64,000 nucleotides of DNA from Candidatus Woesebacteria bacterium (GTDB lineage: Bacteria; Patescibacteriota; Microgenomatia; UBA8517): contig CP066686.1 in the NCBI GenBank assembly GCA_016432365.1, forward strand, positions 64,355-128,354, written 5' to 3'. This document shows, one piece after another, positions 1-64,000 of this stretch. Numbering within the stretch: the first letter of the stretch is position 1; every line of letters begins with the position of its first letter. A program made the translations under genes and the position numbers. The notes under the pieces were generated by a model. The model was given only the letters and a program-made list of their open reading frames with translations. It was not told the origin of the DNA and made no database searches.

Positions 1-142
1 GACCTAAAAATTCCGGTAAAAAAACAGTTGTATAAACTGGGGTGTTAGGCCAAATTTCTAAAAGAGTCTCTACAAATCGTTCTGCCCCGCCATATTCTTT
101 TATATAGTCATGTACTATTGCTATCTTTAATTTATTATTCAT
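1..142 (-). CDS. Glycosyltransferase family 4-like, partial: only the N-terminus is in the window and the gene continues past position 1
   Basis: The reverse complement of 1..142 translates to MNNKLKIAIVHDYIKEYGGAERFVETLLEIW..., a typical GT4 N-terminal motif. The ATG at 140-142 overlaps the stop of the next gene. Confidence 0.45.
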   Translation of the reverse strand, partial: MNNKLKIAIVHDYIKEYGGAERFVETLLEIWPNTPVYTTVFLPEFLG

Positions 143-145
143 TGT

Positions 146-1105
146 CTAAAATAACGACCCCTGTTTATCTTCCTCTATCTTTTTTCCAACATCCAATACT
201 CTTTTCGTCAGTGTCTTGAAACCAAACTCTTCCCCAAACAACTTTATTACTTTTTGTCCTGATATATTCCATTTACCCATTTCCTCAAAATCCAAATCAA
301 TCGGAACATTCCTGTCTATGGTCGCCAGAAAATATGATTGATCAGCTGATTTTTTTCCATTTTCAAGTTTCTCTTTTACCCCTCCAGATATTTCGTCCAT
401 GTGTTCGTAGATCCCCTTGACTGTCTTATATTTGGATAGAAGTGTCTCTGCTGTTTTAGGTCCAATTCCGGGAACTCCGAAATAGTTGTCGGAGGCGTCC
501 CCCGTCAACGCCTTGAGATCGACAATCTGTATCGGAGGAACTCCCATCCTTTCTACAGTATCTGACTCACCATACAACTTCGCATTCAATATTCCGGCAA
601 CGGGCATGTATAACTTGATATTTAGTTTATCGTCAACCAATTGTAGTTGGTCTCGGTCTCCGGTCACTATTACAACTTCGTCAATCAGAGCAGGAGAGCT
701 GGAGAGTGTAAGAGTAGAAGTATTGGTTGCCTTCGAGACAATTGTCCCAATCACATCATCCGCTTCATATCCCGCTTTTGAGTAAACAGGAATATTGGCC
801 GCAGCTAAAAATTTACTAGCTTTTTCAAATTGTGAAGCCAACTCGTTTGCCATCGGAGGACGCTGAGCTTGATAGGTAGGTAGCTCTTTTTGCCTAAAAG
901 TTGGCTCTTTTCTATCAAAAGCCACGGCAATATGACTCGGTTTAATTTCTCCGATTACCTTAAGAAGCATTGAGATGAGACCGTAAACCGCGTTTATCGG
1001 TTCGCCATTGGGGGTGGTTAAGGAGGGAATTGCATGAAACGCCCGATGCATAATTGCATTTCCATCAATAATCACGAGTTTATTCATGGATATATTGTAT
1101 CCCAA
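146..1105 (-). CDS. 5'-3' exonuclease (FEN-like; Pol I N-terminal domain homolog, free-standing)
   Basis: The 319-aa ORF has the conserved 5'-3' exonuclease motifs (VIIDGNAIMHRAFHA, GYEADDVIGT, GVPGIGPKTA H3TH region). Confidence 0.8.
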   Translation of the reverse strand: MGYNISMNKLVIIDGNAIMHRAFHAIPSLTTPNGEPINAVYGLISMLLKVIGEIKPSHIAVAFDRKEPTFRQKELPTYQAQRPPMANELASQFEKASKFLAAANIPVYSKAGYEADDVIGTIVSKATNTSTLTLSSSPALIDEVVIVTGDRDQLQLVDDKLNIKLYMPVAGILNAKLYGESDTVERMGVPPIQIVDLKALTGDASDNYFGVPGIGPKTAETLLSKYKTVKGIYEHMDEISGGVKEKLENGKKSADQSYFLATIDRNVPIDLDFEEMGKWNISGQKVIKLFGEEFGFKTLTKRVLDVGKKIEEDKQGSLF

Positions 1106-1140
1106 ATGAAGTTCTAAGTCTTACTTGACGCATTCAACAG

Positions 1141-1170
1141 ATACTAGTTGCTAGTTACTAGTATCTAGTT
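1141..1170. repeat. CTAG-rich palindromic intergenic repeat, copy 1 (atactagttgctagttactagtatctagtt)
   Basis: It lies between the exonuclease start and the ftsH stop and shares the actagtatctag core with the other copies. Confidence 0.6.
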
Positions 1171-1171
1171 T

Positions 1172-3034
1172 TTATTTCTGTCCGACTATCTTTTCAAATT
1201 CGTCTCTATCAAGAGTTTCTTTAACCAGCAAGGCTTCAGAAACTTTATCCAATATCTTCCTTTTTTCCTTCACCATCTTTACGGCAACTTTGTAACAAGA
1301 ATCAAGAATCTTTTTAACTTCGTTGTCTATTTTTTCCAAGAAGGCAGGCGAGTTTTTAGCAGATTCATACCATTCCATCTGGCCAAAATCCCCCATTCCT
1401 GTATCATCTCCAAAATTCATAGGCCCAAGTTCGCTCATTCCAAATTCAATCACCATTGCCCGGGCAACTTTGGTAGCTTGGGCTATATCATTGCTGGCGC
1501 CACTTGTCATCTCATTAAAAACAAGTTCTTCCGCGGCACGGCCGCCAAGCATTGCTGTAATCTGATTTAGAAGTCTCGATTTTGTTTCATGAGTTCTATC
1601 AGCGGCAGGGGGAATCAACGTATGCCCAAGACTCATCCCGCGCGCAACAATGGAGATTCTGTGGACGGGGTCCATTCCCTTTAGAAAGTTTGTAACGATT
1701 CCATGTCCCGCTTCGTGATAAGCGGTGATTTTCTTATCCTCGTCACTTTGAAGCCTTTTTTTGGCTGGCCCAAGTTTAACTTTTGTTGCACTCTCTTCGA
1801 TCTCCTCCATTGAGATCTCATCTTTGCCGTTTCGGGCTGCCCCAATCGCGGCTTCGTTAAGCATATTTTCCAAATCAGCTCCTGAAAATCCAACGGTGCG
1901 ATCGGCAACCCTACTCCAATCAACCTTTTTGGCAAACTTTTTTCCTTTGGCGTGGATCAAAAGAATTGCAAGCCGTCCCTCTTTGTCGGGCATGTCGAGT
2001 ACCACTCGTCTGTCGAACCTCCCCGGTCTTAAAAGTGCCGGGTCAAGCAAATCTCCACGGTTTGTGGCCGCCAAAACGACGACGTTATCGTTTGGAGTAA
2101 ACCCGTCCATCTCAACAAGAATTTGATTTAGCGTTTGTTCACGTTCATCGTGCCCGCCCATCATTCCACGGCCGCGAGACCTCCCGATTGCGTCAATTTC
2201 GTCTATAAAAATTATTGAAGGAGCGCTTGCCTTTGCCTGGCCAAAAAGATCACGAACACGGGAAGCTCCAACGCCAACCAACATCTCCATAAATTCCGAT
2301 CCGGCCATGCTAAAGAATGGTACCCCTGCTTCCCCTGCCACAGCTTTTGCCAAAAGTGTTTTACCAACTCCCGCAGGTCCAAAAAGAAGAGCACCCTTAG
2401 GAGTTCTTGCCCCCATCTTTCTGTATTTGGCAGGATATTTAAGAAAATCAACCAACTCTTCAAGCTCTTTTTTGGCTTCGTCCACACCGGCAACGTCTTT
2501 AAAAGTCGTATCTTGCTTGCCCTTGGCAAAAATCTTAGCACGGGATCTTCCAAAGGAAAAAATATCCTGCGCCCCCTTGCTTTGGGCTCTCATAATATAA
2601 TAAAAGAAAGCAGCCATAAGAATTATCGGTAGCACAATTCCTGCGATATCTGCCAGAGTTTTAGTCAGGGATTGATCTATAACAGCAAAATTTACACTTG
2701 TGGGATCTATCTCCGACTCTTTAAGAAGCTGACTAAACCCTTCCGAATCTTCTTTGGTGGACATCCTGACTGCTCCGTCTTTATAGGTAACAATCATTTT
2801 GTTTGCCTGAATCTGAACCTTATCTACTTTATTCGACTTAATATCATTTAGAAGTTGAGAGATCTCCACATTATTATTACTCCCGGCCATTTGAACTCCG
2901 GTTACGATAAGAGGGATTACAAAAAATATAACCAGAAGACCTAAAGCAACCGTCCAAAGATTGATTTTCAACTTGAATTGGACTTGCTTCTTTCCACTTG
3001 GGTTTTTGGTTTTGAGTAATTGTTTCGGATCCAT
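1172..3034 (-). CDS. ftsH: ATP-dependent zinc metalloprotease FtsH
   Basis: It has N-terminal TM helices, the AAA Walker [12 protein letters not shown] and the HEAGH zinc motif; length is 620 aa. Confidence 0.95.
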
Positions 3035-3055
3035 TCGAACGTCAATTATATCCTA

Positions 3056-3448
3056 TTATCTTACTTTTGTCCCATCTGGAACTTTTTCCTGAAGATTAAA
3101 TAAAACCGTTGGGGTTTCTTCCTGAACTTTTTTATCTTCCGATGCATCCCCAGGGCAAGCCATAATCATCATCGCCTCGGAGAGTTCTTTATCGGGACCG
3201 ATTGGCCTGGGTTTTAAGTTAACTACAAATGGAAATTGTTTGCCGACAAGATCTTCGGGTTTGAAGAACTTCATGATACCGGAAAAGCAAATCCTAGTGG
3301 ATTTGCCGTCCGTAGCTTCAGCGAAGGAGGGCCCAAAATCTACTTCCAACCTAATCACCCAATGACTCCATTCGGGGACTTCGGCTTTGACAACGGTTCC
3401 AATCCTTATATCCACTGCTTCAAACTGGTCAAAGGTTATTTCGTCCAT
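3056..3448 (-). CDS. tRNA-binding protein (CsaA/Trbp111 EMAP-type OB-fold)
   Basis: The 130-aa protein shows FEAVDIRIGTVVKAE ... FPFVVNLKPRPIGP, the characteristic CsaA/MetRS C-terminal tRNA-binding motif. It sits directly downstream of trpS. Confidence 0.75.
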   Translation of the reverse strand: MDEITFDQFEAVDIRIGTVVKAEVPEWSHWVIRLEVDFGPSFAEATDGKSTRICFSGIMKFFKPEDLVGKQFPFVVNLKPRPIGPDKELSEAMMIMACPGDASEDKKVQEETPTVLFNLQEKVPDGTKVR

Positions 3449-3451
3449 ATT

Positions 3452-4957
3452 TTAATTTAATTTGTTTTTAATCCCAATTAGTTTATACGCTTCTTCGAGG
3501 GTTGTGTTTGCTATTGTACTCGCCTTTTTGGATCCTTCCAAAAGAATGTTTTTTACAAGTTGCAAGTCGCCTTCGAATTCTTTTCTTCGTGCTCTGGCTT
3601 CTGCAAAATATAATTTATGAGCCTCAACCAATTTCTCTTTAACTTCCACATCTCCAATCTCACCTGCTTTATATTTTGTTTTCATCTCTTCAACCATATC
3701 TTTATTTTGGTTAATTATATCGTGGTACATAAAAACGGTGTTTCCCTCGATCTTCCCGGGATCGGTCGCTCTTTTTCTGTTCGGGTCAGTATACGCGCTC
3801 ATTATTTGTTTTTTTATCACTTCATAGTCATCAAATATTCCAATCACATTTCCCAAACTTTTGCTCATTTTTCGTGTCCCGTCTGTACCAACTATTTTTC
3901 CTGTTTCTTTAGAAATCAGTGGTTCCGGCAAAGGAAATAAGTCATTAGAATATGTCTTATTAAAATTTCCAGCAATATCGCGGGTTAATTCTATATGCTG
4001 TCTTTGATCCTCCCCAACCGGAACTCCATATGGTTTATACAAAAGAATGTCGGCGGCCATCAAAATGGGATAATTAAAAAGGCCCATGTTTATAGATTCA
4101 ACTTCTGCGCCAAATTGAAGTTTGTCTTTAAATGCATGCATTCTCTGCATTTGGCCGAATGAAATATAATTTGCCAAAACCACAGCCAGTTGAGAGTGTG
4201 CAGGAACTTGTGATTGGCGGAAGAAAACACATTTTTCCGGATCAAGTCCCAATGCCAAATAATCCAAGACGACATTCGTAATATTGTCTTCTAGTTTTTC
4301 TCGATCCTTTACAGTTGTTAGAGCATGCAAATCAGCTACAAAATAATAAACTTCCAAATTTCTATTCTGTAACTCGATTTGGGGTTTAACTGCCCCAAAA
4401 TAATTACCAATATGTAAGGCATTACCACTTGGGGTAATACCAGATAAAATTCTTTTATTGTCAGATCTTTCCAAACTATCCAAAGCATCCCCCGCTGTGA
4501 TATCAACGACTACTGAATTGGGAATCTTAGTTAAGTCTGAAGATTTATATTTTGTTGTAACTAATAAACTTCCTGAACCACCATATACATATTCGTTTTC
4601 GAGTACTTGACGATCAATGAAGGTTTTAAATCCGGTCAGGTAATGCGCCGCGCCGGGCTCAAGGCCGGTTAATCGGGAAAACTCCTCTTTGCTGGCAATG
4701 TTTAATTTTTTAACACTCAATAATTTCTTTGTTTTTTCTAAATCTAACCTAGTATCTCCCCTACGAATTAGCGCAACGTAGTCGTCGTCTGCTTTCATTA
4801 AAAGTGTTGCAGAGCTAAGTTTTAGTGGCAACCCTAGGAAATTCATAACATCAGAAACCTCAACAAAAGCCGGGTGTTCAATAAATTCATGAAGGATATT
4901 TAGCTGATCCAACTGTTTACCATATTCTTCGACTGTTTGTTCAACTTTGTTTTTCAT
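3452..4957 (-). CDS. trpS: Tryptophanyl-tRNA synthetase with a ~170-aa N-terminal YbaK/ProX-like (deacylase-type) extension
   Basis: The C-terminal ~330 aa carry the class I motifs HIGN (HIGH), ADLHALT and KMSKS typical of TrpRS. The N-terminal region (LIRRGDTRLDLEKTKKLL...LTGLEPGAAHYLTG...YGGSGS) resembles the YbaK/ProX trans-editing fold. Confidence 0.85.
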   Translation of the reverse strand: MKNKVEQTVEEYGKQLDQLNILHEFIEHPAFVEVSDVMNFLGLPLKLSSATLLMKADDDYVALIRRGDTRLDLEKTKKLLSVKKLNIASKEEFSRLTGLEPGAAHYLTGFKTFIDRQVLENEYVYGGSGSLLVTTKYKSSDLTKIPNSVVVDITAGDALDSLERSDNKRILSGITPSGNALHIGNYFGAVKPQIELQNRNLEVYYFVADLHALTTVKDREKLEDNITNVVLDYLALGLDPEKCVFFRQSQVPAHSQLAVVLANYISFGQMQRMHAFKDKLQFGAEVESINMGLFNYPILMAADILLYKPYGVPVGEDQRQHIELTRDIAGNFNKTYSNDLFPLPEPLISKETGKIVGTDGTRKMSKSLGNVIGIFDDYEVIKKQIMSAYTDPNRKRATDPGKIEGNTVFMYHDIINQNKDMVEEMKTKYKAGEIGDVEVKEKLVEAHKLYFAEARARRKEFEGDLQLVKNILLEGSKKASTIANTTLEEAYKLIGIKNKLN

Positions 4958-4965
4958 TTTTTTAA

Positions 4966-6063
4966 TTATACCTGTTTTTTAATGTGTTGTTTGCCTTTCA
5001 AAAAATAAAACGGCGCATCTTCAATATCTCCCTCTAAATAAACGGCTGTATAAACTTCAGGGTGTGTGATTATTTCTCCAAAATACACGATATCTACTTT
5101 ATCTGACCCCAAAACGGGAACTCCGTGGTGTGGAAAAATCCTAGTCCTCTTATGAATGGGGTGAAACGAATAGGTATCATTTCTGGCAATGGTTGATACA
5201 TAAATATAATTCGGAAAAACAGACTTTATAATCTGATTATCTTTTTTCATTTTTGCAATTGCTAAATATTTCACCGCCAACTCAACTGAAGCCGATTTAA
5301 TATACTCAGCAAATTCCTTTTGGAAAACTGTAAGTTCCCGATTATTGAATCCAAATACCGTGAGCAAATCTTCATAATAAACGTCTTGGTTGATAGGAAG
5401 GCTTCTAGACATAACAGGTACCAATTTATTTATCTCTTCTGAAATTCGCGGGTTTGTCAAACTGGCAAACAAATACTCTTCTTCGTGTTTACAACCCATC
5501 TTAAATTCACTTTTATTATTTAATATATCTAAAAAATCAATGAATCTTATCGTCCCATTACCCCCAGTTTTTCCCAGAAAAGTTTGAATTCCAGCCTTAT
5601 ATTTATCAATCTCATAATCTGTCGATCCAAATAAATCTTTATATGTTTCACTTTCAGACAAAACTGTAAAATTTACACCCGGGGAATAAATTTGACGAAC
5701 AGTTTCGTTTATATCCAATAACCTTTGTAAAAAAGCAAGTTCCCCAAGATCCGGAGTTTTTCTTAATGTCTCTATCGGGTTATGACATTTAAATGGAAAT
5801 CCCTGAAAAACAAAATTTATCGGCTCGTTTTTCAAAACAAACTCTTTGATTTTTTGCTTACTCTCATTCTGAACCGTTGAGGCAACCAGGCCATCCCCCC
5901 TTCTAATGGTCGAGTCCATTAGTAAATCAAAAATCATATCTGACTTATCACCACCATCATTTTTGGATGGCACTAGAGTTCTCGGCTCCCTTAACAAGCC
6001 GTTTATATCCAAAATCTTCAAAGTATTTATGTTATTAGCTTTTAATAATTCGTTATATTCCAT
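4966..6063 (-). CDS. Hypothetical protein (365 aa) lying between trpS and tRNA-Trp
   Basis: This is a long ORF in an operon-like arrangement with no motif I can assign confidently. A weak resemblance to the Dit1/PvcA-type fold is unverified. Confidence 0.5.
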   Translation of the reverse strand: MEYNELLKANNINTLKILDINGLLREPRTLVPSKNDGGDKSDMIFDLLMDSTIRRGDGLVASTVQNESKQKIKEFVLKNEPINFVFQGFPFKCHNPIETLRKTPDLGELAFLQRLLDINETVRQIYSPGVNFTVLSESETYKDLFGSTDYEIDKYKAGIQTFLGKTGGNGTIRFIDFLDILNNKSEFKMGCKHEEEYLFASLTNPRISEEINKLVPVMSRSLPINQDVYYEDLLTVFGFNNRELTVFQKEFAEYIKSASVELAVKYLAIAKMKKDNQIIKSVFPNYIYVSTIARNDTYSFHPIHKRTRIFPHHGVPVLGSDKVDIVYFGEIITHPEVYTAVYLEGDIEDAPFYFLKGKQHIKKQV

Positions 6064-6139
6064 GCCAAACTATCCCCTGGACGCGCCGCATCTCAGAGGC
6101 TCCTTTCTGTAAACTGTTTTCAAATTCTTTACTCATAGG

Positions 6140-6212
6140 CAGGCGAGGCTGGAATCGAACCAGCGATTTCGCGTTTTGGAGACGCGTGTTCTACCAACTG
6201 AACTACTCGCCT
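6140..6212 (-). tRNA. tRNA-Trp (anticodon CCA)
   Basis: A cloverleaf was read by hand on the minus strand: acceptor AGGCGAG/CTCGCCT, D-arm GTTCAGTTGGTAGAAC, anticodon loop CUCCAAA, T-arm GCTGGTTCGATTCCAGC. The 3' CCA is not encoded. Confidence 0.85.
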
Positions 6213-6531
6213 ATTTTCCCAACAAAAAGGCCCTTGCAAACCAACGAAATAAATCGTTAATTCACAAGGGCCCATTTCTGGGGGTGCCACCCTATTGTTA
6301 TCCTCCTAAACAAAAAGTCCCCGGTCGAAACCGAGGAAAATCAAAATAAGAGGATCTTATTTCTGACATTCTCCGCTTGTGCGACAAATGTTGCGGTTCT
6401 TTTTACAGTTTCGCCTCTGTAGGTTATTTAGTCCTCTGCTAGTTTCAGCGGTTCCATCCCTCCGCCTCAAAGCATTTGTTAAACTGTCTATATACTATCA
6501 GATATAACTCGAGTATGTCAAGTTTTGAAAA

Positions 6532-6810
6532 TTATCCGGAAAACCTGACACTGGCCTTACATTCATCACATTTAACATATTTCTGAGACACCACGACACT
6601 ATTTATGCCCACACCCCAAGGATTTCTACTTCGAATATCAATAACTTGATCGGATTCAATCTTACTAAGTGGCAAGGATTTGCTGCAATTTTTTTCATGC
6701 ACAAAGTTTGCCACAACCTCTTCATACGAAGGGGGTAAATCCAACACGTTGGAAACAAATTTTTCCAAACGTGCACCCATATCTTTAAACCCTTTAAATC
6801 TTTCTTTCAT
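6532..6810 (-). CDS. Hypothetical small protein (92 aa)
   Basis: An ORF between the tRNAs; it has a C-terminal CxxC pair and is otherwise unassigned. Confidence 0.35.
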   Translation of the reverse strand: MKERFKGFKDMGARLEKFVSNVLDLPPSYEEVVANFVHEKNCSKSLPLSKIESDQVIDIRSRNPWGVGINSVVVSQKYVKCDECKASVRFSG

Positions 6811-6813
6811 TTT

Positions 6814-6890
6814 TGGTGTCAGGGGAGGGATTCGAACCCTCGACCTCAGCGTTATGATTGCCGTGCTCTAACCAACTGAGCTACCCTGAC
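6814..6890 (-). tRNA. tRNA with CAT anticodon (elongator Met or Ile2/lysidine); CCA encoded
   Basis: Minus-strand cloverleaf: acceptor GTCAGGG/CCCTGAC, D-arm GCTCAGTTGGTTAGAGC, anticodon loop AUCAUAA, T-arm GAGGGTTCGAATCCCTC, 3' ACCA. Confidence 0.85.
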
Positions 6891-7036
6891 TCGTCAGAGC
6901 TTGCTTCGCTTTTTGCATACCGTTTTGCAGTTCTTCCTCCCAAATTTGCAAAGCAAATTTGAAAAGAAGGGCCATCGATAAAAGCGAAGTTTCCGAGCAT
7001 CGGAAACGTAGCGTAAAGGTTTACGCTCCGAACTTG

Positions 7037-7106
7037 TTGCGGGGCTGGGAGTTGAACCCAGCCTGGAAGATTATGAGCCTTCCGTGCAGCCGTACACTAC
7101 CCCGCA
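7037..7106 (-). tRNA. Second CAT-anticodon tRNA with a non-canonical D/acceptor layout (fMet, Met or Ile2)
   Basis: On the minus strand it has the anticodon stem-loop GAAGG-CUCAUAA-UCUUC, T-arm CTGGGTTCAACTCCCAG and a GC-rich acceptor GCGGGG/CCCCGC. The D-stem is only 3 bp and there is no encoded CCA, so the exact ends are uncertain by 1-2 nt. Confidence 0.6.
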
Positions 7107-7305
7107 TGTTACGAACAAGGGTATTATACCTTAAAGAAGATGCTGTAGTCACGTTAATTTTTAATATGAAGATTTCTGTTCTAACTACTCTCAAACCTCT
7201 AATCTAAATTAGAAACTTGAGAGTGGTGCTGAGAGCTTGGCCTTTTTATAAAAATAAAGGTTTTGGCTCTCAGCACATTTTAGTTAATCGTCTTTGTTGT
7301 GTGAC

Positions 7306-8208
7306 CTAGCGCCAGTGTTTTTCATCAGGGTCGTGAGGCCGAATTACCGGAATCTCGGGTGCCGTCAAAGGCCGATCGGGGCGCCAATTCCAAGGCCGAT
7401 CCCACCAATTGGGAAAAGTCGGAACAGGTTCAGTCCAATCCCAATTGAAATTCCAGGTTTTGCGTAGTAAGGGCAAAAGATCCTCACGGAACTCGGTGCG
7501 CAGGAAAACCACGGGCTGTGAATCCATATTGTAACTCAAGCCTGTGCGAGCGTGGCTCATATGTTCTTCAGCGCCGGCGCCAATCGCAGCTCCACCCTTG
7601 GGTGTTGAGGAACCGCGTCTGCCAGAAGAAGAACCGTCGCGCAAATTGGCTTCAAATGTCAGAGGATCAAAACCTTTGACATAGGCGCCGCCCATACCAT
7701 CACCCTCATTCGTGGGTCGATCGTATTGGTGGCGGTTTCCTGCCACAGTGCGCTCGTAGATGCGGATTTGGCCGCGCCATTTTGTACTACCAAAAGCGTT
7801 CTCACCGATTGCCTCGCCATAACCCGACTTGGTAATGATTAGCGGTCGGCCGAGCTGGGCATTTGGATTCCCCAATTGATAAAAGAGCTGTTGGTCACCG
7901 GGAGCCAGTTCCCACATGTGGTCAACGTGACAAATATCAGGATCTGATTCACCATTATCCCACAAGTTCCGGGCCTCGAGAAAGGTCGGGTACGCACGCC
8001 AATTTGAGTTTCCATTCCAAATTCCGATACCAAGGCGCATACCCATTGTCACGGGAAGATAAATCTCATTACCCCATCTGAGCATGCGCAGAAGCACGCG
8101 GTTGCCCATGTCCTGAGCCCAAACAACAGTGTTCGAACCCGCCGGTCTGAAACTCTGGATCATTTCGAAGCTTTGCCGATTTCCGGTCGGCCAATTTTGA
8201 ATAGTCAT
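7306..8208 (-). CDS. Hypothetical protein, GC-rich, with a Trp-rich C-terminus (probably horizontally acquired)
   Basis: The track ORF is 7306..8301, but the start is probably the internal Met (MTIQNW...) at 8208, which is preceded by AAAGGAGAAAAAATG. Local GC is clearly higher than the flanks. The C-terminus reads NFNWDWTEPVPTFPNWWDRPWNWRPDRP. Confidence 0.55.
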   Translation of the reverse strand: MTIQNWPTGNRQSFEMIQSFRPAGSNTVVWAQDMGNRVLLRMLRWGNEIYLPVTMGMRLGIGIWNGNSNWRAYPTFLEARNLWDNGESDPDICHVDHMWELAPGDQQLFYQLGNPNAQLGRPLIITKSGYGEAIGENAFGSTKWRGQIRIYERTVAGNRHQYDRPTNEGDGMGGAYVKGFDPLTFEANLRDGSSSGRRGSSTPKGGAAIGAGAEEHMSHARTGLSYNMDSQPVVFLRTEFREDLLPLLRKTWNFNWDWTEPVPTFPNWWDRPWNWRPDRPLTAPEIPVIRPHDPDEKHWR

Positions 8209-8434
8209 TTTTTCTCCTTTTTGAATTGAACAAGCCGACAAAACACCACACTTAGATTTGTGGTTATCTAAGCACAAAAATCTCTGCCCAAACAGCCACA
8301 AATCTAACAGACGATTAAACTTTTAAAGAACAAAAGCATTTTACCAGAAATAGGTTTCGTGTCAACACTATGGGGCGAATAATTTCAGCCACCCCACACA
8401 TCTTACTCGCGGGGCGATTTGGCGGGGTTGGGTA

Positions 8435-8830
8435 TTATTTAGAAACAAATAGTTGTACCCATTTCTTCCAATTGGGGTCAGGCAGGGTTTCCAGGTCAAT
8501 TTCAATTTTGGGAGCAAGGCTCCTCAATACGTCCCCGTCGGGCAAAACGACTATCGTCTCCCCTGTTTTAACCAGTCCAAGCTTGTTTCTAATCTCTTTA
8601 TCAATAAACTCGGGCTTTTGCGCTTCCGCAACTTGGTTGGCCAGTACTTCATTGGCAGCTTTCATTTTTGCAATTTTTGCCTTTTCAGCTGCAATTTCCC
8701 CCCTAATTCTCTTAACTTTACCTATATTTTGAACCAACGAAAGGGTCAAAAGTACGACCAAAACCCAAATGGCGTACCCACCAAGCTTCTCAAACTTGAC
8801 TTTTAGCCTCTTGACAAAATCCTTTTTCAT
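8435..8830 (-). CDS. Septum-formation initiator family protein (FtsB/DivIC-like)
   Basis: It has an N-terminal TM helix, a coiled coil (KVKRIRGEIAAEKAKIAKMKAANEVLANQVAEA) and an LGLVKTGETIVVL motif. Confidence 0.6.
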   Translation of the reverse strand: MKKDFVKRLKVKFEKLGGYAIWVLVVLLTLSLVQNIGKVKRIRGEIAAEKAKIAKMKAANEVLANQVAEAQKPEFIDKEIRNKLGLVKTGETIVVLPDGDVLRSLAPKIEIDLETLPDPNWKKWVQLFVSK

Positions 8831-8902
8831 AGGTAAATTACATCCTGTAATGTTGACATTCTCAAAATATGAGGTATAATTAACCTCTCAGATACATTAT
8901 AT

Positions 8903-9766
8903 ATGACACAAGATACGATCAAAAATCTGCTTCCCAAATTCATAGAGTCCCTTAAATCTAAAGGGCGCTCCCCTGCTACCGTGCTTGCCTATAGAAGCGA
9001 CCTTGAACAGCTTACCGGCTATTTGTTAAAAAGAGAAAGAGCTACTCCAGATCAGGTAAAGCCTGAGGATTTAGACTCGTTCCGTGACCAACTTTTGGCT
9101 GACAAGTACACACCCAAATCCGTCAGCCGCAAACTAAATGCCGTAAAAACATTCTTTAGGTGGATGATTACAGAAAATGCTATTAGCTTTGATCCAAGCT
9201 CTTCGGTTGCCCACCCTAAGATTGACAATGCCTTACCCAAATTCCTTTCACAGCTTGAGTATAGGGCCCTTCGCGACGTTGTAAGAAACGATGTTAGAAT
9301 TGCTGCTATTGTCGAACTTATCCTACAAACAGGTCTTAGAATCTCTGAGGTCGCCAATCTTAAACTTGAACGTTCCAAAGATGGTTCGCTTAAGATTGAG
9401 TCTTATGCTACCCAGCCGGAAAGAACAGCTCCTTTGAACAAACCGGCTCAGGAGGTTCTTGATTCTTATATGAAGATAAGACCTAAATCGGATTCTCCCT
9501 ATGTTTTTATCAGCAAAAACGGTAAACCACTGGCAGTAAGAAACATCAGAGCGTCAATTTCCAGATATATGCAAAGGGCAGAACTTCCAAATTATTCTGT
9601 AAATGACTTAAGGACCACGTTTATGGTGGAAAATCTCAAAGCAGGGGTAGATATTGTCCTTCTTTCTCAAGTTTCCGGACACAAACGTCTTTCTACCACA
9701 GAAAGGTATTTGGAACTTGCACAAATAACCGAGCCTGGTAAAAAACAGGTCTTAGTTGAGCTGTAA
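8903..9766 (+). CDS. Tyrosine site-specific recombinase/integrase (XerC/XerD family)
   Basis: It has an N-terminal SAM-like core-binding domain (LAYRSDLEQLTGYL) and a C-terminal catalytic domain with GLRISEVANLKL, the HxxR region and RYLEL (catalytic Tyr). Confidence 0.85.
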   Translation: MTQDTIKNLLPKFIESLKSKGRSPATVLAYRSDLEQLTGYLLKRERATPDQVKPEDLDSFRDQLLADKYTPKSVSRKLNAVKTFFRWMITENAISFDPSSSVAHPKIDNALPKFLSQLEYRALRDVVRNDVRIAAIVELILQTGLRISEVANLKLERSKDGSLKIESYATQPERTAPLNKPAQEVLDSYMKIRPKSDSPYVFISKNGKPLAVRNIRASISRYMQRAELPNYSVNDLRTTFMVENLKAGVDIVLLSQVSGHKRLSTTERYLELAQITEPGKKQVLVEL

Positions 9767-10334
9767 CTGGCCCAATTGGACTAATTAGTCCAAATTTGCC
9801 AAATTTGTTTTCCCTACGCTTCTTATACAGGTTTTCTTTAAATCCCCCTTCTTGAACGAATTTTTGTTCTTTTGCTCTAATAAGTTGGTCCAGTAAATAA
9901 CCCTGTTTCATACATAAACAAATCATTAGATTTGCAAAGTTTTCTGCGTTGTTGTAATCCAAATTGGTCCACTTTGACAAATCAGACAAATTTGTTTCTG
10001 TTCCAATCGTCTCCTTAAAACTTCTGATTTTTAAGACTCTTGGGTCGTTTTTATCCCAAATTGGCAAATGTCTTTGCCTTAAATAATCTTCAAAGTCTTC
10101 TGAAAGTTCAGAATAAGAGGCTCTACTAACACTGGTTAGCATCATTTCCGAGGCCGATGAAATTTCCTTAGATCCCTCAACTATATTTTGTTTACCACTT
10201 CTCCCGGCCTGGACCATTTGTTCAACAGTTCTTTTGAATTTCAAGTCAGACAAGTACCGGTCGCAGAAAACAACAGTGAAGTCGAATATCGTTACAGAAA
10301 GTCTGTAAACAAGAAGGTTTTTGTAGCCACCCAT
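9693..10334 (-). CDS. Four-helix-bundle family-like protein with a ~110-aa C-terminal extension (Avd/23S-IVS protein family?)
   Basis: The N-terminus (YRLSVTIFDFT...FKRTVEQMVQAGRSGKQNIVEG) aligns by eye to the four-helix-bundle protein at 40667..41029 (YKLSLLIYKLT...SQIRRAVISIPSNIAEG). Its 3' end overlaps the recombinase gene convergently. Confidence 0.4.
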   Translation of the reverse strand: MGGYKNLLVYRLSVTIFDFTVVFCDRYLSDLKFKRTVEQMVQAGRSGKQNIVEGSKEISSASEMMLTSVSRASYSELSEDFEDYLRQRHLPIWDKNDPRVLKIRSFKETIGTETNLSDLSKWTNLDYNNAENFANLMICLCMKQGYLLDQLIRAKEQKFVQEGGFKENLYKKRRENKFGKFGLISPIGPVTAQLRPVFYQARLFVQVPNTFLW

Positions 10335-10383
10335 ATAACCAAGTTAGACTAATTAGCCTAATTGGTCAAATTAGAACTTTTTG

Positions 10384-10577
10384 TGGTCTCGGATGGAATC
10401 GAACCATCGTGTCGACTTTATGTTAGTAAATTCTGGTGGAGCCGGATGGAGTCGGACCATCGAATCGACTTTATAAGAGTCGTGGCTTACCGTTAACCTA
10501 CGGCTCCCCAGAATTCACTAACAGTCAAGGCAAAGCCTTGTCATAAGAGTCGTGTCCTACCATTGAACGACGAGACC
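10384..10577 (-). tRNA. Interrupted (split/intron-containing) tRNA whose ~120-nt insert carries the complete tRNA above
   Basis: The 5' half is at 10577..~10543 (acceptor GGTCTCG, D-arm GTTCAATGGTAGGAC, anticodon stem CGACU + CUUAU). The 3' half is at ~10420..10384 (AGUCG, T-arm GATGGTTCGATTCCATC, acceptor CGAGACC complementary to the 5' half, discriminator A). The insert has a CAAGGC-TTT-GCCTTG hairpin and 13-bp inverted repeats (TGTTAGTGAATTC / GAATTTACTAACA) flanking the inner tRNA. Confidence 0.5.
10434..10507 (-). tRNA. tRNA with UAU anticodon (tRNA-Ile reading AUA), complete, CCA encoded
   Basis: Minus-strand cloverleaf: acceptor GGAGCCG/CGGCTCC, D-arm GGTTAACGGTAAGCC, anticodon arm CGACU-CUUAUAA-AGUCG, T-arm GATGGTCCGACTCCATC (T-loop TCCGACT, non-canonical at position 55), 3' ACCA. 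Confidence 0.65.
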
Positions 10578-10610
10578 AATGAGGCAATTATACCAAATAT
10601 ACGCGGAGAG

Positions 10611-10637
10611 ACTAGTTACTAGTAGCTAGCGACTAGT
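10611..10637. repeat. CTAG-rich palindromic intergenic repeat, copy 2 (actagttactagtagctagcgactagt)
   Basis: It overlaps the stop of the UGDH-like gene and lies next to the nested tRNA locus. Confidence 0.6.
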
Positions 10638-11477
10638 GGCTTTTTTAAATGCTTGTGGCATTTCTTCCCAATCACGGTGTTTCCTAACTTTGAGATTCTT
10701 TTTCCAAATAGCCTCAAGGGCAGAGACATCTACCTTTAATTTTTTGGCAAGACCCAGTATTCCCACCATATCTTTCGGGAAACACGCTCCCCCAAAGCCC
10801 ATATCGCCATCCGGCCCGGGAACCCCTAGGTGGGTTCCGATCCTAGGATCTGATTCAACCGCTTTTTGAACATCTAAATAATTTGCTCCGACCTTTTTAG
10901 ACAATTCATAAAATTCATTCGCCAAGAGGACTTTGCTGGCCAACATCAAATTGCTCATATATTTGATTACTTCTGCGCTTGTAGTATCGGTAACGACGTA
11001 TGGCTGATTCTTTGGAAGAATTGTTTTATAAATTTTTATCACCTTTAAAGCAACATCTTTTGATTCTGCCCCAATTACTGTTCGAGAGGGATTAAGAAAA
11101 TCACGGTTTGCGTTCTTTTGGGTGAGAAACTCGGGATTCATGACAAAGTTAACTCCGGGATATTTTTTGACCAAACTTTTTGCTGTTCCGGGAAGCGAAG
11201 TTGACTTGATAATAAGTATTTTAGACGTCCCCGATATTTTGGGAGCGATCTGATCAACCACACCGATAACTATACTCATGTCCATACCACTATAATCTTC
11301 AAATATTGGCGTTGGAACACAAATAAAAATAAAGTCTGACTTTTTTACAACCTCGTCCAAGGTATTTGGAGATTCTTTGAATTTATCAAACCAAAAGACT
11401 TTATTCTTCGGATTTGAAGAAAAACCCTCCCCGGTTGCGCGCCCTACAAAACCGTAGCCGATAACGCCAATATTCAT
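10626..11477 (-). CDS. UDP-glucose/GDP-mannose dehydrogenase family protein, unusually short (283 aa, lacks the usual C-terminal domain)
   Basis: It has the N-terminal Rossmann motif MNIGVIGYGFVGRA and the catalytic-Cys motif GGACFPKD. Confidence 0.6.
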   Translation of the reverse strand: MNIGVIGYGFVGRATGEGFSSNPKNKVFWFDKFKESPNTLDEVVKKSDFIFICVPTPIFEDYSGMDMSIVIGVVDQIAPKISGTSKILIIKSTSLPGTAKSLVKKYPGVNFVMNPEFLTQKNANRDFLNPSRTVIGAESKDVALKVIKIYKTILPKNQPYVVTDTTSAEVIKYMSNLMLASKVLLANEFYELSKKVGANYLDVQKAVESDPRIGTHLGVPGPDGDMGFGGACFPKDMVGILGLAKKLKVDVSALEAIWKKNLKVRKHRDWEEMPQAFKKATSR

Positions 11478-11515
11478 GGGTCAAGTATAACAAGTAGAAA
11501 AAGTATTACAAGAGT

Positions 11516-13849
11516 TTACAGCTTCGCACGACGGGTTATCTCAGCCTCGACCAATTTCTCATCGCGTCCATATTTAAGTCTACTCATTTCTTTTATAATT
11601 TCTGCAATTCGTTCGCTCTCAGCAGCCTTTTGTTTGCTCATGTCTTTCGTAAGGTCCATTGAAAAAGGAGGAACCGGTTCGTTATTAACGATAGTCTTGG
11701 CAAAAGCATGATAACGCTCAACATTAAGAAGATCGTCTTCTCCAAACACGGGCGCAAATTCATGAGCCAGATAATTAGCGTCTGTCACCCCAACCCTAAA
11801 GGCAACAATCGTACCAACGTTTCCAAAGACGGCGTTTTTAACCTCTTCCTCAACCTGACCTATAAACTGGTTGGCAACACAAAGCCCAAGGCGGTATTTA
11901 CGGGCCTCAGATAAAATTACTGCGAAATCCGGTGTAGCAAAATTCTGAAACTCGTCTACATAGAAATAAAAATCTCGCCTGTCCTTCATAGGCATGTCCA
12001 CCCTACTCATGGCGGCCATTAGAACCCGAGGAACAAGAATTAGTCCCAAAAAGTTTGAGTTTTCCTCCCCCAAACTTCCCTTTGCAAGATTAATTAAAAG
12101 AATTTTCCCTTCGTCCATAACTTTGCGCAAATCAAAAGAGCTTTGGGATTGCCCGATTATATTTCTAATTAATTTGTTTGTAACGAATCTTCCAAACTTT
12201 GATGTAATGTAATCCAAAACTTCTGACTTATGAAAGTCAGAAGTTTGAGCAATCTGGTCTGTCCAATAACGGCGGATAATCGGATCCTGAACTTTGGGCA
12301 ACAGTTCTTGTACAAATTTTGCATCTGTCAAAATTCTCATAATTTCTACAAATGTACTCCCCGGCTCATACATTGCCGTAAGCATGGCATTACGAACGGC
12401 GTGTTCAAATCTGGGTCCCACAATACCGGTCTTGTAAGGGTCAAAAAGTTTGTACATCATATTAATTACTGCCGTTGCTGCAAAATGTTTTTCGTCCTCG
12501 GTTCTGGCCTCAAGAAGATTAAGCCCCAAGGGCCGTTCCGTGTCGCTTGGATTAAAGTAGATTACATCTTCGGCCCTCTCCGGCGGAACCATCTTTAAAA
12601 TATCTTCAATAGCGTCACCGTGAGGGTCCATAAAGCAAACGCCCTTTCCCTCTTTTATATCCTGAATAACCATATCCTTCAAAATCTCAGACTTTCCGGT
12701 TCCGGTTTTTCCAATGATATATACATGCCTCATTCTGTCTTCATTGCCCAAAAACACGGGGCGCTTTATACCTCTGTAATTACTTACTCCCAGATATAGA
12801 CCGGTAGTCGGAATTTGCGCCGGAGCCGGAGCTGTTTTCGAATTTAACCAAAAAATATGAGGGGTAGTTATCTGTCTATTGGGAAAGTGAAAGATTGTGG
12901 CAAGTTCCTCGGAATTCAAAATTGACGAATGATTGCCAAAAAGATTGAACATTGGTTGATACCTGTAAAGAAAATCCTCCATAAACGATCCCTTTCTCCA
13001 TATTTTTCTGCTTTTGAGATTGTTCAGATCCCCTGCGAACTGGGCAAAAGCCCCTGCAATATTTGTTACGTGACTCTTTGCTGAATCTTCATCTAACGAA
13101 ACAACAACAATGCGTATTGAAGTTTCAAAACCGGGTTTTGCGATTTTGTTTTCAACAGCCTCTAGGGTTTTTGCAGGCGTAGAGTATTTGGCCTTTTCGG
13201 GATCGCTTTCTTGTTTTTTAGTGTCGGAAATAAATTTGCCACCTTCCTTTTGCCAATCGCTTTCGGCTGGCGAAATCAACACCTGTATAACAGCCGCCTC
13301 TTCAGGGCCCATTTTGGCAAGGGCCGAAGTGATTGCACTCATCGGGTCTGTTGGTAAATCTTTAAAAGTTTTAATGGGATAAAAATTACTCTTACCGAGC
13401 TGGAACGATTTGTACGCAACTCTTCCGTCTTTTGTAAAGACGTTGTATTCATCGATCTCTAATATCTCAGCGTCAGAATAGGCTCCGTTGATTTGTTTTT
13501 CTACTAAGTCCTTTATTTTTTTGGGGCACCAAACATAAAATCTTATATCCTCCTGTTTAGCAACGATCTCAAAAGAAATTGAAGGTTGGATTGAAAACTT
13601 TTGCTTCCAACCGCCCTTTTTTAGGGTATAAAGCGATGAAAAAAGCTGCTCCATCACATCAATCTTTGCTTCGTTGTTTCTAGGAAGCGCCACTTGGAGT
13701 AGGACCGAATCGATTGAAGACTCTTCTCTGTTCTTATGCTTAAAAAATATAAAAATAGCGTAACCCAAAGCCACGAGCAAAAAAATCAAAACAGCAATTC
13801 CAATTGCTGCCAACAGTATGCCGGTAAAATTTATTTGATCTATAAACAT
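11516..13849 (-). CDS. Membrane-anchored FtsK/HerA-superfamily ATPase (VirB4/TrbE- or VirD4-like, type IV secretion-like)
   Basis: It has an N-terminal TM helix, Walker A GKTGTGKS and Walker B YFYVDEFQNF; length is 777 aa. Confidence 0.5.
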   Translation of the reverse strand: MFIDQINFTGILLAAIGIAVLIFLLVALGYAIFIFFKHKNREESSIDSVLLQVALPRNNEAKIDVMEQLFSSLYTLKKGGWKQKFSIQPSISFEIVAKQEDIRFYVWCPKKIKDLVEKQINGAYSDAEILEIDEYNVFTKDGRVAYKSFQLGKSNFYPIKTFKDLPTDPMSAITSALAKMGPEEAAVIQVLISPAESDWQKEGGKFISDTKKQESDPEKAKYSTPAKTLEAVENKIAKPGFETSIRIVVVSLDEDSAKSHVTNIAGAFAQFAGDLNNLKSRKIWRKGSFMEDFLYRYQPMFNLFGNHSSILNSEELATIFHFPNRQITTPHIFWLNSKTAPAPAQIPTTGLYLGVSNYRGIKRPVFLGNEDRMRHVYIIGKTGTGKSEILKDMVIQDIKEGKGVCFMDPHGDAIEDILKMVPPERAEDVIYFNPSDTERPLGLNLLEARTEDEKHFAATAVINMMYKLFDPYKTGIVGPRFEHAVRNAMLTAMYEPGSTFVEIMRILTDAKFVQELLPKVQDPIIRRYWTDQIAQTSDFHKSEVLDYITSKFGRFVTNKLIRNIIGQSQSSFDLRKVMDEGKILLINLAKGSLGEENSNFLGLILVPRVLMAAMSRVDMPMKDRRDFYFYVDEFQNFATPDFAVILSEARKYRLGLCVANQFIGQVEEEVKNAVFGNVGTIVAFRVGVTDANYLAHEFAPVFGEDDLLNVERYHAFAKTIVNNEPVPPFSMDLTKDMSKQKAAESERIAEIIKEMSRLKYGRDEKLVEAEITRRAKL

Positions 13850-13857
13850 TTTTAGAA

Positions 13858-13890
13858 CCTAGATACTAGTATCTAGTTACTAGTATCTGT
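13858..13890. repeat. CTAG-rich palindromic intergenic repeat, copy 3; contains the perfect 18-nt palindrome ctagatactagtatctag
   Basis: It lies between the VirB4-like start and the upstream gene stop, followed by a cgggc-tta-gcccg hairpin. Confidence 0.65.
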
Positions 13891-14220
13891 CGGGCTTAGC
13901 CCGAGTATCTTCCAACCAAAATGCAATGCCTTTTTGATCACCCGCAGCCAAAATGCTCCCAGCCAAGTTGCCCCCGAAGTCGTATCCCCTTTAGACCAAG
14001 TTGTAAGCGTGGCCGGATCGGCCGGGGGTTGAACTGTAATTACTTGAGTCGGCGGAGTTTGAATTACGGGAGACCCCTTATCGTCGTTGACCTGAGCCTT
14101 AAAATTTTTCTGAACGACTTTAACCCCGCTTCCGGAAAGTGTTTCGGGAACAACAAACTCTTCCTGTCGTTCAACAACTTGAGGAACATCCGGTCTTAGT
14201 ATCTCAGGGGTGGCAGCCAT
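13873..14220 (-). CDS. Hypothetical protein (115 aa) upstream of the ATPase in the same operon
   Basis: An ORF whose stop codon lies inside the CTAG palindromic repeat; it has a Pro/Thr-rich middle region. Confidence 0.35.
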   Translation of the reverse strand: MAATPEILRPDVPQVVERQEEFVVPETLSGSGVKVVQKNFKAQVNDDKGSPVIQTPPTQVITVQPPADPATLTTWSKGDTTSGATWLGAFWLRVIKKALHFGWKILGLSPTDTSN

Positions 14221-14281
14221 AATGATTTATTTTACACTATATTTAGACTGTTTGAGACAGCTTTGTAGTATAATTTGCCAA

Positions 14282-14623
14282 ATGGAACCTGAAGAATTTT
14301 CGGAAAAAATAAAAAGTGGAAAACCGACCAAAACGAACCAAAACATGACTTTGCAAAAAGCTATCGATTTTGGAGAATATAATCCTGATTACCTCTCCAC
14401 CTTCCCCGAATGGGCCACCCTAAGCAAGCACGTCCAGTTCCAGTTTATTAAAACCGGGATAGAAAACCGTAGGAAACAGTTACTAATGCAATATGCAGAA
14501 ATAAGCAATGTCTTGGACTTTAGACTTAAGCCTGAATTAAAAGAAACGCTAGACAACATTCATAAACAGTTAAAAACGTTGGACGAAGTCTTCGAGAAAC
14601 TTTCGATGGAGTATTTTAAATGA
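14282..14623 (+). CDS. Hypothetical protein
   Basis: The track ORF is 14210..14623; an internal Met (MEPEEFSEKIKSG...) is the more plausible start. No motif was recognised. Confidence 0.3.
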   Translation: MEPEEFSEKIKSGKPTKTNQNMTLQKAIDFGEYNPDYLSTFPEWATLSKHVQFQFIKTGIENRRKQLLMQYAEISNVLDFRLKPELKETLDNIHKQLKTLDEVFEKLSMEYFK

Positions 14624-14626
14624 AAG

Positions 14627-15178
14627 TCATTTTGAAGTTTTCCAAAATTTTTCCTTGACCTTTGCTTTGAAGTTTTCTCTCCTCGCCATCATAAATAAAT
14701 AGTCAGATAGGCGATTTATATACATTATCGCCCCACTAGGTACTCTGTACTCTGTACTCTGTACTACCAAAGCGCGTTCAGCTCGGCGACAAATTGACCG
14801 GGCATAAAAGAGCTGTGAAGCTCGCGGTGTACCGCCGTAAAAAATAAAGTTTTTTTGGACGGGCAATTCCCCTTCCCATTTATCAATCTCTTTTTCCAGT
14901 TTTTTAGTTTTTGTTTTAGAAAATCTGAGGTTTGCCCCGGCAAGTATCGAGTTTATTGTAAATAAATTCCCCTGTATCTCTTCTATCTTTTTAATTCCAC
15001 TACTATCATTCGAATGATAGTAGTGTGATTTAATGACACCTAAAAAAGAATTTAACTCATCAATTGCCCCGATCGCTGCAATCTTGCAAGAATCTTTGCT
15101 GATTCCGATAAGCTGACCAGACTTTTTGTCAAAAACTTTTGTAATTCCTTTATCTCCTGTTTTTGTATAAATTGACAT
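14627..15178 (-). CDS. ATP:cob(I)alamin adenosyltransferase, PduO-type
   Basis: The N-terminal MSIYTKTGDKGIT matches the PduO/MMAB signature (YTxxGDxGxT); length is 183 aa. It sits directly downstream of the B12-dependent RNR. Confidence 0.8.
   Translation of the reverse strand: MSIYTKTGDKGITKVFDKKSGQLIGISKDSCKIAAIGAIDELNSFLGVIKSHYYHSNDSSGIKKIEEIQGNLFTINSILAGANLRFSKTKTKKLEKEIDKWEGELPVQKNFIFYGGTPRASQLFYARSICRRAERALVVQSTEYRVPSGAIMYINRLSDYLFMMARRENFKAKVKEKFWKTSK
14741..14771. repeat. Short tandem heptamer repeat (gtactct)x3 + gtacta
   Basis: A direct tandem array in the intergenic region downstream of the adenosyltransferase gene. Confidence 0.5.
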
Positions 15179-15187
15179 GAAGAAATA

Positions 15188-17629
15188 TTAACACTCTGAA
15201 TGTCCGCACACATGGCATTTTGCGCAACCCTCTTCATAAACCAACGCACTGCTTCCACAAGAAGGACAAATATCCCCAGCCTTGGTCATTGGCTGTAAAA
15301 ATTGAGGTTCAGCAGCCGGAATGGGTGTGGGGTCTAGGACCGCCACACTGGTTCCAACCTGCAAACTAACTCCGTTCACAGAATCTTGTTTGTCAGACCC
15401 AAACCCAAAATGAAGAGATATTGCCCGTGCTACCGCATCAGGGAGCGATCTGATTTTATTTGGCCCAAATCCAACTGATCTGCCTCCACCAATCCCCCTC
15501 AGCTGCTCCATAATCTCCCTTGCCCGCTCGATAGGAGGCTTGTGGTTTCCAAATCTGAGAGTTGTAGAAATCATACGGCCCAACGCCTCTGCGAGAGCGG
15601 CCACCTCACTTCCTGCCTTACCTATGGTAATAAATACCTCAAATGGATTTCCTTGTGGATCTTGGTTTACTGTGATAAATGCAACGCCAAGAGGTGTTGG
15701 GATTCTATATGTTGCTCCGTCAACTCTCAGGGGTCTTTCTGTAACAATTGGCCTTGCCTCGCCGGAGCCTTGCGCGGAGGCGGGTTTTTCATCAACTTTT
15801 GAAAGAACTCCTGTCCTACTTCCGTCTCTAAAATAAGTAACACCCTTACAGCCAAGCTCGTAAGCAAGTTGATAGAGTTTTTTGACATCTTCTAAAGTGT
15901 GAGAATTGGGAGCATTAACGGTCTTGCTAATTGACGAGTCTGTTAAATTTTGAATCATTGCTTGGACTTTTACATGATCCTCGGGAGTTAGGGCACTGGC
16001 GCTGACAAAGTAATCCGGAATCTTTTCCGACGGGTGTTCCTTAAGCCATTCGTCGTACAGCGGATGATTAACAATATGCTCCCCGGTTCTATCGTTTCTT
16101 TTATAACTGAATTCGTAAACCGGTTCGATGCCGGAAGAAACCCCGGCAAGAAGAGAGATTGTACCCGTTGGAGCCTGGGTTAAAATAATTGCATTCCTTA
16201 TTCCGTGATTGGCTATTAACTTTCTAATTTCTTCCGGAAGTTTTTGAATGAACACTCCTTTTAAGTACTTATCTTTTTTAAATCCTCCAAAAGATCCCTT
16301 TTCTTTGGCGAGAAGTGCTGAAGTTGTATAAGCCGCATTTCTGATTGTAGAATATATTTTTTCAATGACTTCTAGAGACTCCGGGCTTCCGTATTTTAAT
16401 TTCATTTTGATAAGAGCGTCCGCCAGTCCTAAAGTACCTAGCCCAGTGCGTCTAATATTAAGCTGTGCTTTTTTATTTTCATCATAAAAATAGTAGTTGG
16501 CATCTACTACGTTATCCAAAAAACGTGTGGCAATTGAGGCGTGTTCTGCAAGAAGTTTATAATCAACATTTCCGTCATTAATAAATGCAGGGAGATTCAA
16601 ATGACCCAAGTTGCAAACCCCCCAAGCTCCCAAACCCTGCTCCCCACACGGGTTGGTTGCAATAATTTTTTCAAAATACCAGGTATTGCTTAACTTGTTA
16701 TATCTATCGATAAATACAACTCCCGGCTCAGCCGATTTCCATGCTGCCTCACCGATTAAATTCCATAAATCTCTCGCCTTTATGGTTTTGTGAACAATAA
16801 CCGGATAGTCTTTCTCCTTCCACTTATCTAAGTCCCCGTCCCATTCTTCGTCGTATTTATAATACGAGTTATCCGGAAAAACCAAATTCCAATCAGCGTC
16901 CGTTTTGACGGCATCCATGAACGCGTCGGAGACACACACCGAAAGATTTGCACCGGGAATTTTTGTGAGATCTTGTTTAACCGTGATGAACTCTTCAACA
17001 TCGGGGTGCCAATCATTAATCATTATCATCAAGGCCCCGCGGCGTGAACCACCCTGCTGAATAACATCGTGGTTTGCCGTTGAATAAAGAGCTGCCCAAT
17101 TAACAGGACCCGAAGAAGTTCCGTTTACTTTTTTAACTCTGGAACCTCTAGGTCTAAGTGAGCTCAAGTTTACCCCGACTCCTCCGCCCCTAGCCTGGAT
17201 TTCTACAGTCATTGTAATATTTTCCATAATTCCCCCGCGGCTATCCTTGGGAGACGGAATTACATAACAGTTGTAATAAGTTACTTGATACGGAGTTCCG
17301 GCGCCGGACAAAATACGACCAGCTGGGACAAATTTGAATCCACTCATCGCTTTATAGAACTTTTCTTCCCAAACTTTTCTTAAAGCCGGTTTTTCCTGTT
17401 GGGAAATCCCCCAGGCCACCCTTTTCCACATTTGTTCTGGATACTCCTCAAGCGGCTTACCCTCTTCATTCTTAAGTGAATATCTATCGAGAAAAACGTC
17501 CTTTCTTATCCCGTCAAGTGTAGTAGGGTTAGCCGGGGCTTCAAAAACAAAGTCCGCATTCATTAAGTGTTTTTTACTTTTCCCGTTTGTGTACTTCTTT
17601 TCTGTTTTGTTTTTTATTTGTAATTGCAT
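15188..17629 (-). CDS. nrdJ: Adenosylcobalamin-dependent ribonucleotide reductase (class II, NrdJ)
   Basis: At 813 aa it has the catalytic TNPCGEQ motif and a C-terminal Cys cluster (CPSCGSS...CAKCHVCG). nrdR and a B12 adenosyltransferase are adjacent. Confidence 0.9.
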   Translation of the reverse strand: MQLQIKNKTEKKYTNGKSKKHLMNADFVFEAPANPTTLDGIRKDVFLDRYSLKNEEGKPLEEYPEQMWKRVAWGISQQEKPALRKVWEEKFYKAMSGFKFVPAGRILSGAGTPYQVTYYNCYVIPSPKDSRGGIMENITMTVEIQARGGGVGVNLSSLRPRGSRVKKVNGTSSGPVNWAALYSTANHDVIQQGGSRRGALMIMINDWHPDVEEFITVKQDLTKIPGANLSVCVSDAFMDAVKTDADWNLVFPDNSYYKYDEEWDGDLDKWKEKDYPVIVHKTIKARDLWNLIGEAAWKSAEPGVVFIDRYNKLSNTWYFEKIIATNPCGEQGLGAWGVCNLGHLNLPAFINDGNVDYKLLAEHASIATRFLDNVVDANYYFYDENKKAQLNIRRTGLGTLGLADALIKMKLKYGSPESLEVIEKIYSTIRNAAYTTSALLAKEKGSFGGFKKDKYLKGVFIQKLPEEIRKLIANHGIRNAIILTQAPTGTISLLAGVSSGIEPVYEFSYKRNDRTGEHIVNHPLYDEWLKEHPSEKIPDYFVSASALTPEDHVKVQAMIQNLTDSSISKTVNAPNSHTLEDVKKLYQLAYELGCKGVTYFRDGSRTGVLSKVDEKPASAQGSGEARPIVTERPLRVDGATYRIPTPLGVAFITVNQDPQGNPFEVFITIGKAGSEVAALAEALGRMISTTLRFGNHKPPIERAREIMEQLRGIGGGRSVGFGPNKIRSLPDAVARAISLHFGFGSDKQDSVNGVSLQVGTSVAVLDPTPIPAAEPQFLQPMTKAGDICPSCGSSALVYEEGCAKCHVCGHSEC

Positions 17630-17665
17630 ATATTAATTAACGCTCAACAATAGATTTCAGAAGCT

Positions 17666-17681
17666 ACACAACTTGTTGTGT
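17666..17681. promoter_or_regulatory. NrdR-box-like 16-bp perfect palindrome ACACAACTTGTTGTGT in the nrdJ upstream region
   Basis: It sits between nrdR and nrdJ. The ACAC...GTGT ends match the published NrdR box consensus (acaCwAtATaTwGtgt). Confidence 0.5.
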
Positions 17682-17710
17682 GCGCGACTGAACCTAGTAC
17701 CAGAGAAGTC

Positions 17711-18145
17711 CTACTTCTCTATGGCTTTTTCAAAATCACTTAAATCTTCAAATTCAAGATATACGCTGGCGAACCTCAACCAAGCTACTTTATCTAATTT
17801 CTTAAGTCTCTTTAAAATTGCATTGCCAATTGTACGGCTTTGAACCTCAGCCTCCTCAGCTTTAAGCATTTCCCGTTCGACATCTTCTAAAACCGCCTCT
17901 ACCTGATCCATTGAGACCGGACGTTTAAGTATCGCTCTCAATATTCCCCTTCTTATCTTTTCCTTGTCGAAAGGTTCGCGCCGTCCGTCTTTTTTTATCA
18001 CCCAAAGGAAAGTTTTTTTTACCTCTTCAAAGGTTGTAAATCTTTTCTCACATTTACCACACTCCCGCCTACGCCGGACTTTACCATCAACCGTTCTGCT
18101 TTCGAGAACACTTGTATCTGCCGCTCCACAAAATGGACATTTCAT
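17711..18145 (-). CDS. nrdR: Transcriptional repressor NrdR
   Basis: It has the zinc ribbon MKCPFCGA...CGKCEKRF followed by an ATP-cone; length is 144 aa. Confidence 0.9.
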   Translation of the reverse strand: MKCPFCGAADTSVLESRTVDGKVRRRRECGKCEKRFTTFEEVKKTFLWVIKKDGRREPFDKEKIRRGILRAILKRPVSMDQVEAVLEDVEREMLKAEEAEVQSRTIGNAILKRLKKLDKVAWLRFASVYLEFEDLSDFEKAIEK

Positions 18146-18394
18146 AGGTAATAATAAGTAAGGGCAGAAACTTCTTTCACGAATGGAAAACGTTTACTCT
18201 ACAACTAGTGACAAAGGTGATTATTCAACACTACCCCTACACTATCAACTACCAACATTTATAGCAAAACATATCACATCAGGCGTGAGGTGAAGCCATT
18301 TTTTTTGAACTTATTTTGCTCGCGGGGAATCTTGCGGAAATCTAAAATTTGAAGTTATAAAGAATGGTTCAAAAAAGATAAACAATAGCGGTAG

Positions 18395-19024
18395 TTATGG
18401 CCTATCGAACGGGTCAATCGGAACTGATTTGCCTTTTGAATATAATGCATCTCTCGCCGATTTGTATGCATTTTTACCATAATTCTCAAGTCTGATAACT
18501 TCCGGTTTTGCATCCTCAGGAGAAATTGGTAGTATCTCCTCCTCGATAACCTGCCTGTGTTTGATTGCTGAAACAGCAATTTTTTCCAAAAACTTTGAAG
18601 TATCTATTCCCTCTTTTCTCGCCAGGTCCTCTTCGTTGGTGGCAATTTCCATATATCTCTCACTTTTACTTAATGTAGAAAGCGCTATATCCGGTTTTTT
18701 CTTTTCAAATAAAATTTTGGCAGCACCCAAACGTTTATCCGAAAAAAGAAGTGCCAACTCGGCTTTTTTCAAATGGGAGAAGGACAGTGCATACCAAACT
18801 TTATCCCTCATCACTTTAAATACCCAAAATGGGCTATCCGGTAATATTTTACCGGGAAAAGGAAGTTCGTAATTTATTTTCGTAACTTTATTTAACACTG
18901 ATGCCGGAGAGGACAACGGGGTTGCAAAAACATAGGTCACCGCCGTAGACCGCATAACCGAAACCGAAAGAATTGCGAAAGCAAGGACAAAAAGAGGGAT
19001 TCCGTACAAATATTTCTTAAACAT
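18395..19024 (-). CDS. Hypothetical secreted/membrane-anchored protein
   Basis: It has an N-terminal signal/TM segment (LYGIPLFVLAFAILSVSV) and no recognisable catalytic motif. Confidence 0.45.
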   Translation of the reverse strand: MFKKYLYGIPLFVLAFAILSVSVMRSTAVTYVFATPLSSPASVLNKVTKINYELPFPGKILPDSPFWVFKVMRDKVWYALSFSHLKKAELALLFSDKRLGAAKILFEKKKPDIALSTLSKSERYMEIATNEEDLARKEGIDTSKFLEKIAVSAIKHRQVIEEEILPISPEDAKPEVIRLENYGKNAYKSARDALYSKGKSVPIDPFDRP

Positions 19025-19137
19025 CAGGTAATTGTAATGGTAGGACTGAATTTGCGTCGTGTCAAATCAGAGAGTCTGAATATCGGACTTTCCGAACTGC
19101 TGATTGACTGACGTTCCGAGTATTCTGAGTCGTCCGG

Positions 19138-19794
19138 TTATCTGAAGAGTATGATTGGCCACTCCCAAAGAACATGGAGAAATATCGATCCAAAAATATT
19201 TTTGGTCCTGCCGAAAATGAAAGCACTTCCAAGTCCGAATATCGCCGTCAAGCTTAAATATACAATTCCCTGCGGGAGGGTGTACCCCCAAATAAAAAAT
19301 GCTATCGGAACATGGATCCCTGTCCAGAGAAGAGCCTGGATAATATTTGCCGACCATTCATTTTTGAGAACAAAAGAGAGTCTGCTAAAAATATATCCCC
19401 TAAAAGCCGACTCTTCAGAAAAAGCGGTAATAAAAGACAGCCCGAACGACATTATAAGTGGCATACTTCCGATATTTGCACCAAAATTTAATTTCCCGTA
19501 TTTTACAAAGTTGGTTAAAACCCCCTCCATAACAAATACCGCTCCCAATCCTATTGCGAGATAGATTGCGGGGAAAATATTTTTAAAAGTAAATCCAAGT
19601 GATGAAATTCCAAATCCCTCTTTTTTGACAAAGTAAAAAAGCGGAATAAGCCAAACAATCGGCTTGATGACCAACTCTTCAATTTCATCCGGGAGTCTGA
19701 ATAGAAACCTATAAAATGCCCAGACAATAATCAGATAAGTCGCGTAAATTGTTACGTATTTAAGTACTCTTATTTTTGAAACCTTGGCAGTCAT
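19138..19794 (-). CDS. CPBP family intramembrane metalloprotease (CAAX protease/Abi-like)
   Basis: It is multi-TM with the motifs EESAFRGY (EExxxR), FxxxH (IWTGIHVP) and a C-terminal HVLWE. Confidence 0.7.
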   Translation of the reverse strand: MTAKVSKIRVLKYVTIYATYLIIVWAFYRFLFRLPDEIEELVIKPIVWLIPLFYFVKKEGFGISSLGFTFKNIFPAIYLAIGLGAVFVMEGVLTNFVKYGKLNFGANIGSMPLIMSFGLSFITAFSEESAFRGYIFSRLSFVLKNEWSANIIQALLWTGIHVPIAFFIWGYTLPQGIVYLSLTAIFGLGSAFIFGRTKNIFGSIFLHVLWEWPIILFR

Positions 19795-19844
19795 AAATAA
19801 ATAATATCAGTAAGTACAAATAAATACTAATTCCAAATTACCAA

Positions 19845-20387
19845 TTACTGGGCATTGGTGGTTGTTGGGTTGTTTGTATTTATTTGGCATTCTTTAAAAG
19901 ACTGGTCAATTGCCTGGATTATCATTTCGATTCTTTTACCCGATTCCTCGAGTGAAATCGCGTTTTTTTCGTTTGGAAACCAATGAAAAACCAGATTTCG
20001 CGACTGCTTCCATGTTTCCCAAAGCAATTCAGCCAAATCCGCCCCCCCACAATACTTCACTATCTTATCGTAAACTCCGTTGCGTCTAAATTCTCTGGGT
20101 AAAGAAGGATTCAAGGCCTTCCCGATCCTGAAATGTTTTCCGTAATAATCGATGTCTGTAATAAAACCAAGATCCAAAAAAAGTTTCTTTAAAAAACCTT
20201 CGTAAGCTTTGGCTGCCGGAAACACAACAAATGAATAATCGTCAAATTCCCTCTTTCCTCCAGGGAGGTCTGCCCCCCAGCTTTTTACCGTAGCATAAAT
20301 GAATTCCGACTCTTTAAGAAGTTTTTGAAGATCCTCCTCAAGATAACTCCACCATATTTTTGCCGATAGTTGCTCCAATGTTTCCAT
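19845..20387 (-). CDS. Hypothetical protein (180 aa)
   Basis: An ORF with no confident motif assignment. Confidence 0.4.
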   Translation of the reverse strand: METLEQLSAKIWWSYLEEDLQKLLKESEFIYATVKSWGADLPGGKREFDDYSFVVFPAAKAYEGFLKKLFLDLGFITDIDYYGKHFRIGKALNPSLPREFRRNGVYDKIVKYCGGADLAELLWETWKQSRNLVFHWFPNEKNAISLEESGKRIEMIIQAIDQSFKECQINTNNPTTTNAQ

Positions 20388-22654
20388 TTAGTAAAATATT
20401 GTCATTAATTGATATACTTACTGTATATTATATAATCCTTCCGCTGATGAAAAACATACTTAAAAAAATCGGTGAACATCTTTCGATTAGACGGAATGTT
20501 AAACGTATCATATTTTTTGGAATCTTTGGAGGGACATTCTTATACCTTTTCTGGGGGATTCCCTTGCCCACCAGGCTTGCATCTCAAAATCTTCCCGTCT
20601 CGACAAAAATCTTAGACCGTAATGAAAAATTAATTTATGAAATTTACACTGATAAAAAGCGCACTCCTATTAGGCTTTCTGAACTTCCCAAATATATTCC
20701 TGAAGCCACCATATCAATTGAAGACAAAGATTTTTACAAACATCAAGGTTTCTCTCTAACCGGAATCACAAGAGCTTTGTACAGTAATATTTTTAAAAGA
20801 GAACTTCAAGGAGGTTCGACTATCAGCCAACAACTTGTTAAAAACGCTCTTTTGACACAAGAGAGAACAATTAGACGCAAGGCCCAAGAAGTAATCCTCA
20901 CGGTGATCATTGAGGGGATCTATACAAAGGACCAAATACTCGAAATGTACCTCAACGAAATCCCTTACGGAGGAACAGCTTATGGGATTGAAACCGCAAG
21001 TGAAACCTATTTTGGTAAGTTGGCCAAAGATTTGAATCTTGCCGAAGCGGCCCTTTTGGTGGGTCTTCCTCAGAGGCCATCAACATATTCTCCCTTTGGA
21101 GCGCATCCGGAACTTGCAAAGTTACGACAGCAAGAAGTTTTAAAACAAATGGTTGCAAATAAATATATTTCGCAGGAGGAAGCAGACAAAACCGATAAGG
21201 TAGAATTAAAATATGCAAACATTAAACCCCCGGCCGCTCCCCACTTTGCTCTCTGGATAAAAGAACAACTAACCGATAAATACGGTCTGCAAAAAGTGGA
21301 ACAGGGGGGTTTAAGGGTCTATACAACTCTTGACCTCGATATCCAAAATATCGCACAACAAGCGGTTGCATCAGAAGTCGGAAAACTCACAAAACAAAAT
21401 GTCCATAATGGCGCTGCAATCGTAACAAAACCTTCTACCGGAGAAATATTGGCAATGGTGGGATCAAAAGATTACTTTGCAAAAGACGAAGACGGAAAAG
21501 TAAATGTTATTTTATCCCAAAGACAGCCAGGGAGTTCTATTAAACCTCTTAATTATGCACTTGCCATCCGTGATCAAAAAATAACTCCGGCCACCGCCTT
21601 CGCCGACGTGCCAACATGTTTCCAAGTCGCAGGTCAACCTCCATATTGTCCGGTTAATTACGACGGTAAATTCCACGGTTTAATTCAAACACGCTTCGCT
21701 CTGGCCAATTCATATAACATCCCCGCTGTAAAAACTCTTGCCGTCAACGGGGTCGACAATTTTGTCGGTTTCGCAAACCAAATGGGTATTTCAACTTTTA
21801 TAGATCCAAAAAATTATGGACTTTCACTAACACTCGGAGGAGGTGAGGTTAGACCTTACGATATGGCTGAAGCTTTCGGAGTATTTGCAAACCAAGGAAT
21901 AAAAGAGCCTCTTATCGCCATCACCAAAGTGACTGATTGGAAAGGAAATACTCTTGAACAAACCGACGTCAAAAAACTGGAGCTAACAGGAACCAGGGTC
22001 CTGGAACCCGCCGTAACTTTTCTTATTTCCCATATATTACTTGATAACGGTGCCAGAAGCGCAGCTTTTGGAACAAGCTCACAACTTAATGTAAAAGGAC
22101 ACTCCGAAGTTTCGGTTAAAACCGGAACCACTAATGACAGGCGGGATAACTGGACTATTGGTTATACGGCCGACGCCGTTACCGTTACATGGGTAGGAAA
22201 CAACGACAATACACAAATGAGCGGAGCCGTATCGGGAATAAGCGGGGCCTCACCAATTTGGAACAAAGTAATGAAAGCGGTACTTGATAAAGCCGAAGCC
22301 GGTGCATACGACCCTAACAAAAAAGGCCACGCATGGCCCAAACAACCCGAAGGAGTAACGGGTGCCACTGTATGTACAAATACCGGAGGGTCTCCCCCTT
22401 CTTCTGATCCCGCAAACCCAGGATGCCAAACAAGATTTGAATATTTTCTAAATGGAACCGTTCCAGCCACCTCTCTCATCACGAGCCAGGACGTTTCTAT
22501 TTTTAATGACACAGGCCAACAAGCCCCGGCTAGCGCCGACCCTACCCAGATTCATTTTGAAAACCGCCAAGTATACACCGATCCGACCGGCACCATTTAT
22601 TGTCTGGATTGTCCTGTTGCGAGTGCCTCCGCCACGATCAGATACCCACTCTAG
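20360..22654 (+). CDS. Class A penicillin-binding protein (PBP1A; GT51 transglycosylase + transpeptidase)
   Basis: It has GT51 motifs (EDKDFYKHQGFS, GGSTISQQLVKN), TPase motifs (SSIKP, KTGTTND) and an N-terminal TM; length is 764 aa. Confidence 0.9.
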   Translation: MPIVAPMFPFSKILSLIDILTVYYIILPLMKNILKKIGEHLSIRRNVKRIIFFGIFGGTFLYLFWGIPLPTRLASQNLPVSTKILDRNEKLIYEIYTDKKRTPIRLSELPKYIPEATISIEDKDFYKHQGFSLTGITRALYSNIFKRELQGGSTISQQLVKNALLTQERTIRRKAQEVILTVIIEGIYTKDQILEMYLNEIPYGGTAYGIETASETYFGKLAKDLNLAEAALLVGLPQRPSTYSPFGAHPELAKLRQQEVLKQMVANKYISQEEADKTDKVELKYANIKPPAAPHFALWIKEQLTDKYGLQKVEQGGLRVYTTLDLDIQNIAQQAVASEVGKLTKQNVHNGAAIVTKPSTGEILAMVGSKDYFAKDEDGKVNVILSQRQPGSSIKPLNYALAIRDQKITPATAFADVPTCFQVAGQPPYCPVNYDGKFHGLIQTRFALANSYNIPAVKTLAVNGVDNFVGFANQMGISTFIDPKNYGLSLTLGGGEVRPYDMAEAFGVFANQGIKEPLIAITKVTDWKGNTLEQTDVKKLELTGTRVLEPAVTFLISHILLDNGARSAAFGTSSQLNVKGHSEVSVKTGTTNDRRDNWTIGYTADAVTVTWVGNNDNTQMSGAVSGISGASPIWNKVMKAVLDKAEAGAYDPNKKGHAWPKQPEGVTGATVCTNTGGSPPSSDPANPGCQTRFEYFLNGTVPATSLITSQDVSIFNDTGQQAPASADPTQIHFENRQVYTDPTGTIYCLDCPVASASATIRYPL

Positions 22655-22679
22655 ATAATGTCTGGTACAATACGCCGTA

Positions 22680-25124
22680 ATGGCGAAACGGCCTAATGTT
22701 AAACCCAATGAGAAATCTGCCCAAAATATCAGCTTGACTCCCGTTCAGACACTTGGGGGTCTTTTAGCTCTGGTCGGGAAACCGTTCTATTTGATCCTTT
22801 CACACCTGGTACTTGGGATAATATTTATCTTGCTTGCCATTGGAAAAACCACAAGACTCCTAGTTGCTGCCGTAACCCGACATTTTAAGTGGCTATTCAC
22901 CACAATAATACAAAGAAAAAAGGAAAATAAAAAACAAAAAGCAGCAAAAAAACTAAGAACAAACAAGCGTGTCAATCAACTGAAATTTCAACTCCCGAAT
23001 TTCAAACTCTTTTTCAAACTTGAGAAACTCCGGGTGAACCTCTTTGAATTAAAAATACTTTTTAATTTTAAAAGAAATATCGCCAAGATTGGGGACTCCA
23101 TCAGAAAGTTCAGGTCAAAGTTCAAATCCAAGCTTTTTATCGTTATCAGCGTTCTAATATTTTTACTTTTTAATTTTTACTTTTTAATTTTCAAAGACCT
23201 CCCCTCCCCAAAAGATCTCGATACCAGAGAGCCTGAAGTCTCAACTAAAATTTATGACAGAAACGGCAATTTGCTTTACAAAATTTATAAAGATAAAAAC
23301 CGGACAATTGTCCCTCTAACCCAAATTCCCCAACAAGTACGTCTTGCCACCCTCGCTGCAGAAGACGCCGAATTTTATTCTCACCCTGGTTTTTCCATTA
23401 AGGGGATTTTCAGGGCGGTGATTACAGACATCCGCAGCGGATCATTGCAGGGCGGTTCAACCATCACACAACAACTTGTAAAAAATACACTTCTTTCCCC
23501 TGAAAAAACAATACTTAGAAAAATAAAGGAAATTATATTATCAGTCGAGGTGGAGTATTTGTACACAAAAGATCAGATTTTAGAAATGTATCTTAATGAA
23601 GTTAGCTACGGCGGCACCGCTTACGGAATTCAAGAGGCCAGTCTTTCTTATTTTGGAAAAGACGCCAGAGATCTAACTCTTGCCGAAGCGGCTCTACTCG
23701 CCGGACTGCCAAAAAGTCCGACACTATATTCACCATTCGGACAAAATCCCGACCTTGCCTTTGAAAGACAAAAAGAAGTCCTCCACCTGATGGTAGTAAA
23801 TAAATTCATCACAAAAAGCCAGGAAACTGAAGCTGTGAATCAAAAGCTAAGATTCCTACCTAAAAAAACTGAGATTAAAGCCCCACATTTTGTTATGTAT
23901 GTTAGACAAATGTTGGTGGATAAATATGGCGAAGATATGGTAGAAAAAGGCGGACTTGAGGTAACAACTTCGCTGGACCTTAACATTCAGAACTTAGCAG
24001 AGAAAATCGTATCACAAGAAGTTGATAGAATTAAAAATCTTCATGTAGGCAACGGTGCCGCTTTAGTCGTAAACCCCCAAACAGGAGAGATTCTAAGCAT
24101 GGTAGGCTCCAAAAATTATTTTGATACTGCCGGTGACGGTAATGTAAATGTCCTGACAAGACTCAGACAACCCGGAAGTTCAATAAAGGTTGTTAATTAC
24201 GCTTATGCCCTAGGTAACGGTTTTACTCCGGCGACAATCATAAACGATTCGCCGATCATATATTCTACCCCCGGTTCACCACCCTACTCTCCACAAAATT
24301 ATGATGGGAAATTTATAGGGAATGTATCTCTCAGAAACGCATTGGCACAATCGAGAAATATTCCGGCAGTCAAAGTTCTGGTTAGTTATGGAGTACCAAA
24401 AATGATCGAGCAAGGTCGTAAGATGGGTATAACTTCATGGGATGATCCTTCAAAATATGGTCTTTCATTAACCTTGGGAGGAGGCGCTGTTAAAGCAATC
24501 GAACTGGTAAGAGTCTACGGTGTTTTGGCTAATTACGGCAAACGAATGGACTTAATACCAATTTTAAGCGTCAAAGATTATAAGGGTAGAATTTTAGAAA
24601 AGAATACCCCAAACGGAGAGCAAGTTCTTGATCCAAGAATTGCATTTTCTCTGACAGATATTTTAAAGGACAATCCGGCAAGAGCTCCTGAATTTGGATT
24701 AAATTCATATCTGGTTATTAAAAACCATCCCGAAGTAGCGGTAAAAACAGGAACAAGCAATGATTTAAGGGATAACTGGGCGGTGGGTTACAATCAAAAT
24801 TTTTTGGTATTAACTTGGGTCGGAAATAATGACAATTCACCAATGAGCCATGTTGCATCAGGTGTTACCGGTGCGTCACCTATTTGGAATAAAATAATAT
24901 CGGCATTACTCACCGATCAATTGTCGATTGATTGGAAAGCACCGGAGGGTGTAAGTAAAATTAATATTTGCACACTCACAGGCAATCTTCCCTGTAATGG
25001 TTGCCCGACGCGACAAGAGTGGTTCTTGGACGAAAAAAAACCAACCCATCGTATTTGTGCCACACCAATACCAGTTATTCAAGAAGGAAATATACTAAAT
25101 TCAGGGTCTTCAACAAGAAATTAA
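22680..25124 (+). CDS. Second class A penicillin-binding protein (PBP1A paralog) with a long Lys-rich N-terminal region
   Basis: It has GT51 motifs (EDAEFYSHPGFS, GGSTITQQLVKN) and TPase motifs (SSIKV, KTGTSND); length is 814 aa. It lies in tandem with the preceding PBP. Confidence 0.9.
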   Translation: MAKRPNVKPNEKSAQNISLTPVQTLGGLLALVGKPFYLILSHLVLGIIFILLAIGKTTRLLVAAVTRHFKWLFTTIIQRKKENKKQKAAKKLRTNKRVNQLKFQLPNFKLFFKLEKLRVNLFELKILFNFKRNIAKIGDSIRKFRSKFKSKLFIVISVLIFLLFNFYFLIFKDLPSPKDLDTREPEVSTKIYDRNGNLLYKIYKDKNRTIVPLTQIPQQVRLATLAAEDAEFYSHPGFSIKGIFRAVITDIRSGSLQGGSTITQQLVKNTLLSPEKTILRKIKEIILSVEVEYLYTKDQILEMYLNEVSYGGTAYGIQEASLSYFGKDARDLTLAEAALLAGLPKSPTLYSPFGQNPDLAFERQKEVLHLMVVNKFITKSQETEAVNQKLRFLPKKTEIKAPHFVMYVRQMLVDKYGEDMVEKGGLEVTTSLDLNIQNLAEKIVSQEVDRIKNLHVGNGAALVVNPQTGEILSMVGSKNYFDTAGDGNVNVLTRLRQPGSSIKVVNYAYALGNGFTPATIINDSPIIYSTPGSPPYSPQNYDGKFIGNVSLRNALAQSRNIPAVKVLVSYGVPKMIEQGRKMGITSWDDPSKYGLSLTLGGGAVKAIELVRVYGVLANYGKRMDLIPILSVKDYKGRILEKNTPNGEQVLDPRIAFSLTDILKDNPARAPEFGLNSYLVIKNHPEVAVKTGTSNDLRDNWAVGYNQNFLVLTWVGNNDNSPMSHVASGVTGASPIWNKIISALLTDQLSIDWKAPEGVSKINICTLTGNLPCNGCPTRQEWFLDEKKPTHRICATPIPVIQEGNILNSGSSTRN

Positions 25125-25135
25125 TGATCGTCTTT

Positions 25136-25510
25136 TTAATTCCCGCTTTTTTTGATCGTTATTGTCTCCTCTTTAAAAAAGTTGAGAGAGTCAAAATTCA
25201 TCTTTGGTAAACTGAAGTTGGGTTTGGGCAAATTTAGTTGTCCTTTACCCTCAGAGGTAAAGGTAAGTATTCCTGAAATAATTACTGTTGCCAAAATCAC
25301 AATTAAAAGTGTCAGTCTCTCGCGCTTTCCCCAAGGCTTGGGGGGCTCTTTTCTTTTTTTTCTATTCTCAGGTTTTAAATCTCTCAACCTGCGTCTGGAA
25401 AATTCACCTTTGCCCTCCGAAGCGTAGGCGTTGGATGGGTCGTCATCAAACTCTTCTTCGTCTTTCTTTCTTCCAAAAAGTGCCATGCTTAATTCTACAA
25501 TAAAAATCAC
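25136..25510 (-). CDS. Hypothetical small membrane protein
   Basis: An ORF with a basic N-terminus and one TM helix (LTLLIVILATVIISGIL); the start is probably the internal MALFGRKK. Confidence 0.3.
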   Translation of the reverse strand: MIFIVELSMALFGRKKDEEEFDDDPSNAYASEGKGEFSRRRLRDLKPENRKKRKEPPKPWGKRERLTLLIVILATVIISGILTFTSEGKGQLNLPKPNFSLPKMNFDSLNFFKEETITIKKSGN

Positions 25511-25523
25511 TTATACTTAACCT

Positions 25524-26138
25524 GTGGAATCAACAGAAATAAGTTTGGATAGTGTTGCGCGCGAATCAAGTACCGACAAAGAGTTGGGCCCTGATGTAGA
25601 CGAAAGGCTAAATAGATATTTCAAAACTCCATCTGAAAGAGAAATGCAAATATTGCAAATAAATATCGGTTCTGATTGCGTCGACTGGCTAACGTCCAGT
25701 AACCATAAATTATATGTTCCTGACAGACCTCCTTTTGTTAAAAAAATAACTGACCAACCCAGCCGCACTTTTTTTGTGGTAGACCACAATTGGATGTTAG
25801 AAATTGGAATATCGCTACCAGAATCAAATGGTGAAGAAAGTAGGAGGGTGACTTTATTTTTCAAATCTTTAGACGACACATTAAATGAGTGGCAGGAAAG
25901 AATTGACCACCCTGTCACTCAAATATTCCGTAATAAACGGAAAGACTCCGACTACAAGAAGAGTAGCGATGTGTTACAGGAAGGGTCTTTATCATTTTTA
26001 AAATTTTGTAGAGAAGTTGTTAAAAAAATAGATACCGAAAGTAGGATATATATTAATCCCAGTGACAAACAAAGAGCTAGACTATATAAAAAGGCATTGG
26101 GTGGTCAAAGCAACGTGACTTTTTTATCAGATATCTAA
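25524..26138 (+). CDS. Hypothetical protein (204 aa)
   Basis: This is the longest ORF in the interval; it competes with the antisense ORF 25517..25918. No motifs were recognised. Confidence 0.3.
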   Translation: MESTEISLDSVARESSTDKELGPDVDERLNRYFKTPSEREMQILQINIGSDCVDWLTSSNHKLYVPDRPPFVKKITDQPSRTFFVVDHNWMLEIGISLPESNGEESRRVTLFFKSLDDTLNEWQERIDHPVTQIFRNKRKDSDYKKSSDVLQEGSLSFLKFCREVVKKIDTESRIYINPSDKQRARLYKKALGGQSNVTFLSDI

Positions 26139-26145
26139 ATATCGG

Positions 26146-27132
26146 TTACTTTCTCCTTTTCTCCCACACTTCTGGGTTAACCAAATTTTCAGGCTTTTGT
26201 CCGGAGACGACCGTTAAAATTTGTCCCACTGCTTGTTCCCCCATTTTATTTCTGGCTTCCCAAGTGGCTGAAGCAATATGCGGAGTTGTTATAACATTCG
26301 GTGCATCATAAAGCTCCGGAGAAATATTTGGTTCGTTATCAAAAACATCCAAACCCGCCCCGCCAAGTTGCCCGTCTCTTAATGCGTCTACCAAATCCCG
26401 TTCATCAACAACCGATCCTCTGGCTGTATTGACTAAAAAGGCTCCTTTTTTCATTTTGGCAAAAGCCCCCTTATTTATCATGTGTCTGGTTTCGTCAGTT
26501 AAGGGCACATGCAAAGAAACGAAATCGCTCTGTGCATATAGTTCATCGAGGGAAACAAATTTAACACCAAGTTCTGCCTCCGACGCACGGTCCGGCTCGC
26601 GCTTATTATAAAGAAGTGTCATTTTATAACCTTGAGCTCGTCTGGCAACCATAGACCCGATCCTTCCGAGTCCGATGATCCCCAACGTCTTCCCCATCAC
26701 ATTGTGTCCCAAAAAAACATCCGGTTCCCAACCGCGATAGGCGCCGCGTCTGGTTGCTTCATCTGCCTCAACAATCCTCCTGGCCAAAGCCAGCATTAAA
26801 GCCCATGTATGTTCCGCAACCGACTCATTCACTTCATCGCTGGGAGTATTTGTTATAAGAATTCCACGATCACTAGCGGCTTTGATATCAATATTGTCAA
26901 ATCCAACTGCATAATTACTTACCATTTTAAGTTGTGGGCCAATAGCATCCATTACGTCTCCGTCAATCCGGTCAGTCAAAAGCGATAAAAGGAAATCTAC
27001 TCCGCGAGCCATATTAATAAGCTCTTCTTGGGTGAGCGGTCTATTGAATTCGGAGACTGTTACTTCATTTCCGTCAGTTTTTAAGCGTTCTATAAAGTCT
27101 CCGGGGATTTTTCTTGTTACAAAAACTTTCAT
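26146..27132 (-). CDS. D-isomer-specific 2-hydroxyacid dehydrogenase (glyoxylate/hydroxypyruvate reductase-like)
   Basis: It has the NAD-binding motif GKTLGIIGLGRIGSMVARRA and the catalytic HIASAT region; length is 328 aa. Confidence 0.8.
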   Translation of the reverse strand: MKVFVTRKIPGDFIERLKTDGNEVTVSEFNRPLTQEELINMARGVDFLLSLLTDRIDGDVMDAIGPQLKMVSNYAVGFDNIDIKAASDRGILITNTPSDEVNESVAEHTWALMLALARRIVEADEATRRGAYRGWEPDVFLGHNVMGKTLGIIGLGRIGSMVARRAQGYKMTLLYNKREPDRASEAELGVKFVSLDELYAQSDFVSLHVPLTDETRHMINKGAFAKMKKGAFLVNTARGSVVDERDLVDALRDGQLGGAGLDVFDNEPNISPELYDAPNVITTPHIASATWEARNKMGEQAVGQILTVVSGQKPENLVNPEVWEKRRK

Positions 27133-27145
27133 TGTGTTATTTTGG

Positions 27146-28144
27146 TTAAAAATTAATTACATTTACACCGCTACTTTTACACCTGATAAGCCATCCGTCC
27201 ATTTCCTCAAATTTCAAAAGGCCTTTTTGCGGGCCGGTATAGCCAATGACGGATGCTGAATTTGCAGTTCCCCAAAGAAGCGCCTCCTCTAGTGTTCTGC
27301 CATGAATTATCGCAGAAAGGGAACCACTTCCGAATGCATCCCCCGCCCCGGTCCGTTCGTATGCATCAACCGGAAGAATCCCAACCCGCACAAATTTACC
27401 ATTGATGCTGTCGTAGGCAAATGCTCCATCCCCACCATCTGTAATAATGCAAATCTTTGGACCAAGTTTATTTAGTGCGATAAGTAAATCGCGATCGCGT
27501 CCGTTTGATTCTCCAAAATTTGTAAGCTTTTCTGCTTCTTGCCTATTTACATACATTATATGAGTTGATTCAACTATTCCTTTAATCGAATCGTAGCCGG
27601 CTCGAAGCTGCCAGCTTCCGGGGTTAAAGGCCAACTTTATAGTTGGGTTTTTCTTGATCCATTCGGTCAGATGATTATAAAAAGGTCTAAAACTTTCCCC
27701 CATGCTGGTTAAGTAAACCCAGGGTACTACCGGAAGTTGCACCGGAAACTCATAGCTTCTGGGGGCGTGATAAACAAAGATTGTGCGCTCTCCCATATAA
27801 TTGATTATCGTGGAATAATTAGATGTTGTTCCAGGCTGCTGAATTACATAGGTCATATCAACCCCTTCACTTTTTAGTTTTTCGACAATTAAGTTTCCAA
27901 TACTATCGTCACCTAATGTCAAAAGGATAGAAGAATTTACCCCAAGCCTTTTTGCACCAACCGCATTATTTCCGGCATTACCGCCAACGGCGAATTCTAA
28001 ATTTCTAACCGGTATTTTTTCTCCATATGCGAATGCTATTAAGCACTGCTTCTTATCAACTGTGCAAAGGGTCTCCGTTTCAAGCGGGGTCATAAACGTA
28101 TCGATAGAGGAATCTCCGATTGAGAGTAAATCTGTTGGATTCAT
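27146..28144 (-). CDS. PfkB/ribokinase-family carbohydrate kinase
   Basis: It has the N-terminal GG motif region and the C-terminal anion-hole motif TGAGDAFGSG. Confidence 0.75.
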   Translation of the reverse strand: MNPTDLLSIGDSSIDTFMTPLETETLCTVDKKQCLIAFAYGEKIPVRNLEFAVGGNAGNNAVGAKRLGVNSSILLTLGDDSIGNLIVEKLKSEGVDMTYVIQQPGTTSNYSTIINYMGERTIFVYHAPRSYEFPVQLPVVPWVYLTSMGESFRPFYNHLTEWIKKNPTIKLAFNPGSWQLRAGYDSIKGIVESTHIMYVNRQEAEKLTNFGESNGRDRDLLIALNKLGPKICIITDGGDGAFAYDSINGKFVRVGILPVDAYERTGAGDAFGSGSLSAIIHGRTLEEALLWGTANSASVIGYTGPQKGLLKFEEMDGWLIRCKSSGVNVINF

Positions 28145-29107
28145 TTAGAGTTCTCCTTTCGCCGCTTTTGAAACCGTTTCAAGCCTTTTGATAAAAACTT
28201 GCTGGGCCTTTGCGGTATTTTCATCTTTTCCGGTCCATGTTTCCATCGCTTCATTTTGTAAGGCCCTGGAAAACGAAAATGTTAAAACCCAGGGGGAATC
28301 TCCTTTAAGCTTCACTATCTCGTTTAGATTGCTCGTTGCCTCATCCGGAGTTTGTCCGCCAGAAAGAAAAACGACTCCGGGAACTTCGGGTGGAACAGAC
28401 CTCTTAAGCGCCCTAAGTGTTGCGTTCGCCACTTCCAAAGGAAGCGCCTTTACCCCACTATCCGGACCAGGCAATGCCATACTGGTTTTGACTATCAGAT
28501 TTTTAAGATCTACTCCTTCGGAATTTAACTTTTCAAAAAGAATTTTCAATGTTGAGTCTAATGTCTCGCTACACCTTGTGGTGGTATGATTTCCCTCGAG
28601 TAGAACTTCGGGTTCAACAATTGGAACGATACCGTTTTCCTGGGCAATTTTTGCATATTTAGCCATTCTTCCCAGGTTTTCATCATAAAAATCTTTTGAA
28701 GGATACATGTCTGTGATCTTGAAAACCCCTCTCCATTTGGCAAATCTCATTCCCATCTCGGCATATTCTTTAAGCCGAATGTCTAATGTCTCCAAGCCTT
28801 TTGTGATCTGTTCTGGGGTATTGTTAAACGATTCCAAACCTTCATCGACTTTAATTCCCGGGACAACCCCCTTTGATTCTAAAATTTTGTGAAGATCCTG
28901 ACGGACGGACTCGTCAAATAAGATAACGCCACTTATATAGTTTTCTATGCCCTGTGTCGTAAAAAGCATCTCCCGGTATTTTTTATTAAGCTCCGGGGTT
29001 GAAGTAAGGCCCAAAGTTTCGAATCTATTTGAAATTGTTTTTGTCGATTCATCTGCGGCCAAAAGGCCTTTTCCCTCGACAAGAAGTTTTTGGACAGTTT
29101 CCTGCAT
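28145..29107 (-). CDS. Fructose-bisphosphate aldolase, class I
   Basis: The N-terminus EGKGLLAADES matches the class I FBA signature (GKGILAADES); length is 320 aa. Confidence 0.8.
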   Translation of the reverse strand: MQETVQKLLVEGKGLLAADESTKTISNRFETLGLTSTPELNKKYREMLFTTQGIENYISGVILFDESVRQDLHKILESKGVVPGIKVDEGLESFNNTPEQITKGLETLDIRLKEYAEMGMRFAKWRGVFKITDMYPSKDFYDENLGRMAKYAKIAQENGIVPIVEPEVLLEGNHTTTRCSETLDSTLKILFEKLNSEGVDLKNLIVKTSMALPGPDSGVKALPLEVANATLRALKRSVPPEVPGVVFLSGGQTPDEATSNLNEIVKLKGDSPWVLTFSFSRALQNEAMETWTGKDENTAKAQQVFIKRLETVSKAAKGEL

Positions 29108-29147
29108 ATATTCAGTCTATCAGCTAACCGTTGGGGACTTCAACAGC

Positions 29148-30008
29148 ATGTTGTATACTTTGAATATGGATCCCCAAGTACCAATTGAAGATCAAATTCC
29201 AAATAAAAAATCTCAATTAACAAATGGCACAAACAACGTCACCGTAATAAGCATGGCTGTATTTGTATTGTTGGCTTTGGGGGCAGTCACATTTTTGTAT
29301 TATCAAAACCAACAATTAAAGAAAATGCTGGCAAATTACCAAACACCCATCGGCTCGCCGGAGCCAACGGCGAAGGCGGCAACGACAGATCCAACAGCAA
29401 GTTGGAAAACATATACGGCATCGGATGGGTCTTTTTTACTAAAATATCCAATAGATTGGAGTATTCCCAATGAAGAAAAGCTGCAAAATGTTCAACGAAT
29501 AAACTTTGATAATACATTAATTGTCACGTCCAGACCTGCTTTAACCCTTGATCAATACGTGGCTAAAAATTTACCTTTGGACAAAACTTTGCCTGTTGAC
29601 TACACAAATGGTGACATACATGGCAAAAAACTTATTTATAAAAGCGGGGTCGACCAATCTACAATTGATACAGTTATTGTTTTTCCCGGCAAAACGCAGA
29701 ATGTAATTACTTTTTCATATACCGACTTCCCTGGGCACATAACTAAATCAGAGGTTGTTGACCAAATTCTCTCCACTTTTAAGTTTTTAGAATCTCCAAC
29801 TGCAACCTGTGTTCCACTGCCCACCTGTGCATACAACACAGATCCAAACAAACCTACATGTAAAATAGCCGAAAAACCATCTACTGGAGGAGTTTGGTGC
29901 CAACCATCACCGTCGCCGAAATCGTGTACAGAAGAAGCGAAACTTTGTCCCGATGGAAGCTATGTTGGCAGAACCGGGCCAAACTGTGAATTTGCCCCGT
30001 GTCTTTAA
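29148..30008 (+). CDS. Hypothetical membrane-anchored protein with a Cys-rich C-terminal tail
   Basis: The track ORF is 28947..30008 and overlaps the aldolase gene on the other strand, so a later start (MLYTLNMDP...) is likelier. It has a TM helix (AVFVLLALGAVTFLY) and 8 Cys in the last 70 aa. Confidence 0.45.
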   Translation: MLYTLNMDPQVPIEDQIPNKKSQLTNGTNNVTVISMAVFVLLALGAVTFLYYQNQQLKKMLANYQTPIGSPEPTAKAATTDPTASWKTYTASDGSFLLKYPIDWSIPNEEKLQNVQRINFDNTLIVTSRPALTLDQYVAKNLPLDKTLPVDYTNGDIHGKKLIYKSGVDQSTIDTVIVFPGKTQNVITFSYTDFPGHITKSEVVDQILSTFKFLESPTATCVPLPTCAYNTDPNKPTCKIAEKPSTGGVWCQPSPSPKSCTEEAKLCPDGSYVGRTGPNCEFAPCL

Positions 30009-31000
30009 GAATTTTTTCGTACAATAACCTTTTTGACGGCTACGACAATATCTTCTGACTTCATATGATATTTCCTGAGTAACTCATCCGGCTCCCCGCT
30101 CTCGCCAAAATGATCAGGCATCCCGATAAACTCCTGAGGAGTCGGCAGATTCTTAGCCAAAAGCTCGGCAACGGCCCCACCCAAGCCACCAATAATTTGA
30201 TGTTCCTCAACTGTTACAACTGCCCCGGTCTTTTTGACTGAAGATATAATAGTCCGTTCGTCCAGGGGTTTAATTGTATGACAGTTAACAACTTCTACAT
30301 TAATTCCTGTTTTTTCAAGTTCCTGAGCTGCAATTAATGCTTCAAAAAGAAGCGATCCTGCTGCAATTATAGATACTTGTGGGTCTTTGGATATCCAAAA
30401 AACGTCCGCTTTTCCGATTTTGAAAGGAGTTGCCTCGGTTGTTATTACCACCGTTTTCTCCCGCGCGAGTCGAATATAAGTTGGCTTTCCGTTTGCAGCC
30501 GATGCGACAGTCGCTTTTTTGGCTTCGACAGAGTCACATGGGTAAACTACAATCATATTTGGCATTGCCCGCATCAAAGCAATATCTTCAAGCATCTGGT
30601 GGGTCGCTCCGTCAGGCCCAACAGTTAAACCGGCATGGGCACCGGCAATTTTAACCGGAACATCATTAAGAGCAATCGTTGTCCTTATCTGCTCCCAATT
30701 ACGCCCCGGGGAAAATGCTGCGTACGATGAGATAAAAGGAATTTTTCCGTAGTTGGCCATTCCGGCAGCTACCGTCGCCATTCCTTGCTCGGCAACCCCC
30801 ATCTCCACAAATCTTGATGGGAATTTTTCTTTAAAAAGATTAGACCTTGTAGACTCGGTCAGATCTGCACATAAAACAACAACATTCGGATCCTTCTCTC
30901 CGGCGATGACGAGTCCTTCTCCGTATCCCTGACGTGTCGGAATCTGTTCAACGTCTTTTTCAAAAATTTTCTCGGCTAGTTTCAGTGAACTTCTTAGCAT
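30005..31000 (-). CDS. Transketolase C-terminal section (pyrimidine-binding + C-terminal domains)
   Basis: The 331-aa ORF matches the transketolase subunit-B layout (GEKDPNVVVLCADL, MGVAEQGMATVAAGMA). Confidence 0.85.
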   Translation of the reverse strand: MLRSSLKLAEKIFEKDVEQIPTRQGYGEGLVIAGEKDPNVVVLCADLTESTRSNLFKEKFPSRFVEMGVAEQGMATVAAGMANYGKIPFISSYAAFSPGRNWEQIRTTIALNDVPVKIAGAHAGLTVGPDGATHQMLEDIALMRAMPNMIVVYPCDSVEAKKATVASAANGKPTYIRLAREKTVVITTEATPFKIGKADVFWISKDPQVSIIAAGSLLFEALIAAQELEKTGINVEVVNCHTIKPLDERTIISSVKKTGAVVTVEEHQIIGGLGGAVAELLAKNLPTPQEFIGMPDHFGESGEPDELLRKYHMKSEDIVVAVKKVIVRKNS

Positions 31001-31003
31001 TTG

Positions 31004-31672
31004 TTAATATTTCTCCCCTTCAAGATATCTTATAAAACTCTGGAACTTGCTTTTGTTACCTTCAGCTATTGCTCTGGCCTCTGTCTCTCCAAAACCCAAA
31101 CGATTTGGGCCTTTGTAAGGCGCAATATGTCCTAAATCTATAAGATATAGTTTACCTATCCCCGTTTGTCTGTCCGCAACTACCGCAAAAGAGTCGAAAG
31201 ATAGGTATACGTTGACAGAATTCGCAATTTTGTATATTTTTTCAACTTGTTCGATGTTTTCTGCTTTATTATTCAATTCAAATTCCCAGGGTATTTCTCC
31301 TGCCTCAATAAGTTTTGAATAATGTCTATCTATAATTACATTTTTGCCTCCCTGCGTCATATCTGTTGCTATCACCTTTTTACCATTTACTCGAACAGTT
31401 GGTGGAAGTGGAATATAATCAATTTCCCCATTTTCTTTTGCCTTCTGAAAGGCGTCGTATAGGATTTCGTAAACTTCCAACAGCCTGCCAGACTCTCTGG
31501 CATCTTTAACAAACATTTCGGACATATTTCTAGTTCTTCCCCCAATGCTAACCGAAACACTAGCTTCACCTTTCGAACCTTCTGTGCCTATACCAATATC
31601 CCTTTTTTGCATAACGGCCAACATATTACTCCTTCCACCTCTACCCTGGTATTGTTCAAAAACGTCATTCAT
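31004..31672 (-). CDS. Hypothetical protein inserted between the two transketolase halves
   Basis: A 222-aa ORF with a faint kinase-like LYLIDLGH segment and otherwise unassigned. It is tightly packed between the two tkt halves (4-nt gap, 8-nt overlap). Confidence 0.5.
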   Translation of the reverse strand: MNDVFEQYQGRGGRSNMLAVMQKRDIGIGTEGSKGEASVSVSIGGRTRNMSEMFVKDARESGRLLEVYEILYDAFQKAKENGEIDYIPLPPTVRVNGKKVIATDMTQGGKNVIIDRHYSKLIEAGEIPWEFELNNKAENIEQVEKIYKIANSVNVYLSFDSFAVVADRQTGIGKLYLIDLGHIAPYKGPNRLGFGETEARAIAEGNKSKFQSFIRYLEGEKY

Positions 31673-32540
31673 GTTCCGATCTTATTTTTCCTCCCAATGT
31701 TCGTAATTCATGTAGTGCTATCTTTGCCTGTTCTTCTTTTGGCGGCTCACCTGGAATATTTGTCCCAGGGGGGTTCCCGTGCCATTTATAATCCCCCTCC
31801 ATAAAATCCACTCCTTTTCCGGGAATGGTGTGGGCAATTATTACAGTCGGATTTTCAAATATGGCTTTGGCCTTACCTGTGGCGTCAATGATTTCCTGCA
31901 TATTGTGCCCATCAATTTCTATAACACTCCAGTTAAACGCCTTGTATTTTTCAACCATCGGTTCAAGAGGCATTATGTCTTCTGTATAGCCATCGATTTG
32001 AATATTATTACGATCGACTATCATGGTCAGGTTCGAAAGATTGTATTTAGCTGCAAACATTACCGCCTCCCAATGATTCCCCTCCTGGTGTTCGCCGTCG
32101 CTGGTTATGCAATACACTCTGAACTTTTGACCATCCATTTTGGCAGCATATGCATAACCGGCAGCCTGAGCCAATCCGCTCCCTAGTGGGCCCGAAGTTG
32201 TTTCCACTCCCGGAAGCCTTAATCTCTCCGGATGCCCCTGAAGCCTGCTCCCCAATTTTCGAAGAGTCATCAGTTCGCTAACAGGAAAATACCCGGCCTC
32301 AGCCATTGCAGCATAACGGACCGGACAAATGTGACCGTTAGAAAGCATCAATCTGTCTCGCTCTTCCCACATCGGATTATGCGGATCGTGATTTAAAATA
32401 TGAAAGTAAAGCGCCGTAAAAATATCAGCCATTCCCAAGGGCCCAGCCGCATGCCCGCTCCCTGCTTCTACAAGCATTTTAATAATGTCTTCTCTGATTG
32501 TATTCGCCTTTAGTTCAAGTTCTTTAATGTCCAATTTCAT
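31665..32540 (-). CDS. Transketolase N-terminal section (TPP-binding domain)
   Basis: It has the motifs GSGHAAGPLGMADIF and GHPE, and GDGEHQEG (TPP Mg site); length is 291 aa. Confidence 0.85.
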   Translation of the reverse strand: MKLDIKELELKANTIREDIIKMLVEAGSGHAAGPLGMADIFTALYFHILNHDPHNPMWEERDRLMLSNGHICPVRYAAMAEAGYFPVSELMTLRKLGSRLQGHPERLRLPGVETTSGPLGSGLAQAAGYAYAAKMDGQKFRVYCITSDGEHQEGNHWEAVMFAAKYNLSNLTMIVDRNNIQIDGYTEDIMPLEPMVEKYKAFNWSVIEIDGHNMQEIIDATGKAKAIFENPTVIIAHTIPGKGVDFMEGDYKWHGNPPGTNIPGEPPKEEQAKIALHELRTLGGKIRSEHE

Positions 32541-32547
32541 AATATTA

Positions 32548-32578
32548 CTAGAAGCTAGATACTAGTTGCTAGCTTCTT
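32548..32578. repeat. CTAG-rich palindromic intergenic repeat, copy 4 (agaagctagatactagttgctagcttct; 9-bp stem)
   Basis: It lies between the tkt-N start and the LOG gene stop. Coordinates are ±1. Confidence 0.6.
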
Positions 32579-33201
32579 GATTTAATTTGGAACGGGCTTT
32601 CTTCGTTATTTGCACCCTCTTTTCTTTTCAACGCACCTTCAAAAACCTGAATTGCTGCATACGCTTCTTCTGGGGTGGAAACTACTCTAAAAACTTCAAG
32701 CTCTTCGGGTCTGGTTCTCATATTTTCCACAAAGGCTTTAATTATGTTGTTCCAAAATTCTCCGTATAGAATCAGGGGCTTGTGGTGGCCAAAATAAAGA
32801 CGGGCAAGTCCCCAAGCCATTCCAAATTCCGAAATTGTCCCTGTTCCGCCTCTGAATATCACATAGGCATCCCCCATTTCCAAAAGTTTGAGGGTCCTCT
32901 CCAAATAATTTTTTGTCTTTATTTCAATATCAAAAGGGTTGTTCTTATCTCTACCTTCATAATTGGCGACATCCTTAGGATAAAATGTAACTCCAACTGC
33001 TGTACCGTTAACAGCTTTTGCCCCTTCAGAAACGGCTCTCATTGTCCCGGGTCCTCCGCCGTTTATTGCTACATAGCCTTTACTCGTTAAATATTTTGCG
33101 CATTCATATGCTTCCTGAAACAATGGATCTCCAGGTTTTGCATCGGCAAAACCAAGATAAGAAATCTGTCTGATTTTTTTATCTAAAAAGTCTTGTGGCA
33201 T
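32569..33201 (-). CDS. LOG-family protein (TIGR00730; cytokinin riboside 5'-monophosphate phosphoribohydrolase-like)
   Basis: It has the motifs INGGGPGTMRAV and the RGGTGT PGGxGTxxE-like motif. Confidence 0.8.
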   Translation of the reverse strand: MPQDFLDKKIRQISYLGFADAKPGDPLFQEAYECAKYLTSKGYVAINGGGPGTMRAVSEGAKAVNGTAVGVTFYPKDVANYEGRDKNNPFDIEIKTKNYLERTLKLLEMGDAYVIFRGGTGTISEFGMAWGLARLYFGHHKPLILYGEFWNNIIKAFVENMRTRPEELEVFRVVSTPEEAYAAIQVFEGALKRKEGANNEESPFQIKSRS

Positions 33202-33211
33202 ATGTACTCTT

Positions 33212-33886
33212 CTACTCTAATTTATCCGCTGCTTCTGTAAATTTCTTAATATTTATTGCCAAGTCTCCGTCAAACAAGCGCTTACCGATTACAACTTCAT
33301 CTGCCCCTGCATAGTGTGTATCATCAATAACATCGACTGTTTCCCCTCCGTCAACACAAATTTTGAATGGTGTTCTGTCTCTAACCCTTATCGCGTCCAA
33401 CTCTTTAATCTTATCAAGGACATGTTTATCAAATTTCTGTCCGCCAAAACCGGCTTTAACAGCCATCAGAAGTATAACATCAACATTATTTAAAATAAGC
33501 GCGTTAAGTTCAGAGACTGGAGTTTCAAGATCTAGTGCTAAACCTATATAAAGGCCTGTTTCTTGCACCTTTTCCACAAACTCGACTTGATTTTGCATCA
33601 TTTCGATTTGACCTATTATTCGGTCAGCCCCGGCATTGGCGCATTTTTCAATCCAATTGACCGGCTCTTTGACCATTAAATGAAAGTCGATACCCAGGTC
33701 TGTGTCTAGTCCTACCAGATTTACCGGATCCACTGTTCGGTTATCCGCAAACACTCCGTCTATTACATCTATCTGAATTGTCCTAACAGTTATCCCTTCA
33801 ATATACGAAGCATCATTAATCCGTTTCACCTTGTCGTTAAGATCTGTAATATTATCAGTAAGAATTGCAGGAATAATATTTATCAC
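33212..33886 (-). CDS. rpe: Ribulose-phosphate 3-epimerase
   Basis: It has a TIM-barrel Rpe-like pattern (IDGVFADNRT, HLMV, GADRI, VDGG); length is 224 aa. Confidence 0.7.
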   Translation of the reverse strand: MINIIPAILTDNITDLNDKVKRINDASYIEGITVRTIQIDVIDGVFADNRTVDPVNLVGLDTDLGIDFHLMVKEPVNWIEKCANAGADRIIGQIEMMQNQVEFVEKVQETGLYIGLALDLETPVSELNALILNNVDVILLMAVKAGFGGQKFDKHVLDKIKELDAIRVRDRTPFKICVDGGETVDVIDDTHYAGADEVVIGKRLFDGDLAINIKKFTEAADKLE

Positions 33887-35013
33887 GTTTGTTCAGTTGG
33901 CCCGGCGAAGGATAGTGTAATCGGATCCGTTGGCACAGAGTTTCCCTCCAGGGTTCTTCCTACCCGTATCACTTGTTCTACAAGTCGGTTGGCATATCCC
34001 CACTCGTTGTCGTACCAGGCAAAAACTTTGACCATATTCCCCGCAACAACCTGCGTTAATGGTAAGTCCACTATAGCAGACTCGCTTCTGCCGATGATAT
34101 CGCTTGATACCAAAAATCCATCAGAAACAGCCAATATGCCTTTGTAGATGGGATTTCCTATAGCATCTTTGAAGGCTTGGTTTACCTCTTCTTTTGTAAC
34201 ATTTCGTTTTAAAAGAAATGTAAAGTCGGTTAATGAACCCGTTGTTGTCGGTACTCTTAAACTCATCCCGTCAAAGAGGCCCTTTAACTCGGGGATTGTT
34301 TCTGTTGTGGCAATTGCGGCACCGGTAGTTGTCGGAATAATATTTTGCGCGGCCGCTCTCGCCCGTCTTAAATCTTTGTGGCTGCTATCTTGCAAAACCT
34401 GATCGTCTGTATAACTATGGATTGTTGTCATCATCGCCTTTTCAATTCCAAATTTGGCCTGCATAACTGCAGCAACCGGCGCGACACAATTTGTAGTACA
34501 ACTGGCGTTACTTATTACCATTCCCTCCGGATCCTTCCCATCCACTTCATTAACACCAAGTACGTAAGTTCCAACGTTACCTCCTTTTGCAGGAGCAGAA
34601 ATAACAACCCGCTTTGCACCCCCAACTGCATGTTTTTTAGCCCCCTCCTCGTCGGTAAAATGTCCGGTGGCTTCAATCACCACCTCAACCCCGTATTTGC
34701 TCCACGGAATTTTTGTTGGATCCTTTTGAGCCAATACAGGAACCTTAACATTTCTTTCCGAAATCATTAAATTTCCAATCTGCGGTTCCCCATCCGTTGC
34801 TTGATCAGAAGCTTTTAGCTCTTCACTCTTAACTTTATATTGAAACTCCCTGTACATCGTATCGTAGTTCGTGAGGTGTGCCCAACTTGCCGTATTCATG
34901 CTCCCTGGAGTGTTAACTGCCCCAAACTCAATTTCATCGGAATGTTTGAGGATTCCAATTCTAAATGCAAGTCTTCCTATTCTACCGAAACCATTTATTC
35001 CAACTTTAATCAT
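33883..35013 (-). CDS. gap: Glyceraldehyde-3-phosphate dehydrogenase
   Basis: It has the N-terminal GINGFGRIGR and catalytic SNASCTTNC motifs; at 376 aa it carries an insertion relative to typical GAPDH. Confidence 0.9.
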   Translation of the reverse strand: MIKVGINGFGRIGRLAFRIGILKHSDEIEFGAVNTPGSMNTASWAHLTNYDTMYREFQYKVKSEELKASDQATDGEPQIGNLMISERNVKVPVLAQKDPTKIPWSKYGVEVVIEATGHFTDEEGAKKHAVGGAKRVVISAPAKGGNVGTYVLGVNEVDGKDPEGMVISNASCTTNCVAPVAAVMQAKFGIEKAMMTTIHSYTDDQVLQDSSHKDLRRARAAAQNIIPTTTGAAIATTETIPELKGLFDGMSLRVPTTTGSLTDFTFLLKRNVTKEEVNQAFKDAIGNPIYKGILAVSDGFLVSSDIIGRSESAIVDLPLTQVVAGNMVKVFAWYDNEWGYANRLVEQVIRVGRTLEGNSVPTDPITLSFAGPTEQT

Positions 35014-35065
35014 ATGGGCAGCTCGACATGAGCATTAAAACCATTATACAAGTATAATAGTAGCC

Positions 35066-35746
35066 ATGAAAGTATCTGTGATAATTCCAGCCTACAATGA
35101 GGAGAAATTCATAGGCAGATGCCTGGGAAGCGTTATTGGACAAAGTATGCCGGCAGACGAAATCGTAGTTATTGACAATAACTCAAAGGATAAAACAGTA
35201 GAAATAACAAAGAGGTTTCGTGTAAAAATTGTTAAGGAGAAAAAACAGGGTATGATTTTTGCCAGAAACAGAGGTTTTAATGAAGCAAAATATAATATTA
35301 TTGCCAGGTGTGATGCGGATGTGGTTGTCCCCCATGATTGGATAGAAAGAATAAAGAAAAATTTTAGTAAAAAAGACATAGATGCCCTCTCGGGTCCGGT
35401 TGCCTATACCGACTCCCCTCTAGTAACCAGTTCTCCTTTTCCTTCAAAGGTTTATTTGGAATCCCTCAGATTGCTTTCTAAGGGCAATAGATACTTAGTT
35501 GGAATGAACATGTCACTAACAAGAGACATATGGAAAAAGGTAAAACACTCTGTGAGCTTAGATGACTCTAAGGTCCATGAAGACCTAGATTTATCTCTTA
35601 ACATCGTTAAGGCTGGTGGAACCATAGGCTATGATTCAAAATTAATAGTAAGTAGCTCCGCAAGACGAATAATCGGCAAGCCTAAGTCTTTTTTTATAGA
35701 ATACCCGGCTCGTGTAATTAAAACTTTTTTACTTAACAATAAATAA
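35066..35746 (+). CDS. Glycosyltransferase family 2
   Basis: It has VIIPAYNEE, the DxD region (VIDNNSKD) and a GT-A fold pattern. Confidence 0.8.
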   Translation: MKVSVIIPAYNEEKFIGRCLGSVIGQSMPADEIVVIDNNSKDKTVEITKRFRVKIVKEKKQGMIFARNRGFNEAKYNIIARCDADVVVPHDWIERIKKNFSKKDIDALSGPVAYTDSPLVTSSPFPSKVYLESLRLLSKGNRYLVGMNMSLTRDIWKKVKHSVSLDDSKVHEDLDLSLNIVKAGGTIGYDSKLIVSSSARRIIGKPKSFFIEYPARVIKTFLLNNK

Positions 35747-35769
35747 ATTTCTGTTGCTAAAATAATTTA

Positions 35770-36363
35770 ATGCCGATTGCCATCTGGTATGTTATCTGGT
35801 TTTTAATTTGGGGAATTTTTAATACCCGCTTCAACTGGAAAATTGCCAAAACAAAAAAGGAGAAATATTATCAAACTTCTTTTTTCTTTTTGTTAAGCTC
35901 GATAGCTGTCTATTTCATATTCGAAAATTTTCTATCAAAATCTATTGAGCCCATACTTTTAGGATTTATTATTACTGTTGGCTTGGGAATTTTCTTTTCA
36001 GACTATTATCCCTACTACAAACATATTAAAAATGGTAAATACTTTCTTGTTTCTTTGGCATTTGATATTTTATTGCAACAAGTGATGGTGGTTGCCGGTA
36101 TAAAAATACTGAACCAATATTTTGGTATGAATTACAACAACCTATATTTTGGGGTGATGTTTTCCGCCGGACATCTGCCTGTAATATTTTTGAAGTGGGC
36201 AAAATTAAGATATTTTTATTTGGTTCTTACCTTTTTGGGTGGTATCGGATTTAGTTTTCTAATCAATGAAATTGGAGGGGTGGGAATACTTATTTCTTTC
36301 TTGCTTCACTACAGTCTGTATATTCCTATGTTTTATTACCTGCAGGATGAAAGAAAAATTTAA
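35770..36363 (+). CDS. Hypothetical integral membrane protein
   Basis: Multiple hydrophobic helices; no catalytic motif is confidently assigned. Confidence 0.4.
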   Translation: MPIAIWYVIWFLIWGIFNTRFNWKIAKTKKEKYYQTSFFFLLSSIAVYFIFENFLSKSIEPILLGFIITVGLGIFFSDYYPYYKHIKNGKYFLVSLAFDILLQQVMVVAGIKILNQYFGMNYNNLYFGVMFSAGHLPVIFLKWAKLRYFYLVLTFLGGIGFSFLINEIGGVGILISFLLHYSLYIPMFYYLQDERKI

Positions 36364-37151
36364 ATTATTTTTATTCCTATCCTCTCCTTCCCCCAAAACC
36401 AGCCGTCGCGGGAGTTGAAATAAACAAACATTTTATTTCCTATCTTTTTACCATCACAAACATATATAAAGCTTTTTTTGAAACCCCGACCGGGATTAAT
36501 GAAATCTTTCCCATTCAAAAAAACTTTTGATCTACTCCGTCCTTTTTCATCTTTATACCATTTCGTTTCAAATATATTGTTTTCGACGACACGTAAAACA
36601 TGATGAATAGTTTCGTCTGGAGCATTTGTAACATTTCGATAATATCCATCAATAGTTTTTGATATCGCTTGTCCCGAATATTTTGGTTCAGAAAAAAAGC
36701 AATCCCAAAAATATTTTTGATTGGCATTGTAGTAAAGCCTAAAACCAGACTTCTCTTTGACCACACATGGATTGCAAACACTTGTCCCCTGCCATGACAG
36801 TGTTGGTTTTAGAATGGTTTTTGGTTTACTCCAATTGTTCAAATCTTTTGATGAGACAACCTGGAGTTCGGAAAAATAAATTGTCGTTAGAGGAATAATA
36901 AATTTTAGTTTTTCGTAAAAAAGATAATAAATATCTTTTTCTTTAAATATGAACGGGCGGATGGAAAACGCTTTTACGAATTTAAAGTTTTTCCAGTTTA
37001 CTCCGTCATCCGACATGTAATGATGCAATCCCCAAACAGAATGGGCAAAAAGGTGAAACCTACCGTCAAGAGAATTGTTTGGAGGGAAAAAGGTCGGATC
37101 GGCAACTATCGGCGACCCAAACGGTGGATCAATAACAACTTTTTCTACCAT
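36360..37151 (-). CDS. Hypothetical protein, possibly a beta-propeller glycoside-hydrolase-like fold
   Basis: The N-terminal DPTFFPPNN...DGRFHLFAH resembles GH43/GH130-type propeller starts. This is an inference only. Confidence 0.3.
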   Translation of the reverse strand: MVEKVVIDPPFGSPIVADPTFFPPNNSLDGRFHLFAHSVWGLHHYMSDDGVNWKNFKFVKAFSIRPFIFKEKDIYYLFYEKLKFIIPLTTIYFSELQVVSSKDLNNWSKPKTILKPTLSWQGTSVCNPCVVKEKSGFRLYYNANQKYFWDCFFSEPKYSGQAISKTIDGYYRNVTNAPDETIHHVLRVVENNIFETKWYKDEKGRSRSKVFLNGKDFINPGRGFKKSFIYVCDGKKIGNKMFVYFNSRDGWFWGKERIGIKII

Positions 37152-37157
37152 CGTCAG

Positions 37158-37994
37158 TTATTTATTATTTCTGTATGGGCGGGCGAACTTTCCACCAACC
37201 CTGTCATCAACTAAATATAATTCATCGGTATTTTCAATCTCTTTATCTATTACCGATATACTTCTTTTCAACGGACCATAAAAATTATCAGGAACACTCG
37301 AATGTAGGAACGTCAACACCGCTTGGGAAGAAGTACCGCCCCAACCTGGAAGGATATCGCCCAATGTTTTAAGTTCATCTTTCGAAAAAATCTCATTCAT
37401 GGTTGGAATTTTATATCTTCGGAAAAGAGTTTTTGGACGCATGTGTTTAGTTAAATCTCTAACTGCCAAATCTGTAGCCCCAACAAAAAAAAGTCCTAAA
37501 TTGTTTCTATTTATCGAATTACCGGGAAAGCTTTCGTTATTAATAAAGTGGTTCACTTGTGCACCACTGATTGTATGATCGTCGGGATAAACTACCTTTG
37601 TTCCATTTTTTACAAATTTGGAAAAAAGGTTATCTCTGCGATCGAAAACAGAAAGCGATGCCAACGGACTTAAATTTAACTGATCGGCTACCCACTTACC
37701 ACTTCTATCCTCTGGCCCATAAATCACTATAAATGGGTCATTTTCCACAAAATTTTTAATTTGCCCTTCCATTATCCCAAGAGAAGACTTAAAGTCCTCA
37801 GGGCCAACATACCTTATATTTTCTAATAGTTTTTCGAATAAACGATCCGCACCTTTTAAGTGCATGTGCTTTCTGTAAATATCAATTCTCTCCGGATCAA
37901 TAATCCCCGGCGGCAGATCAACCACTCTCGGAGGCAGTTCCACAGAAACACTGTCCCGCTTTTCCCGAAACATAAAATCAAATAATTTATCCAT
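37158..37994 (-). CDS. Hypothetical protein (possible PRTase-like segment VVYPDDHTISGAQV)
   Basis: A 278-aa ORF with a weak phosphoribosyltransferase-like acidic loop motif. Confidence 0.35.
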   Translation of the reverse strand: MDKLFDFMFREKRDSVSVELPPRVVDLPPGIIDPERIDIYRKHMHLKGADRLFEKLLENIRYVGPEDFKSSLGIMEGQIKNFVENDPFIVIYGPEDRSGKWVADQLNLSPLASLSVFDRRDNLFSKFVKNGTKVVYPDDHTISGAQVNHFINNESFPGNSINRNNLGLFFVGATDLAVRDLTKHMRPKTLFRRYKIPTMNEIFSKDELKTLGDILPGWGGTSSQAVLTFLHSSVPDNFYGPLKRSISVIDKEIENTDELYLVDDRVGGKFARPYRNNK

Positions 37995-38043
37995 TCGTTA
38001 TTGAAATGTGTCAATTCCCGATAGGTTTTTTTTTGAAAGAAAT

Positions 38044-39192
38044 TCAAGCATCCGATTGTACAAACCCAAGCTTTTTAGCCAACGGTGGGATCATACTTGC
38101 CCAAAGCATTCCCGTTTCAGCACTATGTCCAAACCTACCTTCCAATGGTAAATGCCCGTCGGCTTCGAACAGTTCTATGTAGGTTTGGTGTTTTTCAATC
38201 CAATTTAGATATTGTGCAATGTGAATTCCAGCGTCTTTGGTATAGAATTTTGATTCCAAATCAATATATATCGGCCCCATCATAGTCCAAATACTGTCTC
38301 CTTGATAGTTTGGTGAAAATATTCTTGCTCCAATTTGTGTTTTCATCCATTTCGGTTTTGAAAAAGAATGGTATTTCAACGGAAATGGTTTGTCCAATTT
38401 TTCCTTTTTAATTGCATCAATTGAGGCCTTAGCCATTGTCTTATTTTTAACAATTCCTAAATAATAAGGGATTATATTAGCATCAGCAGACACTACGTCT
38501 CCTTCATTGTCCATCAAATCGTTCTTAAAATATTTTTTTTCTTTATTCCAAAATGAATTGATAAATGGCGTAACCAGATCGATGTTTTTAAATGGATTGT
38601 TTAGTTCTGGAAAGTCGTTTTTAAGGAGTTCTGACAGAAAAACCATAAATGAGTTAGCAACACACGTCTTAGTTCTCATAACAACGTCTTTAGGTGTAGA
38701 AAAGGGTTCATTTTTAATCAAATTTGTTTGGTGATCAAGCACTTTTTTATAATATATTTCTATCTGAGAATTAATAAATTTTTTATGCTTTTCTACTAAA
38801 TAACGTTGTTTTGTTTTTAAAAGGTCTGATAGCAAAAAGGGTAAGGAGTCGGCAGAAAAATGAAAGAGATCTACAACTTCACCCTCAGCGGTCACTGTTG
38901 TTGCAATTTTATCTTCTCTCGCAAAATTTTTTATTGCCCATTCTAGGGTTTCTTTTGCCTGTTTTTTGTATCCTAAATTAATCAGCCCATCTAAGCACAA
39001 TGAAAAATCTCTTATCCAAAACTGGTTGTTGTAAATAGTCTCACCTGCTTCAAAAAATGTTCCATTCCAGCGATCTTTGACAACTTGTTTACAAACTTGC
39101 TCACCGCCACCTTTGTGTTGTTTGTATTCTTTCTTTGATAAGTCTCTTTTTAAAACATGCCAACCCTCATTTATATAAAAATTGATATTCAT
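38044..39192 (-). CDS. Hypothetical protein (possible alpha/alpha-barrel glycoside-hydrolase-like)
   Basis: A 382-aa ORF with a QFWIRD segment; otherwise unassigned. Confidence 0.35.
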   Translation of the reverse strand: MNINFYINEGWHVLKRDLSKKEYKQHKGGGEQVCKQVVKDRWNGTFFEAGETIYNNQFWIRDFSLCLDGLINLGYKKQAKETLEWAIKNFAREDKIATTVTAEGEVVDLFHFSADSLPFLLSDLLKTKQRYLVEKHKKFINSQIEIYYKKVLDHQTNLIKNEPFSTPKDVVMRTKTCVANSFMVFLSELLKNDFPELNNPFKNIDLVTPFINSFWNKEKKYFKNDLMDNEGDVVSADANIIPYYLGIVKNKTMAKASIDAIKKEKLDKPFPLKYHSFSKPKWMKTQIGARIFSPNYQGDSIWTMMGPIYIDLESKFYTKDAGIHIAQYLNWIEKHQTYIELFEADGHLPLEGRFGHSAETGMLWASMIPPLAKKLGFVQSDA

Positions 39193-40149
39193 CTATGTTG
39201 TGAGTACTTCGATCCCGGGCAGAGTTTTCTTGGAGAGGAATTCAAGCATGGCACCACCACCCACAGAAATCCAACTAAACTTATCTTCCAGATGGAGCAT
39301 CCGTACCGCTTCCAAACTATCTCCGCCGCCGACAATTTTGAATGTGTTAGAGTCAGCCACCGCCGAAAAGATTTTTTCAGTTCCCATTCTATGCCCCTCG
39401 TCTTCATACTTCCCAAGCACCCCGGCCAAAACTATCGTCTTTGCCAGCTTTATTTCTTTAGTAAACCTATCAATCGTATTTAAGGTAATATCTTCCTTGT
39501 CCATTACCAAATTACCAATGATAACTTTACCATTTTGAGACCTGACACTTTCCAGAGCAGCATCCCCTAAAAATTCCGGAAGCCTTCCTCCAACCAGAAC
39601 CCTGTCCGCAATTTCCTCGAGGGGTTTAATCATTTCTAATTTATCTTTTTTAATTCCACTGATAAGAACGACAACGGGATGCTCAGGATTTTCAAATACC
39701 TTGCTCAGGTTTTCCACCTCACGCATAAAATGGATCCCTGCAACATGGGGAAGAAGTTTTGGTAGACCGACAATTGAAGCATGTTCACGATGAGATGAAG
39801 CAAAAGCGTCATTTATATAACAGTCCCCAAGTGATGCAAGTTTTTTTGCAAATTCGGGGTCATTTGATTCTTCTCCTATGTCAAATCTCAAGTTCTCCTC
39901 TACCTTTGCACCCCACTTGTCAAAAATTGGTTGAAATGACGCAAGGGATAAACCCTCGTTTACTTTTCCATCCGGTCTTCCCCGATGAGCCAAAATAATA
40001 ATTTCCGCTCCTTTTTCTTTTAAATAGTCCAACGTTTCCTCCGAAGCTTTGATTCTTAAATCGTCGGGGTCGGGGTCGCAATCCAAATCCAACCGAAGCA
40101 AAACCTTTTTTCCTGTTACGTCTAAATCTGTAAGTTTGGGCAAGTCCAT
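39193..40149 (-). CDS. pgk: Phosphoglycerate kinase (unusually short, 318 aa)
   Basis: It has KVLLRLDLD (substrate-binding N-terminus), NDAFASSHREHASIVG, and C-terminal GGGDS / GGGAMLEFL nucleotide-binding motifs. Confidence 0.7.
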   Translation of the reverse strand: MDLPKLTDLDVTGKKVLLRLDLDCDPDPDDLRIKASEETLDYLKEKGAEIIILAHRGRPDGKVNEGLSLASFQPIFDKWGAKVEENLRFDIGEESNDPEFAKKLASLGDCYINDAFASSHREHASIVGLPKLLPHVAGIHFMREVENLSKVFENPEHPVVVLISGIKKDKLEMIKPLEEIADRVLVGGRLPEFLGDAALESVRSQNGKVIIGNLVMDKEDITLNTIDRFTKEIKLAKTIVLAGVLGKYEDEGHRMGTEKIFSAVADSNTFKIVGGGDSLEAVRMLHLEDKFSWISVGGGAMLEFLSKKTLPGIEVLTT

Positions 40150-40158
40150 GTTTGAAGT

Positions 40159-40641
40159 TTAATTGTTTTCCTCCAGTCTCGTTATCTCTTCAAGCCGTTC
40201 CTCATACCGTTCTTTTCCGGAGAACTTTGTTTCGAGAAATGCAATGAGCATCGCTTTTGCCTCTTTTTCGGTAGTGTAGTCGGCCGCCAAAACCAAGACA
40301 TTCATGTCATCGTCGTTTCGACCGGCCTTAATCTGGCCGACAGATTTTCCGATTGCCGCCCTAACACCGTCAAATTTATTGGCAACAACTTCTATCCCCA
40401 CTCCACTACCGCAAATCAAAATACCACGGACCTTATCTTTTCGATCATACGCCGCGCCTAAATAGTAAGACCCGACGACAGAACCAACTTTTTCTGCATA
40501 TTTTGTATAATCATCCGTAGGGTCTAGTTTGTCTGCGCCCACATCCTCAAATTCATATCCCATCTGAAAAAGCCATCTGGCAACTTTTTCTTTAAGTTCA
40601 AAACCTCTATGATCCGCGCCCAGGTAAATTACATCTTTCAT
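40159..40641 (-). CDS. rpiB: Ribose-5-phosphate isomerase B (RpiB/LacAB family)
   Basis: It has GADHRGFELKEKV and the catalytic-Cys region ILICGSGVGIEVVANKF; length is 160 aa. Confidence 0.85.
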   Translation of the reverse strand: MKDVIYLGADHRGFELKEKVARWLFQMGYEFEDVGADKLDPTDDYTKYAEKVGSVVGSYYLGAAYDRKDKVRGILICGSGVGIEVVANKFDGVRAAIGKSVGQIKAGRNDDDMNVLVLAADYTTEKEAKAMLIAFLETKFSGKERYEERLEEITRLEENN

Positions 40642-40650
40642 AATTAGAGA

Positions 40651-40679
40651 AACTAGTCGCTAGTAGCTAGATACTAGTT
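40651..40679. repeat. CTAG-rich palindromic intergenic repeat, copy 5 (aactagtcgctagtagctagatactagtt)
   Basis: It lies between the rpiB start and the four-helix-bundle gene stop. Confidence 0.6.
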
Positions 40680-41029
40680 TTTATTTTAGAAATTAAAGAG
40701 TTTAACATTTTCATTACCTCTTCCAGTAACAAATTCGCCTCTTCAAAGTCTCTATTAGAAATATACCCCAAATCTCTCGCAATTAATAGTTGTGTCTCAA
40801 GCTCGGCTCCGGAGGCGAAAGATATTTGCAAGAATTGAATGTACTCCAATTTTCTTTGTCTACAATATCCCTCTGCAATATTTGAAGGAATTGAAATAAC
40901 AGCTCTCCTAATTTGAGAGGTAAGACCATACAACTCTTCCCTCGGAAAACGCCCCGTAAGCTTGTAAATTAGAAGCGAGAGTTTGTAGGATTTTTGCCAA
41001 ACTATTAATTCCTTGTATGTTTTAGTCAT
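40667..41029 (-). CDS. Four-helix-bundle protein (TIGR02436; 23S rRNA intervening-sequence protein family)
   Basis: It has the canonical YKLSLLIYKLTGRFPREELYGLTSQIRRAVISIPSNIAEG signature. It sits between tpiA and rpiB, flanked on both sides by CTAG-rich palindromic repeats. Confidence 0.8.
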   Translation of the reverse strand: MTKTYKELIVWQKSYKLSLLIYKLTGRFPREELYGLTSQIRRAVISIPSNIAEGYCRQRKLEYIQFLQISFASGAELETQLLIARDLGYISNRDFEEANLLLEEVMKMLNSLISKIKTSI

Positions 41030-41060
41030 CCTAGTATCTAACTTCTAGTAACTAGTTACT
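41030..41060. repeat. CTAG-rich palindromic intergenic repeat, copy 6 (cctagtatctaacttctagtaactagttact)
   Basis: It lies between the four-helix-bundle gene start and the tpiA stop. Confidence 0.6.
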
Positions 41061-41062
41061 TA

Positions 41063-41722
41063 TCACTTAAACCCTTCCGTAAGTTCTGTCAATTCTTTTC
41101 TCGGGTCTTCCGCTTTAACAATATCTGTAGCTACCGCAAAACCGGTTGCCCCGAGACTTAGACTTTTTCTTATATCTTCCGATGAGTGGATTCCGGCTCC
41201 CACAACAAGTGGAATATCGAATCCATTCGCAATTTCTGCGGCTAACGAAATTATTTCCGGTTTAGCCTGTGCTACTGACGTCGTAGTTGAACCGACAAGC
41301 TCGGCCGGCTCATAGGCCACATAGGTTGGAGCAAGGTCGCAAACCTTTCTAAGTTCGGGGGTGTCTGTTGCAAAAATCAAGGTCTTTAAATTTGCATTCA
41401 TTGCTTTTTCGTTTGCGGTATAAAGATTGTCGAAATTATTAAACTTATGTTCAGAGTGGTTCAGAAAAACTCCGGAAACTCCGATTCTTGCAACTTCTTC
41501 GGGCAATGTCCAACCTGTATGTGCACCGTAACTGATGGGGTCTATGTGCTGGACCCAAATTTCTAAAGTAGTAGAAGTAATAATCGCCTCAGCGTCAATC
41601 ACCTGAACAACGGGGATAATTTTTATCTGCGACTGCCTTGCCACCTCTTCCAAAATTTTAGTTAAATTAACAGCGTTTATTCCACTCCCCTGTTCATAGG
41701 TTTTGTAATTAACAAATATCAT
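41063..41722 (-). CDS. tpiA: Triosephosphate isomerase, short archaeal-type (219 aa)
   Basis: It has NHSEH (catalytic His), VAYEPAELVGS (catalytic Glu region) and GAGI motifs; the length is typical of archaeal-type TIM. Confidence 0.7.
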   Translation of the reverse strand: MIFVNYKTYEQGSGINAVNLTKILEEVARQSQIKIIPVVQVIDAEAIITSTTLEIWVQHIDPISYGAHTGWTLPEEVARIGVSGVFLNHSEHKFNNFDNLYTANEKAMNANLKTLIFATDTPELRKVCDLAPTYVAYEPAELVGSTTTSVAQAKPEIISLAAEIANGFDIPLVVGAGIHSSEDIRKSLSLGATGFAVATDIVKAEDPRKELTELTEGFK

Positions 41723-41773
41723 GATTGATTTGATTGCAATTACATAATACTATATGATTTACAGGATATCCAA

Positions 41774-42031
41774 ATGACAGTTACAATTTACTCAACAACA
41801 ACGTGTCCTTACTGCAAAATGCTTAAGGACTATCTGGGACAAAAGAACCAACCATTCACCGAAAAATTCGTTGATATAGATGACGTCGCGAGGGACGAAA
41901 TGATGGCCTCATCCGGAGGTTTTTTGGGAGTTCCTTTTAGTGTTGTAACTAAAGATGATGGCAGTAAGGAGACCGTTTTGGGTTTTGATAAAGGAAAACT
42001 GGATTCAATTCTTACTACCCCAACTGTTTAA
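41774..42031 (+). CDS. Glutaredoxin-like protein (NrdH/Grx family, CPYC active site)
   Basis: The 85-aa ORF has TCPYCKMLKDYL on a thioredoxin fold. Confidence 0.75.
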   Translation: MTVTIYSTTTCPYCKMLKDYLGQKNQPFTEKFVDIDDVARDEMMASSGGFLGVPFSVVTKDDGSKETVLGFDKGKLDSILTTPTV

Positions 42032-42516
42032 TTGAAGGATCCTTCAAGAACACTCTCTTCCTGCTTTTGATCAAACGTTTTTTCCAGTGTTACCACAATC
42101 TCTTTATAATTCGAATAGTTTTTGGCCGAAGAAAAGTCGATGAGGTATCCGCCTTTAGCTAAATTAAGTTTGCCCAAAGAAATAAATGTTGTTCCATTAC
42201 CCATCCAAGCCTGATAAAAGTAACCTGTCGTAGGTTCTGGTAAATCCGCAAGGACTGTGAGTTCAAATTTGCTATTTTCAAAAACTCGTATTGCTTCGCC
42301 AATCCCCCCACTCTCCATAACAGACACAAGATCAGCCCTGTCTGCATTAGATGGAATTGTTATACCGCCGAATTTTTCAGTTATTCTTTGGAAAATTGAT
42401 GGGGTGGAAGACGGAAGGTTTAAAACATCATTCTTTTTAGAATTTTTGAAAAGAAGAACGCCCGTAATTAATACTACCAAAACTAAAAAACCAACTATTA
42501 TGTCCCTTGTTTTCAT
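42028..42516 (-). CDS. Hypothetical membrane-anchored protein
   Basis: It has an N-terminal TM helix (IIVGFLVLVVLITGVLLF); length is 162 aa. Confidence 0.4.
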   Translation of the reverse strand: MKTRDIIVGFLVLVVLITGVLLFKNSKKNDVLNLPSSTPSIFQRITEKFGGITIPSNADRADLVSVMESGGIGEAIRVFENSKFELTVLADLPEPTTGYFYQAWMGNGTTFISLGKLNLAKGGYLIDFSSAKNYSNYKEIVVTLEKTFDQKQEESVLEGSFN

Positions 42517-42560
42517 TGGTGGCTAAAAATAGCACCCTACTACAGGTTTGTCAAGGCCCC

Positions 42561-42590
42561 CTAGTATCTAATATCTAATCACTAGTATCT
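42561..42590. repeat. CTAG-rich palindromic intergenic repeat, copy 7 (ctagtatctaatatctaatcactagtatct)
   Basis: It lies between two minus-strand membrane-protein genes. Confidence 0.55.
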
Positions 42591-42632
42591 TTCTCTTATT
42601 CCCGCATATTTACCGCATAAATTCCGCAAGCC

Positions 42633-43238
42633 TCAACCCAGCCTATCTTTAATCTCATCATGGTTTGTAAACTCGGTAAAAAGCACCGATCCAACAAGTC
42701 CGTGAATAAGCATTTGTGGCAAAATATTTCCCCAAATTAAATAAATCCAGTTGTTTATTACTCCAAAAACAGCCAGTAGAATCCAAAATCTTTTAATTGA
42801 TGACCACCCGGTCAAATGAAAAATCATAAAAAATAAAAATGAGGCTAAAAATACAAAATTAATGTTTTGGAACAAGTAGTAAATGGTATCGGTAAAAACC
42901 CAAAGGAAAAATATTTGCTGCAATCCCCCAAACAAAATGTAAGGCAAAATAAGCCTCCTCAACCTACGGATTCTTTTTCTGAAATTCTTTGCAGAGATTC
43001 CGAAAAATAGAAAAACAATTGCCGGTCCACTAATCAACAGGAACGAAGGAAAAATTGTCTCCTTATTATACCCACCCAAAAACGGATAATCTTTTAAAAT
43101 TGATAGCCTCAAAAATAAGGCCCCAAATCCAAAAACAAACATTAATATTCCCCAAAAACCATTAAATCTGGTTGTTTTAAAATAGACCGGAATAATAATG
43201 AGGGAAAGAATCAGAATTATTATTAAAGGGTTGACCAC
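42633..43238 (-). CDS. Hypothetical integral membrane protein
   Basis: The 201-aa ORF is highly hydrophobic. Confidence 0.4.
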   Translation of the reverse strand: MVNPLIIILILSLIIIPVYFKTTRFNGFWGILMFVFGFGALFLRLSILKDYPFLGGYNKETIFPSFLLISGPAIVFLFFGISAKNFRKRIRRLRRLILPYILFGGLQQIFFLWVFTDTIYYLFQNINFVFLASFLFFMIFHLTGWSSIKRFWILLAVFGVINNWIYLIWGNILPQMLIHGLVGSVLFTEFTNHDEIKDRLG

Positions 43239-43244
43239 AAAATG

Positions 43245-43348
43245 ATTATATAGTAGATTTAACCAATTGGTGAATCACGGCGAACATCCGTGGGAGTGCC
43301 GCTACCGTCTATACCCGGGGCCCGATCAAATAGAACTGCGAGCCACAG
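43245..43348 (+). ncRNA. GC-rich structured 5' leader, candidate riboswitch (possibly cobalamin-type)
   Basis: A ~65% GC tract (cacggcgaacatccgtgggagtgccgctaccgtctatacccggggcccg) sits in a ~38% GC genome, upstream of a DUF4430-like gene plus a membrane-protein gene pair. It contains GGTGAA and GCCACAG elements, but the full B12-box was not confirmed. Confidence 0.3.
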
Positions 43349-43351
43349 AAA

Positions 43352-43759
43352 ATGATAAATCGTAAAAAATTACTAATACTTCTTTTAGTACTCATCGGAA
43401 TCTCGTCTTTGTTTATTTTCTGTAATCGGATAAACAACAAAAATCAGCCTCCTTCCCCCGTTGTTACACAAGAACAAACAACAGCACTCACTCTGAACAT
43501 TGACGGAAAGACAGAATCTTTTGATATCTCCTCTTTTGTTGGCAAATCAGCCCTAGAAGCTACAAATAGTTTTGCAAAAGTCGTAGAAAGCGGCGCCGGT
43601 GAAAATGCCTTCGTAACGGAAATCAACGGAAGAGCAGCCGATTCAAAAAAGCGTGAATTCTGGGAACTGGTAATTAACGGGCAGTCGGCTCAAGTCGGGG
43701 CCGGAAGCTATACCATTCAAAAAGGAGATTCGATATTATGGAAAATCACAACATATTAA
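43352..43759 (+). CDS. DUF4430-like secreted protein (B12-uptake associated family)
   Basis: The 135-aa ORF has a signal anchor followed by a small beta-rich domain (GDSILWKITTY end). The assignment rests on family resemblance and context. Confidence 0.45.
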   Translation: MINRKKLLILLLVLIGISSLFIFCNRINNKNQPPSPVVTQEQTTALTLNIDGKTESFDISSFVGKSALEATNSFAKVVESGAGENAFVTEINGRAADSKKREFWELVINGQSAQVGAGSYTIQKGDSILWKITTY

Positions 43760-44286
43760 AAAGACTGGCCACTCCGATAACTTTCATTTTGATCGGAGCA
43801 GTTGCCCGGATAATTCCTCACGTTCCAAATTTTGCTCCAATTGGGGCAATGGCTCTTTTTGGCGGAGCTTATATGAATAAAAAACAAGCCTTTCTCTTGC
43901 CGGTTCTGGCTATGATTTTGTCTGATTTCATTGTTGGGTTTGATAGTCTTCCCATGCGACTAACTGTTTACGGAACATTTTTAATGATGGTTGTAGTTGG
44001 AATTTGGCTCAAGAAAAATCTTAGTCTAAAAAATGTATTTATCTCAAGTCTTTTCGCATCTGTTTTGTTTTTTATGACAACAAATTTTTCTGTTTGGATT
44101 TTTGGCTCAATGTACCCGCACAACATCGGCGGTTTGGGTGAGAGTTATTTCTTTGCTATTCCCTTTTTCCGAAATACACTGCTTGGAGATCTGTTTTACT
44201 CAGGAGCTTTCTTTGGTGGGTACGAATTAGTTCGAAGTTTGTTAAGGCGTGATTCCCGTTCCAAAATTTTTAATTTTAAATTCTAA
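43738..44286 (+). CDS. Integral membrane protein, ECF-transporter S-component-like
   Basis: The 182-aa ORF has ~5-6 TM helices and starts inside the end of the upstream gene. Confidence 0.4.
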   Translation: MENHNILKRLATPITFILIGAVARIIPHVPNFAPIGAMALFGGAYMNKKQAFLLPVLAMILSDFIVGFDSLPMRLTVYGTFLMMVVVGIWLKKNLSLKNVFISSLFASVLFFMTTNFSVWIFGSMYPHNIGGLGESYFFAIPFFRNTLLGDLFYSGAFFGGYELVRSLLRRDSRSKIFNFKF

Positions 44287-44299
44287 ATTTTAAATTATC

Positions 44300-44917
44300 T
44301 TAGTACCGCTCCCCTCTTGGTTTTGGTATAAACGGTCTAATCCCATCCATCTCTTTAGGTTTTTGTTTGTATGTAAAGAGAATTTTGTCGATATAGTTAC
44401 CCAAATCACGATAATAATAAACATCGTTTAACAAAATGTCATCTGCTGTAACATCTCCGTGTCCAAAATCATCCGGTCTGGCCGGAGTTCTGGCATGAAC
44501 AACTACGTTCCCAATCGCCAGTTGTTTCCAAATCATATTGGGAGGGTAGGTTTTAACTTTAACCACTTCGTCCCAGGTAAGAGTTCTGGAATTTGTAGCA
44601 AAAAGAGTTGTGGGGTCAAAGCGTACCAGTCTGCGGTCGGTAATATAGGCGATATCACGTTTCTGATAATCGGTCGTAATCTTAGTCCCAATGGTTATTA
44701 TTAAAAGAGCCAGGGCCATCCCCCCAACATAGAAGAAAGAGGACATAACGCTAACCTGACTTCCAAGAATCACCAAAACAAAAAGAATAGCAAGCGAAAT
44801 CAGATAAATTCTGACAAGGGCCACTGTGGTTGCAAGTGGGTGTGGGCGCACTACGTAGAGAATCTTCTCGTCTTCCTGCCGACCAAAAAAGTCGGTATCG
44901 GAATTTTGCATTGTCAT
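44300..44917 (-). CDS. Membrane protein with a bacterial PH domain (DUF304/YdbS-YdbT-like)
   Basis: It has two TM helices followed by a PH-like domain (YITDRRLVRF...). Confidence 0.5.
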   Translation of the reverse strand: MTMQNSDTDFFGRQEDEKILYVVRPHPLATTVALVRIYLISLAILFVLVILGSQVSVMSSFFYVGGMALALLIITIGTKITTDYQKRDIAYITDRRLVRFDPTTLFATNSRTLTWDEVVKVKTYPPNMIWKQLAIGNVVVHARTPARPDDFGHGDVTADDILLNDVYYYRDLGNYIDKILFTYKQKPKEMDGIRPFIPKPRGERY

Positions 44918-44989
44918 ATCCCAATTCTAGTAGATATTGCCGCTTTTTGCGAGTATCGGCAAATAACAGTTCTTATATAGTATCATTAA

Positions 44990-46822
44990 TTGATGCTTGG
45001 TCTCGTTTCAAATTTCTCTCTTGTCTTCATATTAGTTACCCTTCTGTTTCTTAAGCTGATTGGGATCGATGTCTCGATTATTATTTTCAAGGTTGTTTCT
45101 GTGATTGCCTTAATTCCGGTCATAATTGCGTCGTTCAAATCATTAAAAAACAAGACCGTATCTGTTGATTTTTTAGCTGCGGTCGCTTTGATCTTTGCCT
45201 ATATCGCTGGAGAATGGTATTCGGCAGCGTTTATCAACCTCATGTTGGCTTCAGCAAGAATATTTGAAATCTGGACAGAGCGAAGATCGGAAAATCTGGT
45301 AAAGAGTCTTCTTAAATTCCGCCCCGAAAAAGTCAAAATTAAAAACGGAGACCAAATAGAAATAAAGGACATAAAAGATATTAAGGTTAACGACATTATG
45401 ATAATCGCCGCCGGGGAAAGAATTGCAGTTGACGCAATTGTAATTTCAGGACAAGCCAGTGTCGATGAATCAACATTAACAGGAGAAAGTGAACCTGTTG
45501 TTAAAAAAACCGGCAATCATATTTTTTCTTCCACTCTAAATACCTCCGGATCAATTTTGGCAAAAGCCGAGAAAGTCGCTGAGGAAAGTACTTTGGCAAA
45601 AATTATTTCTTTGGTTGAAAAATCGTCGCTAAAAAAATCAAAAACCGTAAGAATGGTCGATGCGTTTTCTCAATGGTATATCGTGGCCACCCTGGCCGGG
45701 GCCATTGTCCTTTATATTATTTCCAAGGACGTAAACTTTGTCCTGGCGATACTTCTTGTGGTTTGTGCCGACGATATTGCTGTCTCAATCCCATTAGCTT
45801 TCACAGTTGCTGTCTCGAAGGGAGCCCAAAATGGAATACTTATTAAAAGTTCTGACGTCTTGGAGCGAATAAGTAAAATTAATGTTTTTATTACCGACAA
45901 GACCGGGACTCTCACATTTGCAAAGCCCAGAGTCACGCAAGTCATAACATTCGGAAATTTTAAACGGCAAAAATTTCTTAAACTTCTCTCAGCTGCCGAA
46001 TCAAGTTCAACACATCCACTGTCCCGCCCAATTCTAGAATTCACCGAGAAAGAGGGAATAGTTACTCCCCCAGTAAGCGAATTTAGTGAAACCGCAGGAG
46101 AAGGAATGGAAGTTATGTTTGATAATGAAAAAATAATTGCCGGTAAGCTGGACTTTATCGAGAGGAAAGGAATAAAAATAGCAAAGGATGAACAAGTACA
46201 AGCAGATAAATTGAGTCGGTCCGGTTATTCCCTGGTCACTCTTGGGGTAGACGGAAAATTGGTTGGATTCGTCGTATTTGAAGACGAACCAAAGTCATAT
46301 ATAAAAAATGTTATAAAACGAACCAAGGAGTTGGGAGCGAATCTATGGATAATGCTAACCGGAGACAATGCTTCAGTTGCACAAAAAATTGCCGATTTCT
46401 GCGGAATCGATATTTTCGAAGCAAATCTGAAACCCGATGAAAAAGTCCGTTTTGTTGAAAAATATAAAGAAAAAAACAAAAACAAAGTAGTGGCCATGGT
46501 CGGAGACGGTGTAAACGATGCGGCGGCCCTGGCTATTGCCGACGTCAGTTTTGCGATGGGGGCAGTTGGAAGTGACGTTGCAATTAACGCAGCTGATGTG
46601 GCTCTCATGACTGACAATCTGGAGAGGATCCCTGAAGCAATGATTCTAGGACAAAAAACCAGGGCCATTGTTTATCAAAATTTCGCCATTTGGGGAATAA
46701 CAAATATAATTGGTCTGAGTTTGGTGGCCGTAGGAGTGTTTGAACCTACGGGGGCCGCAACTTACAACTTTTTAACCGATTTTATCCCCATATTTAATGC
46801 TTTGAGGATGAGTAGAGCGTGA
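44990..46822 (+). CDS. P-type cation-transporting ATPase (P1B-like, no N-terminal metal-binding domain)
   Basis: It has DKTGTLT (phosphorylation site), GDGVNDAAAL and TGES. The TM6 region reads VCADD instead of the usual CPC. Confidence 0.8.
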   Translation: MMLGLVSNFSLVFILVTLLFLKLIGIDVSIIIFKVVSVIALIPVIIASFKSLKNKTVSVDFLAAVALIFAYIAGEWYSAAFINLMLASARIFEIWTERRSENLVKSLLKFRPEKVKIKNGDQIEIKDIKDIKVNDIMIIAAGERIAVDAIVISGQASVDESTLTGESEPVVKKTGNHIFSSTLNTSGSILAKAEKVAEESTLAKIISLVEKSSLKKSKTVRMVDAFSQWYIVATLAGAIVLYIISKDVNFVLAILLVVCADDIAVSIPLAFTVAVSKGAQNGILIKSSDVLERISKINVFITDKTGTLTFAKPRVTQVITFGNFKRQKFLKLLSAAESSSTHPLSRPILEFTEKEGIVTPPVSEFSETAGEGMEVMFDNEKIIAGKLDFIERKGIKIAKDEQVQADKLSRSGYSLVTLGVDGKLVGFVVFEDEPKSYIKNVIKRTKELGANLWIMLTGDNASVAQKIADFCGIDIFEANLKPDEKVRFVEKYKEKNKNKVVAMVGDGVNDAAALAIADVSFAMGAVGSDVAINAADVALMTDNLERIPEAMILGQKTRAIVYQNFAIWGITNIIGLSLVAVGVFEPTGAATYNFLTDFIPIFNALRMSRA

Positions 46823-46849
46823 GCCTTTACCGTGGTATAATCCTCCGTT

Positions 46850-47320
46850 ATGCCATTTCCGGAACGAATCCGCCGTGAAGAAAAACTTGCAGCTTTTACT
46901 TGTGCTGCGTGCAACAAAAAGTTCAGCTCCCCTGACGAGGGTGAACTGCACTCAAAGACAGGCCTCCATTTGGTTAAAGACAAGAGGTCAAAAAAATCCA
47001 GATTCAAAGTCACCTCAGCCCCTGAAGGACACTCTATTCTGAAAGGAAAGACTATAAGCAGAGCTTCATTTATCAGCCATGAAGATAAAGACAACGACTC
47101 GGTTTGTCTTTGTAAGAATTGCCATACCGAGGTTCATAGACTGGCCTTAGCTGAAGCCAAAACAAGGGGAAACTTCCCGGGGAATGCCACTCCACCACAA
47201 ATATTAGAAGAGGTTACACAAGGTTTTATCGAAAAAAGGAGACAAACAGTTGACCCTATGCCAAAAATCGAGTTGGCCAAAATTCATCTTCCAATGCCTG
47301 AATTAACCAAAATTGTATAA
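46850..47320 (+). CDS. HNH-endonuclease-like zinc-finger protein
   Basis: It has CAACNKKF...ELHSKTGLH...CLCKNCHTEVHR, the CxxC...H...H...CxxCH pattern of HNH nucleases. GC is somewhat elevated. Confidence 0.4.
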   Translation: MPFPERIRREEKLAAFTCAACNKKFSSPDEGELHSKTGLHLVKDKRSKKSRFKVTSAPEGHSILKGKTISRASFISHEDKDNDSVCLCKNCHTEVHRLALAEAKTRGNFPGNATPPQILEEVTQGFIEKRRQTVDPMPKIELAKIHLPMPELTKIV

Positions 47321-47542
47321 CGGTACTTATTTACCAAAACAGTGATCATGAGTTATAATTCCACGTTATGCACGCTTGGGAAAAAATTCTAGAGATTGTT
47401 TACCGCGAACTGGGTGAGAGCGTTGGCAAGGTGTTTATGGACTTCTACAATGGTTTTCCAATAAACGAACAATATACTGGTGCAGTTGAGCTGCTTTCGA
47501 AAACTCTAGGGCCTGAGGCAGCTAAAGAACTATTGAAAGATG

Positions 47543-48109
47543 TTATTTAACTCTTCCCAAATATTCTCCTGAGGTTGTATCTATTAAAACTTTCTCTCCG
47601 GTTTTGATGAATATGGGAACCATTGCCTCTGCTCCGGTTTCCAACTTTACGGTCTTTTTGGGAGCGTTGATCCTGTTTCCTGCCACATCATTCGGAGATT
47701 CAATAACTTTCAAAACCACATTTGGTGGAAGTCCAACCCCAATTGCTTTGTCTTTATACCAAAGAACCCAACATTTTAGGTTTGGAATAAGGTAACCAAC
47801 TTGGTCTTCAATTAAACTCATGGGGACTTCGGCCTGATCAAAAGTTTTAGAGTTCATAAAGAAGAGGTCGTCCCCCGAGCGGTACAGAAACTCCATTTCG
47901 CGCTTTTCAACGTCAGCCACTTCCACTTGTTCGTTAGTTTTATAAGTAAACTCAAGCGCCGCACCGTTTTCTATGCTTCTATATTTAACACGCATGACAG
48001 CGCTCCCCTTTCCGGGTGACATAAACTCCGTTTTTGTGACCAAATGCGGTTTGTCCTTAAAAATTAAGTACATTCCTTTGGTGATATTGCCGGCGTTAAC
48101 TGTGATCAT
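47543..48109 (-). CDS. efp: Elongation factor P
   Basis: The track ORF is 47543..48238, but the true start is at the internal Met (MITVNAGNITKGMYLIFKDKPHLV...) at 48109. The motif KPGKGSAVMRVKYRS contains the modifiable Lys, and the three OB/KOW-like domains are present. Confidence 0.85.
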   Translation of the reverse strand: MITVNAGNITKGMYLIFKDKPHLVTKTEFMSPGKGSAVMRVKYRSIENGAALEFTYKTNEQVEVADVEKREMEFLYRSGDDLFFMNSKTFDQAEVPMSLIEDQVGYLIPNLKCWVLWYKDKAIGVGLPPNVVLKVIESPNDVAGNRINAPKKTVKLETGAEAMVPIFIKTGEKVLIDTTSGEYLGRVK

Positions 48110-48217
48110 ATGAATAGCTAAGAGCTGAAAGCGAAGAGCTAAGAACTTTAGCTTCAGTATTATACCCCTGGGCCTGTAGTCTTGACAAGCGGGAGAAGAA
48201 AAAAGTAAATTGATCTC

Positions 48218-48520
48218 GTGGAAGTTCACGAAAGTCAACCCAAGCCAATTAACGGTTTTCTTATATTAAACAGTAAACACAAGTTTTTGGAACACAACAA
48301 CCTTACATGGTTTGACCATGGAGGAAACTATCGTGATGCTTATGTTTACACCCGGGAAGAACTCGATGACATTTTGGAAAGATCAAGGGTAGATGATTGG
48401 AAAATCAAACCCACCGATGTGATTGAAGCAACGTTTGATCCTTCAAGTGGAGTAACAGCTCACGAACACAATGGAAAAATGACAATTCCCATATCAGAAC
48501 TTCCCCCGCTTAAAAAATAG
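48218..48520 (+). CDS. Hypothetical protein (100 aa)
   Basis: An ORF between efp and epmA on the opposite strand; unassigned. Confidence 0.3.
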   Translation: MEVHESQPKPINGFLILNSKHKFLEHNNLTWFDHGGNYRDAYVYTREELDDILERSRVDDWKIKPTDVIEATFDPSSGVTAHEHNGKMTIPISELPPLKK

Positions 48521-48537
48521 TTACTCAAAATTACAAT

Positions 48538-49632
48538 CTACAGATCAAACAATTCATTATCGGAGAAAAAAATTGTATCAGAGACGTTGGGAACATCCGC
48601 AGCAAGCATAACCAGCCTATCAACCCCAACGGCAATTCCGGACGACATTGGCATTCCGCTTTTGAGCGCGTCAACAAAATCTTCATCAATAGGGAAATCG
48701 GTTTTGCCCAGCTTTTTTCTTTCAGCTAAATCTGCCTCGAACCTTTTATGCTGCGCCTCAGCATCAGTTAATTCGCTAAAACAATTTCCAAGTTCCACCC
48801 CAGCCAAAAACACTTCAAATCGTTCCGCAAACCTTGGGTCTTCTTTCTTGGGTCGGCTTAAGGATGCCTGGGCCAGTGGATAATCATAAATAAATGTAGG
48901 CTTATGAGAATCTCTTATTTTAGTTTCGATCTCATTCAAAAATATTTGATAAAACATCTGTTCCCAAGTCGTATTTTCCTTGTCCGCCAAAGCCTTGGCG
49001 TCGGCGGGTTCAACAACATATCCCTTGGCTCGCCCAGCATTCAGTAATTTTTCTTCGGAAAGAAGTGTTTCAATGTCAATTCCTGCAAATTTTTCAAACG
49101 CTTCCGCCACTGTTATTCTCGGCCAAGGAAGAGACAAATCATATTCCTGCCCTTGATACACCATTTTTTCTTTACCAACTATTTCCAAAAATAAGTGTTC
49201 AAAATCCTTCATTGTGTCCTTATAATCGGCATTAACTCTATACCACTCAAGTATGGTAAATTCGGGAGAATGAAGTCGGCTTACTTCTTCTTCATTACGA
49301 AACGAGTGTGTTATCTCGAATAAACTCCCCACCCCGGCAGCAAGCAGTCTTTTGTGCGCATATTCCGGAGAAGATATCAAAAACGCTCTTTTTTGTTTTC
49401 CGGTTGATGTCCTCAACTGAGTCTCAAACACCTCCAAATTGGGTTCTATTGAAGGAACAGGAACCATAACCGGCGTAAAAACTTCATGAAACCCTTCCTT
49501 TTTGAAAAAGTCACGTATGGTTTGTATTACTTTTTCTCGAACAAAATAGTTTTTTAATAAATCAGGATTTTTTTTGATTTTCTGCCAAGTTTTGTCCATT
49601 TTCAGTGTGATTTTAGCACATGAATCACCCAC
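48538..49632 (-). CDS. epmA: EF-P lysine aminoacylase EpmA (PoxA/GenX; class II LysRS catalytic-domain paralog)
   Basis: It has class II aaRS motifs (FHEVFTPVM, SFRNEE, GNCFSELTD, GIAVGVDRLVMLAA) and lacks an anticodon-binding domain; length is 364 aa. It lies next to efp. Confidence 0.7.
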   Translation of the reverse strand: MGDSCAKITLKMDKTWQKIKKNPDLLKNYFVREKVIQTIRDFFKKEGFHEVFTPVMVPVPSIEPNLEVFETQLRTSTGKQKRAFLISSPEYAHKRLLAAGVGSLFEITHSFRNEEEVSRLHSPEFTILEWYRVNADYKDTMKDFEHLFLEIVGKEKMVYQGQEYDLSLPWPRITVAEAFEKFAGIDIETLLSEEKLLNAGRAKGYVVEPADAKALADKENTTWEQMFYQIFLNEIETKIRDSHKPTFIYDYPLAQASLSRPKKEDPRFAERFEVFLAGVELGNCFSELTDAEAQHKRFEADLAERKKLGKTDFPIDEDFVDALKSGMPMSSGIAVGVDRLVMLAADVPNVSDTIFFSDNELFDL

Positions 49633-49667
49633 CCGCTCAAAAAAATGTTAATATTCACTAGACAAAA

Positions 49668-50819
49668 ATGAAAAGATCAAGAACTATAGATATTTTTTTA
49701 CTAATATCAGTCGGCGTCTTGATAAGGTTTGGGCTTTTTAAATTGCTGGGAGAGGAAATAAACACATTCACGAGACTTTTTGGAACTGTCTCAATCTTAG
49801 TTGTTGGAGCCTTAGTTCTAAAGGGATGCGCCGAAGTAATAGAAGAGACAACAGATATCTTGTCCCGCAGAACCAAACTTGCCGGAGGTTTTTTGCAGTC
49901 TATCGGCACCGCCTTTCCGGATATGGCAATCGGAATCGTCGCTGCTTTGGTAAGTTTACAACTACGCCATACTGATTATGCCTTAGCCGTATCGTTTGCC
50001 ATTATTGCCGCCGCTACCACCTTCGGCTCAAATATTTATAATATTGCCCATGCTGCATGGTGTATTTTCCGGCAAAATCTGGCAAACAACCTAAACCGGG
50101 ATGTGTTGATGTTTCCTCCTTTTGTAAAAGGAGGGACAGTCAGACCGCTCAAAAATCATATAGCTAAGCCAACTTCTAAAGAAATCGATACTTCAATCGA
50201 TATTTTAAATGCCCTGACGATAATTACTGCAATAGTAGCAATTTCCATGGTTCTTTTTGGAAAAGTCGCATCTCCCCCGGAGGGAATGGCGGGCGACCTT
50301 TACCAGCTCATTCGCCCTGTGGGTTTTGTTGTATTCTTTTTGTCTGCTCTGGTTGTGTTCTATTTTAGAAAAACCCAAAGAGCAATAACCAGTGACGAAG
50401 AAAGAGTTCACGAAAAAATGTACTACTCAGGTAAATCAAATTTGCTTATATCTTCCCACCTGATTCTTTCCGGAGTTTCTATCCTTTTGGCGGCAGAAAG
50501 TATGGTTCACGCCGTCCAGGTATTTTGCGAGATTACCAACTTGCCAACTGTCGTTGCCGGTGTTTTTGCGGGGCTTATTGGCTGCTTGGGGGAAATGTTG
50601 GTTGTCCACAACTACTCAATAAGTCCGAAGGGTAGAATTGCGGACGCAATAGTCGGAGTTGGTATGGATAATATAGTTACAACTATCGGAGCCTCAATTG
50701 TAGCAATAATGGGAGGGATTTTCCTTGGAGGAAACGCCTTAATTCTCATTTTCGTTATCATTTTAGCCCTAAATACATCACTAATTTGGCAAATCTCCCG
50801 CCTCAAAAACTTTCTTTAA
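49668..50819 (+). CDS. Integral membrane protein, Ca2+/cation antiporter (CaCA)-like
   Basis: It has ~10 TM helices and two alpha-repeat-like motifs (GTAFPDMAIG; GASIVAIMGG). Confidence 0.4.
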   Translation: MKRSRTIDIFLLISVGVLIRFGLFKLLGEEINTFTRLFGTVSILVVGALVLKGCAEVIEETTDILSRRTKLAGGFLQSIGTAFPDMAIGIVAALVSLQLRHTDYALAVSFAIIAAATTFGSNIYNIAHAAWCIFRQNLANNLNRDVLMFPPFVKGGTVRPLKNHIAKPTSKEIDTSIDILNALTIITAIVAISMVLFGKVASPPEGMAGDLYQLIRPVGFVVFFLSALVVFYFRKTQRAITSDEERVHEKMYYSGKSNLLISSHLILSGVSILLAAESMVHAVQVFCEITNLPTVVAGVFAGLIGCLGEMLVVHNYSISPKGRIADAIVGVGMDNIVTTIGASIVAIMGGIFLGGNALILIFVIILALNTSLIWQISRLKNFL

Positions 50820-50875
50820 TTTAACTTGGCAGCAATCTTGACATAGCTAAATGTGATCTATATACTACAGGACTT

Positions 50876-51586
50876 ATGACGGCCGAAGCAGTAAATATCA
50901 ACGATGCACTCGTCCAAGAACAAACAGCTTTAAAGGCTGCTGTGGACGGTGGAAATTGGGAGGCTCTGACAGCCGAAGCTTTTCCAATCTTTTCGAGTAA
51001 GCAACCCAGACCTTTTTACCTGGCCAGATATGGAATGATTAATGCTGAAATACAAAGTCTAAGCCAAGGCCCGGCAGTCGGACTCATGGATGAGGCTTCT
51101 CAAAGTACACTCCGTGGTAGAATGATTGAGCTAGGGGCGGCCGCGTCAGAAACCATCAAGCTCCTCTACCCCAATGTTAAGCCGGTCCCTCAAGAAACGT
51201 TTCCCGTAACCCCAGACACAATCGAGACTATTGAGGCTTTTGTAGCTAACGGAGCAATTGACCAACTGAATGAGGAGTCGATTCCGGGATGGGACAACCT
51301 GGCTGCAGATCAAAGGCTTCTTTACCGGCTCAGCGCACTACAAACATATTATGACAAATGGCAAGATAGCGCCAATAACGATTCTTTGAACGAAATTGCC
51401 CCTCTTGGATTTACCTCAACTCCAGACAGTCTCGTTCGCCGGGTTAAAAACGTAACTGAGGTTGTTCAAGAAAAAATAATTGAAAGACATCTGACCGAGT
51501 GGCTTAAAGAAGCGGAGGAACTAGGTCTAAATGATAACCCGACCGTCCAAACCGCCAAAAAGCTTCTAGACTCAAAAAATAAATAA
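50876..51586 (+). CDS. Hypothetical protein (236 aa)
   Basis: An ORF that is unassigned. Confidence 0.4.
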   Translation: MTAEAVNINDALVQEQTALKAAVDGGNWEALTAEAFPIFSSKQPRPFYLARYGMINAEIQSLSQGPAVGLMDEASQSTLRGRMIELGAAASETIKLLYPNVKPVPQETFPVTPDTIETIEAFVANGAIDQLNEESIPGWDNLAADQRLLYRLSALQTYYDKWQDSANNDSLNEIAPLGFTSTPDSLVRRVKNVTEVVQEKIIERHLTEWLKEAEELGLNDNPTVQTAKKLLDSKNK

Positions 51587-51587
51587 A

Positions 51588-53069
51588 ATGGAAAGATTAC
51601 ACGGACAAAAATCGTATGAACAAGAATTGAGAAACGAGCTCAAAAACCCTGCCTTTAAAGAGGTTTTTGGGTATCGAAACGGATATCTCGTCCTGAATCC
51701 CATAGAGGGTTACAGAAAAAATGAGATCAGGATGGTCGACCTTCTCAATAAATATGGAGAAGGAGGAGCTATTCAAGTAACCGATCTTGGAATGATAAAA
51801 AAACGTGCCCATCAGCTAAAAGAAATTTTATGGAAAAGCGCGGATTCTGTCGGTTATCCCAAAAACAAAATACAACCCCACCACGCTTTCAAAGTAAACA
51901 TTAAAGGCCCTAACATTTTGTCCGCTCTCTCAGAATTGGAAGCTGAAACAAGTTGGGAATTTGATCTTTTTAATGTTCAAAAGATGAGGCGCAGAGGTTA
52001 TGTTCGTGAAGACATTAAGGTTGTGAGCAATGGTTTCATATTCGATTGGAAGCAGGGAAAAGACCCGAGTTATGCACGTAGGATAATTGATGCCCACAAC
52101 GAAGGAATTGATATTACTCCGATTTTGGGACCGCACATGCTTCCATACTTTCAGAAAAATGTGAACAAAGGTGTATTAAGCGTAGGCCTGAGGTTAAAAT
52201 TCGGTCAGGTGTCGAGCGACGCCGAGCTGGAAAAATTGGTATCCCGATTCGGATTCGGATGGACTGATTTACAAAAAGAGGCACAACTTATAAAAAATTC
52301 GCGGAATGTTGAATTTACCATGCTCCACGCAATGATCACGGCAGCACACACGATTGAGCCCCAGGCAATGGCCAAAAGTGCCCTGTTTGCGGCCGAAAAA
52401 TGGGCTCAACTCAAAAAAGTTCACCCGAGTTTGACTCATCTTAATTTTGGCGGAGGTTTCCCCACAATAGACAGTGGATTTGACCATGATGCCTTCCTGA
52501 AAATTTATTTTTCCGGAATAACGGAAATATGCATGCGTTATGGAGTAGATTTACCTACCGTAGTCATAGAAAGTGGAAGTTTTGTGGCAGCAGACACTGA
52601 ACACTTGATATACCCTGTCGTAGACACATATAAAAATAGTTCAAACCCCTACACAGAAGTGAATGTTACCAATACAATTATGGATTTGGCGGATATATGG
52701 GTACAGGAAGACCCTTTCACCTTTGTAGCTATCGATCATGCTAATGATGCCCCAATTCAGGTACGTTTAGGGGACACCACCTGTGATTCAAACTGCACCT
52801 ACCCACCCAAAAACCAACCTGACAGGTATATATCCATGCCGGAAAACACTAGCGCAGTTGTTGCTATTATGGTTGGAGCATATCAAGACGTTTTGGGAAC
52901 GATCGCCGCTCAAGGTGAGGCAAAAAGTGTCGAACACTGCGGCCTTAGAACTCCAAAGCAAGTTTATATTACAGAAACAGGACAGATATGGACCAATACT
53001 TTGCCTTCCATGGAAGAAATGAGCAATATTGCAGGTTATAACGACAAAATGCTCTCTTTGGTGAAGTAA
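51588..53069 (+). CDS. PLP-dependent decarboxylase-like (alanine-racemase fold; Orn/DAP/Arg decarboxylase family)
   Basis: It has AFKVN (PLP-Lys-like), NFGGGFPT and a C-terminal CDS-type motif; length is 493 aa. Confidence 0.45.
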   Translation: MERLHGQKSYEQELRNELKNPAFKEVFGYRNGYLVLNPIEGYRKNEIRMVDLLNKYGEGGAIQVTDLGMIKKRAHQLKEILWKSADSVGYPKNKIQPHHAFKVNIKGPNILSALSELEAETSWEFDLFNVQKMRRRGYVREDIKVVSNGFIFDWKQGKDPSYARRIIDAHNEGIDITPILGPHMLPYFQKNVNKGVLSVGLRLKFGQVSSDAELEKLVSRFGFGWTDLQKEAQLIKNSRNVEFTMLHAMITAAHTIEPQAMAKSALFAAEKWAQLKKVHPSLTHLNFGGGFPTIDSGFDHDAFLKIYFSGITEICMRYGVDLPTVVIESGSFVAADTEHLIYPVVDTYKNSSNPYTEVNVTNTIMDLADIWVQEDPFTFVAIDHANDAPIQVRLGDTTCDSNCTYPPKNQPDRYISMPENTSAVVAIMVGAYQDVLGTIAAQGEAKSVEHCGLRTPKQVYITETGQIWTNTLPSMEEMSNIAGYNDKMLSLVK

Positions 53070-53333
53070 AATTCTACTGTTACAATCAAACCTATAGGTT
53101 TGACATTCGCCTTCACTTGATATAAAATCTCCCGGCAAATTAACCCTCCCTGGTTATTTGGACTTTTTGTTCTTTAACAAAATCTACAGACACCACATCC
53201 ATGAATTGAGTTCCAAACTGTGGTGTATGCTCAAGAAATCACTTAGTCCAACTTTTCAATAAAAAGAAGTGATTTCTTTATCTGTTTAATTGACCAAAAA
53301 CCAGGCCTACTTTTCATTCAAAGGAGAAAGAAA

Positions 53334-55223
53334 ATGGCAAATCCTCGTTTTAATGGCGTCAGGCCACCGTCTCGACCTGTCAGATTACCGCTTCCGACAG
53401 AAGCTGCGCAGCCACAGCGAAACCAGCGCCCCCCGCTTCGACCAGCTTTTGTGGCCGGTATTGTGTTCGTCGTGTTGTGCCTGCTCGTGAGCTCAGTCGG
53501 CTCGTACATTTGGTTTAACCGACCGAGTCAGCCAACCGAGCCTACCCCGACAGGACAGTCAGGTGGATTTGAACAGCCTACATCGGTCTTCGTTCCCGGT
53601 TCTTCGCCGACCCAAATCGCGATTCCTACTGGACCAAAAGCGCCAGTCACGATTGGATTTGTTTACTATGTCGGATATTACGAAGTGCCCTTGATGGCGC
53701 GCCTGAACAATCCCTACTATCAGGCAGTTCCTGTTCCGTTCGAATTCCAGGCAGAAGAAAACGGTGCGATACTGACTAAGGGTTCCGAATCCGAACAAAT
53801 CGAGATGCTTCGCAACGGCGAGATCGACATCTTGCTTACAACCAGCGATGTACTGGCCAGATACCCGACCATCGGAAAAGGTGTTGTCGTTTGGGATCGT
53901 AGCCATGGTGTTGACCAAATTTGGCTTTCGAATAATGGTCGCACACAAAGCTGTGCCGGACGCCCACTCAAAATCTTTAACGATCTTGGTGCAAAATACG
54001 ACACGAGCGGCGCCATGATGCAATCGCCCTGCGTTATAGCAGTGGTATTCAACTCTGTAAGCGAATACTACGCCCTGAGCTACACCAAAATCACCGGTAT
54101 GACCAAAAACGACATTACCTTCGCTTACTACGATACAGCGGCAGAAGCTGTAGCTGCTTTCAACAATGGCGAAGCCGATGCCGTTGCTTGTTGGGAACCT
54201 GACTGCCAAAGTGCCAACGATGGCAAATCTTTTAAACTGACAAGCACCATTGACCTGCACACGATTTATGACGTCATCTTGGTTTCACGTCAAGCCGACC
54301 AAAACAAGAAACCGTTGGTAATCGAAGCTTTGGCCGACCTCTTTGCTGTACGCAACATGTTCCTTGCAGACCCAGAAGGTACGGCAGAACTTGTTGCTCA
54401 GTGGCAATTCACGGCGCCGACGGAACCTACCAGTTGGTGGCTTGGCCCAACAGACGGTGCCACCTACTCTACAAACTGGTGGACTGGTGTCTCCTCCGGT
54501 ACGGCCTACGATGATATGCAGTACTGGGGCTTGGGTGGAATTGCGCAGGCTAAGTTTGACCACAACCTTGTTTATCTTTCAAGTCCTGATCTGTGGTGGG
54601 ATAACCTTGAACTTGAACGCAAAGTCTGGGAATGGGGCGGCGCACAACTGGAAACACCATTCGATCCTAAAACAATGGTTGATACGTCTTACTTGCAAGC
54701 GCTTTCCGGTCGCAAAAATCTGTATGCGCCCAAAGGCATGTCTTTCTTAGACAACACCTTCTCACCGTTCCCGCCCGAGGCGGCACTGCTACCGGAGACA
54801 ACTCGTGTTATTGCCGAATATGCATGTCCAAATGTATTTTTTGGCCCTAACGCAACCACCATCCCTCAAGGAAGTGTGCAACAACCGAATCCTCAATACG
54901 TGGCCTTTGTCGACTGTGTCAAAACATTGATTCAGGTCATGAATGAGGCCGATGTCCGTATTGAGATCGTCGGTTCTGCCGCTAACCCTGATCCAGCGAT
55001 CTTTGGATCACTCTACGCTCATTGCGGCGAGCTCACGGATGACGACTACTGTTTGAAAATCGCAAAAGGGCGAGCAAATTGGGCCTGGAACGAGCTTGTG
55101 AATCTGAGTTTTGATATGACTCGCGTCACGATGTCTACCGAAGTTGGACCACGCACAAGCAGTCAAAGTGTGATGTCCGACAGCCGGTTCATCATTATCA
55201 GAATCCTGGCTGCAGGTTCCTAA
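53334..55223 (+). CDS. Membrane-anchored protein with an NMT1/SsuA-type substrate-binding-like domain plus a large C-terminal domain; GC-rich, first gene of the island
   Basis: It has a strong SD (AAAGGAGAAAGAAAATG), a Pro-rich N-terminus with a TM helix, then IGFVYYVGYYEVPLMARL...GEIDILLTTSDVLA (SBP-like). GC is ~55% against a ~38% background. Confidence 0.5.
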   Translation: MANPRFNGVRPPSRPVRLPLPTEAAQPQRNQRPPLRPAFVAGIVFVVLCLLVSSVGSYIWFNRPSQPTEPTPTGQSGGFEQPTSVFVPGSSPTQIAIPTGPKAPVTIGFVYYVGYYEVPLMARLNNPYYQAVPVPFEFQAEENGAILTKGSESEQIEMLRNGEIDILLTTSDVLARYPTIGKGVVVWDRSHGVDQIWLSNNGRTQSCAGRPLKIFNDLGAKYDTSGAMMQSPCVIAVVFNSVSEYYALSYTKITGMTKNDITFAYYDTAAEAVAAFNNGEADAVACWEPDCQSANDGKSFKLTSTIDLHTIYDVILVSRQADQNKKPLVIEALADLFAVRNMFLADPEGTAELVAQWQFTAPTEPTSWWLGPTDGATYSTNWWTGVSSGTAYDDMQYWGLGGIAQAKFDHNLVYLSSPDLWWDNLELERKVWEWGGAQLETPFDPKTMVDTSYLQALSGRKNLYAPKGMSFLDNTFSPFPPEAALLPETTRVIAEYACPNVFFGPNATTIPQGSVQQPNPQYVAFVDCVKTLIQVMNEADVRIEIVGSAANPDPAIFGSLYAHCGELTDDDYCLKIAKGRANWAWNELVNLSFDMTRVTMSTEVGPRTSSQSVMSDSRFIIIRILAAGS

Positions 55224-55309
55224 GTTCTAGGATAGATTTGAAGTAAGTTATGCCGGTACGGTTAACGTTGACACAAAGTCAGCAACAACCGTACCGGCAA
55301 TTTTTTTGG

Positions 55310-56101
55310 TTATTCTCGCCTTCCGTTAGCAAAACTTTCACTGGCCTCATCGTAAAATCTCTGAATAAGATACCTCAACTGAACCAGATTTAAGTAAGCA
55401 ATCCTGTCGGATGGATTGGCAATTTTTCCACGGCCATCTGCGCTGTCTCCAATTTTGTTTAACTCTGCGTCCGCAATTGCATTAGTTACCAGATCAGAAT
55501 ACCCCTTTTGATCAGCCACGTTTTGTTTTTCATCTATTTCCGAAAGAGCATTAATAACTTTTAGCAAAAAACTCCTATAAGCCAGTTCGTTTGAAGGGTT
55601 ACCTGCGGGATCAAAAAGAATTATGCTAAGCCTCTGACTTTCCGATTGCGGAATTATCAAACTGTATGACTCCGACTCCCCGCTTCCCCAATTTATCTGC
55701 TTTTCAAGAATTGCCTTTAGTAAATCGAGTTCTTCAACCTCAATAATCTCTATTTCTCCACTGGTATTTACACAAGCCAACGAAAGCACATCCTCACTAA
55801 ATTGATTACCGTTATCCCGATTGTCTATAGGCCTCGACATTTCAGTAAAATCGAAAGCTACCGGAGTGAATGAAAGCTCCTCAGTCGTTAAAGTCAAGGG
55901 TTGCGGGTCTACCCCTCTTTCCATTTCCCCCGCATTTGAAGTTAGTAGTCTCCTATTTGTGACCACGGTAGGATACCCGGCTTCGTCCCATCCAAAATGA
56001 AGAATTTGACCACGACCTCCCCTTCCAGCTACCTGGACAAGACCGAAAACATAATTTAGTTGTCTATTAGGCTGCCTAGTCTCAATTTCAATGTTTGCCA
56101 T
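55310..56101 (-). CDS. Hypothetical protein (263 aa), last gene of the minus-strand island operon
   Basis: An unassigned ORF with moderate GC and no SD. Confidence 0.4.
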   Translation of the reverse strand: MANIEIETRQPNRQLNYVFGLVQVAGRGGRGQILHFGWDEAGYPTVVTNRRLLTSNAGEMERGVDPQPLTLTTEELSFTPVAFDFTEMSRPIDNRDNGNQFSEDVLSLACVNTSGEIEIIEVEELDLLKAILEKQINWGSGESESYSLIIPQSESQRLSIILFDPAGNPSNELAYRSFLLKVINALSEIDEKQNVADQKGYSDLVTNAIADAELNKIGDSADGRGKIANPSDRIAYLNLVQLRYLIQRFYDEASESFANGRRE

Positions 56102-56183
56102 ATTTATTTTCTAAAAATATTTAAATGTAAATCCTGTTGCCGGGTAGTTTATATAAACCTATCCGGCAACAGAGTGTAACTTA

Positions 56184-57158
56184 CTATCCTTTATACCCCC
56201 GGGCATACTCATCGGCCTCGGCCAGCGTCGAGCGAACCGACTGATACTTCGCAACTTCCGCCGCAAACTTCTCCACCTCAGCCTGGGCAACTCCCTTGAT
56301 GGTTGCGGAATTCCCAATCTGATTGGCGGCAAGCGCATTGGCGCCGTAAAGCATGTTCTGAATTCGTTCCACGTTCCAGGTCATGTTTGCCAACTGCTTT
56401 AGAACCGCGTCAGGATCGCCGAGCTTGGCCTCCAGTTGTTCCATGAACGTGAGTTGTTTCAAGAGAAGAACAACATCCTCAGACTTCATGTCGAGAACAG
56501 GCAAGGTCGCCCAATCCAGAACAACCGGTGATTCGGCAGGAGCCGCGTAAGCGATCTTGCGGAATGCCGAACCGAGCTTGCCGCGCCAATAGGCAATTCC
56601 TGTTTCCGCGACCGGACGGGACTGCTCTTCCTTCCACAAATCGACAACCCTGATAACAGGCGGGTTTTTTGTCAGATCGTTGAAGAAATCGAACTGCCCG
56701 GCTACACGGTCTTGAATCTTCTGCGCCGGCGCTTGTGCGAGATCCTGTTCGTCAAACTCGGCCTTTGCAATGCGGTCAAGCTCCTCGAATGCCTCAGGAT
56801 TCATCTCCCGCGTGGTGCGCTTCGAGATTCTGTCCGCGAGTTCCATTCCCTGGTTAGCCACAACCACCAAACAATCAGCAATGGCTTTTTGCACCGAGGA
56901 AGGGGTCACGCCGTCGATCGACGCTTGCATCATTGTAAACGCCAGATCAACATCCAGTCCCAATCTGTTATTGGTGAGCAGGATGGCTGCAAGACGAACC
57001 TTACCCATGATCATTTTGAGATTGGGCACGTCCGCCACCCAGGCTTTTACCAGATCTTCTGCATCCAAAACCTGCGGTCCGGTTGCGGAAACTGGCTCGG
57101 CTACAGCCTGAACGGGCACCGCCGTGCCAGGTTTTTCGTCCTTACTTTTTGGGGTCAT
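56184..57158 (-). CDS. Hypothetical protein (324 aa), GC-rich, downstream of the E1 gene
   Basis: It has a strong SD (AAAAGGAGAAAACAATG) and no recognisable motifs. Confidence 0.45.
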   Translation of the reverse strand: MTPKSKDEKPGTAVPVQAVAEPVSATGPQVLDAEDLVKAWVADVPNLKMIMGKVRLAAILLTNNRLGLDVDLAFTMMQASIDGVTPSSVQKAIADCLVVVANQGMELADRISKRTTREMNPEAFEELDRIAKAEFDEQDLAQAPAQKIQDRVAGQFDFFNDLTKNPPVIRVVDLWKEEQSRPVAETGIAYWRGKLGSAFRKIAYAAPAESPVVLDWATLPVLDMKSEDVVLLLKQLTFMEQLEAKLGDPDAVLKQLANMTWNVERIQNMLYGANALAANQIGNSATIKGVAQAEVEKFAAEVAKYQSVRSTLAEADEYARGYKG

Positions 57159-57394
57159 TGTTTTCTCCTTTTAATCCAAAAGTATTGGTTTGAAACGACA
57201 AAGAGCGATTTGTGATAAAAATCACAAGCTTTTAGTAACCCAGGGAGTTTATAGGATAAAAGAAGAAAAATCAACTATGGGTTGAGGGTTTTTGCCAAAA
57301 AAAAGGTGGTACTGTTTTCTGAAATTAATCAGTAACAGTACCACCTGTCGTGCTAAGTCTCCAGACTAAACTGGATCATCCATATCGTGCGAAA

Positions 57395-57715
57395 TTACTC
57401 GCTGCGCTCTTCGCCTTCTTCAGTGGCCGCAAATTCCGTCTTTTTGACGGCAGCAGCAACTTGGCCGGGCTCGGGCTCAGGAGCGGACTCGGTGGGGGCA
57501 TCTTTGAAGGTCAAAGTGACCTTTTTGCCGCCATCAGGCTGATCTTCGAACTGGCATCCCGTGACGGCCGCCAACAGATCAATGCTCTCAGCAGTGATGT
57601 CGGGCATATCCTTCGGCGTCCAATTGACGACACCGTTTTCGTCGGCCTTGGCGAACAGGGCTTCCCATGTGGCAGCAGGGCCACCGGTCAAATTACCAGG
57701 CATGCGTGTGTTCAT
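57395..57715 (-). CDS. Hypothetical acidic protein (106 aa), GC-rich, immediately downstream of the E1 gene
   Basis: It has a strong SD (AAGGAGAAAAAAATG) and a Glu/Pro-rich C-terminus. Confidence 0.4.
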   Translation of the reverse strand: MNTRMPGNLTGGPAATWEALFAKADENGVVNWTPKDMPDITAESIDLLAAVTGCQFEDQPDGGKKVTLTFKDAPTESAPEPEPGQVAAAVKKTEFAATEEGEERSE

Positions 57716-57732
57716 TTTTTTCTCCTTGTGAA

Positions 57733-58665
57733 TCAGATGTTGGATGCGCTTGTAACATCATGCGTATGCGCAGTGCATTCGCTCCACCTTTCAAGCGCTA
57801 GAGGAAAGGTAGAATTCCGGATGAGGAGCGGAAACCGCCCATTTTCTTCCGGACCAAACATCATTGTCCTCTGCATCGAAAGCTTCGACTGCAGGGCAAT
57901 GTATTCGGAAAGTTCTCTCATGATATCCCCCTGGCGGAGCCTTCGAACTTCAACCCAGTCCTGGAAAGCGATCATCAAAACTGTAGGGTCGATTTTCTTG
58001 GTCGTGGCTACCACGTCCATGACGCTCATTGCCATCCAGTCGGCAATTATACCAACCGGGGCGCCCAAAGACGGAACAGCCTGCGGGGCTCCTTCAGGAC
58101 TACGAAACTGAGTCGGATCAAACCCGTAGTTTTGATCGGCCGGATGACCGGAATACTCCAAGTTTCCCAACGCTCCTTGTGCGCAGACAAAACATACTTT
58201 ATCGGGATGTGGCAAAGTAACAACCTGGCCGCCTTTCCCTTGAGCATATACAGAGCCGACAATCATCGGAATATTATGCTTCTCGCACCAGGCGCTGATC
58301 CTGTATTTAACGTCCTCGTCATCTACAGAGACAATTGCAGCGGCTGCGTCGGTGTGTTCCTCAAAGATCGCTTCGGCATCACCAACGTGGGCAATAACTT
58401 TCTCACCCGGTACGCCGTGCTCGATAAGGGTTTCCCGACAGCCGATTGCTTTGGGCTTACCGATCCACGATTCGTCCAACCAGTGTCTCTCGATGTTCTC
58501 GACTTTCAGGTTTTTAGGGTCAGCAATTACGATTTGTCGCCACCACGGGTAGGCAAGTTTTGACATCGCCCAACTGCCGACACTTCCCGCGCCCCAAAAA
58601 ACCAGCTTCGAAGCTTTGACTTTACTCAAGTCATAGACATTCGGAAATCGTGCCGGTCCGTTCAT
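57733..58665 (-). CDS. ThiF/MoeB-type E1-like ubiquitin-activating enzyme homolog (BilD-like)
   Basis: It has the Rossmann motif LVFWGAGSVGSWAMSKLA...IVIADPKNLKVENIERH (the GxGxxG...D...N[LI]xR[QH] pattern of ThiF/E1) and a CxxC pair (VCFVCAQG). The start overlaps the JAB gene stop (ATGA). Confidence 0.75.
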   Translation of the reverse strand: MNGPARFPNVYDLSKVKASKLVFWGAGSVGSWAMSKLAYPWWRQIVIADPKNLKVENIERHWLDESWIGKPKAIGCRETLIEHGVPGEKVIAHVGDAEAIFEEHTDAAAAIVSVDDEDVKYRISAWCEKHNIPMIVGSVYAQGKGGQVVTLPHPDKVCFVCAQGALGNLEYSGHPADQNYGFDPTQFRSPEGAPQAVPSLGAPVGIIADWMAMSVMDVVATTKKIDPTVLMIAFQDWVEVRRLRQGDIMRELSEYIALQSKLSMQRTMMFGPEENGRFPLLIRNSTFPLALERWSECTAHTHDVTSASNI

Positions 58666-59621
58666 AACTCACCTCTTGCTTCAAGTTTGAATATGGCCTC
58701 GATCAAATCCTCGCCGGGACTCCACAAAGGGCCTTCTAACAGCCTTTTTGAATTATAGTCACCTTGCTCGGTAGCTGATTTGCCTTCTAAGGCGTCTACG
58801 CTAAACTTTGGTGCCGCCTCGGGATAGTTCCAGGGTGTAACAATGTACAAAGTTCCACGCCAGACTTTTTCTTTTGTGACTTTAAAAACTATCTCCTGTG
58901 GCGGACCATCGCGAACATCGCGATATGAGACTTCAACTTCGGCGCCATAGTTAGTGATGTGCCTTAACTGCTCAAAATAGTCAGCGTCATTTGTAAATTG
59001 CCATCCCAAAGGAGGCAACATTGGCGCAGACTTGGCTTCAATGATGGTCGGGGTGACTGTAATGGGTTCGGTGATACCCATAGCCGCCATGGCTTTTGAG
59101 TAATAATAAAACACGATCCGAACCCTGGTGAACTCATTTACATCGACATAACCGGAGGTAGCCTTAAATTTCCAGTCTCCCGGGTTTAGAATTAAAACGA
59201 GAGGTCCTACAGCAACTTCCAACCCGTCTACGTTGATTGCATCCTTGATGGATTGTATATCAGTTCCGCTGTATTGGTTGAAATTCAAAGTGTGGTGGCT
59301 GTGCCCTTTATAAAGATACGCACACTTTCCACCTGGTTTTGAACCGAGTTTTTTTCGAAAAAGACCCTCGTTGGCGGTTAACCATATAAGCGCCTCTTTC
59401 TGACCGTCACCACCAAATGCAAGTTTGGCGTATCCTTTTTCAATATCTTCAGGGATCGGTTGGATAATATGAGTAACAATCACCGACTGGTGATCGTCCA
59501 TTATCACACCCCATAAACCGAAACCCGTTTCAATCGCAGGATTGGCTAAAACCTCGTTTACCATGGCGATAGCAGCACCTTTGGTCACTAAAATTCGCGG
59601 CCGTTTGGCTGTAATTTCCAT
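58662..59621 (-). CDS. JAB/MPN (JAMM) metallopeptidase, deubiquitinase-like, with a ~170-aa C-terminal domain (BilC-like)
   Basis: It has the JAMM motif: a Glu (IETGFGLWG), then HSHHTLNFNQYSGTD matching H-x-H-x(7-10)-S-x-x-D. It has a strong SD. Confidence 0.75.
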   Translation of the reverse strand: MEITAKRPRILVTKGAAIAMVNEVLANPAIETGFGLWGVIMDDHQSVIVTHIIQPIPEDIEKGYAKLAFGGDGQKEALIWLTANEGLFRKKLGSKPGGKCAYLYKGHSHHTLNFNQYSGTDIQSIKDAINVDGLEVAVGPLVLILNPGDWKFKATSGYVDVNEFTRVRIVFYYYSKAMAAMGITEPITVTPTIIEAKSAPMLPPLGWQFTNDADYFEQLRHITNYGAEVEVSYRDVRDGPPQEIVFKVTKEKVWRGTLYIVTPWNYPEAAPKFSVDALEGKSATEQGDYNSKRLLEGPLWSPGEDLIEAIFKLEARGEL

Positions 59622-59630
59622 TTTTCCTCC

Positions 59631-60215
59631 TTACCAGCCGTGCTTATCGTAGTGCCATACAGCCCAATCGAAAAAGGCCTGCATGAAACTGATTATGGTA
59701 TCGCGGCCCTTGACCCAGTCGTCCGAATCGGCAAAAAAGCATACCCACCCGTTTTCATACATGTGGTTTGAATGCATATCGCCGTCAAAGCGTTTGTAAC
59801 GTGGGTCGTCTATCCGAACGTGTGGCGGCTTATACGGCCACCTAGGGTCAAATCTGATCTCGACCCATTTGTCGATAAGAAGTTCGGGCGGGCGAGGTTG
59901 GCGCCTAAGTTGGGGTCTGTCCCTGAAAACCCGCATTTTGAACTGCAACAGCGGCTGCGGTTCACCATCAACTTGGACAAAATCTCCCCATTTGAATTGG
60001 TCAACATAAACCTGTAAACCTGCGTCCTTGTAAATTCTGGGAACACCGGTTCCGTTCTCTTCCCCTACAACCTTGGTTTTTTTTAAATAAAACCAATCCC
60101 TTATCGACTTGATCACGGCTGCATAGGAATAAAGGGGGTCGCCTTTGGTAAAGTTGGCCCGCGCTTTTTTAGGATCCCAAGATCCTGGAAAATCTGTAAA
60201 CCAGTTGGTTGTCAT
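59631..60215 (-). CDS. Ubiquitin-conjugating E2-like enzyme (UBC fold; BilB-like)
   Basis: It has IRFDPRWPYKPPHVRI...HSNHMYENGWVCFF, which matches the canonical UBC signature FPxxYPFKPPKVxF...HPNIxxxGxICL with the catalytic Cys. It has a strong SD. Confidence 0.75.
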   Translation of the reverse strand: MTTNWFTDFPGSWDPKKARANFTKGDPLYSYAAVIKSIRDWFYLKKTKVVGEENGTGVPRIYKDAGLQVYVDQFKWGDFVQVDGEPQPLLQFKMRVFRDRPQLRRQPRPPELLIDKWVEIRFDPRWPYKPPHVRIDDPRYKRFDGDMHSNHMYENGWVCFFADSDDWVKGRDTIISFMQAFFDWAVWHYDKHGW

Positions 60216-60230
60216 ATTCTCCTCGCTTTT

Positions 60231-60806
60231 TTAGATATCGTTCATTGATACTGTAACATCCGCCGTCCGTTGAATTCTGGCGTTGGCTCTTAAAGTCCCA
60301 TCGGGGTTAAGATTGCCAACAATTGATCCTACTGTCGGAACTATTGTGAGTTCGAAGGATGTTAGTTTGAAATACTTGGAACTCCCCAAAAAATCCGAAA
60401 TGGTAGATTTCTTTACTACTCCTAAAACTTTTTTGCCAAAAAGAACGGCTGATGCTTCCACTGTCCAAAGTCCGGCCATATCGTCACCGCGAGAATATTG
60501 GGTTAAATCTGCTACATCTTTGGCGGTGAAAAGCAGTTTACTGTCAGCTCTCTTTGCGAGTCTTGAAGTGTGAATCTGCCGACCGTCCTTAAGTGTGGTA
60601 AATTTTATGCCCAAAAAAACTACCGATTGGGGAAGAGGGCTAAGTTCAACCTGTAAGACAGGCTGGAAAGCGAAAACTCCCTTAATCGTTTCCAGGTCGA
60701 TTTCCAGAAAGTTCGTAACTTTGCCGGAAAGCGCCTTGTTAATCTGGCTGGGCGTATCCAAAACGTTGATTCCAAAAAAGGTTGGGTTAATTCTGAGGTC
60801 TGTCAT
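60231..60806 (-). CDS. First gene of the E2/JAB/E1 operon, in the position of the Ubl/BilA component; Ubl identity unverified
   Basis: It is 191 aa with a strong SD (AAGGAGGAGTAAATG) and sits immediately upstream of the E2. There is no C-terminal Gly-Gly (it ends ...SMNDI), so it may be a pro-form or a different component. Confidence 0.35.
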   Translation of the reverse strand: MTDLRINPTFFGINVLDTPSQINKALSGKVTNFLEIDLETIKGVFAFQPVLQVELSPLPQSVVFLGIKFTTLKDGRQIHTSRLAKRADSKLLFTAKDVADLTQYSRGDDMAGLWTVEASAVLFGKKVLGVVKKSTISDFLGSSKYFKLTSFELTIVPTVGSIVGNLNPDGTLRANARIQRTADVTVSMNDI

Positions 60807-60956
60807 TTACTCCTCCTTTCTTCGGAGTTTTTAGATATGGATGATGTTAACGAACAAGATAACGAAGAGCGATTCTACCACAACCCTCCTGTAGGAGTCA
60901 ATATTATGGGCCAGATTAAAAATGCCTTTTTTGCTCATTTAGGTTAAAATATTTAA

Positions 60957-62165
60957 ATGCCCGAGCGCCTTGCCTATCAAAGCGAAAACCATGAGTCGAC
61001 CAAATACGGAGAGGCTCTAACAATAGTGAGTGCCCCTTTTGGAAAACCTGTAAATAACGAAGAACTTTTAGCCCTAGCGCTTGATCTGGGCTTGCCTGTT
61101 AAAGAGATGGAAAATGCCAGGCATGCAATTACAGCAACCGGTTTCACCAACCGTTTCTCGAGTAATCCCCCTGAAGAGGAACCAAACACAGATTTGGCAA
61201 TCAAAGGCAGCATTGAAAACGGGGCCAAACTTCTTACAGAAATTATGAAAAGTCATGGGTGGACAGACGGAATAGACGTTTTTATAGACACGTCCGCGTT
61301 TCTCCCAAATTCTATCAATAAAGAAATTTTAGCCCTGGCCGGATTAAACCCTGACCACGTTGTTTCAAAATCTTACCGATACGCCTGTGCCGGGGCAGTT
61401 GGAGCCTTTATCGACTGCCTATCAGATCCGGCTCTTAAAAACACGCGTATTGTGATCGCCGCACTTGAACCACTAAGTTATGTCATAGACAAGTCCCATT
61501 TTCACTCCCCCAAATCAATTTCTATACCTGCCATATTCGGAGATGCAAACACCCTAATTGCTTTTACTCCGAATCGATTTCACCTGGATGTCAAACAAAT
61601 ATTAATCCAGCCTGACCACGGTGTAATAAAACTTAATACTCTCTACGATTTTGGTCAGATGCCTTCAAACCCTGCATCCACACCTTCACATTACCGATTT
61701 GGAGAAGGTGGTGAGTCCATCTTCCGATACTCAGAAAGTGGAGCCTATCTTAAAATTGAATCCCCCGGACAGGGAGCGTCGCTTTCAATGGATGGTATGG
61801 CCACAGGTTTTTTCTTTGGAGACCAAACAGCCTCAGTTATTACCGATCTTATTTTAGAACATGGTGACACGGACATTTTAAGAAAACTAAACGGAAAAAA
61901 TATTATTATGCACTCGGCTAGTAAACCGGTCGTAGACCGCATAGCCAAACTTTTACGTAGAAGTGAACATCGATTTTTAGATACTCCCGAACTTCCTTTT
62001 CTAATGGATAAAGCCAGACAATCAAATGGGAGTAGTGCCACGACCCTAAACAGATGGCAGTATATGATTAAAAACAACATGATGGATGCGGATTTACCAA
62101 TGCTTTGGATTGCACCCGGAATAGGGTCAGCCATCGCCGGAGCTATCGGTACAATTAACCCCTGA
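60957..62165 (+). CDS. Thiolase-fold condensing-enzyme-like protein (FabH/KAS III-like)
   Basis: It has YRYACAGAV (Cys nucleophile region) and MHSASKPV (His); length is 402 aa. The assignment is tentative. Confidence 0.4.
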   Translation: MPERLAYQSENHESTKYGEALTIVSAPFGKPVNNEELLALALDLGLPVKEMENARHAITATGFTNRFSSNPPEEEPNTDLAIKGSIENGAKLLTEIMKSHGWTDGIDVFIDTSAFLPNSINKEILALAGLNPDHVVSKSYRYACAGAVGAFIDCLSDPALKNTRIVIAALEPLSYVIDKSHFHSPKSISIPAIFGDANTLIAFTPNRFHLDVKQILIQPDHGVIKLNTLYDFGQMPSNPASTPSHYRFGEGGESIFRYSESGAYLKIESPGQGASLSMDGMATGFFFGDQTASVITDLILEHGDTDILRKLNGKNIIMHSASKPVVDRIAKLLRRSEHRFLDTPELPFLMDKARQSNGSSATTLNRWQYMIKNNMMDADLPMLWIAPGIGSAIAGAIGTINP

Positions 62166-62204
62166 AAATTGGACTGCTTCAAGAAAATGTTGTATTAATA
62201 GTTA

Positions 62205-63296
62205 ATGGTTGAAAATCTCAAAGCCAGGGGAACAGGGGTTATGCTCCCCCACGGTGGTCTGCCAGAAGTCCTTCCACCTTATTTAGTAAAATTAATTTCT
62301 GAGACAGGTGGTCCGGAAGGTCCGATCGGGCTTCAATTTGTAGCCAGACCCACTCTGGAACTTTCCCAATACGATTACAAAGAAAGTGACCCACTGCTTG
62401 AGGATTTCAACGAAGTATCTCCAGGGCTTGTTTATAAATATCGGGCAGGAAAAGATTCTGAAGGTCACTCTTATGCTGGAAGGGCTTTGTTTACAATAAC
62501 CCGCAACTGCGCAGCCTATTGTAGATACTGCACACGAGGAAGAGAGGTTGGAATCCCTGCAAATCAACAGGGCGAACTTTCCGGGACGTTGTCGCACACG
62601 CCACATCTTTCCAAAGAGCAAATCGATCAATCTCTCGAATTTATCCGAAATGAGTATGGTTTAAATGAAGTTATTCTTTCAGGTGGAGACCCCCTTACTG
62701 TTAGGCCTGAAGTTCTAAGCTATGTAACCGAAAAACTCGGAGAAATGCAAAGAGAAGGGAAACTTAGTATCGTAAGAATTGGAACACGGGTCCCAATCCA
62801 CAACCCACTTCTTATTAAGGAAGCACATTTTGAAGCACTCAAAAAGTTAAGAAACCCTCGCTTTATGATTCATGCTAATCATATCCTCGAATTAACCCCA
62901 GAAGCCCTTTCGGTTTTACAAAGGCTTAGAAAAGACTGTAACGGAGTTGTCATGAGCCAAACCGTACTTCTAAAGGGAGTAAATGATAATGTGGAAGTTT
63001 TATATAACCTCTTTACCAAGTGGGCTGAGGAGGGGTTTATCCCCTATTATGTCTTTCAAAATGATGCTGTCTCTTGGGCCAAGCATTTCACTGTTCCAAT
63101 TCAAGATGCAATTTCCCTTTGGCAAAAAATGCGTCCAAGGCTTTCAGGAGTAGCCGCAACTGCGCGTTTTGTGATTGACGTTGAAAGCGGATACGGAAAA
63201 GTGGCAGTTCCTGAAGCTGGGGCATGGAATATAATTTTTTCTGACGGGTTTAGAGACTTTAAGGGAACAAGGTTTGACCTTGGAGTTGCTGAATGA
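62205..63296 (+). CDS. KamA-family radical SAM protein (lysine 2,3-aminomutase/EpmB-like)
   Basis: It has the [11 protein letters not shown] CxxxCxxC radical-SAM motif in the KamA arrangement; length is 363 aa. Confidence 0.75.
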
Positions 63297-64000
63297 AGGA
63301 ACAACCACAAAAAGTAAAAGAGAACTATGCTGAAAAATATGGCTTTCATGATCCCGAACATAATGTATTTAAATCTGGCCGAGGGCTATCCCAAGAAGTA
63401 GTAGAAAACATCTCCAAAATGAAAGGCGAGCCCAAATGGATGCTCGATTTTCGCCTTAAAGCACTCACTCATTTCCAATCACGGCCAATGCCAACATGGG
63501 GACCAGACCTTTCTGGACTTAACCTCAACGAAATGTTTTTCTATGTAAAACCTACGGAAAAAAGCGAAAAATCATGGGACGACATTCCCAACGACATCAA
63601 AAAAACCTTTAACAAACTTGGTGTACCTGAAGCAGAGCAGAAATTTCTTGCAGGAGTAGGAGCTCAATATGAAAGTGAGATGGTATACCACTCCATTCAG
63701 GAACATCTTGAAAAACTCGGGGTAGTTTTCCTTTCGATTGAAGACGGTTTAAAGAAACACCCCGATCTCTTCCGCGAATACTTCGGCTCGGTTATACCCA
63801 TCGAAGATAACAAATTCGCAGCCCTCAATAGTGCGGTCTGGTCGGGTGGATCTTTTGTATATGTTCCAAAGGGAGTGAAAGTAGATTTGCCGCTCCAAGC
63901 ATATTTTCGACTTAATACTGCAAATCTGGGACAATTCGAACGCAGTTTAATTATAGTTGACGAAGGAGCATCGGTTCACTATGTGGAAGGATGCACCGCC
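63293..64000 (+). CDS. sufB: Fe-S cluster assembly protein SufB (partial, 3' end outside the window)
   Basis: Translation from the ATG at 63293 gives [58 protein letters not shown]..., typical of SufB. The ATGA overlaps the kamA-like stop. It is not in the ORF track because no stop lies in the window. Confidence 0.8.

Follow-up and report, generated by a model that had tools for sequence, protein, structure and literature searches.

A mobile cassette of predicted ubiquitin-type enzymes in an accessory region of a Candidatus Woesebacteria genome

A block of GC-rich genes in the 64-kb stretch of DNA analysed here (the window), which belongs to a genome assigned to Woesebacteria, is probably explained by a mobile five-gene cassette. 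The cassette would lie inside an 11.3-kb accessory region, be transcribed into a leadered mRNA and encode a protein conjugation pathway with a role in defence, and its Shine-Dalgarno (SD) sites and GC excess would be traits of the cassette family. An earlier note on this DNA had proposed recent horizontal acquisition from a higher-GC, SD-using donor; the accessory and laterally mobile character of the region is borne out, but the recent donor as stated is not.

The accessory region and its composition

In five relatives, epmA and a 402-aa gene are directly adjacent and divergent (gene maps of L004 to L008 and junction sequences), and therefore the DNA between these two genes in the window is extra. 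The comparison with related genomes lacking the island, which the earlier note had suggested, thus finds the site empty in five of them, and the boundaries given there (53334-60830) give way to 49633-60956 by synteny. The features are listed below, with the GC3 z of each gene relative to host genes (GC3 0.373 +/- 0.036).

49633-60956: accessory region defined by synteny, 11.3 kb between epmA and the 402-aa gene
53100-53128, + strand: sigma-70-like promoter, TTGACA-17-TAAAAT, 11/12 matches, a consensus match only
53334-55223, + strand: membrane-anchored protein of 629 aa, its binding domain weakly SsuA-like; SD-led; GC 51.0%, GC3 z +4.0
55251-55299: hairpin with 22-nt arms (inverted repeat I2) between the convergent 629-aa and 263-aa genes
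55310-56101, - strand: 263-aa protein; no SD site; host-like GC of 42.2%, GC3 z -0.4
56134-56172: hairpin after the 324-aa gene (inverted repeat I9)
56184-57158, - strand: 324-aa protein; SD-led; GC 54.4%, GC3 0.61, GC3 z +6.6
57296-60901, - strand: operon core (promoter, gene A, E2, JAMM with UEV-like domain, E1, small protein, terminator)
57296-57346, - strand: intrinsic terminator, 13-bp stem then U8, closing the five-gene operon; spacer fold z = -4.9
57395-57715, - strand: small conserved protein, 106 aa, with an invariant K..FA and after it 1-10 variable residues; GC 57.6%, GC3 z +7.1
57733-58665, - strand: E1-like adenylating enzyme, 310 aa, single ThiF domain (Pfam ThiF, 2.5e-16); GC 51.6%, GC3 z +4.9
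58662-59621, - strand: JAMM/MPN metallopeptidase with UEV/RWD-like domain (AF2 model, pLDDT 93); GC 45.5%, GC3 z +2.1
59631-60215, - strand: E2-like (UBC) protein, 194 aa, with invariant Cys159 and a YPxxPP motif; GC 48.4%, GC3 z +4.8
60231-60806, - strand: gene A, 191 aa, first operon gene, in the BilA position; GC 43.4%, GC3 z +1.5
60872-60901, - strand: sigma-70-like promoter, TTGACT-18-TG-TAGAAT, about 60 nt 5' of gene A, a consensus match only

The GC content of the island (53334-60806) is 48.5%, against 40.8% in the remainder of the window; the contrast is real, although 50-55% against about 38%, as first described, overstates it. The distinct composition is also seen on quantitative analysis, with GC3 z reaching +7. 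In 3-kb windows starting at 52.5-57 kb, tetranucleotide usage correlates with the background at only 0.59-0.65 instead of about 0.93, and the dinucleotide delta* rises from about 40 to 67-115. Because per-gene GC spans 42.2-57.6%, the island is heterogeneous; its 263-aa gene resembles the host in GC, and gene A comes close to it. The left part of the accessory region, with genes of 383, 236 and 493 aa, has host-like GC and no SD sites. Consistent with the earlier remark that none is obvious, a search of the borders found no tRNA, integrase or convincing flanking direct repeat, and no phage, plasmid or IMG/VR relatives were found.

The 629-aa and 263-aa genes lie outside the operon. The promoter predicted some 200 nt before the 629-aa gene implies a leadered mRNA, and the hairpin at 55251-55299 is likely to be a bidirectional terminator. 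The 629-aa protein had been called SsuA/NMT1-like: it is membrane-anchored, but the SsuA-like assignment rests on a weak match of 39 bits (E = 5e-10) to TIGR01728, which has a cutoff of 163. In L004 the homolog at this position, 27% identical, is likewise GC-rich and SD-led; the 263-aa protein matches no family and has a 40%-identical homolog at the same position there, and both homologs adjoin the same 493-aa gene. Since the L004 sequence, which has the 493-629-263 arrangement, ends before the expected operon position, the whole block may share ancestry within one sub-lineage. The 324-aa gene, downstream of the operon terminator, is predicted to be a separate transcription unit; an N-terminus similar to that of its product comes after the operon in L003, the closest relative.

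Shine-Dalgarno sites and GC excess across loci

Strong SD sites, defined by an anti-SD duplex of -7 kcal/mol or stronger at positions -20 to -4, precede seven of the eight island genes and 3 of 53 host genes (Fisher p = 2e-6), which agrees with the earlier description of an SD-led island in a host that is not; the exception is the 263-aa gene. The host rate (5.7%) is that of random positions (5.2%). The GGAG core lies 3-7 nt from the ATG in the island genes. A TANNNT box ending 3-10 nt upstream of the start codon is present in 29/53 host genes, where 12% would be expected at random, and in 0/8 island genes. Because these boxes abut the start codons, the genes of the host, a MAG with a tiny genome, are mostly leaderless. 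The host lineage nevertheless reads SD sites at a minority of its conserved native genes, and the CPR groups reported to lose the anti-SD (PMC9297842) do not include Microgenomates.

The five-gene module is found at unrelated sites in six further contigs. All five genes occur in the same order in L013/L014, L015, L016 and L017, and L002 and L003 hold parts of it up to the ends of their contigs. Strong SD sites by the same threshold precede 26/28 module genes in six loci, and module GC is 3-9 points above the flanks wherever these are visible (six loci, flank GC 34 to 58%). Since both features recur in all six, SD-led starts and GC excess would be traits of the cassette family rather than the imprint of one recent donor, and as marks of a donor, the earlier use of them, they carry little weight. 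Neighbours of the module at other loci include toxin-antitoxin genes, Fic and an integrase. The sequence comparisons support an accessory and laterally mobile region, because the site is empty in relatives, the operon family occurs elsewhere and the operon proteins are over-diverged.

A single recent transfer of 53334-60806 from a higher-GC, SD-using bacterium, for example a Chloroflexi-like one, with a composition not yet ameliorated, is unlikely. The composition anomaly is strong and reaches GC3 and the oligonucleotide signature; the GC offset of the window's module (+8.5 points) is at the high end of those observed; its closest relatives, in L003 and L002, are likewise about 50% GC; and Anaerolineae MAGs of 52-61% GC contain distant E2-JAB-E1 homologs, all of which speaks for such a donor. 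However, identity to the Chloroflexi homologs is only 22-30% and these have neither gene A nor the small protein, and six hosts of 34-58% GC show SD use and an offset in the same direction. In hosts of about 41% GC, the window and L002 each have an E1 gene of about 51% GC, but the two share only 41% identity, so that the GC excess persists over deep divergence. Also against this donor, the 263-aa gene within the island is host-like, the 629/263 pair is positionally common to L004, and the closer module relatives are predicted mostly in low-to-mid GC genomes by a crude amino-acid composition proxy of six points.

It is improbable that the genes are native and vertically inherited, with high GC3 and strong SD sites reflecting selection for the level or mode of expression. 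The lineage does read SD sites, strong ones preceding conserved native genes in several relatives (a DUF6580 gene, a glutaredoxin gene and that of a 72-77-aa membrane protein of GC3 0.57-0.71), and the window and L004 agree in having a GC-rich, SD-led 629-like gene. However, native SD-led genes gain only +0.03 in GC3 (p = 0.07; 169 native genes in six loci), far below the largest GC3 excesses of the island, and the site is empty in five relatives. In L013, a relative, the module lies at a different locus, between divIC and trpS, and its proteins (JAB 44%, E1 30% and E2 27% identical to those of the window) are far more diverged than the housekeeping ones (FtsH 67%, TrwB-like 73%). The family is also very rare, with 78 clusters among 1.84 billion representatives, and the data lean toward a patchy presence that is incongruent with the Woesebacteria genome phylogeny.

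The operon and its proposed reaction scheme

The operon is predicted to be a rare, compact and self-contained unit of ubiquitin-type enzymes. E1, E2 and JAMM are identified by profile and structure matches, in keeping with the earlier description of a ubiquitin-like conjugation operon. At E<=1 the E2 profile finds 113 PDB chains (best E = 0.0015), and the 60 matches listed of these are all eukaryotic E2 or UBC-domain proteins; PADLOC E2 models match weakly. An invariant His151 lies eight residues upstream of Cys159. The JAMM/MPN domain occupies residues ~1-200 of its protein, and its motif is intact, with E31, H107, H109, S118 and D121 kept in 44-49 of 49 homologs; the top Foldseek matches of the model are BRCC36, Rpn11, CSN5, AMSH and the Caldiarchaeum Rpn11 homolog. 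The UEV/RWD-like domain at ~205-319 lacks cysteine, and its (Y/F)P..P motif aligns to that of the E2. The E1 matches PADLOC E1-E2 models down to 3e-14 and has TcdA, MoeB, ThiF and NEDD8 E1 as PDB relatives. Its invariant residues are GxGS, D49, R60, K72, D115 and CxxC plus C297; residue conservation reveals no obvious catalytic cysteine apart from those of the zinc site.

Gene A is kept in all seven CPR-type loci with a C-terminus of the form [NDR][DNQ][IV]. Its AF2 single-sequence model is poor (pLDDT 36), and no Ubl signal was found. The 106-aa protein is a candidate for the conjugated modifier; hhalign gave no Ubl signal for it. No beta-grasp Ubl is recognisable among the operon proteins, neither candidate modifier has a conserved terminal glycine, and no defence-system model is significant for the operon set as a system.

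From these features we infer the reaction order, the modifier and a role in defence as follows. The cassette would be transcribed as a single leadered polycistronic mRNA, and therefore each tightly packed cistron would carry its own SD site; host genes, by contrast, would mostly be leaderless, with a -10 box abutting each start codon. E1 would adenylate the C-terminus of a cognate small substrate, most likely the 106-aa protein after JAMM has trimmed its variable tail back to the invariant ...FA, or alternatively gene A. The substrate would be handed to Cys159 of E2 and then ligated onto target proteins. The JAMM domain may also undo conjugation, and the UEV-like domain may hold the modifier or E2. 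Antiviral or conflict defence is the likeliest role, judging from the analogous Bil and type II CBASS systems.

Relation to known systems

Bil (BilABCD), types I and II, is an antiphage ubiquitin-like conjugation system (bioRxiv 10.1101/2023.09.04.556158; PMC10557695). The module resembles Bil in enzyme content and order but differs on two Bil-defining features. Both have separate E2, JAB/JAMM and E1 genes in the same order (Ubl-E2-DUB-E1 in Bil, A-E2-JAB-E1 in the module), a small first gene before E2, a catalytic Cys in E2, no E3, a modifier or candidate modifier in which a conserved residue precedes a short variable overhang, as in pre-BilA, and a location in variable genome regions. In contrast, the module E1 has 310 aa and one adenylation domain whereas BilD is IAD-AAD-CYS, the JAMM bears a C-terminal UEV/RWD-like domain, E2 retains the classical upstream His, and a fifth conserved gene follows E1. 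Neither candidate modifier has a recognisable beta-grasp or a conserved C-terminal Gly, and there is no membership at the sequence level, the weak matches being to CBASS-type and 6A-MBL-type models (PADLOC, NCBIfam).

Type II CBASS (Cap2, an E2-E1 fusion, and Cap3, a JAB) shares E1/E2/JAB chemistry on the C-terminus of a non-ubiquitin substrate, which can be Ala, and its Cap2-type E1-E2 models are the best PADLOC matches of the module E1 and E2. However, these scores are far under those of full-length matches; the module has no CD-NTase or effector, its E2 and E1 are separate proteins and its JAB is fused to a UEV-like domain. A classical genomic island likewise has atypical GC, codon and oligonucleotide usage, is absent from relatives at the site and carries conflict-type cargo, but the present region has no integrase, tRNA target, flanking repeats or transfer genes, and the compositional offset of the cassette recurs in every host.

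It is improbable that the E1/JAB pair serves sulfur-carrier or small-molecule biosynthesis (C-terminal adenylation of the ThiS/MoaD, CysO or microcin type) rather than conjugation: the E1 is compact, single-domain and of ThiF/MoeB type, with zinc-site CxxC cysteines and none that is clearly catalytic, JAB+E1+ThiS/MoaD operons of this kind are known (PMC1779556, Table 1 rows 4b-4d) and no Gly-terminal Ubl is found, but the E1/JAB pair is always accompanied by a dedicated UBC-type E2 in which Cys and His are invariant, a second UBC fold (the UEV-like domain) is joined to the JAMM domain, and no locus contains a rhodanese, cysteine synthase, ThiG, MoaE or other biosynthetic partner.

Bub (6E/DUF6527) is likewise a diverged bacterial Ubl pathway, sparse and found in mobile or defence loci (PMC11601596), and the 6e class includes an inactive E2/RWD-like domain (PMC1779556). 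However, the Bub pathway relies on oxyester chemistry at Ser/Tyr, has Ubl fused to E2 or E2 to E1 and includes a DUF6527 protease (PMC11601596), whereas the module has an E2 with an invariant Cys, no DUF6527 and unfused core enzymes. The module resembles the eukaryote-like archaeal Ub operon of Caldiarchaeum subterraneum (Ub, E1, E2, RING E3, Rpn11-like) in the structural neighbours of its JAMM domain (Rpn11, BRCC36, CSN5 and AMSH, with the Caldiarchaeum Rpn11 homolog among them) and in the match of its E2 profile to classical eukaryotic E2s over YPxxPP...H...C. In contrast to that operon, the module has no ubiquitin or RING E3, its E1 is minimal and of ThiF type, and its hosts are bacterial (Patescibacteria, Chloroflexi). 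As a separate observation, BilC removes overhangs from BilA (PMC10557695), and the variable tail after K..FA of the small protein resembles these overhangs.

Operon layout and encoded proteins

The source of the sequence is a Candidatus Woesebacteria metagenome-assembled genome (MAG) of the Patescibacteria, or CPR (1.08-Mb contig, locus tags HYV90_00745 to HYV90_00780). Five genes of its GC-rich island (53334-60806) form a compact operon of the ubiquitin-like conjugation type.

60901-60872 (-): promoter-like site, TTGACT-18-TGnTAGAAT, 5' of the operon
60806 down to 57395 (-): gene A, E2, JAB-UEV, E1 and a gene for a small 106-aa protein, with intergenic gaps of 15, 9, -4 and 17 nt
about 57346-57296 (-): 13-bp hairpin followed by U8, 3' of the operon

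E1 (310 aa) matches the Pfam ThiF family over residues 12-225 (2.5e-16); among solved structures, TcdA, MoeB, ThiF and the NEDD8 E1 are most closely related to it. It retains GxGS, D49, R60, K72, D115 and a CxxC...C zinc site. Its homologs, 303-312 aa in length, have a single ThiF domain and no invariant Cys beyond this zinc site, and the crossover region carries an invariant Tyr180. In E2 (194 aa), the YPxxPP motif, His151 and Cys159 are invariant. The E2 profile finds 113 PDB chains at E<=1 (best E=0.0015), and 60 of the 60 matches listed are eukaryotic E2/UBC-domain proteins. The AlphaFold model of JAB-UEV (319 aa), built with 48 homologs, has a pLDDT of 93, and the solved structures nearest to it in fold are those of BRCC36, Rpn11, CSN5, AMSH and the Caldiarchaeum Rpn11 homolog. 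The JAMM residues E31, H107, H109, S118 and D121 are kept in 44-49 of 49 sequences. The part from about residue 205 to 319 is Cys-free. It comprises one helix, then four strands and two more helices, and its invariant (Y/F)P..P motif can be aligned with the motif of E2 itself. The modelled secondary structure, this alignment and the lack of Cys suggest an inactive E2 domain of the UEV/RWD-like kind.

Gene A and the small protein are kept in all CPR-type copies of the operon. Gene A (176-194 aa) is the first gene; its product ends in [NDR][DNQ][IV], and its sole invariant Gly lies 21 residues from the end. Its single-sequence AF2 model has a pLDDT of 36. The small protein (84-106 aa), encoded 3' of E1, carries an invariant K..F-A and, after it, a variable tail of 1-10 residues. 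PDB profile searches with either protein gave no match, and hhalign against ubiquitin, NEDD8, SUMO and ISG15 gave probabilities below 1% for both.

Base composition and translation starts

The GC content of 53334-60806 is 48.5%, compared with 40.8% for the remainder of the window (window mean, 41.7%). The contrast described in the earlier note, 50-55 against 38%, is therefore real but smaller. The GC content of the island is not uniform, being 51.0, 42.2, 54.4, 57.6, 51.6, 45.5, 48.4 and 43.4% for its eight genes from left to right. GC3 is 0.373 +/- 0.036 in host genes and is higher by 4 to 7 standard deviations in five island genes; because GC3 is raised too, amino-acid composition alone does not produce the GC excess. 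The tetranucleotide correlation with the background drops to 0.59-0.65 in 3-kb windows starting at 52.5-57 kb (about 0.93 elsewhere), and the dinucleotide distance rises there to 67-115 (about 40 elsewhere). The codon-usage and tetranucleotide comparison proposed at first reading has thus revealed an anomaly in both measures, and the island has the atypical base composition and codon usage by which genomic islands are recognised.

Strong Shine-Dalgarno (SD) sites had been noticed in the island but not in host genes, and the counts agree. An anti-SD duplex of <= -7 kcal/mol lies just 5' of the start codon in 7 of 8 island genes and in 3 of 53 host genes (Fisher p=2e-6), and the host rate equals that at random positions. 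Conversely, a -10-like TANNNT box 3-10 nt before the start codon is present in 29 of 53 host genes (about 55%; random expectation, 12%) and in none of the eight island genes. The box is also found in 12 of the 23 host genes that start within 40 nt behind another gene. These boxes indicate that the Woesebacteria genome produces mostly leaderless mRNAs from promoters placed gene by gene. Taken together, the SD and TANNNT counts show a largely leaderless host and a leadered, SD-dependent island. The SD sites are not a mere effect of operon-internal position, because only 2 of those 23 closely spaced host genes have one. A leadered, tightly packed polycistronic unit needs SD sites.

Because conserved native genes of the lineage, such as those for a DUF6580 protein and glutaredoxin, bear SD sites, such sites are readable in this lineage. 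Microgenomates are absent from the CPR groups reported as losing the anti-SD (PMC9297842). An expression-linked explanation of the composition is weak, because native SD-led genes are not generally GC3-rich (only +0.03, p=0.07, n=169). The genome is a clean natural case in which two modes of translation initiation coexist, leaderless for native genes and SD-led for a mobile operon, and this contrast could mark accessory DNA in such genomes.

Two further genes bear on the signature. In three relatives (L005 19996-20214, L006 16425-16658 and L007 16100-16324), GC3 is 0.57-0.71 in the gene for a membrane protein of 72-77 aa that is conserved in the host lineage, and this gene has a strong SD site in L006 and L007. 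The combination of high GC and SD is therefore not exclusive to foreign genes. In the window, a GC-rich (51%) open reading frame at 7306-8208 (-) encodes a Trp-rich protein of about 300 aa that matches no family. Its start context, ATTCAAAAAGGAGAAAAAATG, is near-identical to those of the 629-, 324- and 106-aa island genes, and it sits between divIC and tRNA genes, where the relative L013 carries its E1/E2/JAB module. The Rfam matches of the GC-rich patch at 6900-8500 are to tRNA only.

Chromosomal site, distribution and mobility

The 402-aa gene at the right flank of the island has many orthologs in Microgenomates. In five relatives (L004-L008; 64-75% identical), epmA adjoins this gene directly and divergently across a double-promoter spacer of 30-60 nt; in the window, the two are 11.3 kb apart. 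By this synteny the extra DNA spans 49633-60956, which is larger than the 53334-60806 drawn at first. The comparison with related genomes that the earlier note had called for thus finds the site empty in all five. The left third of 49633-60956 (383-, 236- and 493-aa genes) has host-like GC and no SD sites. No tRNA, integrase or meaningful flanking repeat is found at the 53.3/60.8-kb or the 49.6/60.9-kb borders, in agreement with the first reading. The two junctions may share a short duplicated sequence (GCACATGAAT / GCTCATTTAG), but this is too weak to claim, and a prophage or integrative element is rejected for want of an integrase, att-like repeats and phage genes.

In the relative L004, a block of 224-, 495- and 631-aa genes followed by a convergent 273-aa gene lies about 5 kb from the 402-aa gene. 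These are homologs of the 236-, 493- (68% identical), 629- (27%) and 263-aa (40%) genes of the window, and the 631-aa gene is itself GC-rich (48 vs 40%) and preceded by an AAGGAGG site. The L004 sequence ends before the point where the operon would come next. These homologs indicate that the 629/263 pair is a fast-evolving accessory unit of the lineage that lies outside the enzyme operon. A homolog search with the 263-aa protein recovered itself alone. The 236- and 493-aa gene pair (window 50876-53069 (+); L004 16150-18324) is conserved between the two but at a different chromosomal position, and it belongs to the same variable region; the 493-aa protein is PLP decarboxylase-like, with weak similarity to SpeA/LysA.

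The module family is rare: a full HMMER pass found 78 JAB-UEV clusters among 1.84 billion representatives. JGI metagenomes scanned with alignments of JAB and of E2, IMG/VR scanned with that of JAB, and plasmids and phages searched by tblastn with the JAB-UEV protein yielded none, and PHROGs gave weak ThiF-type matches only. The nearest homologs lie on metagenome contigs with CPR-like flanks; the named matches are distant Anaerolineae MAGs (52-61% GC), which have an E2-JAB-E1 core of 22-30% identity without gene A and the small protein. In one Anaerolineaceae MAG (L010 785-2857), JAB-UEV and E1 form a single fused open reading frame. All five genes are complete in L013/L014, L015, L016 and L017, and two further copies (L002 and L003) are partial, running to contig ends. 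The flanks of the module are unrelated among loci and include toxin-antitoxin genes, Fic, serpin, MarR and radical-SAM genes.

L013 comes from a relative of the organism in the window. Part of it has the gene order of the window at 1-17.6 kb, and FtsH, the XerC-like recombinase and the TrwB-like ATPase are 67, 70 and 73% identical. Its module, however, lies between divIC and trpS, and JAB, E1 and E2 are only 44, 30 and 27% identical to those of the window. A different site, together with divergence in excess of that of the other proteins, speaks for separate acquisitions of distinct variants, and hence for lateral mobility. The pairwise identities (27-44% vs 67-73%) and the differing loci also provide the incongruence with the host expected of a genomic island. 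The DNA flagged at first reading is accessory and laterally mobile.

The composition of the other copies bears on where the cassette comes from. In the six loci whose flanks can be seen, strong SD sites precede 26 of the 28 module genes, and the flanking genes look leaderless. The module exceeds its flanks by 2.9 to 9.3 percentage points of GC in all six, with flank GC ranging from 34 to 58%. Both traits therefore travel with the cassette. The earlier proposal of recent acquisition from a higher-GC, SD-using donor holds as to lateral mobility; "recent" and the nature of the donor overreach, because the offset and the SD sites recur in six hosts. One recent import from a donor of high GC leaves several results unexplained. 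The sign of the offset is shared by all six hosts. Moreover, GC is about 51% in the E1 genes of both the window and L002, against about 41% in their hosts, although the proteins are only 41% identical, and the closer family members are predicted to be low-to-mid GC by a crude composition proxy (a six-point fit). GC richness plus SD sites thus need not point to a donor, since the cassette keeps both in hosts of 34 to 58% GC. As the cassette is GC-richer than every host, the persistent excess could stem from selection, from a hidden reservoir of higher GC or from biased gene conversion acting on DNA that is often exchanged.

Other features of the window and its relatives are as follows. The efp, epmA, thiolase/KAS-III-like 402-aa and KamA/EpmB-like radical-SAM genes are tightly linked in the window (47543-49600 and 60957-63296) and in L004-L008, and the 402-aa enzyme, which is uncharacterised, may be part of the pathway that modifies EF-P. 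A genome-collection scan with the flanking KamA-like gene gave no match. A TrwB/TraG-like coupling ATPase gene at 11516-13849 (-) and a gene at 8903-9766 (+), whose ortholog in L013, at 70% identity, is an XerC-like recombinase of the phage integrase family, keep their order in L013; both appear to be native rather than parts of a mobile element. A tRNA-Ile with anticodon UAU at 10434-10507 (-) represents an uncommon bacterial way of reading AUA. Two tRNA-Met genes and one tRNA-Trp gene lie within 6138-7106.

Comparison with known conjugation systems

Ubiquitin-like conjugation has only lately been shown to act in bacterial antiviral defence (Bil, CBASS). The cassette would bring it to the CPR bacteria, which are ultra-small, depend on hosts and have a little-known defence repertoire, and would do so with a simpler enzyme set of single-domain E1, JAMM-UEV fusion and non-canonical modifier. 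In Bil, a JAB peptidase trims a pre-Ubl, E1 adenylates it and E2 ligates it to phage proteins (PMC10557695, bioRxiv 10.1101/2023.09.04.556158). The module would follow the same logic of trimming, E1 adenylation and E2 ligation of a modifier, and defence is its likeliest role. The likeliest modifier would be the 106-aa protein trimmed to ...FA, with gene A as the alternative; function and modifier are both inferred.

The module resembles Bil, whose gene order is Ubl-E2-DUB-E1 (PMC10557695, bioRxiv 10.1101/2023.09.04.556158), in enzyme content and order. All seven CPR-type loci have a small gene followed by E2-JAB-E1, with a fifth conserved gene 3' of E1. BilC is an active JAB/JAMM peptidase; likewise, the JAMM motif of the module is intact and the model matches JAMM deubiquitinases, although the extra UEV-like domain is not described for BilC. 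BilA is built of one, two or three beta-grasp domains and has a conserved Gly at or near its C-terminus, whereas no Gly-terminal beta-grasp Ubl is recognised in the module. The Bil E1 has an IAD-AAD-CYS architecture (PMC11601596), which the module E1 lacks. These two differences, in the Ubl and in E1, concern features that define Bil and speak against membership in it.

The other systems differ further. Type II CBASS has a CD-NTase, an effector, the protein Cap2, in which E2 and E1 are fused, and the JAB protein Cap3; in the module, E2 and E1 are separate genes, and no locus has a CD-NTase or effector within the operon or close to it, so the module does not belong to type II CBASS. Bub (6E/DUF6527) has the DUF6527 protease BubE, a catalytic Ser in E2 and Tyr in E1, and Ubl-E2 or E2-E1 fusions. 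Unlike Bub, the module has the invariant Cys159 in E2 and unfused genes, and the operon proteins do not match PF20137; assignment to Bub is therefore rejected. None of the classes 6a-6e of Iyer et al. (PMC1779556) matches the operon; for example, unlike class 6d, the module E2 keeps the classical upstream His. In view of these mismatches, the operon is best filed as a new variant among bacterial ubiquitin-like conjugation operons.

A bolder reading, which we put forward tentatively and regard as rather doubtful, is that of a minimal, undescribed class of bacterial protein tagging. Its E1 would be of ThiF size, its E2 of the classical type and its JAMM peptidase Rpn11/BRCC36-like and fused to a UEV domain. 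The modifier would have no recognisable ubiquitin fold and, once trimmed, end in ...Phe-Ala. The whole would circulate as a portable, SD-translated cassette, GC-richer than every host, among Patescibacteria and Chloroflexi with leaderless translation.

Finally, a C-terminal motif is common to E1 (...[ND]I in 7 of 7 homologs) and gene A ([NDR][DNQ][IV] in 6 of 6), which occupy 57733-58665 and 60231-60806 in the window; the homologs compared come from L002, L013 and L015-L017. The shared motif could be a docking peptide or a pseudo-substrate.

Follow-up and report, generated by a model that had tools for sequence, protein, structure and literature searches.

The window, a stretch of 64,000 nucleotides from a Candidatus Woesebacteria MAG, carries a five-gene operon of ~3.5 kb on its minus strand (60806..57395), with the order A-E2-JAB-E1-E, which a promoter-like site precedes and a strong terminator closes (Table 1). 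A first-pass annotation of the same DNA had described four of these genes, and here its coordinates and lengths (191, 194, 319 and 310 aa) proved exact, as did the Shine–Dalgarno sequence upstream of each gene and the ATGA overlap between the JAB and E1 genes; the four genes are real, but a conserved fifth, gene E at 57395..57715, had been missed. The intergenic gaps measure 9–17 nt, apart from the one overlap of 4 nt. The promoter-like site, which is known from its consensus match alone (10 of 12 positions), has no second of its kind on the minus strand within the 150-nt gap that precedes gene A, and the terminator (-25.5 kcal/mol, z -7.6) was equalled in stability by none of 200 shuffled sequences. 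Together the Shine–Dalgarno sequences, the short gaps and overlap, the promoter-like site and the terminator past gene E point to one transcription unit. The cassette has a GC content of 48.4%, against 40.8% in the remainder of the window.

Table 1. Coordinates of the cassette genes, domains and signals within the window, in order of transcription
Feature	Position	Strand	Description
Promoter-like site	60872..60901	-	5' of gene A; TTGACT, 18 nt, TAGAAT, with TG
Gene A	60231..60806	-	191 aa; first gene; candidate target or substrate adaptor
E2	59631..60215	-	194 aa; UBC fold
Putative catalytic Cys of E2	59739..59741	-	C159
JAB protein (protein C)	58662..59621	-	319 aa
JAB/JAMM metallopeptidase domain	59037..59621	-	protein C residues 1-195
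C-terminal domain of protein C	58662..59036	-	residues 196-319; W-N-Y-P-E-A-A-P-K-F
E1	57733..58665	-	310 aa; minimal ThiF/UBA5-type adenylating enzyme
Crossover-loop Tyr of E1	58126..58128	-	Y180
Gene E	57395..57715	-	106 aa; last gene; candidate modifier
E tail motif	57428..57457	-	residues 87-96, A-A-A-V-K-K-T-E-F-A, then 10-residue extension ATEEGEERSE
Intrinsic terminator	57296..57346	-	13-bp stem then U8; closes operon after gene E

The same gene order was found in all complete related loci, which have unrelated flanks and belong mostly to CPR bacteria. Across the related loci covered here no family beyond these five is common to the loci as a whole, and one additional gene is shared by L012, L013 and L021 alone. 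E2 and JAB genes are present in every related locus, the E2 in one to four copies per locus alongside a single E1 and a single candidate modifier. A function in conflict or defence is plausible on circumstantial grounds: toxin–antitoxin genes lie nearby in two loci, E2 paralogues have expanded, and the distribution is patchy and GC-rich.

The E1 is the most readily recognized of the enzymes, matching Pfam ThiF (PF00899) at 2.5e-16 and 60 bits, where the gathering cut-off is 28.1. When its family profile was compared with solved structures, UBA5 (2.6e-16) and MccB (6.5e-16) came first, followed by ThiF and MoeB, with Cap2 at 2e-8 and PaaA also among the matches. The protein carries G25-A-G-S-V-G-S, N57-I-E-R-H, K72 and D115, and ends in T-S-A-S-N-I; the family invariants are GxGSxGS, NxERH, K72, D115 and CxxC, so the nucleotide-binding loop and the Arg/Asp catalytic residues that mark the ThiF superfamily are in place. 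Its only conserved cysteines are housed in a zinc site formed by C158xxC161 and C297xxH300, and three orthologues contain the three cysteines of this site and no other. No cysteine occurs in the crossover loop (residues 162-195) in any of the 13 sequences examined, and Y180 in that loop is invariant. Judged from its sequence, then, the E1 is without an available catalytic cysteine.

The E2 assignment depends on family-level evidence, as the window protein by itself has no Pfam match. Individual family members match Prok-E2_B, RWD, UQ_con and UEV, and the family profile matched 158 solved UBC E2 chains (best 7e-4), over the flap and catalytic Cys, and nothing else of note; the PADLOC E2 and Cap2 models match the window protein weakly (best 4.9e-5). 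The flap reads F-D-P-R-W-P-Y-K-P-P, H148-S-N-H151 replaces HPN, and P131, C159 and W167 do not vary across 47 homologues. The sequence thus has the arrangement that marks the UBC superfamily, a flap of the YPxxPP type with a putative catalytic Cys ~25-30 residues later.

For protein C, the JAMM/MPN+ motif E ... H-x-H-x(7-8)-S-x-x-D is present in the sequence, and all 36 homologues have E31, H107, S108, H109, S118 and D121. Here too the window protein alone has no Pfam match; Prok-JAB was matched by three of 36 family members (best 6e-4), the PADLOC JAB model matches the window protein at 0.004, and distant relatives have the canonical HKHPG...SGGD motif. The family profile found no JAB structure among those solved, and the assignment therefore stands on motifs and weak profile matches. 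The identification of an E1/E2/JAB operon of ubiquitination type by the first-pass annotation is borne out, with ThiF above its cut-off and the E2 and JAB recognized at the family level, and the motifs that it had quoted for the three enzymes are indeed conserved positions of their families.

The part of protein C that follows the JAB domain had been put at ~170 aa and left unassigned; it is instead ~120 aa long, and borderline matches indicate that it probably adopts an inactive UBC/RWD/UEV-like fold. Aligned with the E2 family by hhalign, it gave an E value of 1.2e-4 at 56% probability, over the flap, and E2 paralogues of locus L021 match its HMM at 5e-5 and 3e-6, while its RWD matches are weak. 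W207, P267 and W300 are invariant, and the domain has no conserved Cys or His.

The first gene occupies the place of a ubiquitin-like protein (Ubl) in the earlier description, which had already noted that no beta-grasp could be recognized. Structure prediction agrees with the latter point, modelling residues 1-156 of protein A with good confidence as an Ig-like beta-sandwich; together with the C-terminal Ile this speaks against the Ubl role, and the protein is predicted not to be a Ubl. Residues 157-191 are predicted to form a disordered tail ending V-S-M-N-D-I. The end of the protein is sharply conserved, with Ile as the last residue in 12 of 14 sequences and without any variable extension, and the motif [VIL]-S-x-[DEN]-[DE]-I is common to the C-termini of A and E1 (12 of 13 E1 sequences). 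Because it also ends the E1, the motif is more readily explained by docking than by conjugation.

In every locus extending that far gene E follows E1, and its features make it the likely modifier, the best candidate in the operon. An AF2 model places a small alpha/beta N-domain at residues 12-67, with low confidence (pLDDT 61), and the remainder is predicted to be a disordered acidic tail. The order of elements in the low-confidence model, alpha-beta-alpha-beta-beta, is unlike that of a beta-grasp, and E accordingly shows no homology to any known modifier. In the tail motif F95 and A96 are invariant, and K91, four residues before, is nearly so. Past FA the E proteins carry 0-10 variable, non-conserved residues, and four of 13 stop exactly at FA. 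At locus L009 the gene is a head-to-tail E-E fusion, in which KPHRFA runs directly into SHKPDH at the junction and the protein closes with KPHRFAQGEES; the two 90-aa repeats are identical in protein sequence, and 26 of 270 nucleotides differ, all synonymously, as in polyubiquitin. At L012, L013 and L021, E is just 74-89 aa long and disordered-looking, retaining the tail motif alone, and in the distant branch L020 the FA motif is absent from the small ORF after E1. We know of no precedent for a C-terminal Phe-Ala among E1/E2 modifiers other than CD-NTases. Taken as sequence patterns, the conserved residue followed by a variable extension and the tandem precursor gene fit the functional signature of a Ubl. 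In both Bil and Bub the JAB removes from the Ubl precursor the residues, variable and at most nine in number, that come after a conserved Gly (PMC10557695, PMC11601596), and type II CBASS conjugates a protein that has Gly or Ala at its C-terminus and a fold other than the beta-grasp (PMC10097602).

We think it rather probable that the cassette is a self-contained ubiquitination-like protein-conjugation operon of five genes, representing a family so far undescribed and found mainly in CPR/Patescibacteria. What the genes themselves hold, namely their set and order, the catalytic motifs, the Cys-less E1, the E motif with its extension, the tandem fusion and the tail motif shared by A and E1, is the ground from which we infer the individual biochemical steps, what A does and the biological role, probably one in conflict or defence. 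The small protein E would be produced as a precursor and trimmed by the JAB peptidase right after ...K-x-x-x-F-A, exposing a C-terminal alanine, and E-E fusions would be cleaved by JAB at the same F-A site. The minimal homodimeric ThiF/UBA5-like E1 would then adenylate this alanine. Since the E1 lacks a free cysteine, E would reach the E2 at Cys159 by one of two routes, straight from the adenylate or via an oxyester on Tyr180, a crossover-loop Tyr of exactly the kind that the Bub E1 uses (PMC11601596). The E2 would conjugate E to amino groups of targets, and JAB may also reverse the conjugation, its inactive UBC/RWD-like domain helping to hold E or E2. Protein A would serve as a dedicated target or substrate adaptor, which is a guess on our part, and given the identical C-terminal motif in both proteins, A and E1 may take turns at a single docking site, which would most likely be on the E2. 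By analogy with the CD-NTase in CBASS, it is just as conceivable that A itself is activated. In type II CBASS a Val, Ser, Arg or Trp at the C-terminal position leads to loss of conjugation (PMC10097602), and these mutants disfavour activation of an Ile terminus such as that of A.

This raises the question of whether the genes could instead belong to a Bil-type system (BilABCD), with A as a very divergent Ubl or pro-Ubl conjugated C-terminally to phage proteins and E in an accessory or regulatory part. bilABCD has the same order of first gene, E2, JAB and E1 (PMC10557695), the C-terminal tail of A is long and flexible with a sharply conserved end, and CBASS provides the case of a conjugated protein that is not a beta-grasp (PMC10097602). 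Nevertheless we regard this explanation as unlikely, given the well-predicted Ig-like sandwich of A, its terminal Ile with no variable extension behind it (bulky or branched C-termini block CBASS activation), the occurrence of its tail motif on the E1 as well, which looks more like docking, and the fact that the signature of precursor and tandem fusion belongs to E and not to A. BilD is moreover defined by IAD and CYS domains and a catalytic Cys, none of which the E1 has. Of the bilABCD order proposed in the first-pass annotation, the enzymes match bilBCD but the first gene is predicted not to be a Ubl, and the kinship with Bil drawn from it is not supported by an E1 that is a single 310-aa ThiF domain, BilD being multidomain with a catalytic Cys (PMC10557695).

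Two other pathways would make the E1 something other than a conjugating enzyme. In a RiPP-like modification, E would be a precursor peptide whose C-terminus is adenylated and modified by an MccB/PaaA-like E1, with JAB as maturation protease and a small molecule as product. The E1 profile does match MccB nearly as well as UBA5, and PaaA besides, and E is small, largely disordered and conserved only in its C-terminal motif; yet such a pathway would leave unexplained an E2 with an invariant catalytic Cys in all loci, in up to four copies, and a JAB fused to a second UBC-like domain. No exporter, immunity gene or additional tailoring enzyme is conserved with the cassette, and the motif of E closes its mature part with variable residues after it, the arrangement of a Ubl precursor, so that we hold this explanation to be highly unlikely. 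Still more doubtful, to the point of being extremely improbable, is a sulfur-carrier or cofactor pathway (MoeB/ThiF), or one of tRNA modification, in which the E1 would activate a carrier for thiocarboxylate formation. The E1 matches ThiF, MoeB, TcdA and SAMP-E1 models, but far below curated cut-offs (TIGR02356, 48.8 against 275 bits), E2 and JAB genes accompany it in all loci, and MoaD/ThiS (a beta-grasp carrier ending in Gly-Gly), MoaE, ThiG, rhodanese and cysteine desulfurase are missing from the cassette and its conserved neighbours.

If the conjugation operon is as we propose, E1/E2/JAB machinery would here serve a dedicated modifier without the beta-grasp fold, making ubiquitination enzymology separable from the ubiquitin fold. 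It would also provide a second, independent E1 without a catalytic cysteine, in this case with a cysteine E2, and extend such systems to reduced CPR genomes, which retain few accessory systems. The family is compact, with five genes, so the proposed steps would be directly testable, and one to four E2s beside a single E1 and a single modifier would form a natural system for the choice of targets by E2s without an E3.

Protein conjugation has been demonstrated for three families of bacterial systems that possess ubiquitination-type enzymes, namely type II CBASS, Bil and Bub, and each has altered views on the origin of ubiquitination chemistry. The anti-phage Bil system (types I and II) resembles the present cassette in its separate E2, JAB and E1 genes in identical order, in an E2 with a catalytic Cys and in the lack of an E3, and its JAB trims a modifier precursor with a conserved C-terminal residue and a short variable extension (PMC10557695), a pattern that E shares. 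It differs in that BilA is a first-encoded beta-grasp Ubl ending in Gly, whereas here the first gene is Ig-like and the candidate modifier is encoded last, with no recognizable beta-grasp and a Phe-Ala end; in that BilD is an IAD-AAD-CYS E1 with its catalytic Cys on a mobile CYS domain (PMC10557695), in place of one ThiF domain; and in the extra RWD-like domain on the JAB found here. Membership in Bil, as that system is described in print, was rejected on the Ubl fold and the E1 architecture.

Type II CBASS resembles the proposed system in conjugating a protein that lacks the beta-grasp fold and has Gly or Ala as its last residue (PMC10097602) and in having the reaction reversed by a JAB enzyme, and the best PADLOC matches of both E1 and E2 are Cap2 models. 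The E1 and E2 are separate proteins here, in contrast to the E2-E1 fusion of Cap2, and the candidate modifier is small and dedicated rather than an enzyme. CD-NTase and effector models match no gene of the cassette or its neighbours, nor does any other PADLOC defence model match a neighbouring gene, which agrees with the earlier judgement that this is not CBASS. Bub (6E/DUF6527) likewise has a minimal E1 of homodimer type with a Cys-less crossover loop and an invariant Tyr (PMC11601596), and a JAB that processes the modifier. The Bub E2, however, uses Ser where Cys is invariant here, and the cassette has no DUF6527 protease, beta-grasp Ubls, or Ubl-E2 or JAB-E1 fusions. With no DUF6527/PF20137 Pfam match in any cassette protein and Cys instead of Ser in the E2, membership in Bub was rejected, and the 6E-type kinship that had been suggested is not supported.

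Pup is also a small, intrinsically disordered modifier recognized by its C-terminal part, and E in its short form at L012, L013 and L021 looks similar, but the likeness is one of disorder, there being no sequence similarity; Pup ends in GGQ or GGE and is ligated by the glutamine-synthetase-like PafA/Dop via the side chain of its C-terminal Glu, with no E1, E2 or JAB. Pupylation by Pup-PafA was rejected, as a PafA/Dop gene is absent from the cassette and E ends in FA. MccB, the second-best solved relative of the E1, and PaaA have the ThiF fold and act on a short unstructured peptide, activating its C-terminus, but they make small-molecule antibiotics and do so with neither E2 nor JAB. The best solved relative is UBA5, of the eukaryotic UBA5-UFC1-UFM1 system, which differs in that the UBA5 crossover loop contains a catalytic Cys and UFM1 has a beta-grasp fold with Gly at its end. 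UBA5 is without a ubiquitin-fold domain and recruits its E2 via a short C-terminal peptide; by analogy, this peptide may be a model for the conserved tail of the present E1, which would then bind the E2. We give an even chance to the cassette being a new CPR-centred branch, in which a largely disordered, Pup-like modifier ending in Phe-Ala, not a beta-grasp and released from a trimmed precursor or a poly-E fusion, would be conjugated by an E1 and E2, passing from a Cys-less E1 to a Cys E2 directly or via a Tyr oxyester, with an Ig-like partner that shares the C-terminal docking motif of the E1.

The cassette is a unit of five genes and not the four described in the first-pass annotation, whose open reading frames (A to D) were nevertheless placed correctly: Shine–Dalgarno sequences are present at all four, and the ATGA overlap between the C and D genes is real. 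The fifth, gene E, had gone unseen. A promoter-like site is present 5' of gene A. The database entries of a Candidatus Woesebacteria MAG contain these very proteins, so the host is a CPR bacterium, as had been guessed from the sequence.

Features of the minus-strand cassette in the window
Feature	Position	Strand	Remarks
Gene A	60231..60806	-	191 aa
Gene B (E2)	59631..60215	-	194 aa
Gene C (JAB)	58662..59621	-	319 aa
Gene D (E1)	57733..58665	-	310 aa
Gene E	57395..57715	-	106 aa; start 17 nt past E1 stop; own Shine–Dalgarno sequence
Intrinsic terminator, strong	57346..57296	-	3' of E; -25.5 kcal/mol, z -7.6

GC content is 48.4% in the cassette versus 40.8% in the remainder of the window; no repeats bounding this GC-rich stretch were found, nor any Rfam families in the region. 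Two orphan genes without family matches lie on the minus strand just downstream of the operon (56184-57158, 324 aa; 55310-56101, 263 aa), and because the 324-aa gene has a GC content of 54%, like the cassette, the foreign DNA may extend beyond the operon. The product of the gene at 53334-55223 (plus strand, 51% GC), 629 aa long, is Pro-rich at its N-terminus and has a region resembling SsuA-type substrate-binding proteins (NCBIfam 5e-10, far under cut-off). Divergent from gene A is a 402-aa protein gene without a family match (60957-62165, plus strand), followed by one for a KamA-type radical SAM aminomutase-like protein (62205-63296, plus strand; TIGR03822 2.7e-55, under cut-off); neither of the two is a conserved neighbour of the cassette. 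Elsewhere, the window carries a tRNA-Ile gene with anticodon UAU (10434-10507, minus strand), a tRNA uncommon in bacteria, in which AUA is mostly read by a lysidine-modified CAU tRNA. Genes F and G, the orphan genes directly beyond E, were considered as system members and rejected, since they have no relatives beside any other cassette and the strong terminator separates them from E.

Related loci in other genomes were retrieved with a 12-sequence alignment; genomic context was fetched for relatives of C, and each locus was annotated with family HMMs. In every complete locus the genes run A, E2 (one to four copies), JAB, E1 and finally E, and in an all-against-all comparison of all open reading frames these five families alone proved common to the loci as a whole, the flanking genes being different. 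The hosts are mostly Woesebacteria and Saccharibacteria/Saccharimonadales; viral contigs yielded no relative of the JAB protein. When A, B and C were concatenated into a single query and 1.84 billion representative proteins were searched exhaustively with HMMER, only 140 proteins matched at E <= 0.001, of which about 75 are related to C, 54 to B and 11 to A. All three families are small and have no curated model. Against a word-indexed protein collection the window E2 and the window E matched themselves alone, and relatives of E were located by synteny and then retrieved by exact look-up.

Variation on this plan takes several forms. One 8-kb contig carries two complete cassettes in tandem (L007:114-7270), the second with a truncated A gene of 159 aa that lacks the C-terminal tail, and at L006:9881-10195 (identical with L011) a frameshift or sequencing error divides gene E into open reading frames of 39 and 53 aa. 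In three loci (L012:9187-10479, L013:9210-10733, L021:5766-7112) a convergent gene lies on the opposite strand, directly past E. Its product, of 430-507 aa, has a membrane helix at the N-terminus and a long helical stretch (mutual identity 21-24%, E 1e-9 to 1e-12), and may be a sixth component of this subfamily, in which the E2 is present in several copies and E is short.

The E1, E2 and JAB calls made from the sequence were correct, as shown by a ThiF match for the E1 and by family motifs and profile matches for the other two. Taken singly, the window E2 and JAB proteins have no Pfam or NCBIfam match and match the PADLOC E2 and JAB models weakly, and PHROGs yielded nothing for A, E2, JAB or E. 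Within the E2 family, P131, C159 and W167 are invariant across 47 sequences, and the family profile matches 158 solved UBC enzymes, aligned across the FPxxYPxxPP flap and the catalytic cysteine; single matches of members are to Prok-E2_B (10), RWD (9), UQ_con (6) and UEV (6).

The JAB family has an invariant JAMM motif (E31, H107, S108, H109, S118 and D121 in 36 sequences), which in more distant members takes the canonical form HKHPG...SGGD, and three members match Prok-JAB. Its profile matched no solved structure, solved JABs included, which leaves motifs and weak matches as the basis of the assignment; A, JAB and E, each searched as a single sequence against solved structures, likewise had no match. 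The C-terminal 124 residues of the JAB protein make up a distinct domain, itself conserved, which has a W-[DN]-[YF]-P-x-x-x-P-x-F segment but neither a conserved cysteine nor a conserved histidine. This domain aligns with the E2 family across the flap (hhalign E 1.2e-4, probability 56%), a few of its members match RWD weakly, and the L021 E2 paralogues match its HMM; against solved structures its profile gave only sub-threshold E2 matches among noise. From these alignments it is probably an inactive domain of the UBC/RWD/UEV type. At L021:2599-4491 the JAB protein (P0050) is 630 aa long; its N-terminus bears a membrane segment, and the RWD-like domain is present twice.

The E1 matches Pfam ThiF at 2.5e-16 (60 bits against a cut-off of 28.1), and its best PADLOC matches are to the E1 part of the CBASS Cap2 models (3e-14). 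Its nearest solved structures are UBA5, MccB, ThiF and MoeB, with Cap2 more remote and no Bil protein among the relatives at E <= 0.001. An alignment of 13 orthologues contains the adenylation residues and a zinc site (C158xxC161 plus C297xxH300). None of the 13 has a cysteine in the crossover loop (residues 162-195), where the invariant residues are G167 and Y180, and in three orthologues the three zinc-site cysteines are the only cysteines of the protein. By this alignment, the enzyme is a minimal E1 without a catalytic cysteine. A similar condition is found in Bub, whose E1 also lacks the cysteine and whose sole invariant crossover-loop residue, a tyrosine, forms an oxyester (PMC11601596). 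With no cysteine in the loop, transfer in the cassette would proceed either directly from the adenylate to Cys159 of the E2 or by way of Tyr180 of the E1.

The first-pass annotation had put its candidate for the ubiquitin-like protein at the first gene; this placement is not supported, for A is modelled as a beta-sandwich and ends in Ile, and the signature of a modifier precursor is found in E. In Bil and Bub the modifier carries at most nine variable residues beyond a conserved Gly and is trimmed by the JAB enzyme (PMC10557695, PMC11601596). In E, F95 and A96 are invariant among 11 aligned proteins and K91, preceded by two alanines, is nearly so, giving the tail consensus A-A-A-K-P-H-x-F-A; F-A is present in all 13 E proteins read and is followed by 0 to 10 unrelated residues, with four of the 13 stopping exactly there. 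The protein conjugated in type II CBASS, which is not a beta-grasp, ends in Gly or Ala, and Val, Ser, Arg or Trp as the terminal residue abolish the reaction (PMC10097602). By analogy, the Ala terminus of E would be workable for activation and activation of the Ile terminus of A would be unlikely; together with the precursor signature, this makes E, and not A, the probable modifier.

Further evidence on E comes from L009:2109-2729, where two copies are fused head to tail with a direct junction (...KPHRFA/SHKPDH...KPHRFAQGEES). The two 90-residue repeats are identical as protein and differ at 26 of 270 nucleotides, all synonymously, which excludes an assembly artefact and demonstrates that each copy is under strong purifying selection, a situation known from polyubiquitin genes. 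The short E proteins of the divergent loci L012, L013 and L021 (74-89 residues, rich in Pro, Gly and acidic residues) keep the tail motif alone. No Pfam family matches E, and a weak AlphaFold2 model of the window protein (pLDDT 61) suggests a small alpha-beta-alpha-beta-beta domain (residues 12-67) with a disordered tail; the order of elements differs from beta-grasp, at a confidence too low for naming the fold. An internal A-A-V-G-G was rejected as a processing site: the window protein reads T-G at that position, no such segment exists in the short E proteins, and in the model it lies where a helix ends. On a distant branch, L020:3-2927, a short contig with the canonical HKHPG...SGGD and a shorter E1 ending ...SELL, the modifier may be different, since the 84-aa open reading frame past the E1 has no F-A motif.

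AlphaFold2 on 11 homologues gave a confident model of gene A (pLDDT 82, pTM 0.78), with a beta-sandwich at residues 1-156 and then a disordered tail, by which A is predicted not to be a ubiquitin-like protein. A likeness of A to a phage structural protein is unsupported, as a BFVD fold search gave no match at E <= 0.001. A and the E1, unrelated proteins, share a six-residue C-terminal pattern: [VIL] at -6, S at -5, an aliphatic or small residue at -4, [DEN] at -3, [DE] at -2 and Ile at -1. In UBA5, a short peptide at the C-terminus serves to recruit the E2. The E1 and A of the cassette may, by analogy, alternate in docking on one surface, most simply on the E2, in which case A would be a dedicated target or substrate adaptor.

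Several features fit a role in conflict or defence, as with Bil, CBASS and Bub: patchy distribution together with foreign GC content, unrelated flanks, toxin–antitoxin genes adjoining the cassette in two loci, the tandem cassettes of L007, and an E2 copy number that reaches two, three or four alongside one E1 and one E. The cassette is best read as a novel form of ubiquitination-like conjugation in bacteria, whose modifier would not be a beta-grasp, gene content and motifs being the firm part of this reading. Full-text searches of a literature collection that does not cover all journals turned up no paper describing such a system in CPR bacteria.

Iyer and colleagues distinguished operon types 6a to 6e, now 6A-MBL, type II CBASS, type II Bil, type I Bil and Bub, and the cassette belongs to none of them. 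The first-pass annotation was right that this is a ubiquitination-type operon, but membership in Bil does not hold, as modifier and E1 architecture differ, and its candidate for the ubiquitin-like protein was misplaced. Unlike type II CBASS, the cassette has neither a CD-NTase nor an E2–E1 fusion; with Bub it has the cysteine-less E1 in common, whereas its E2 has the cysteine and a DUF6527 protein is absent. With Bil, CBASS and Bub alike it shares a general logic.
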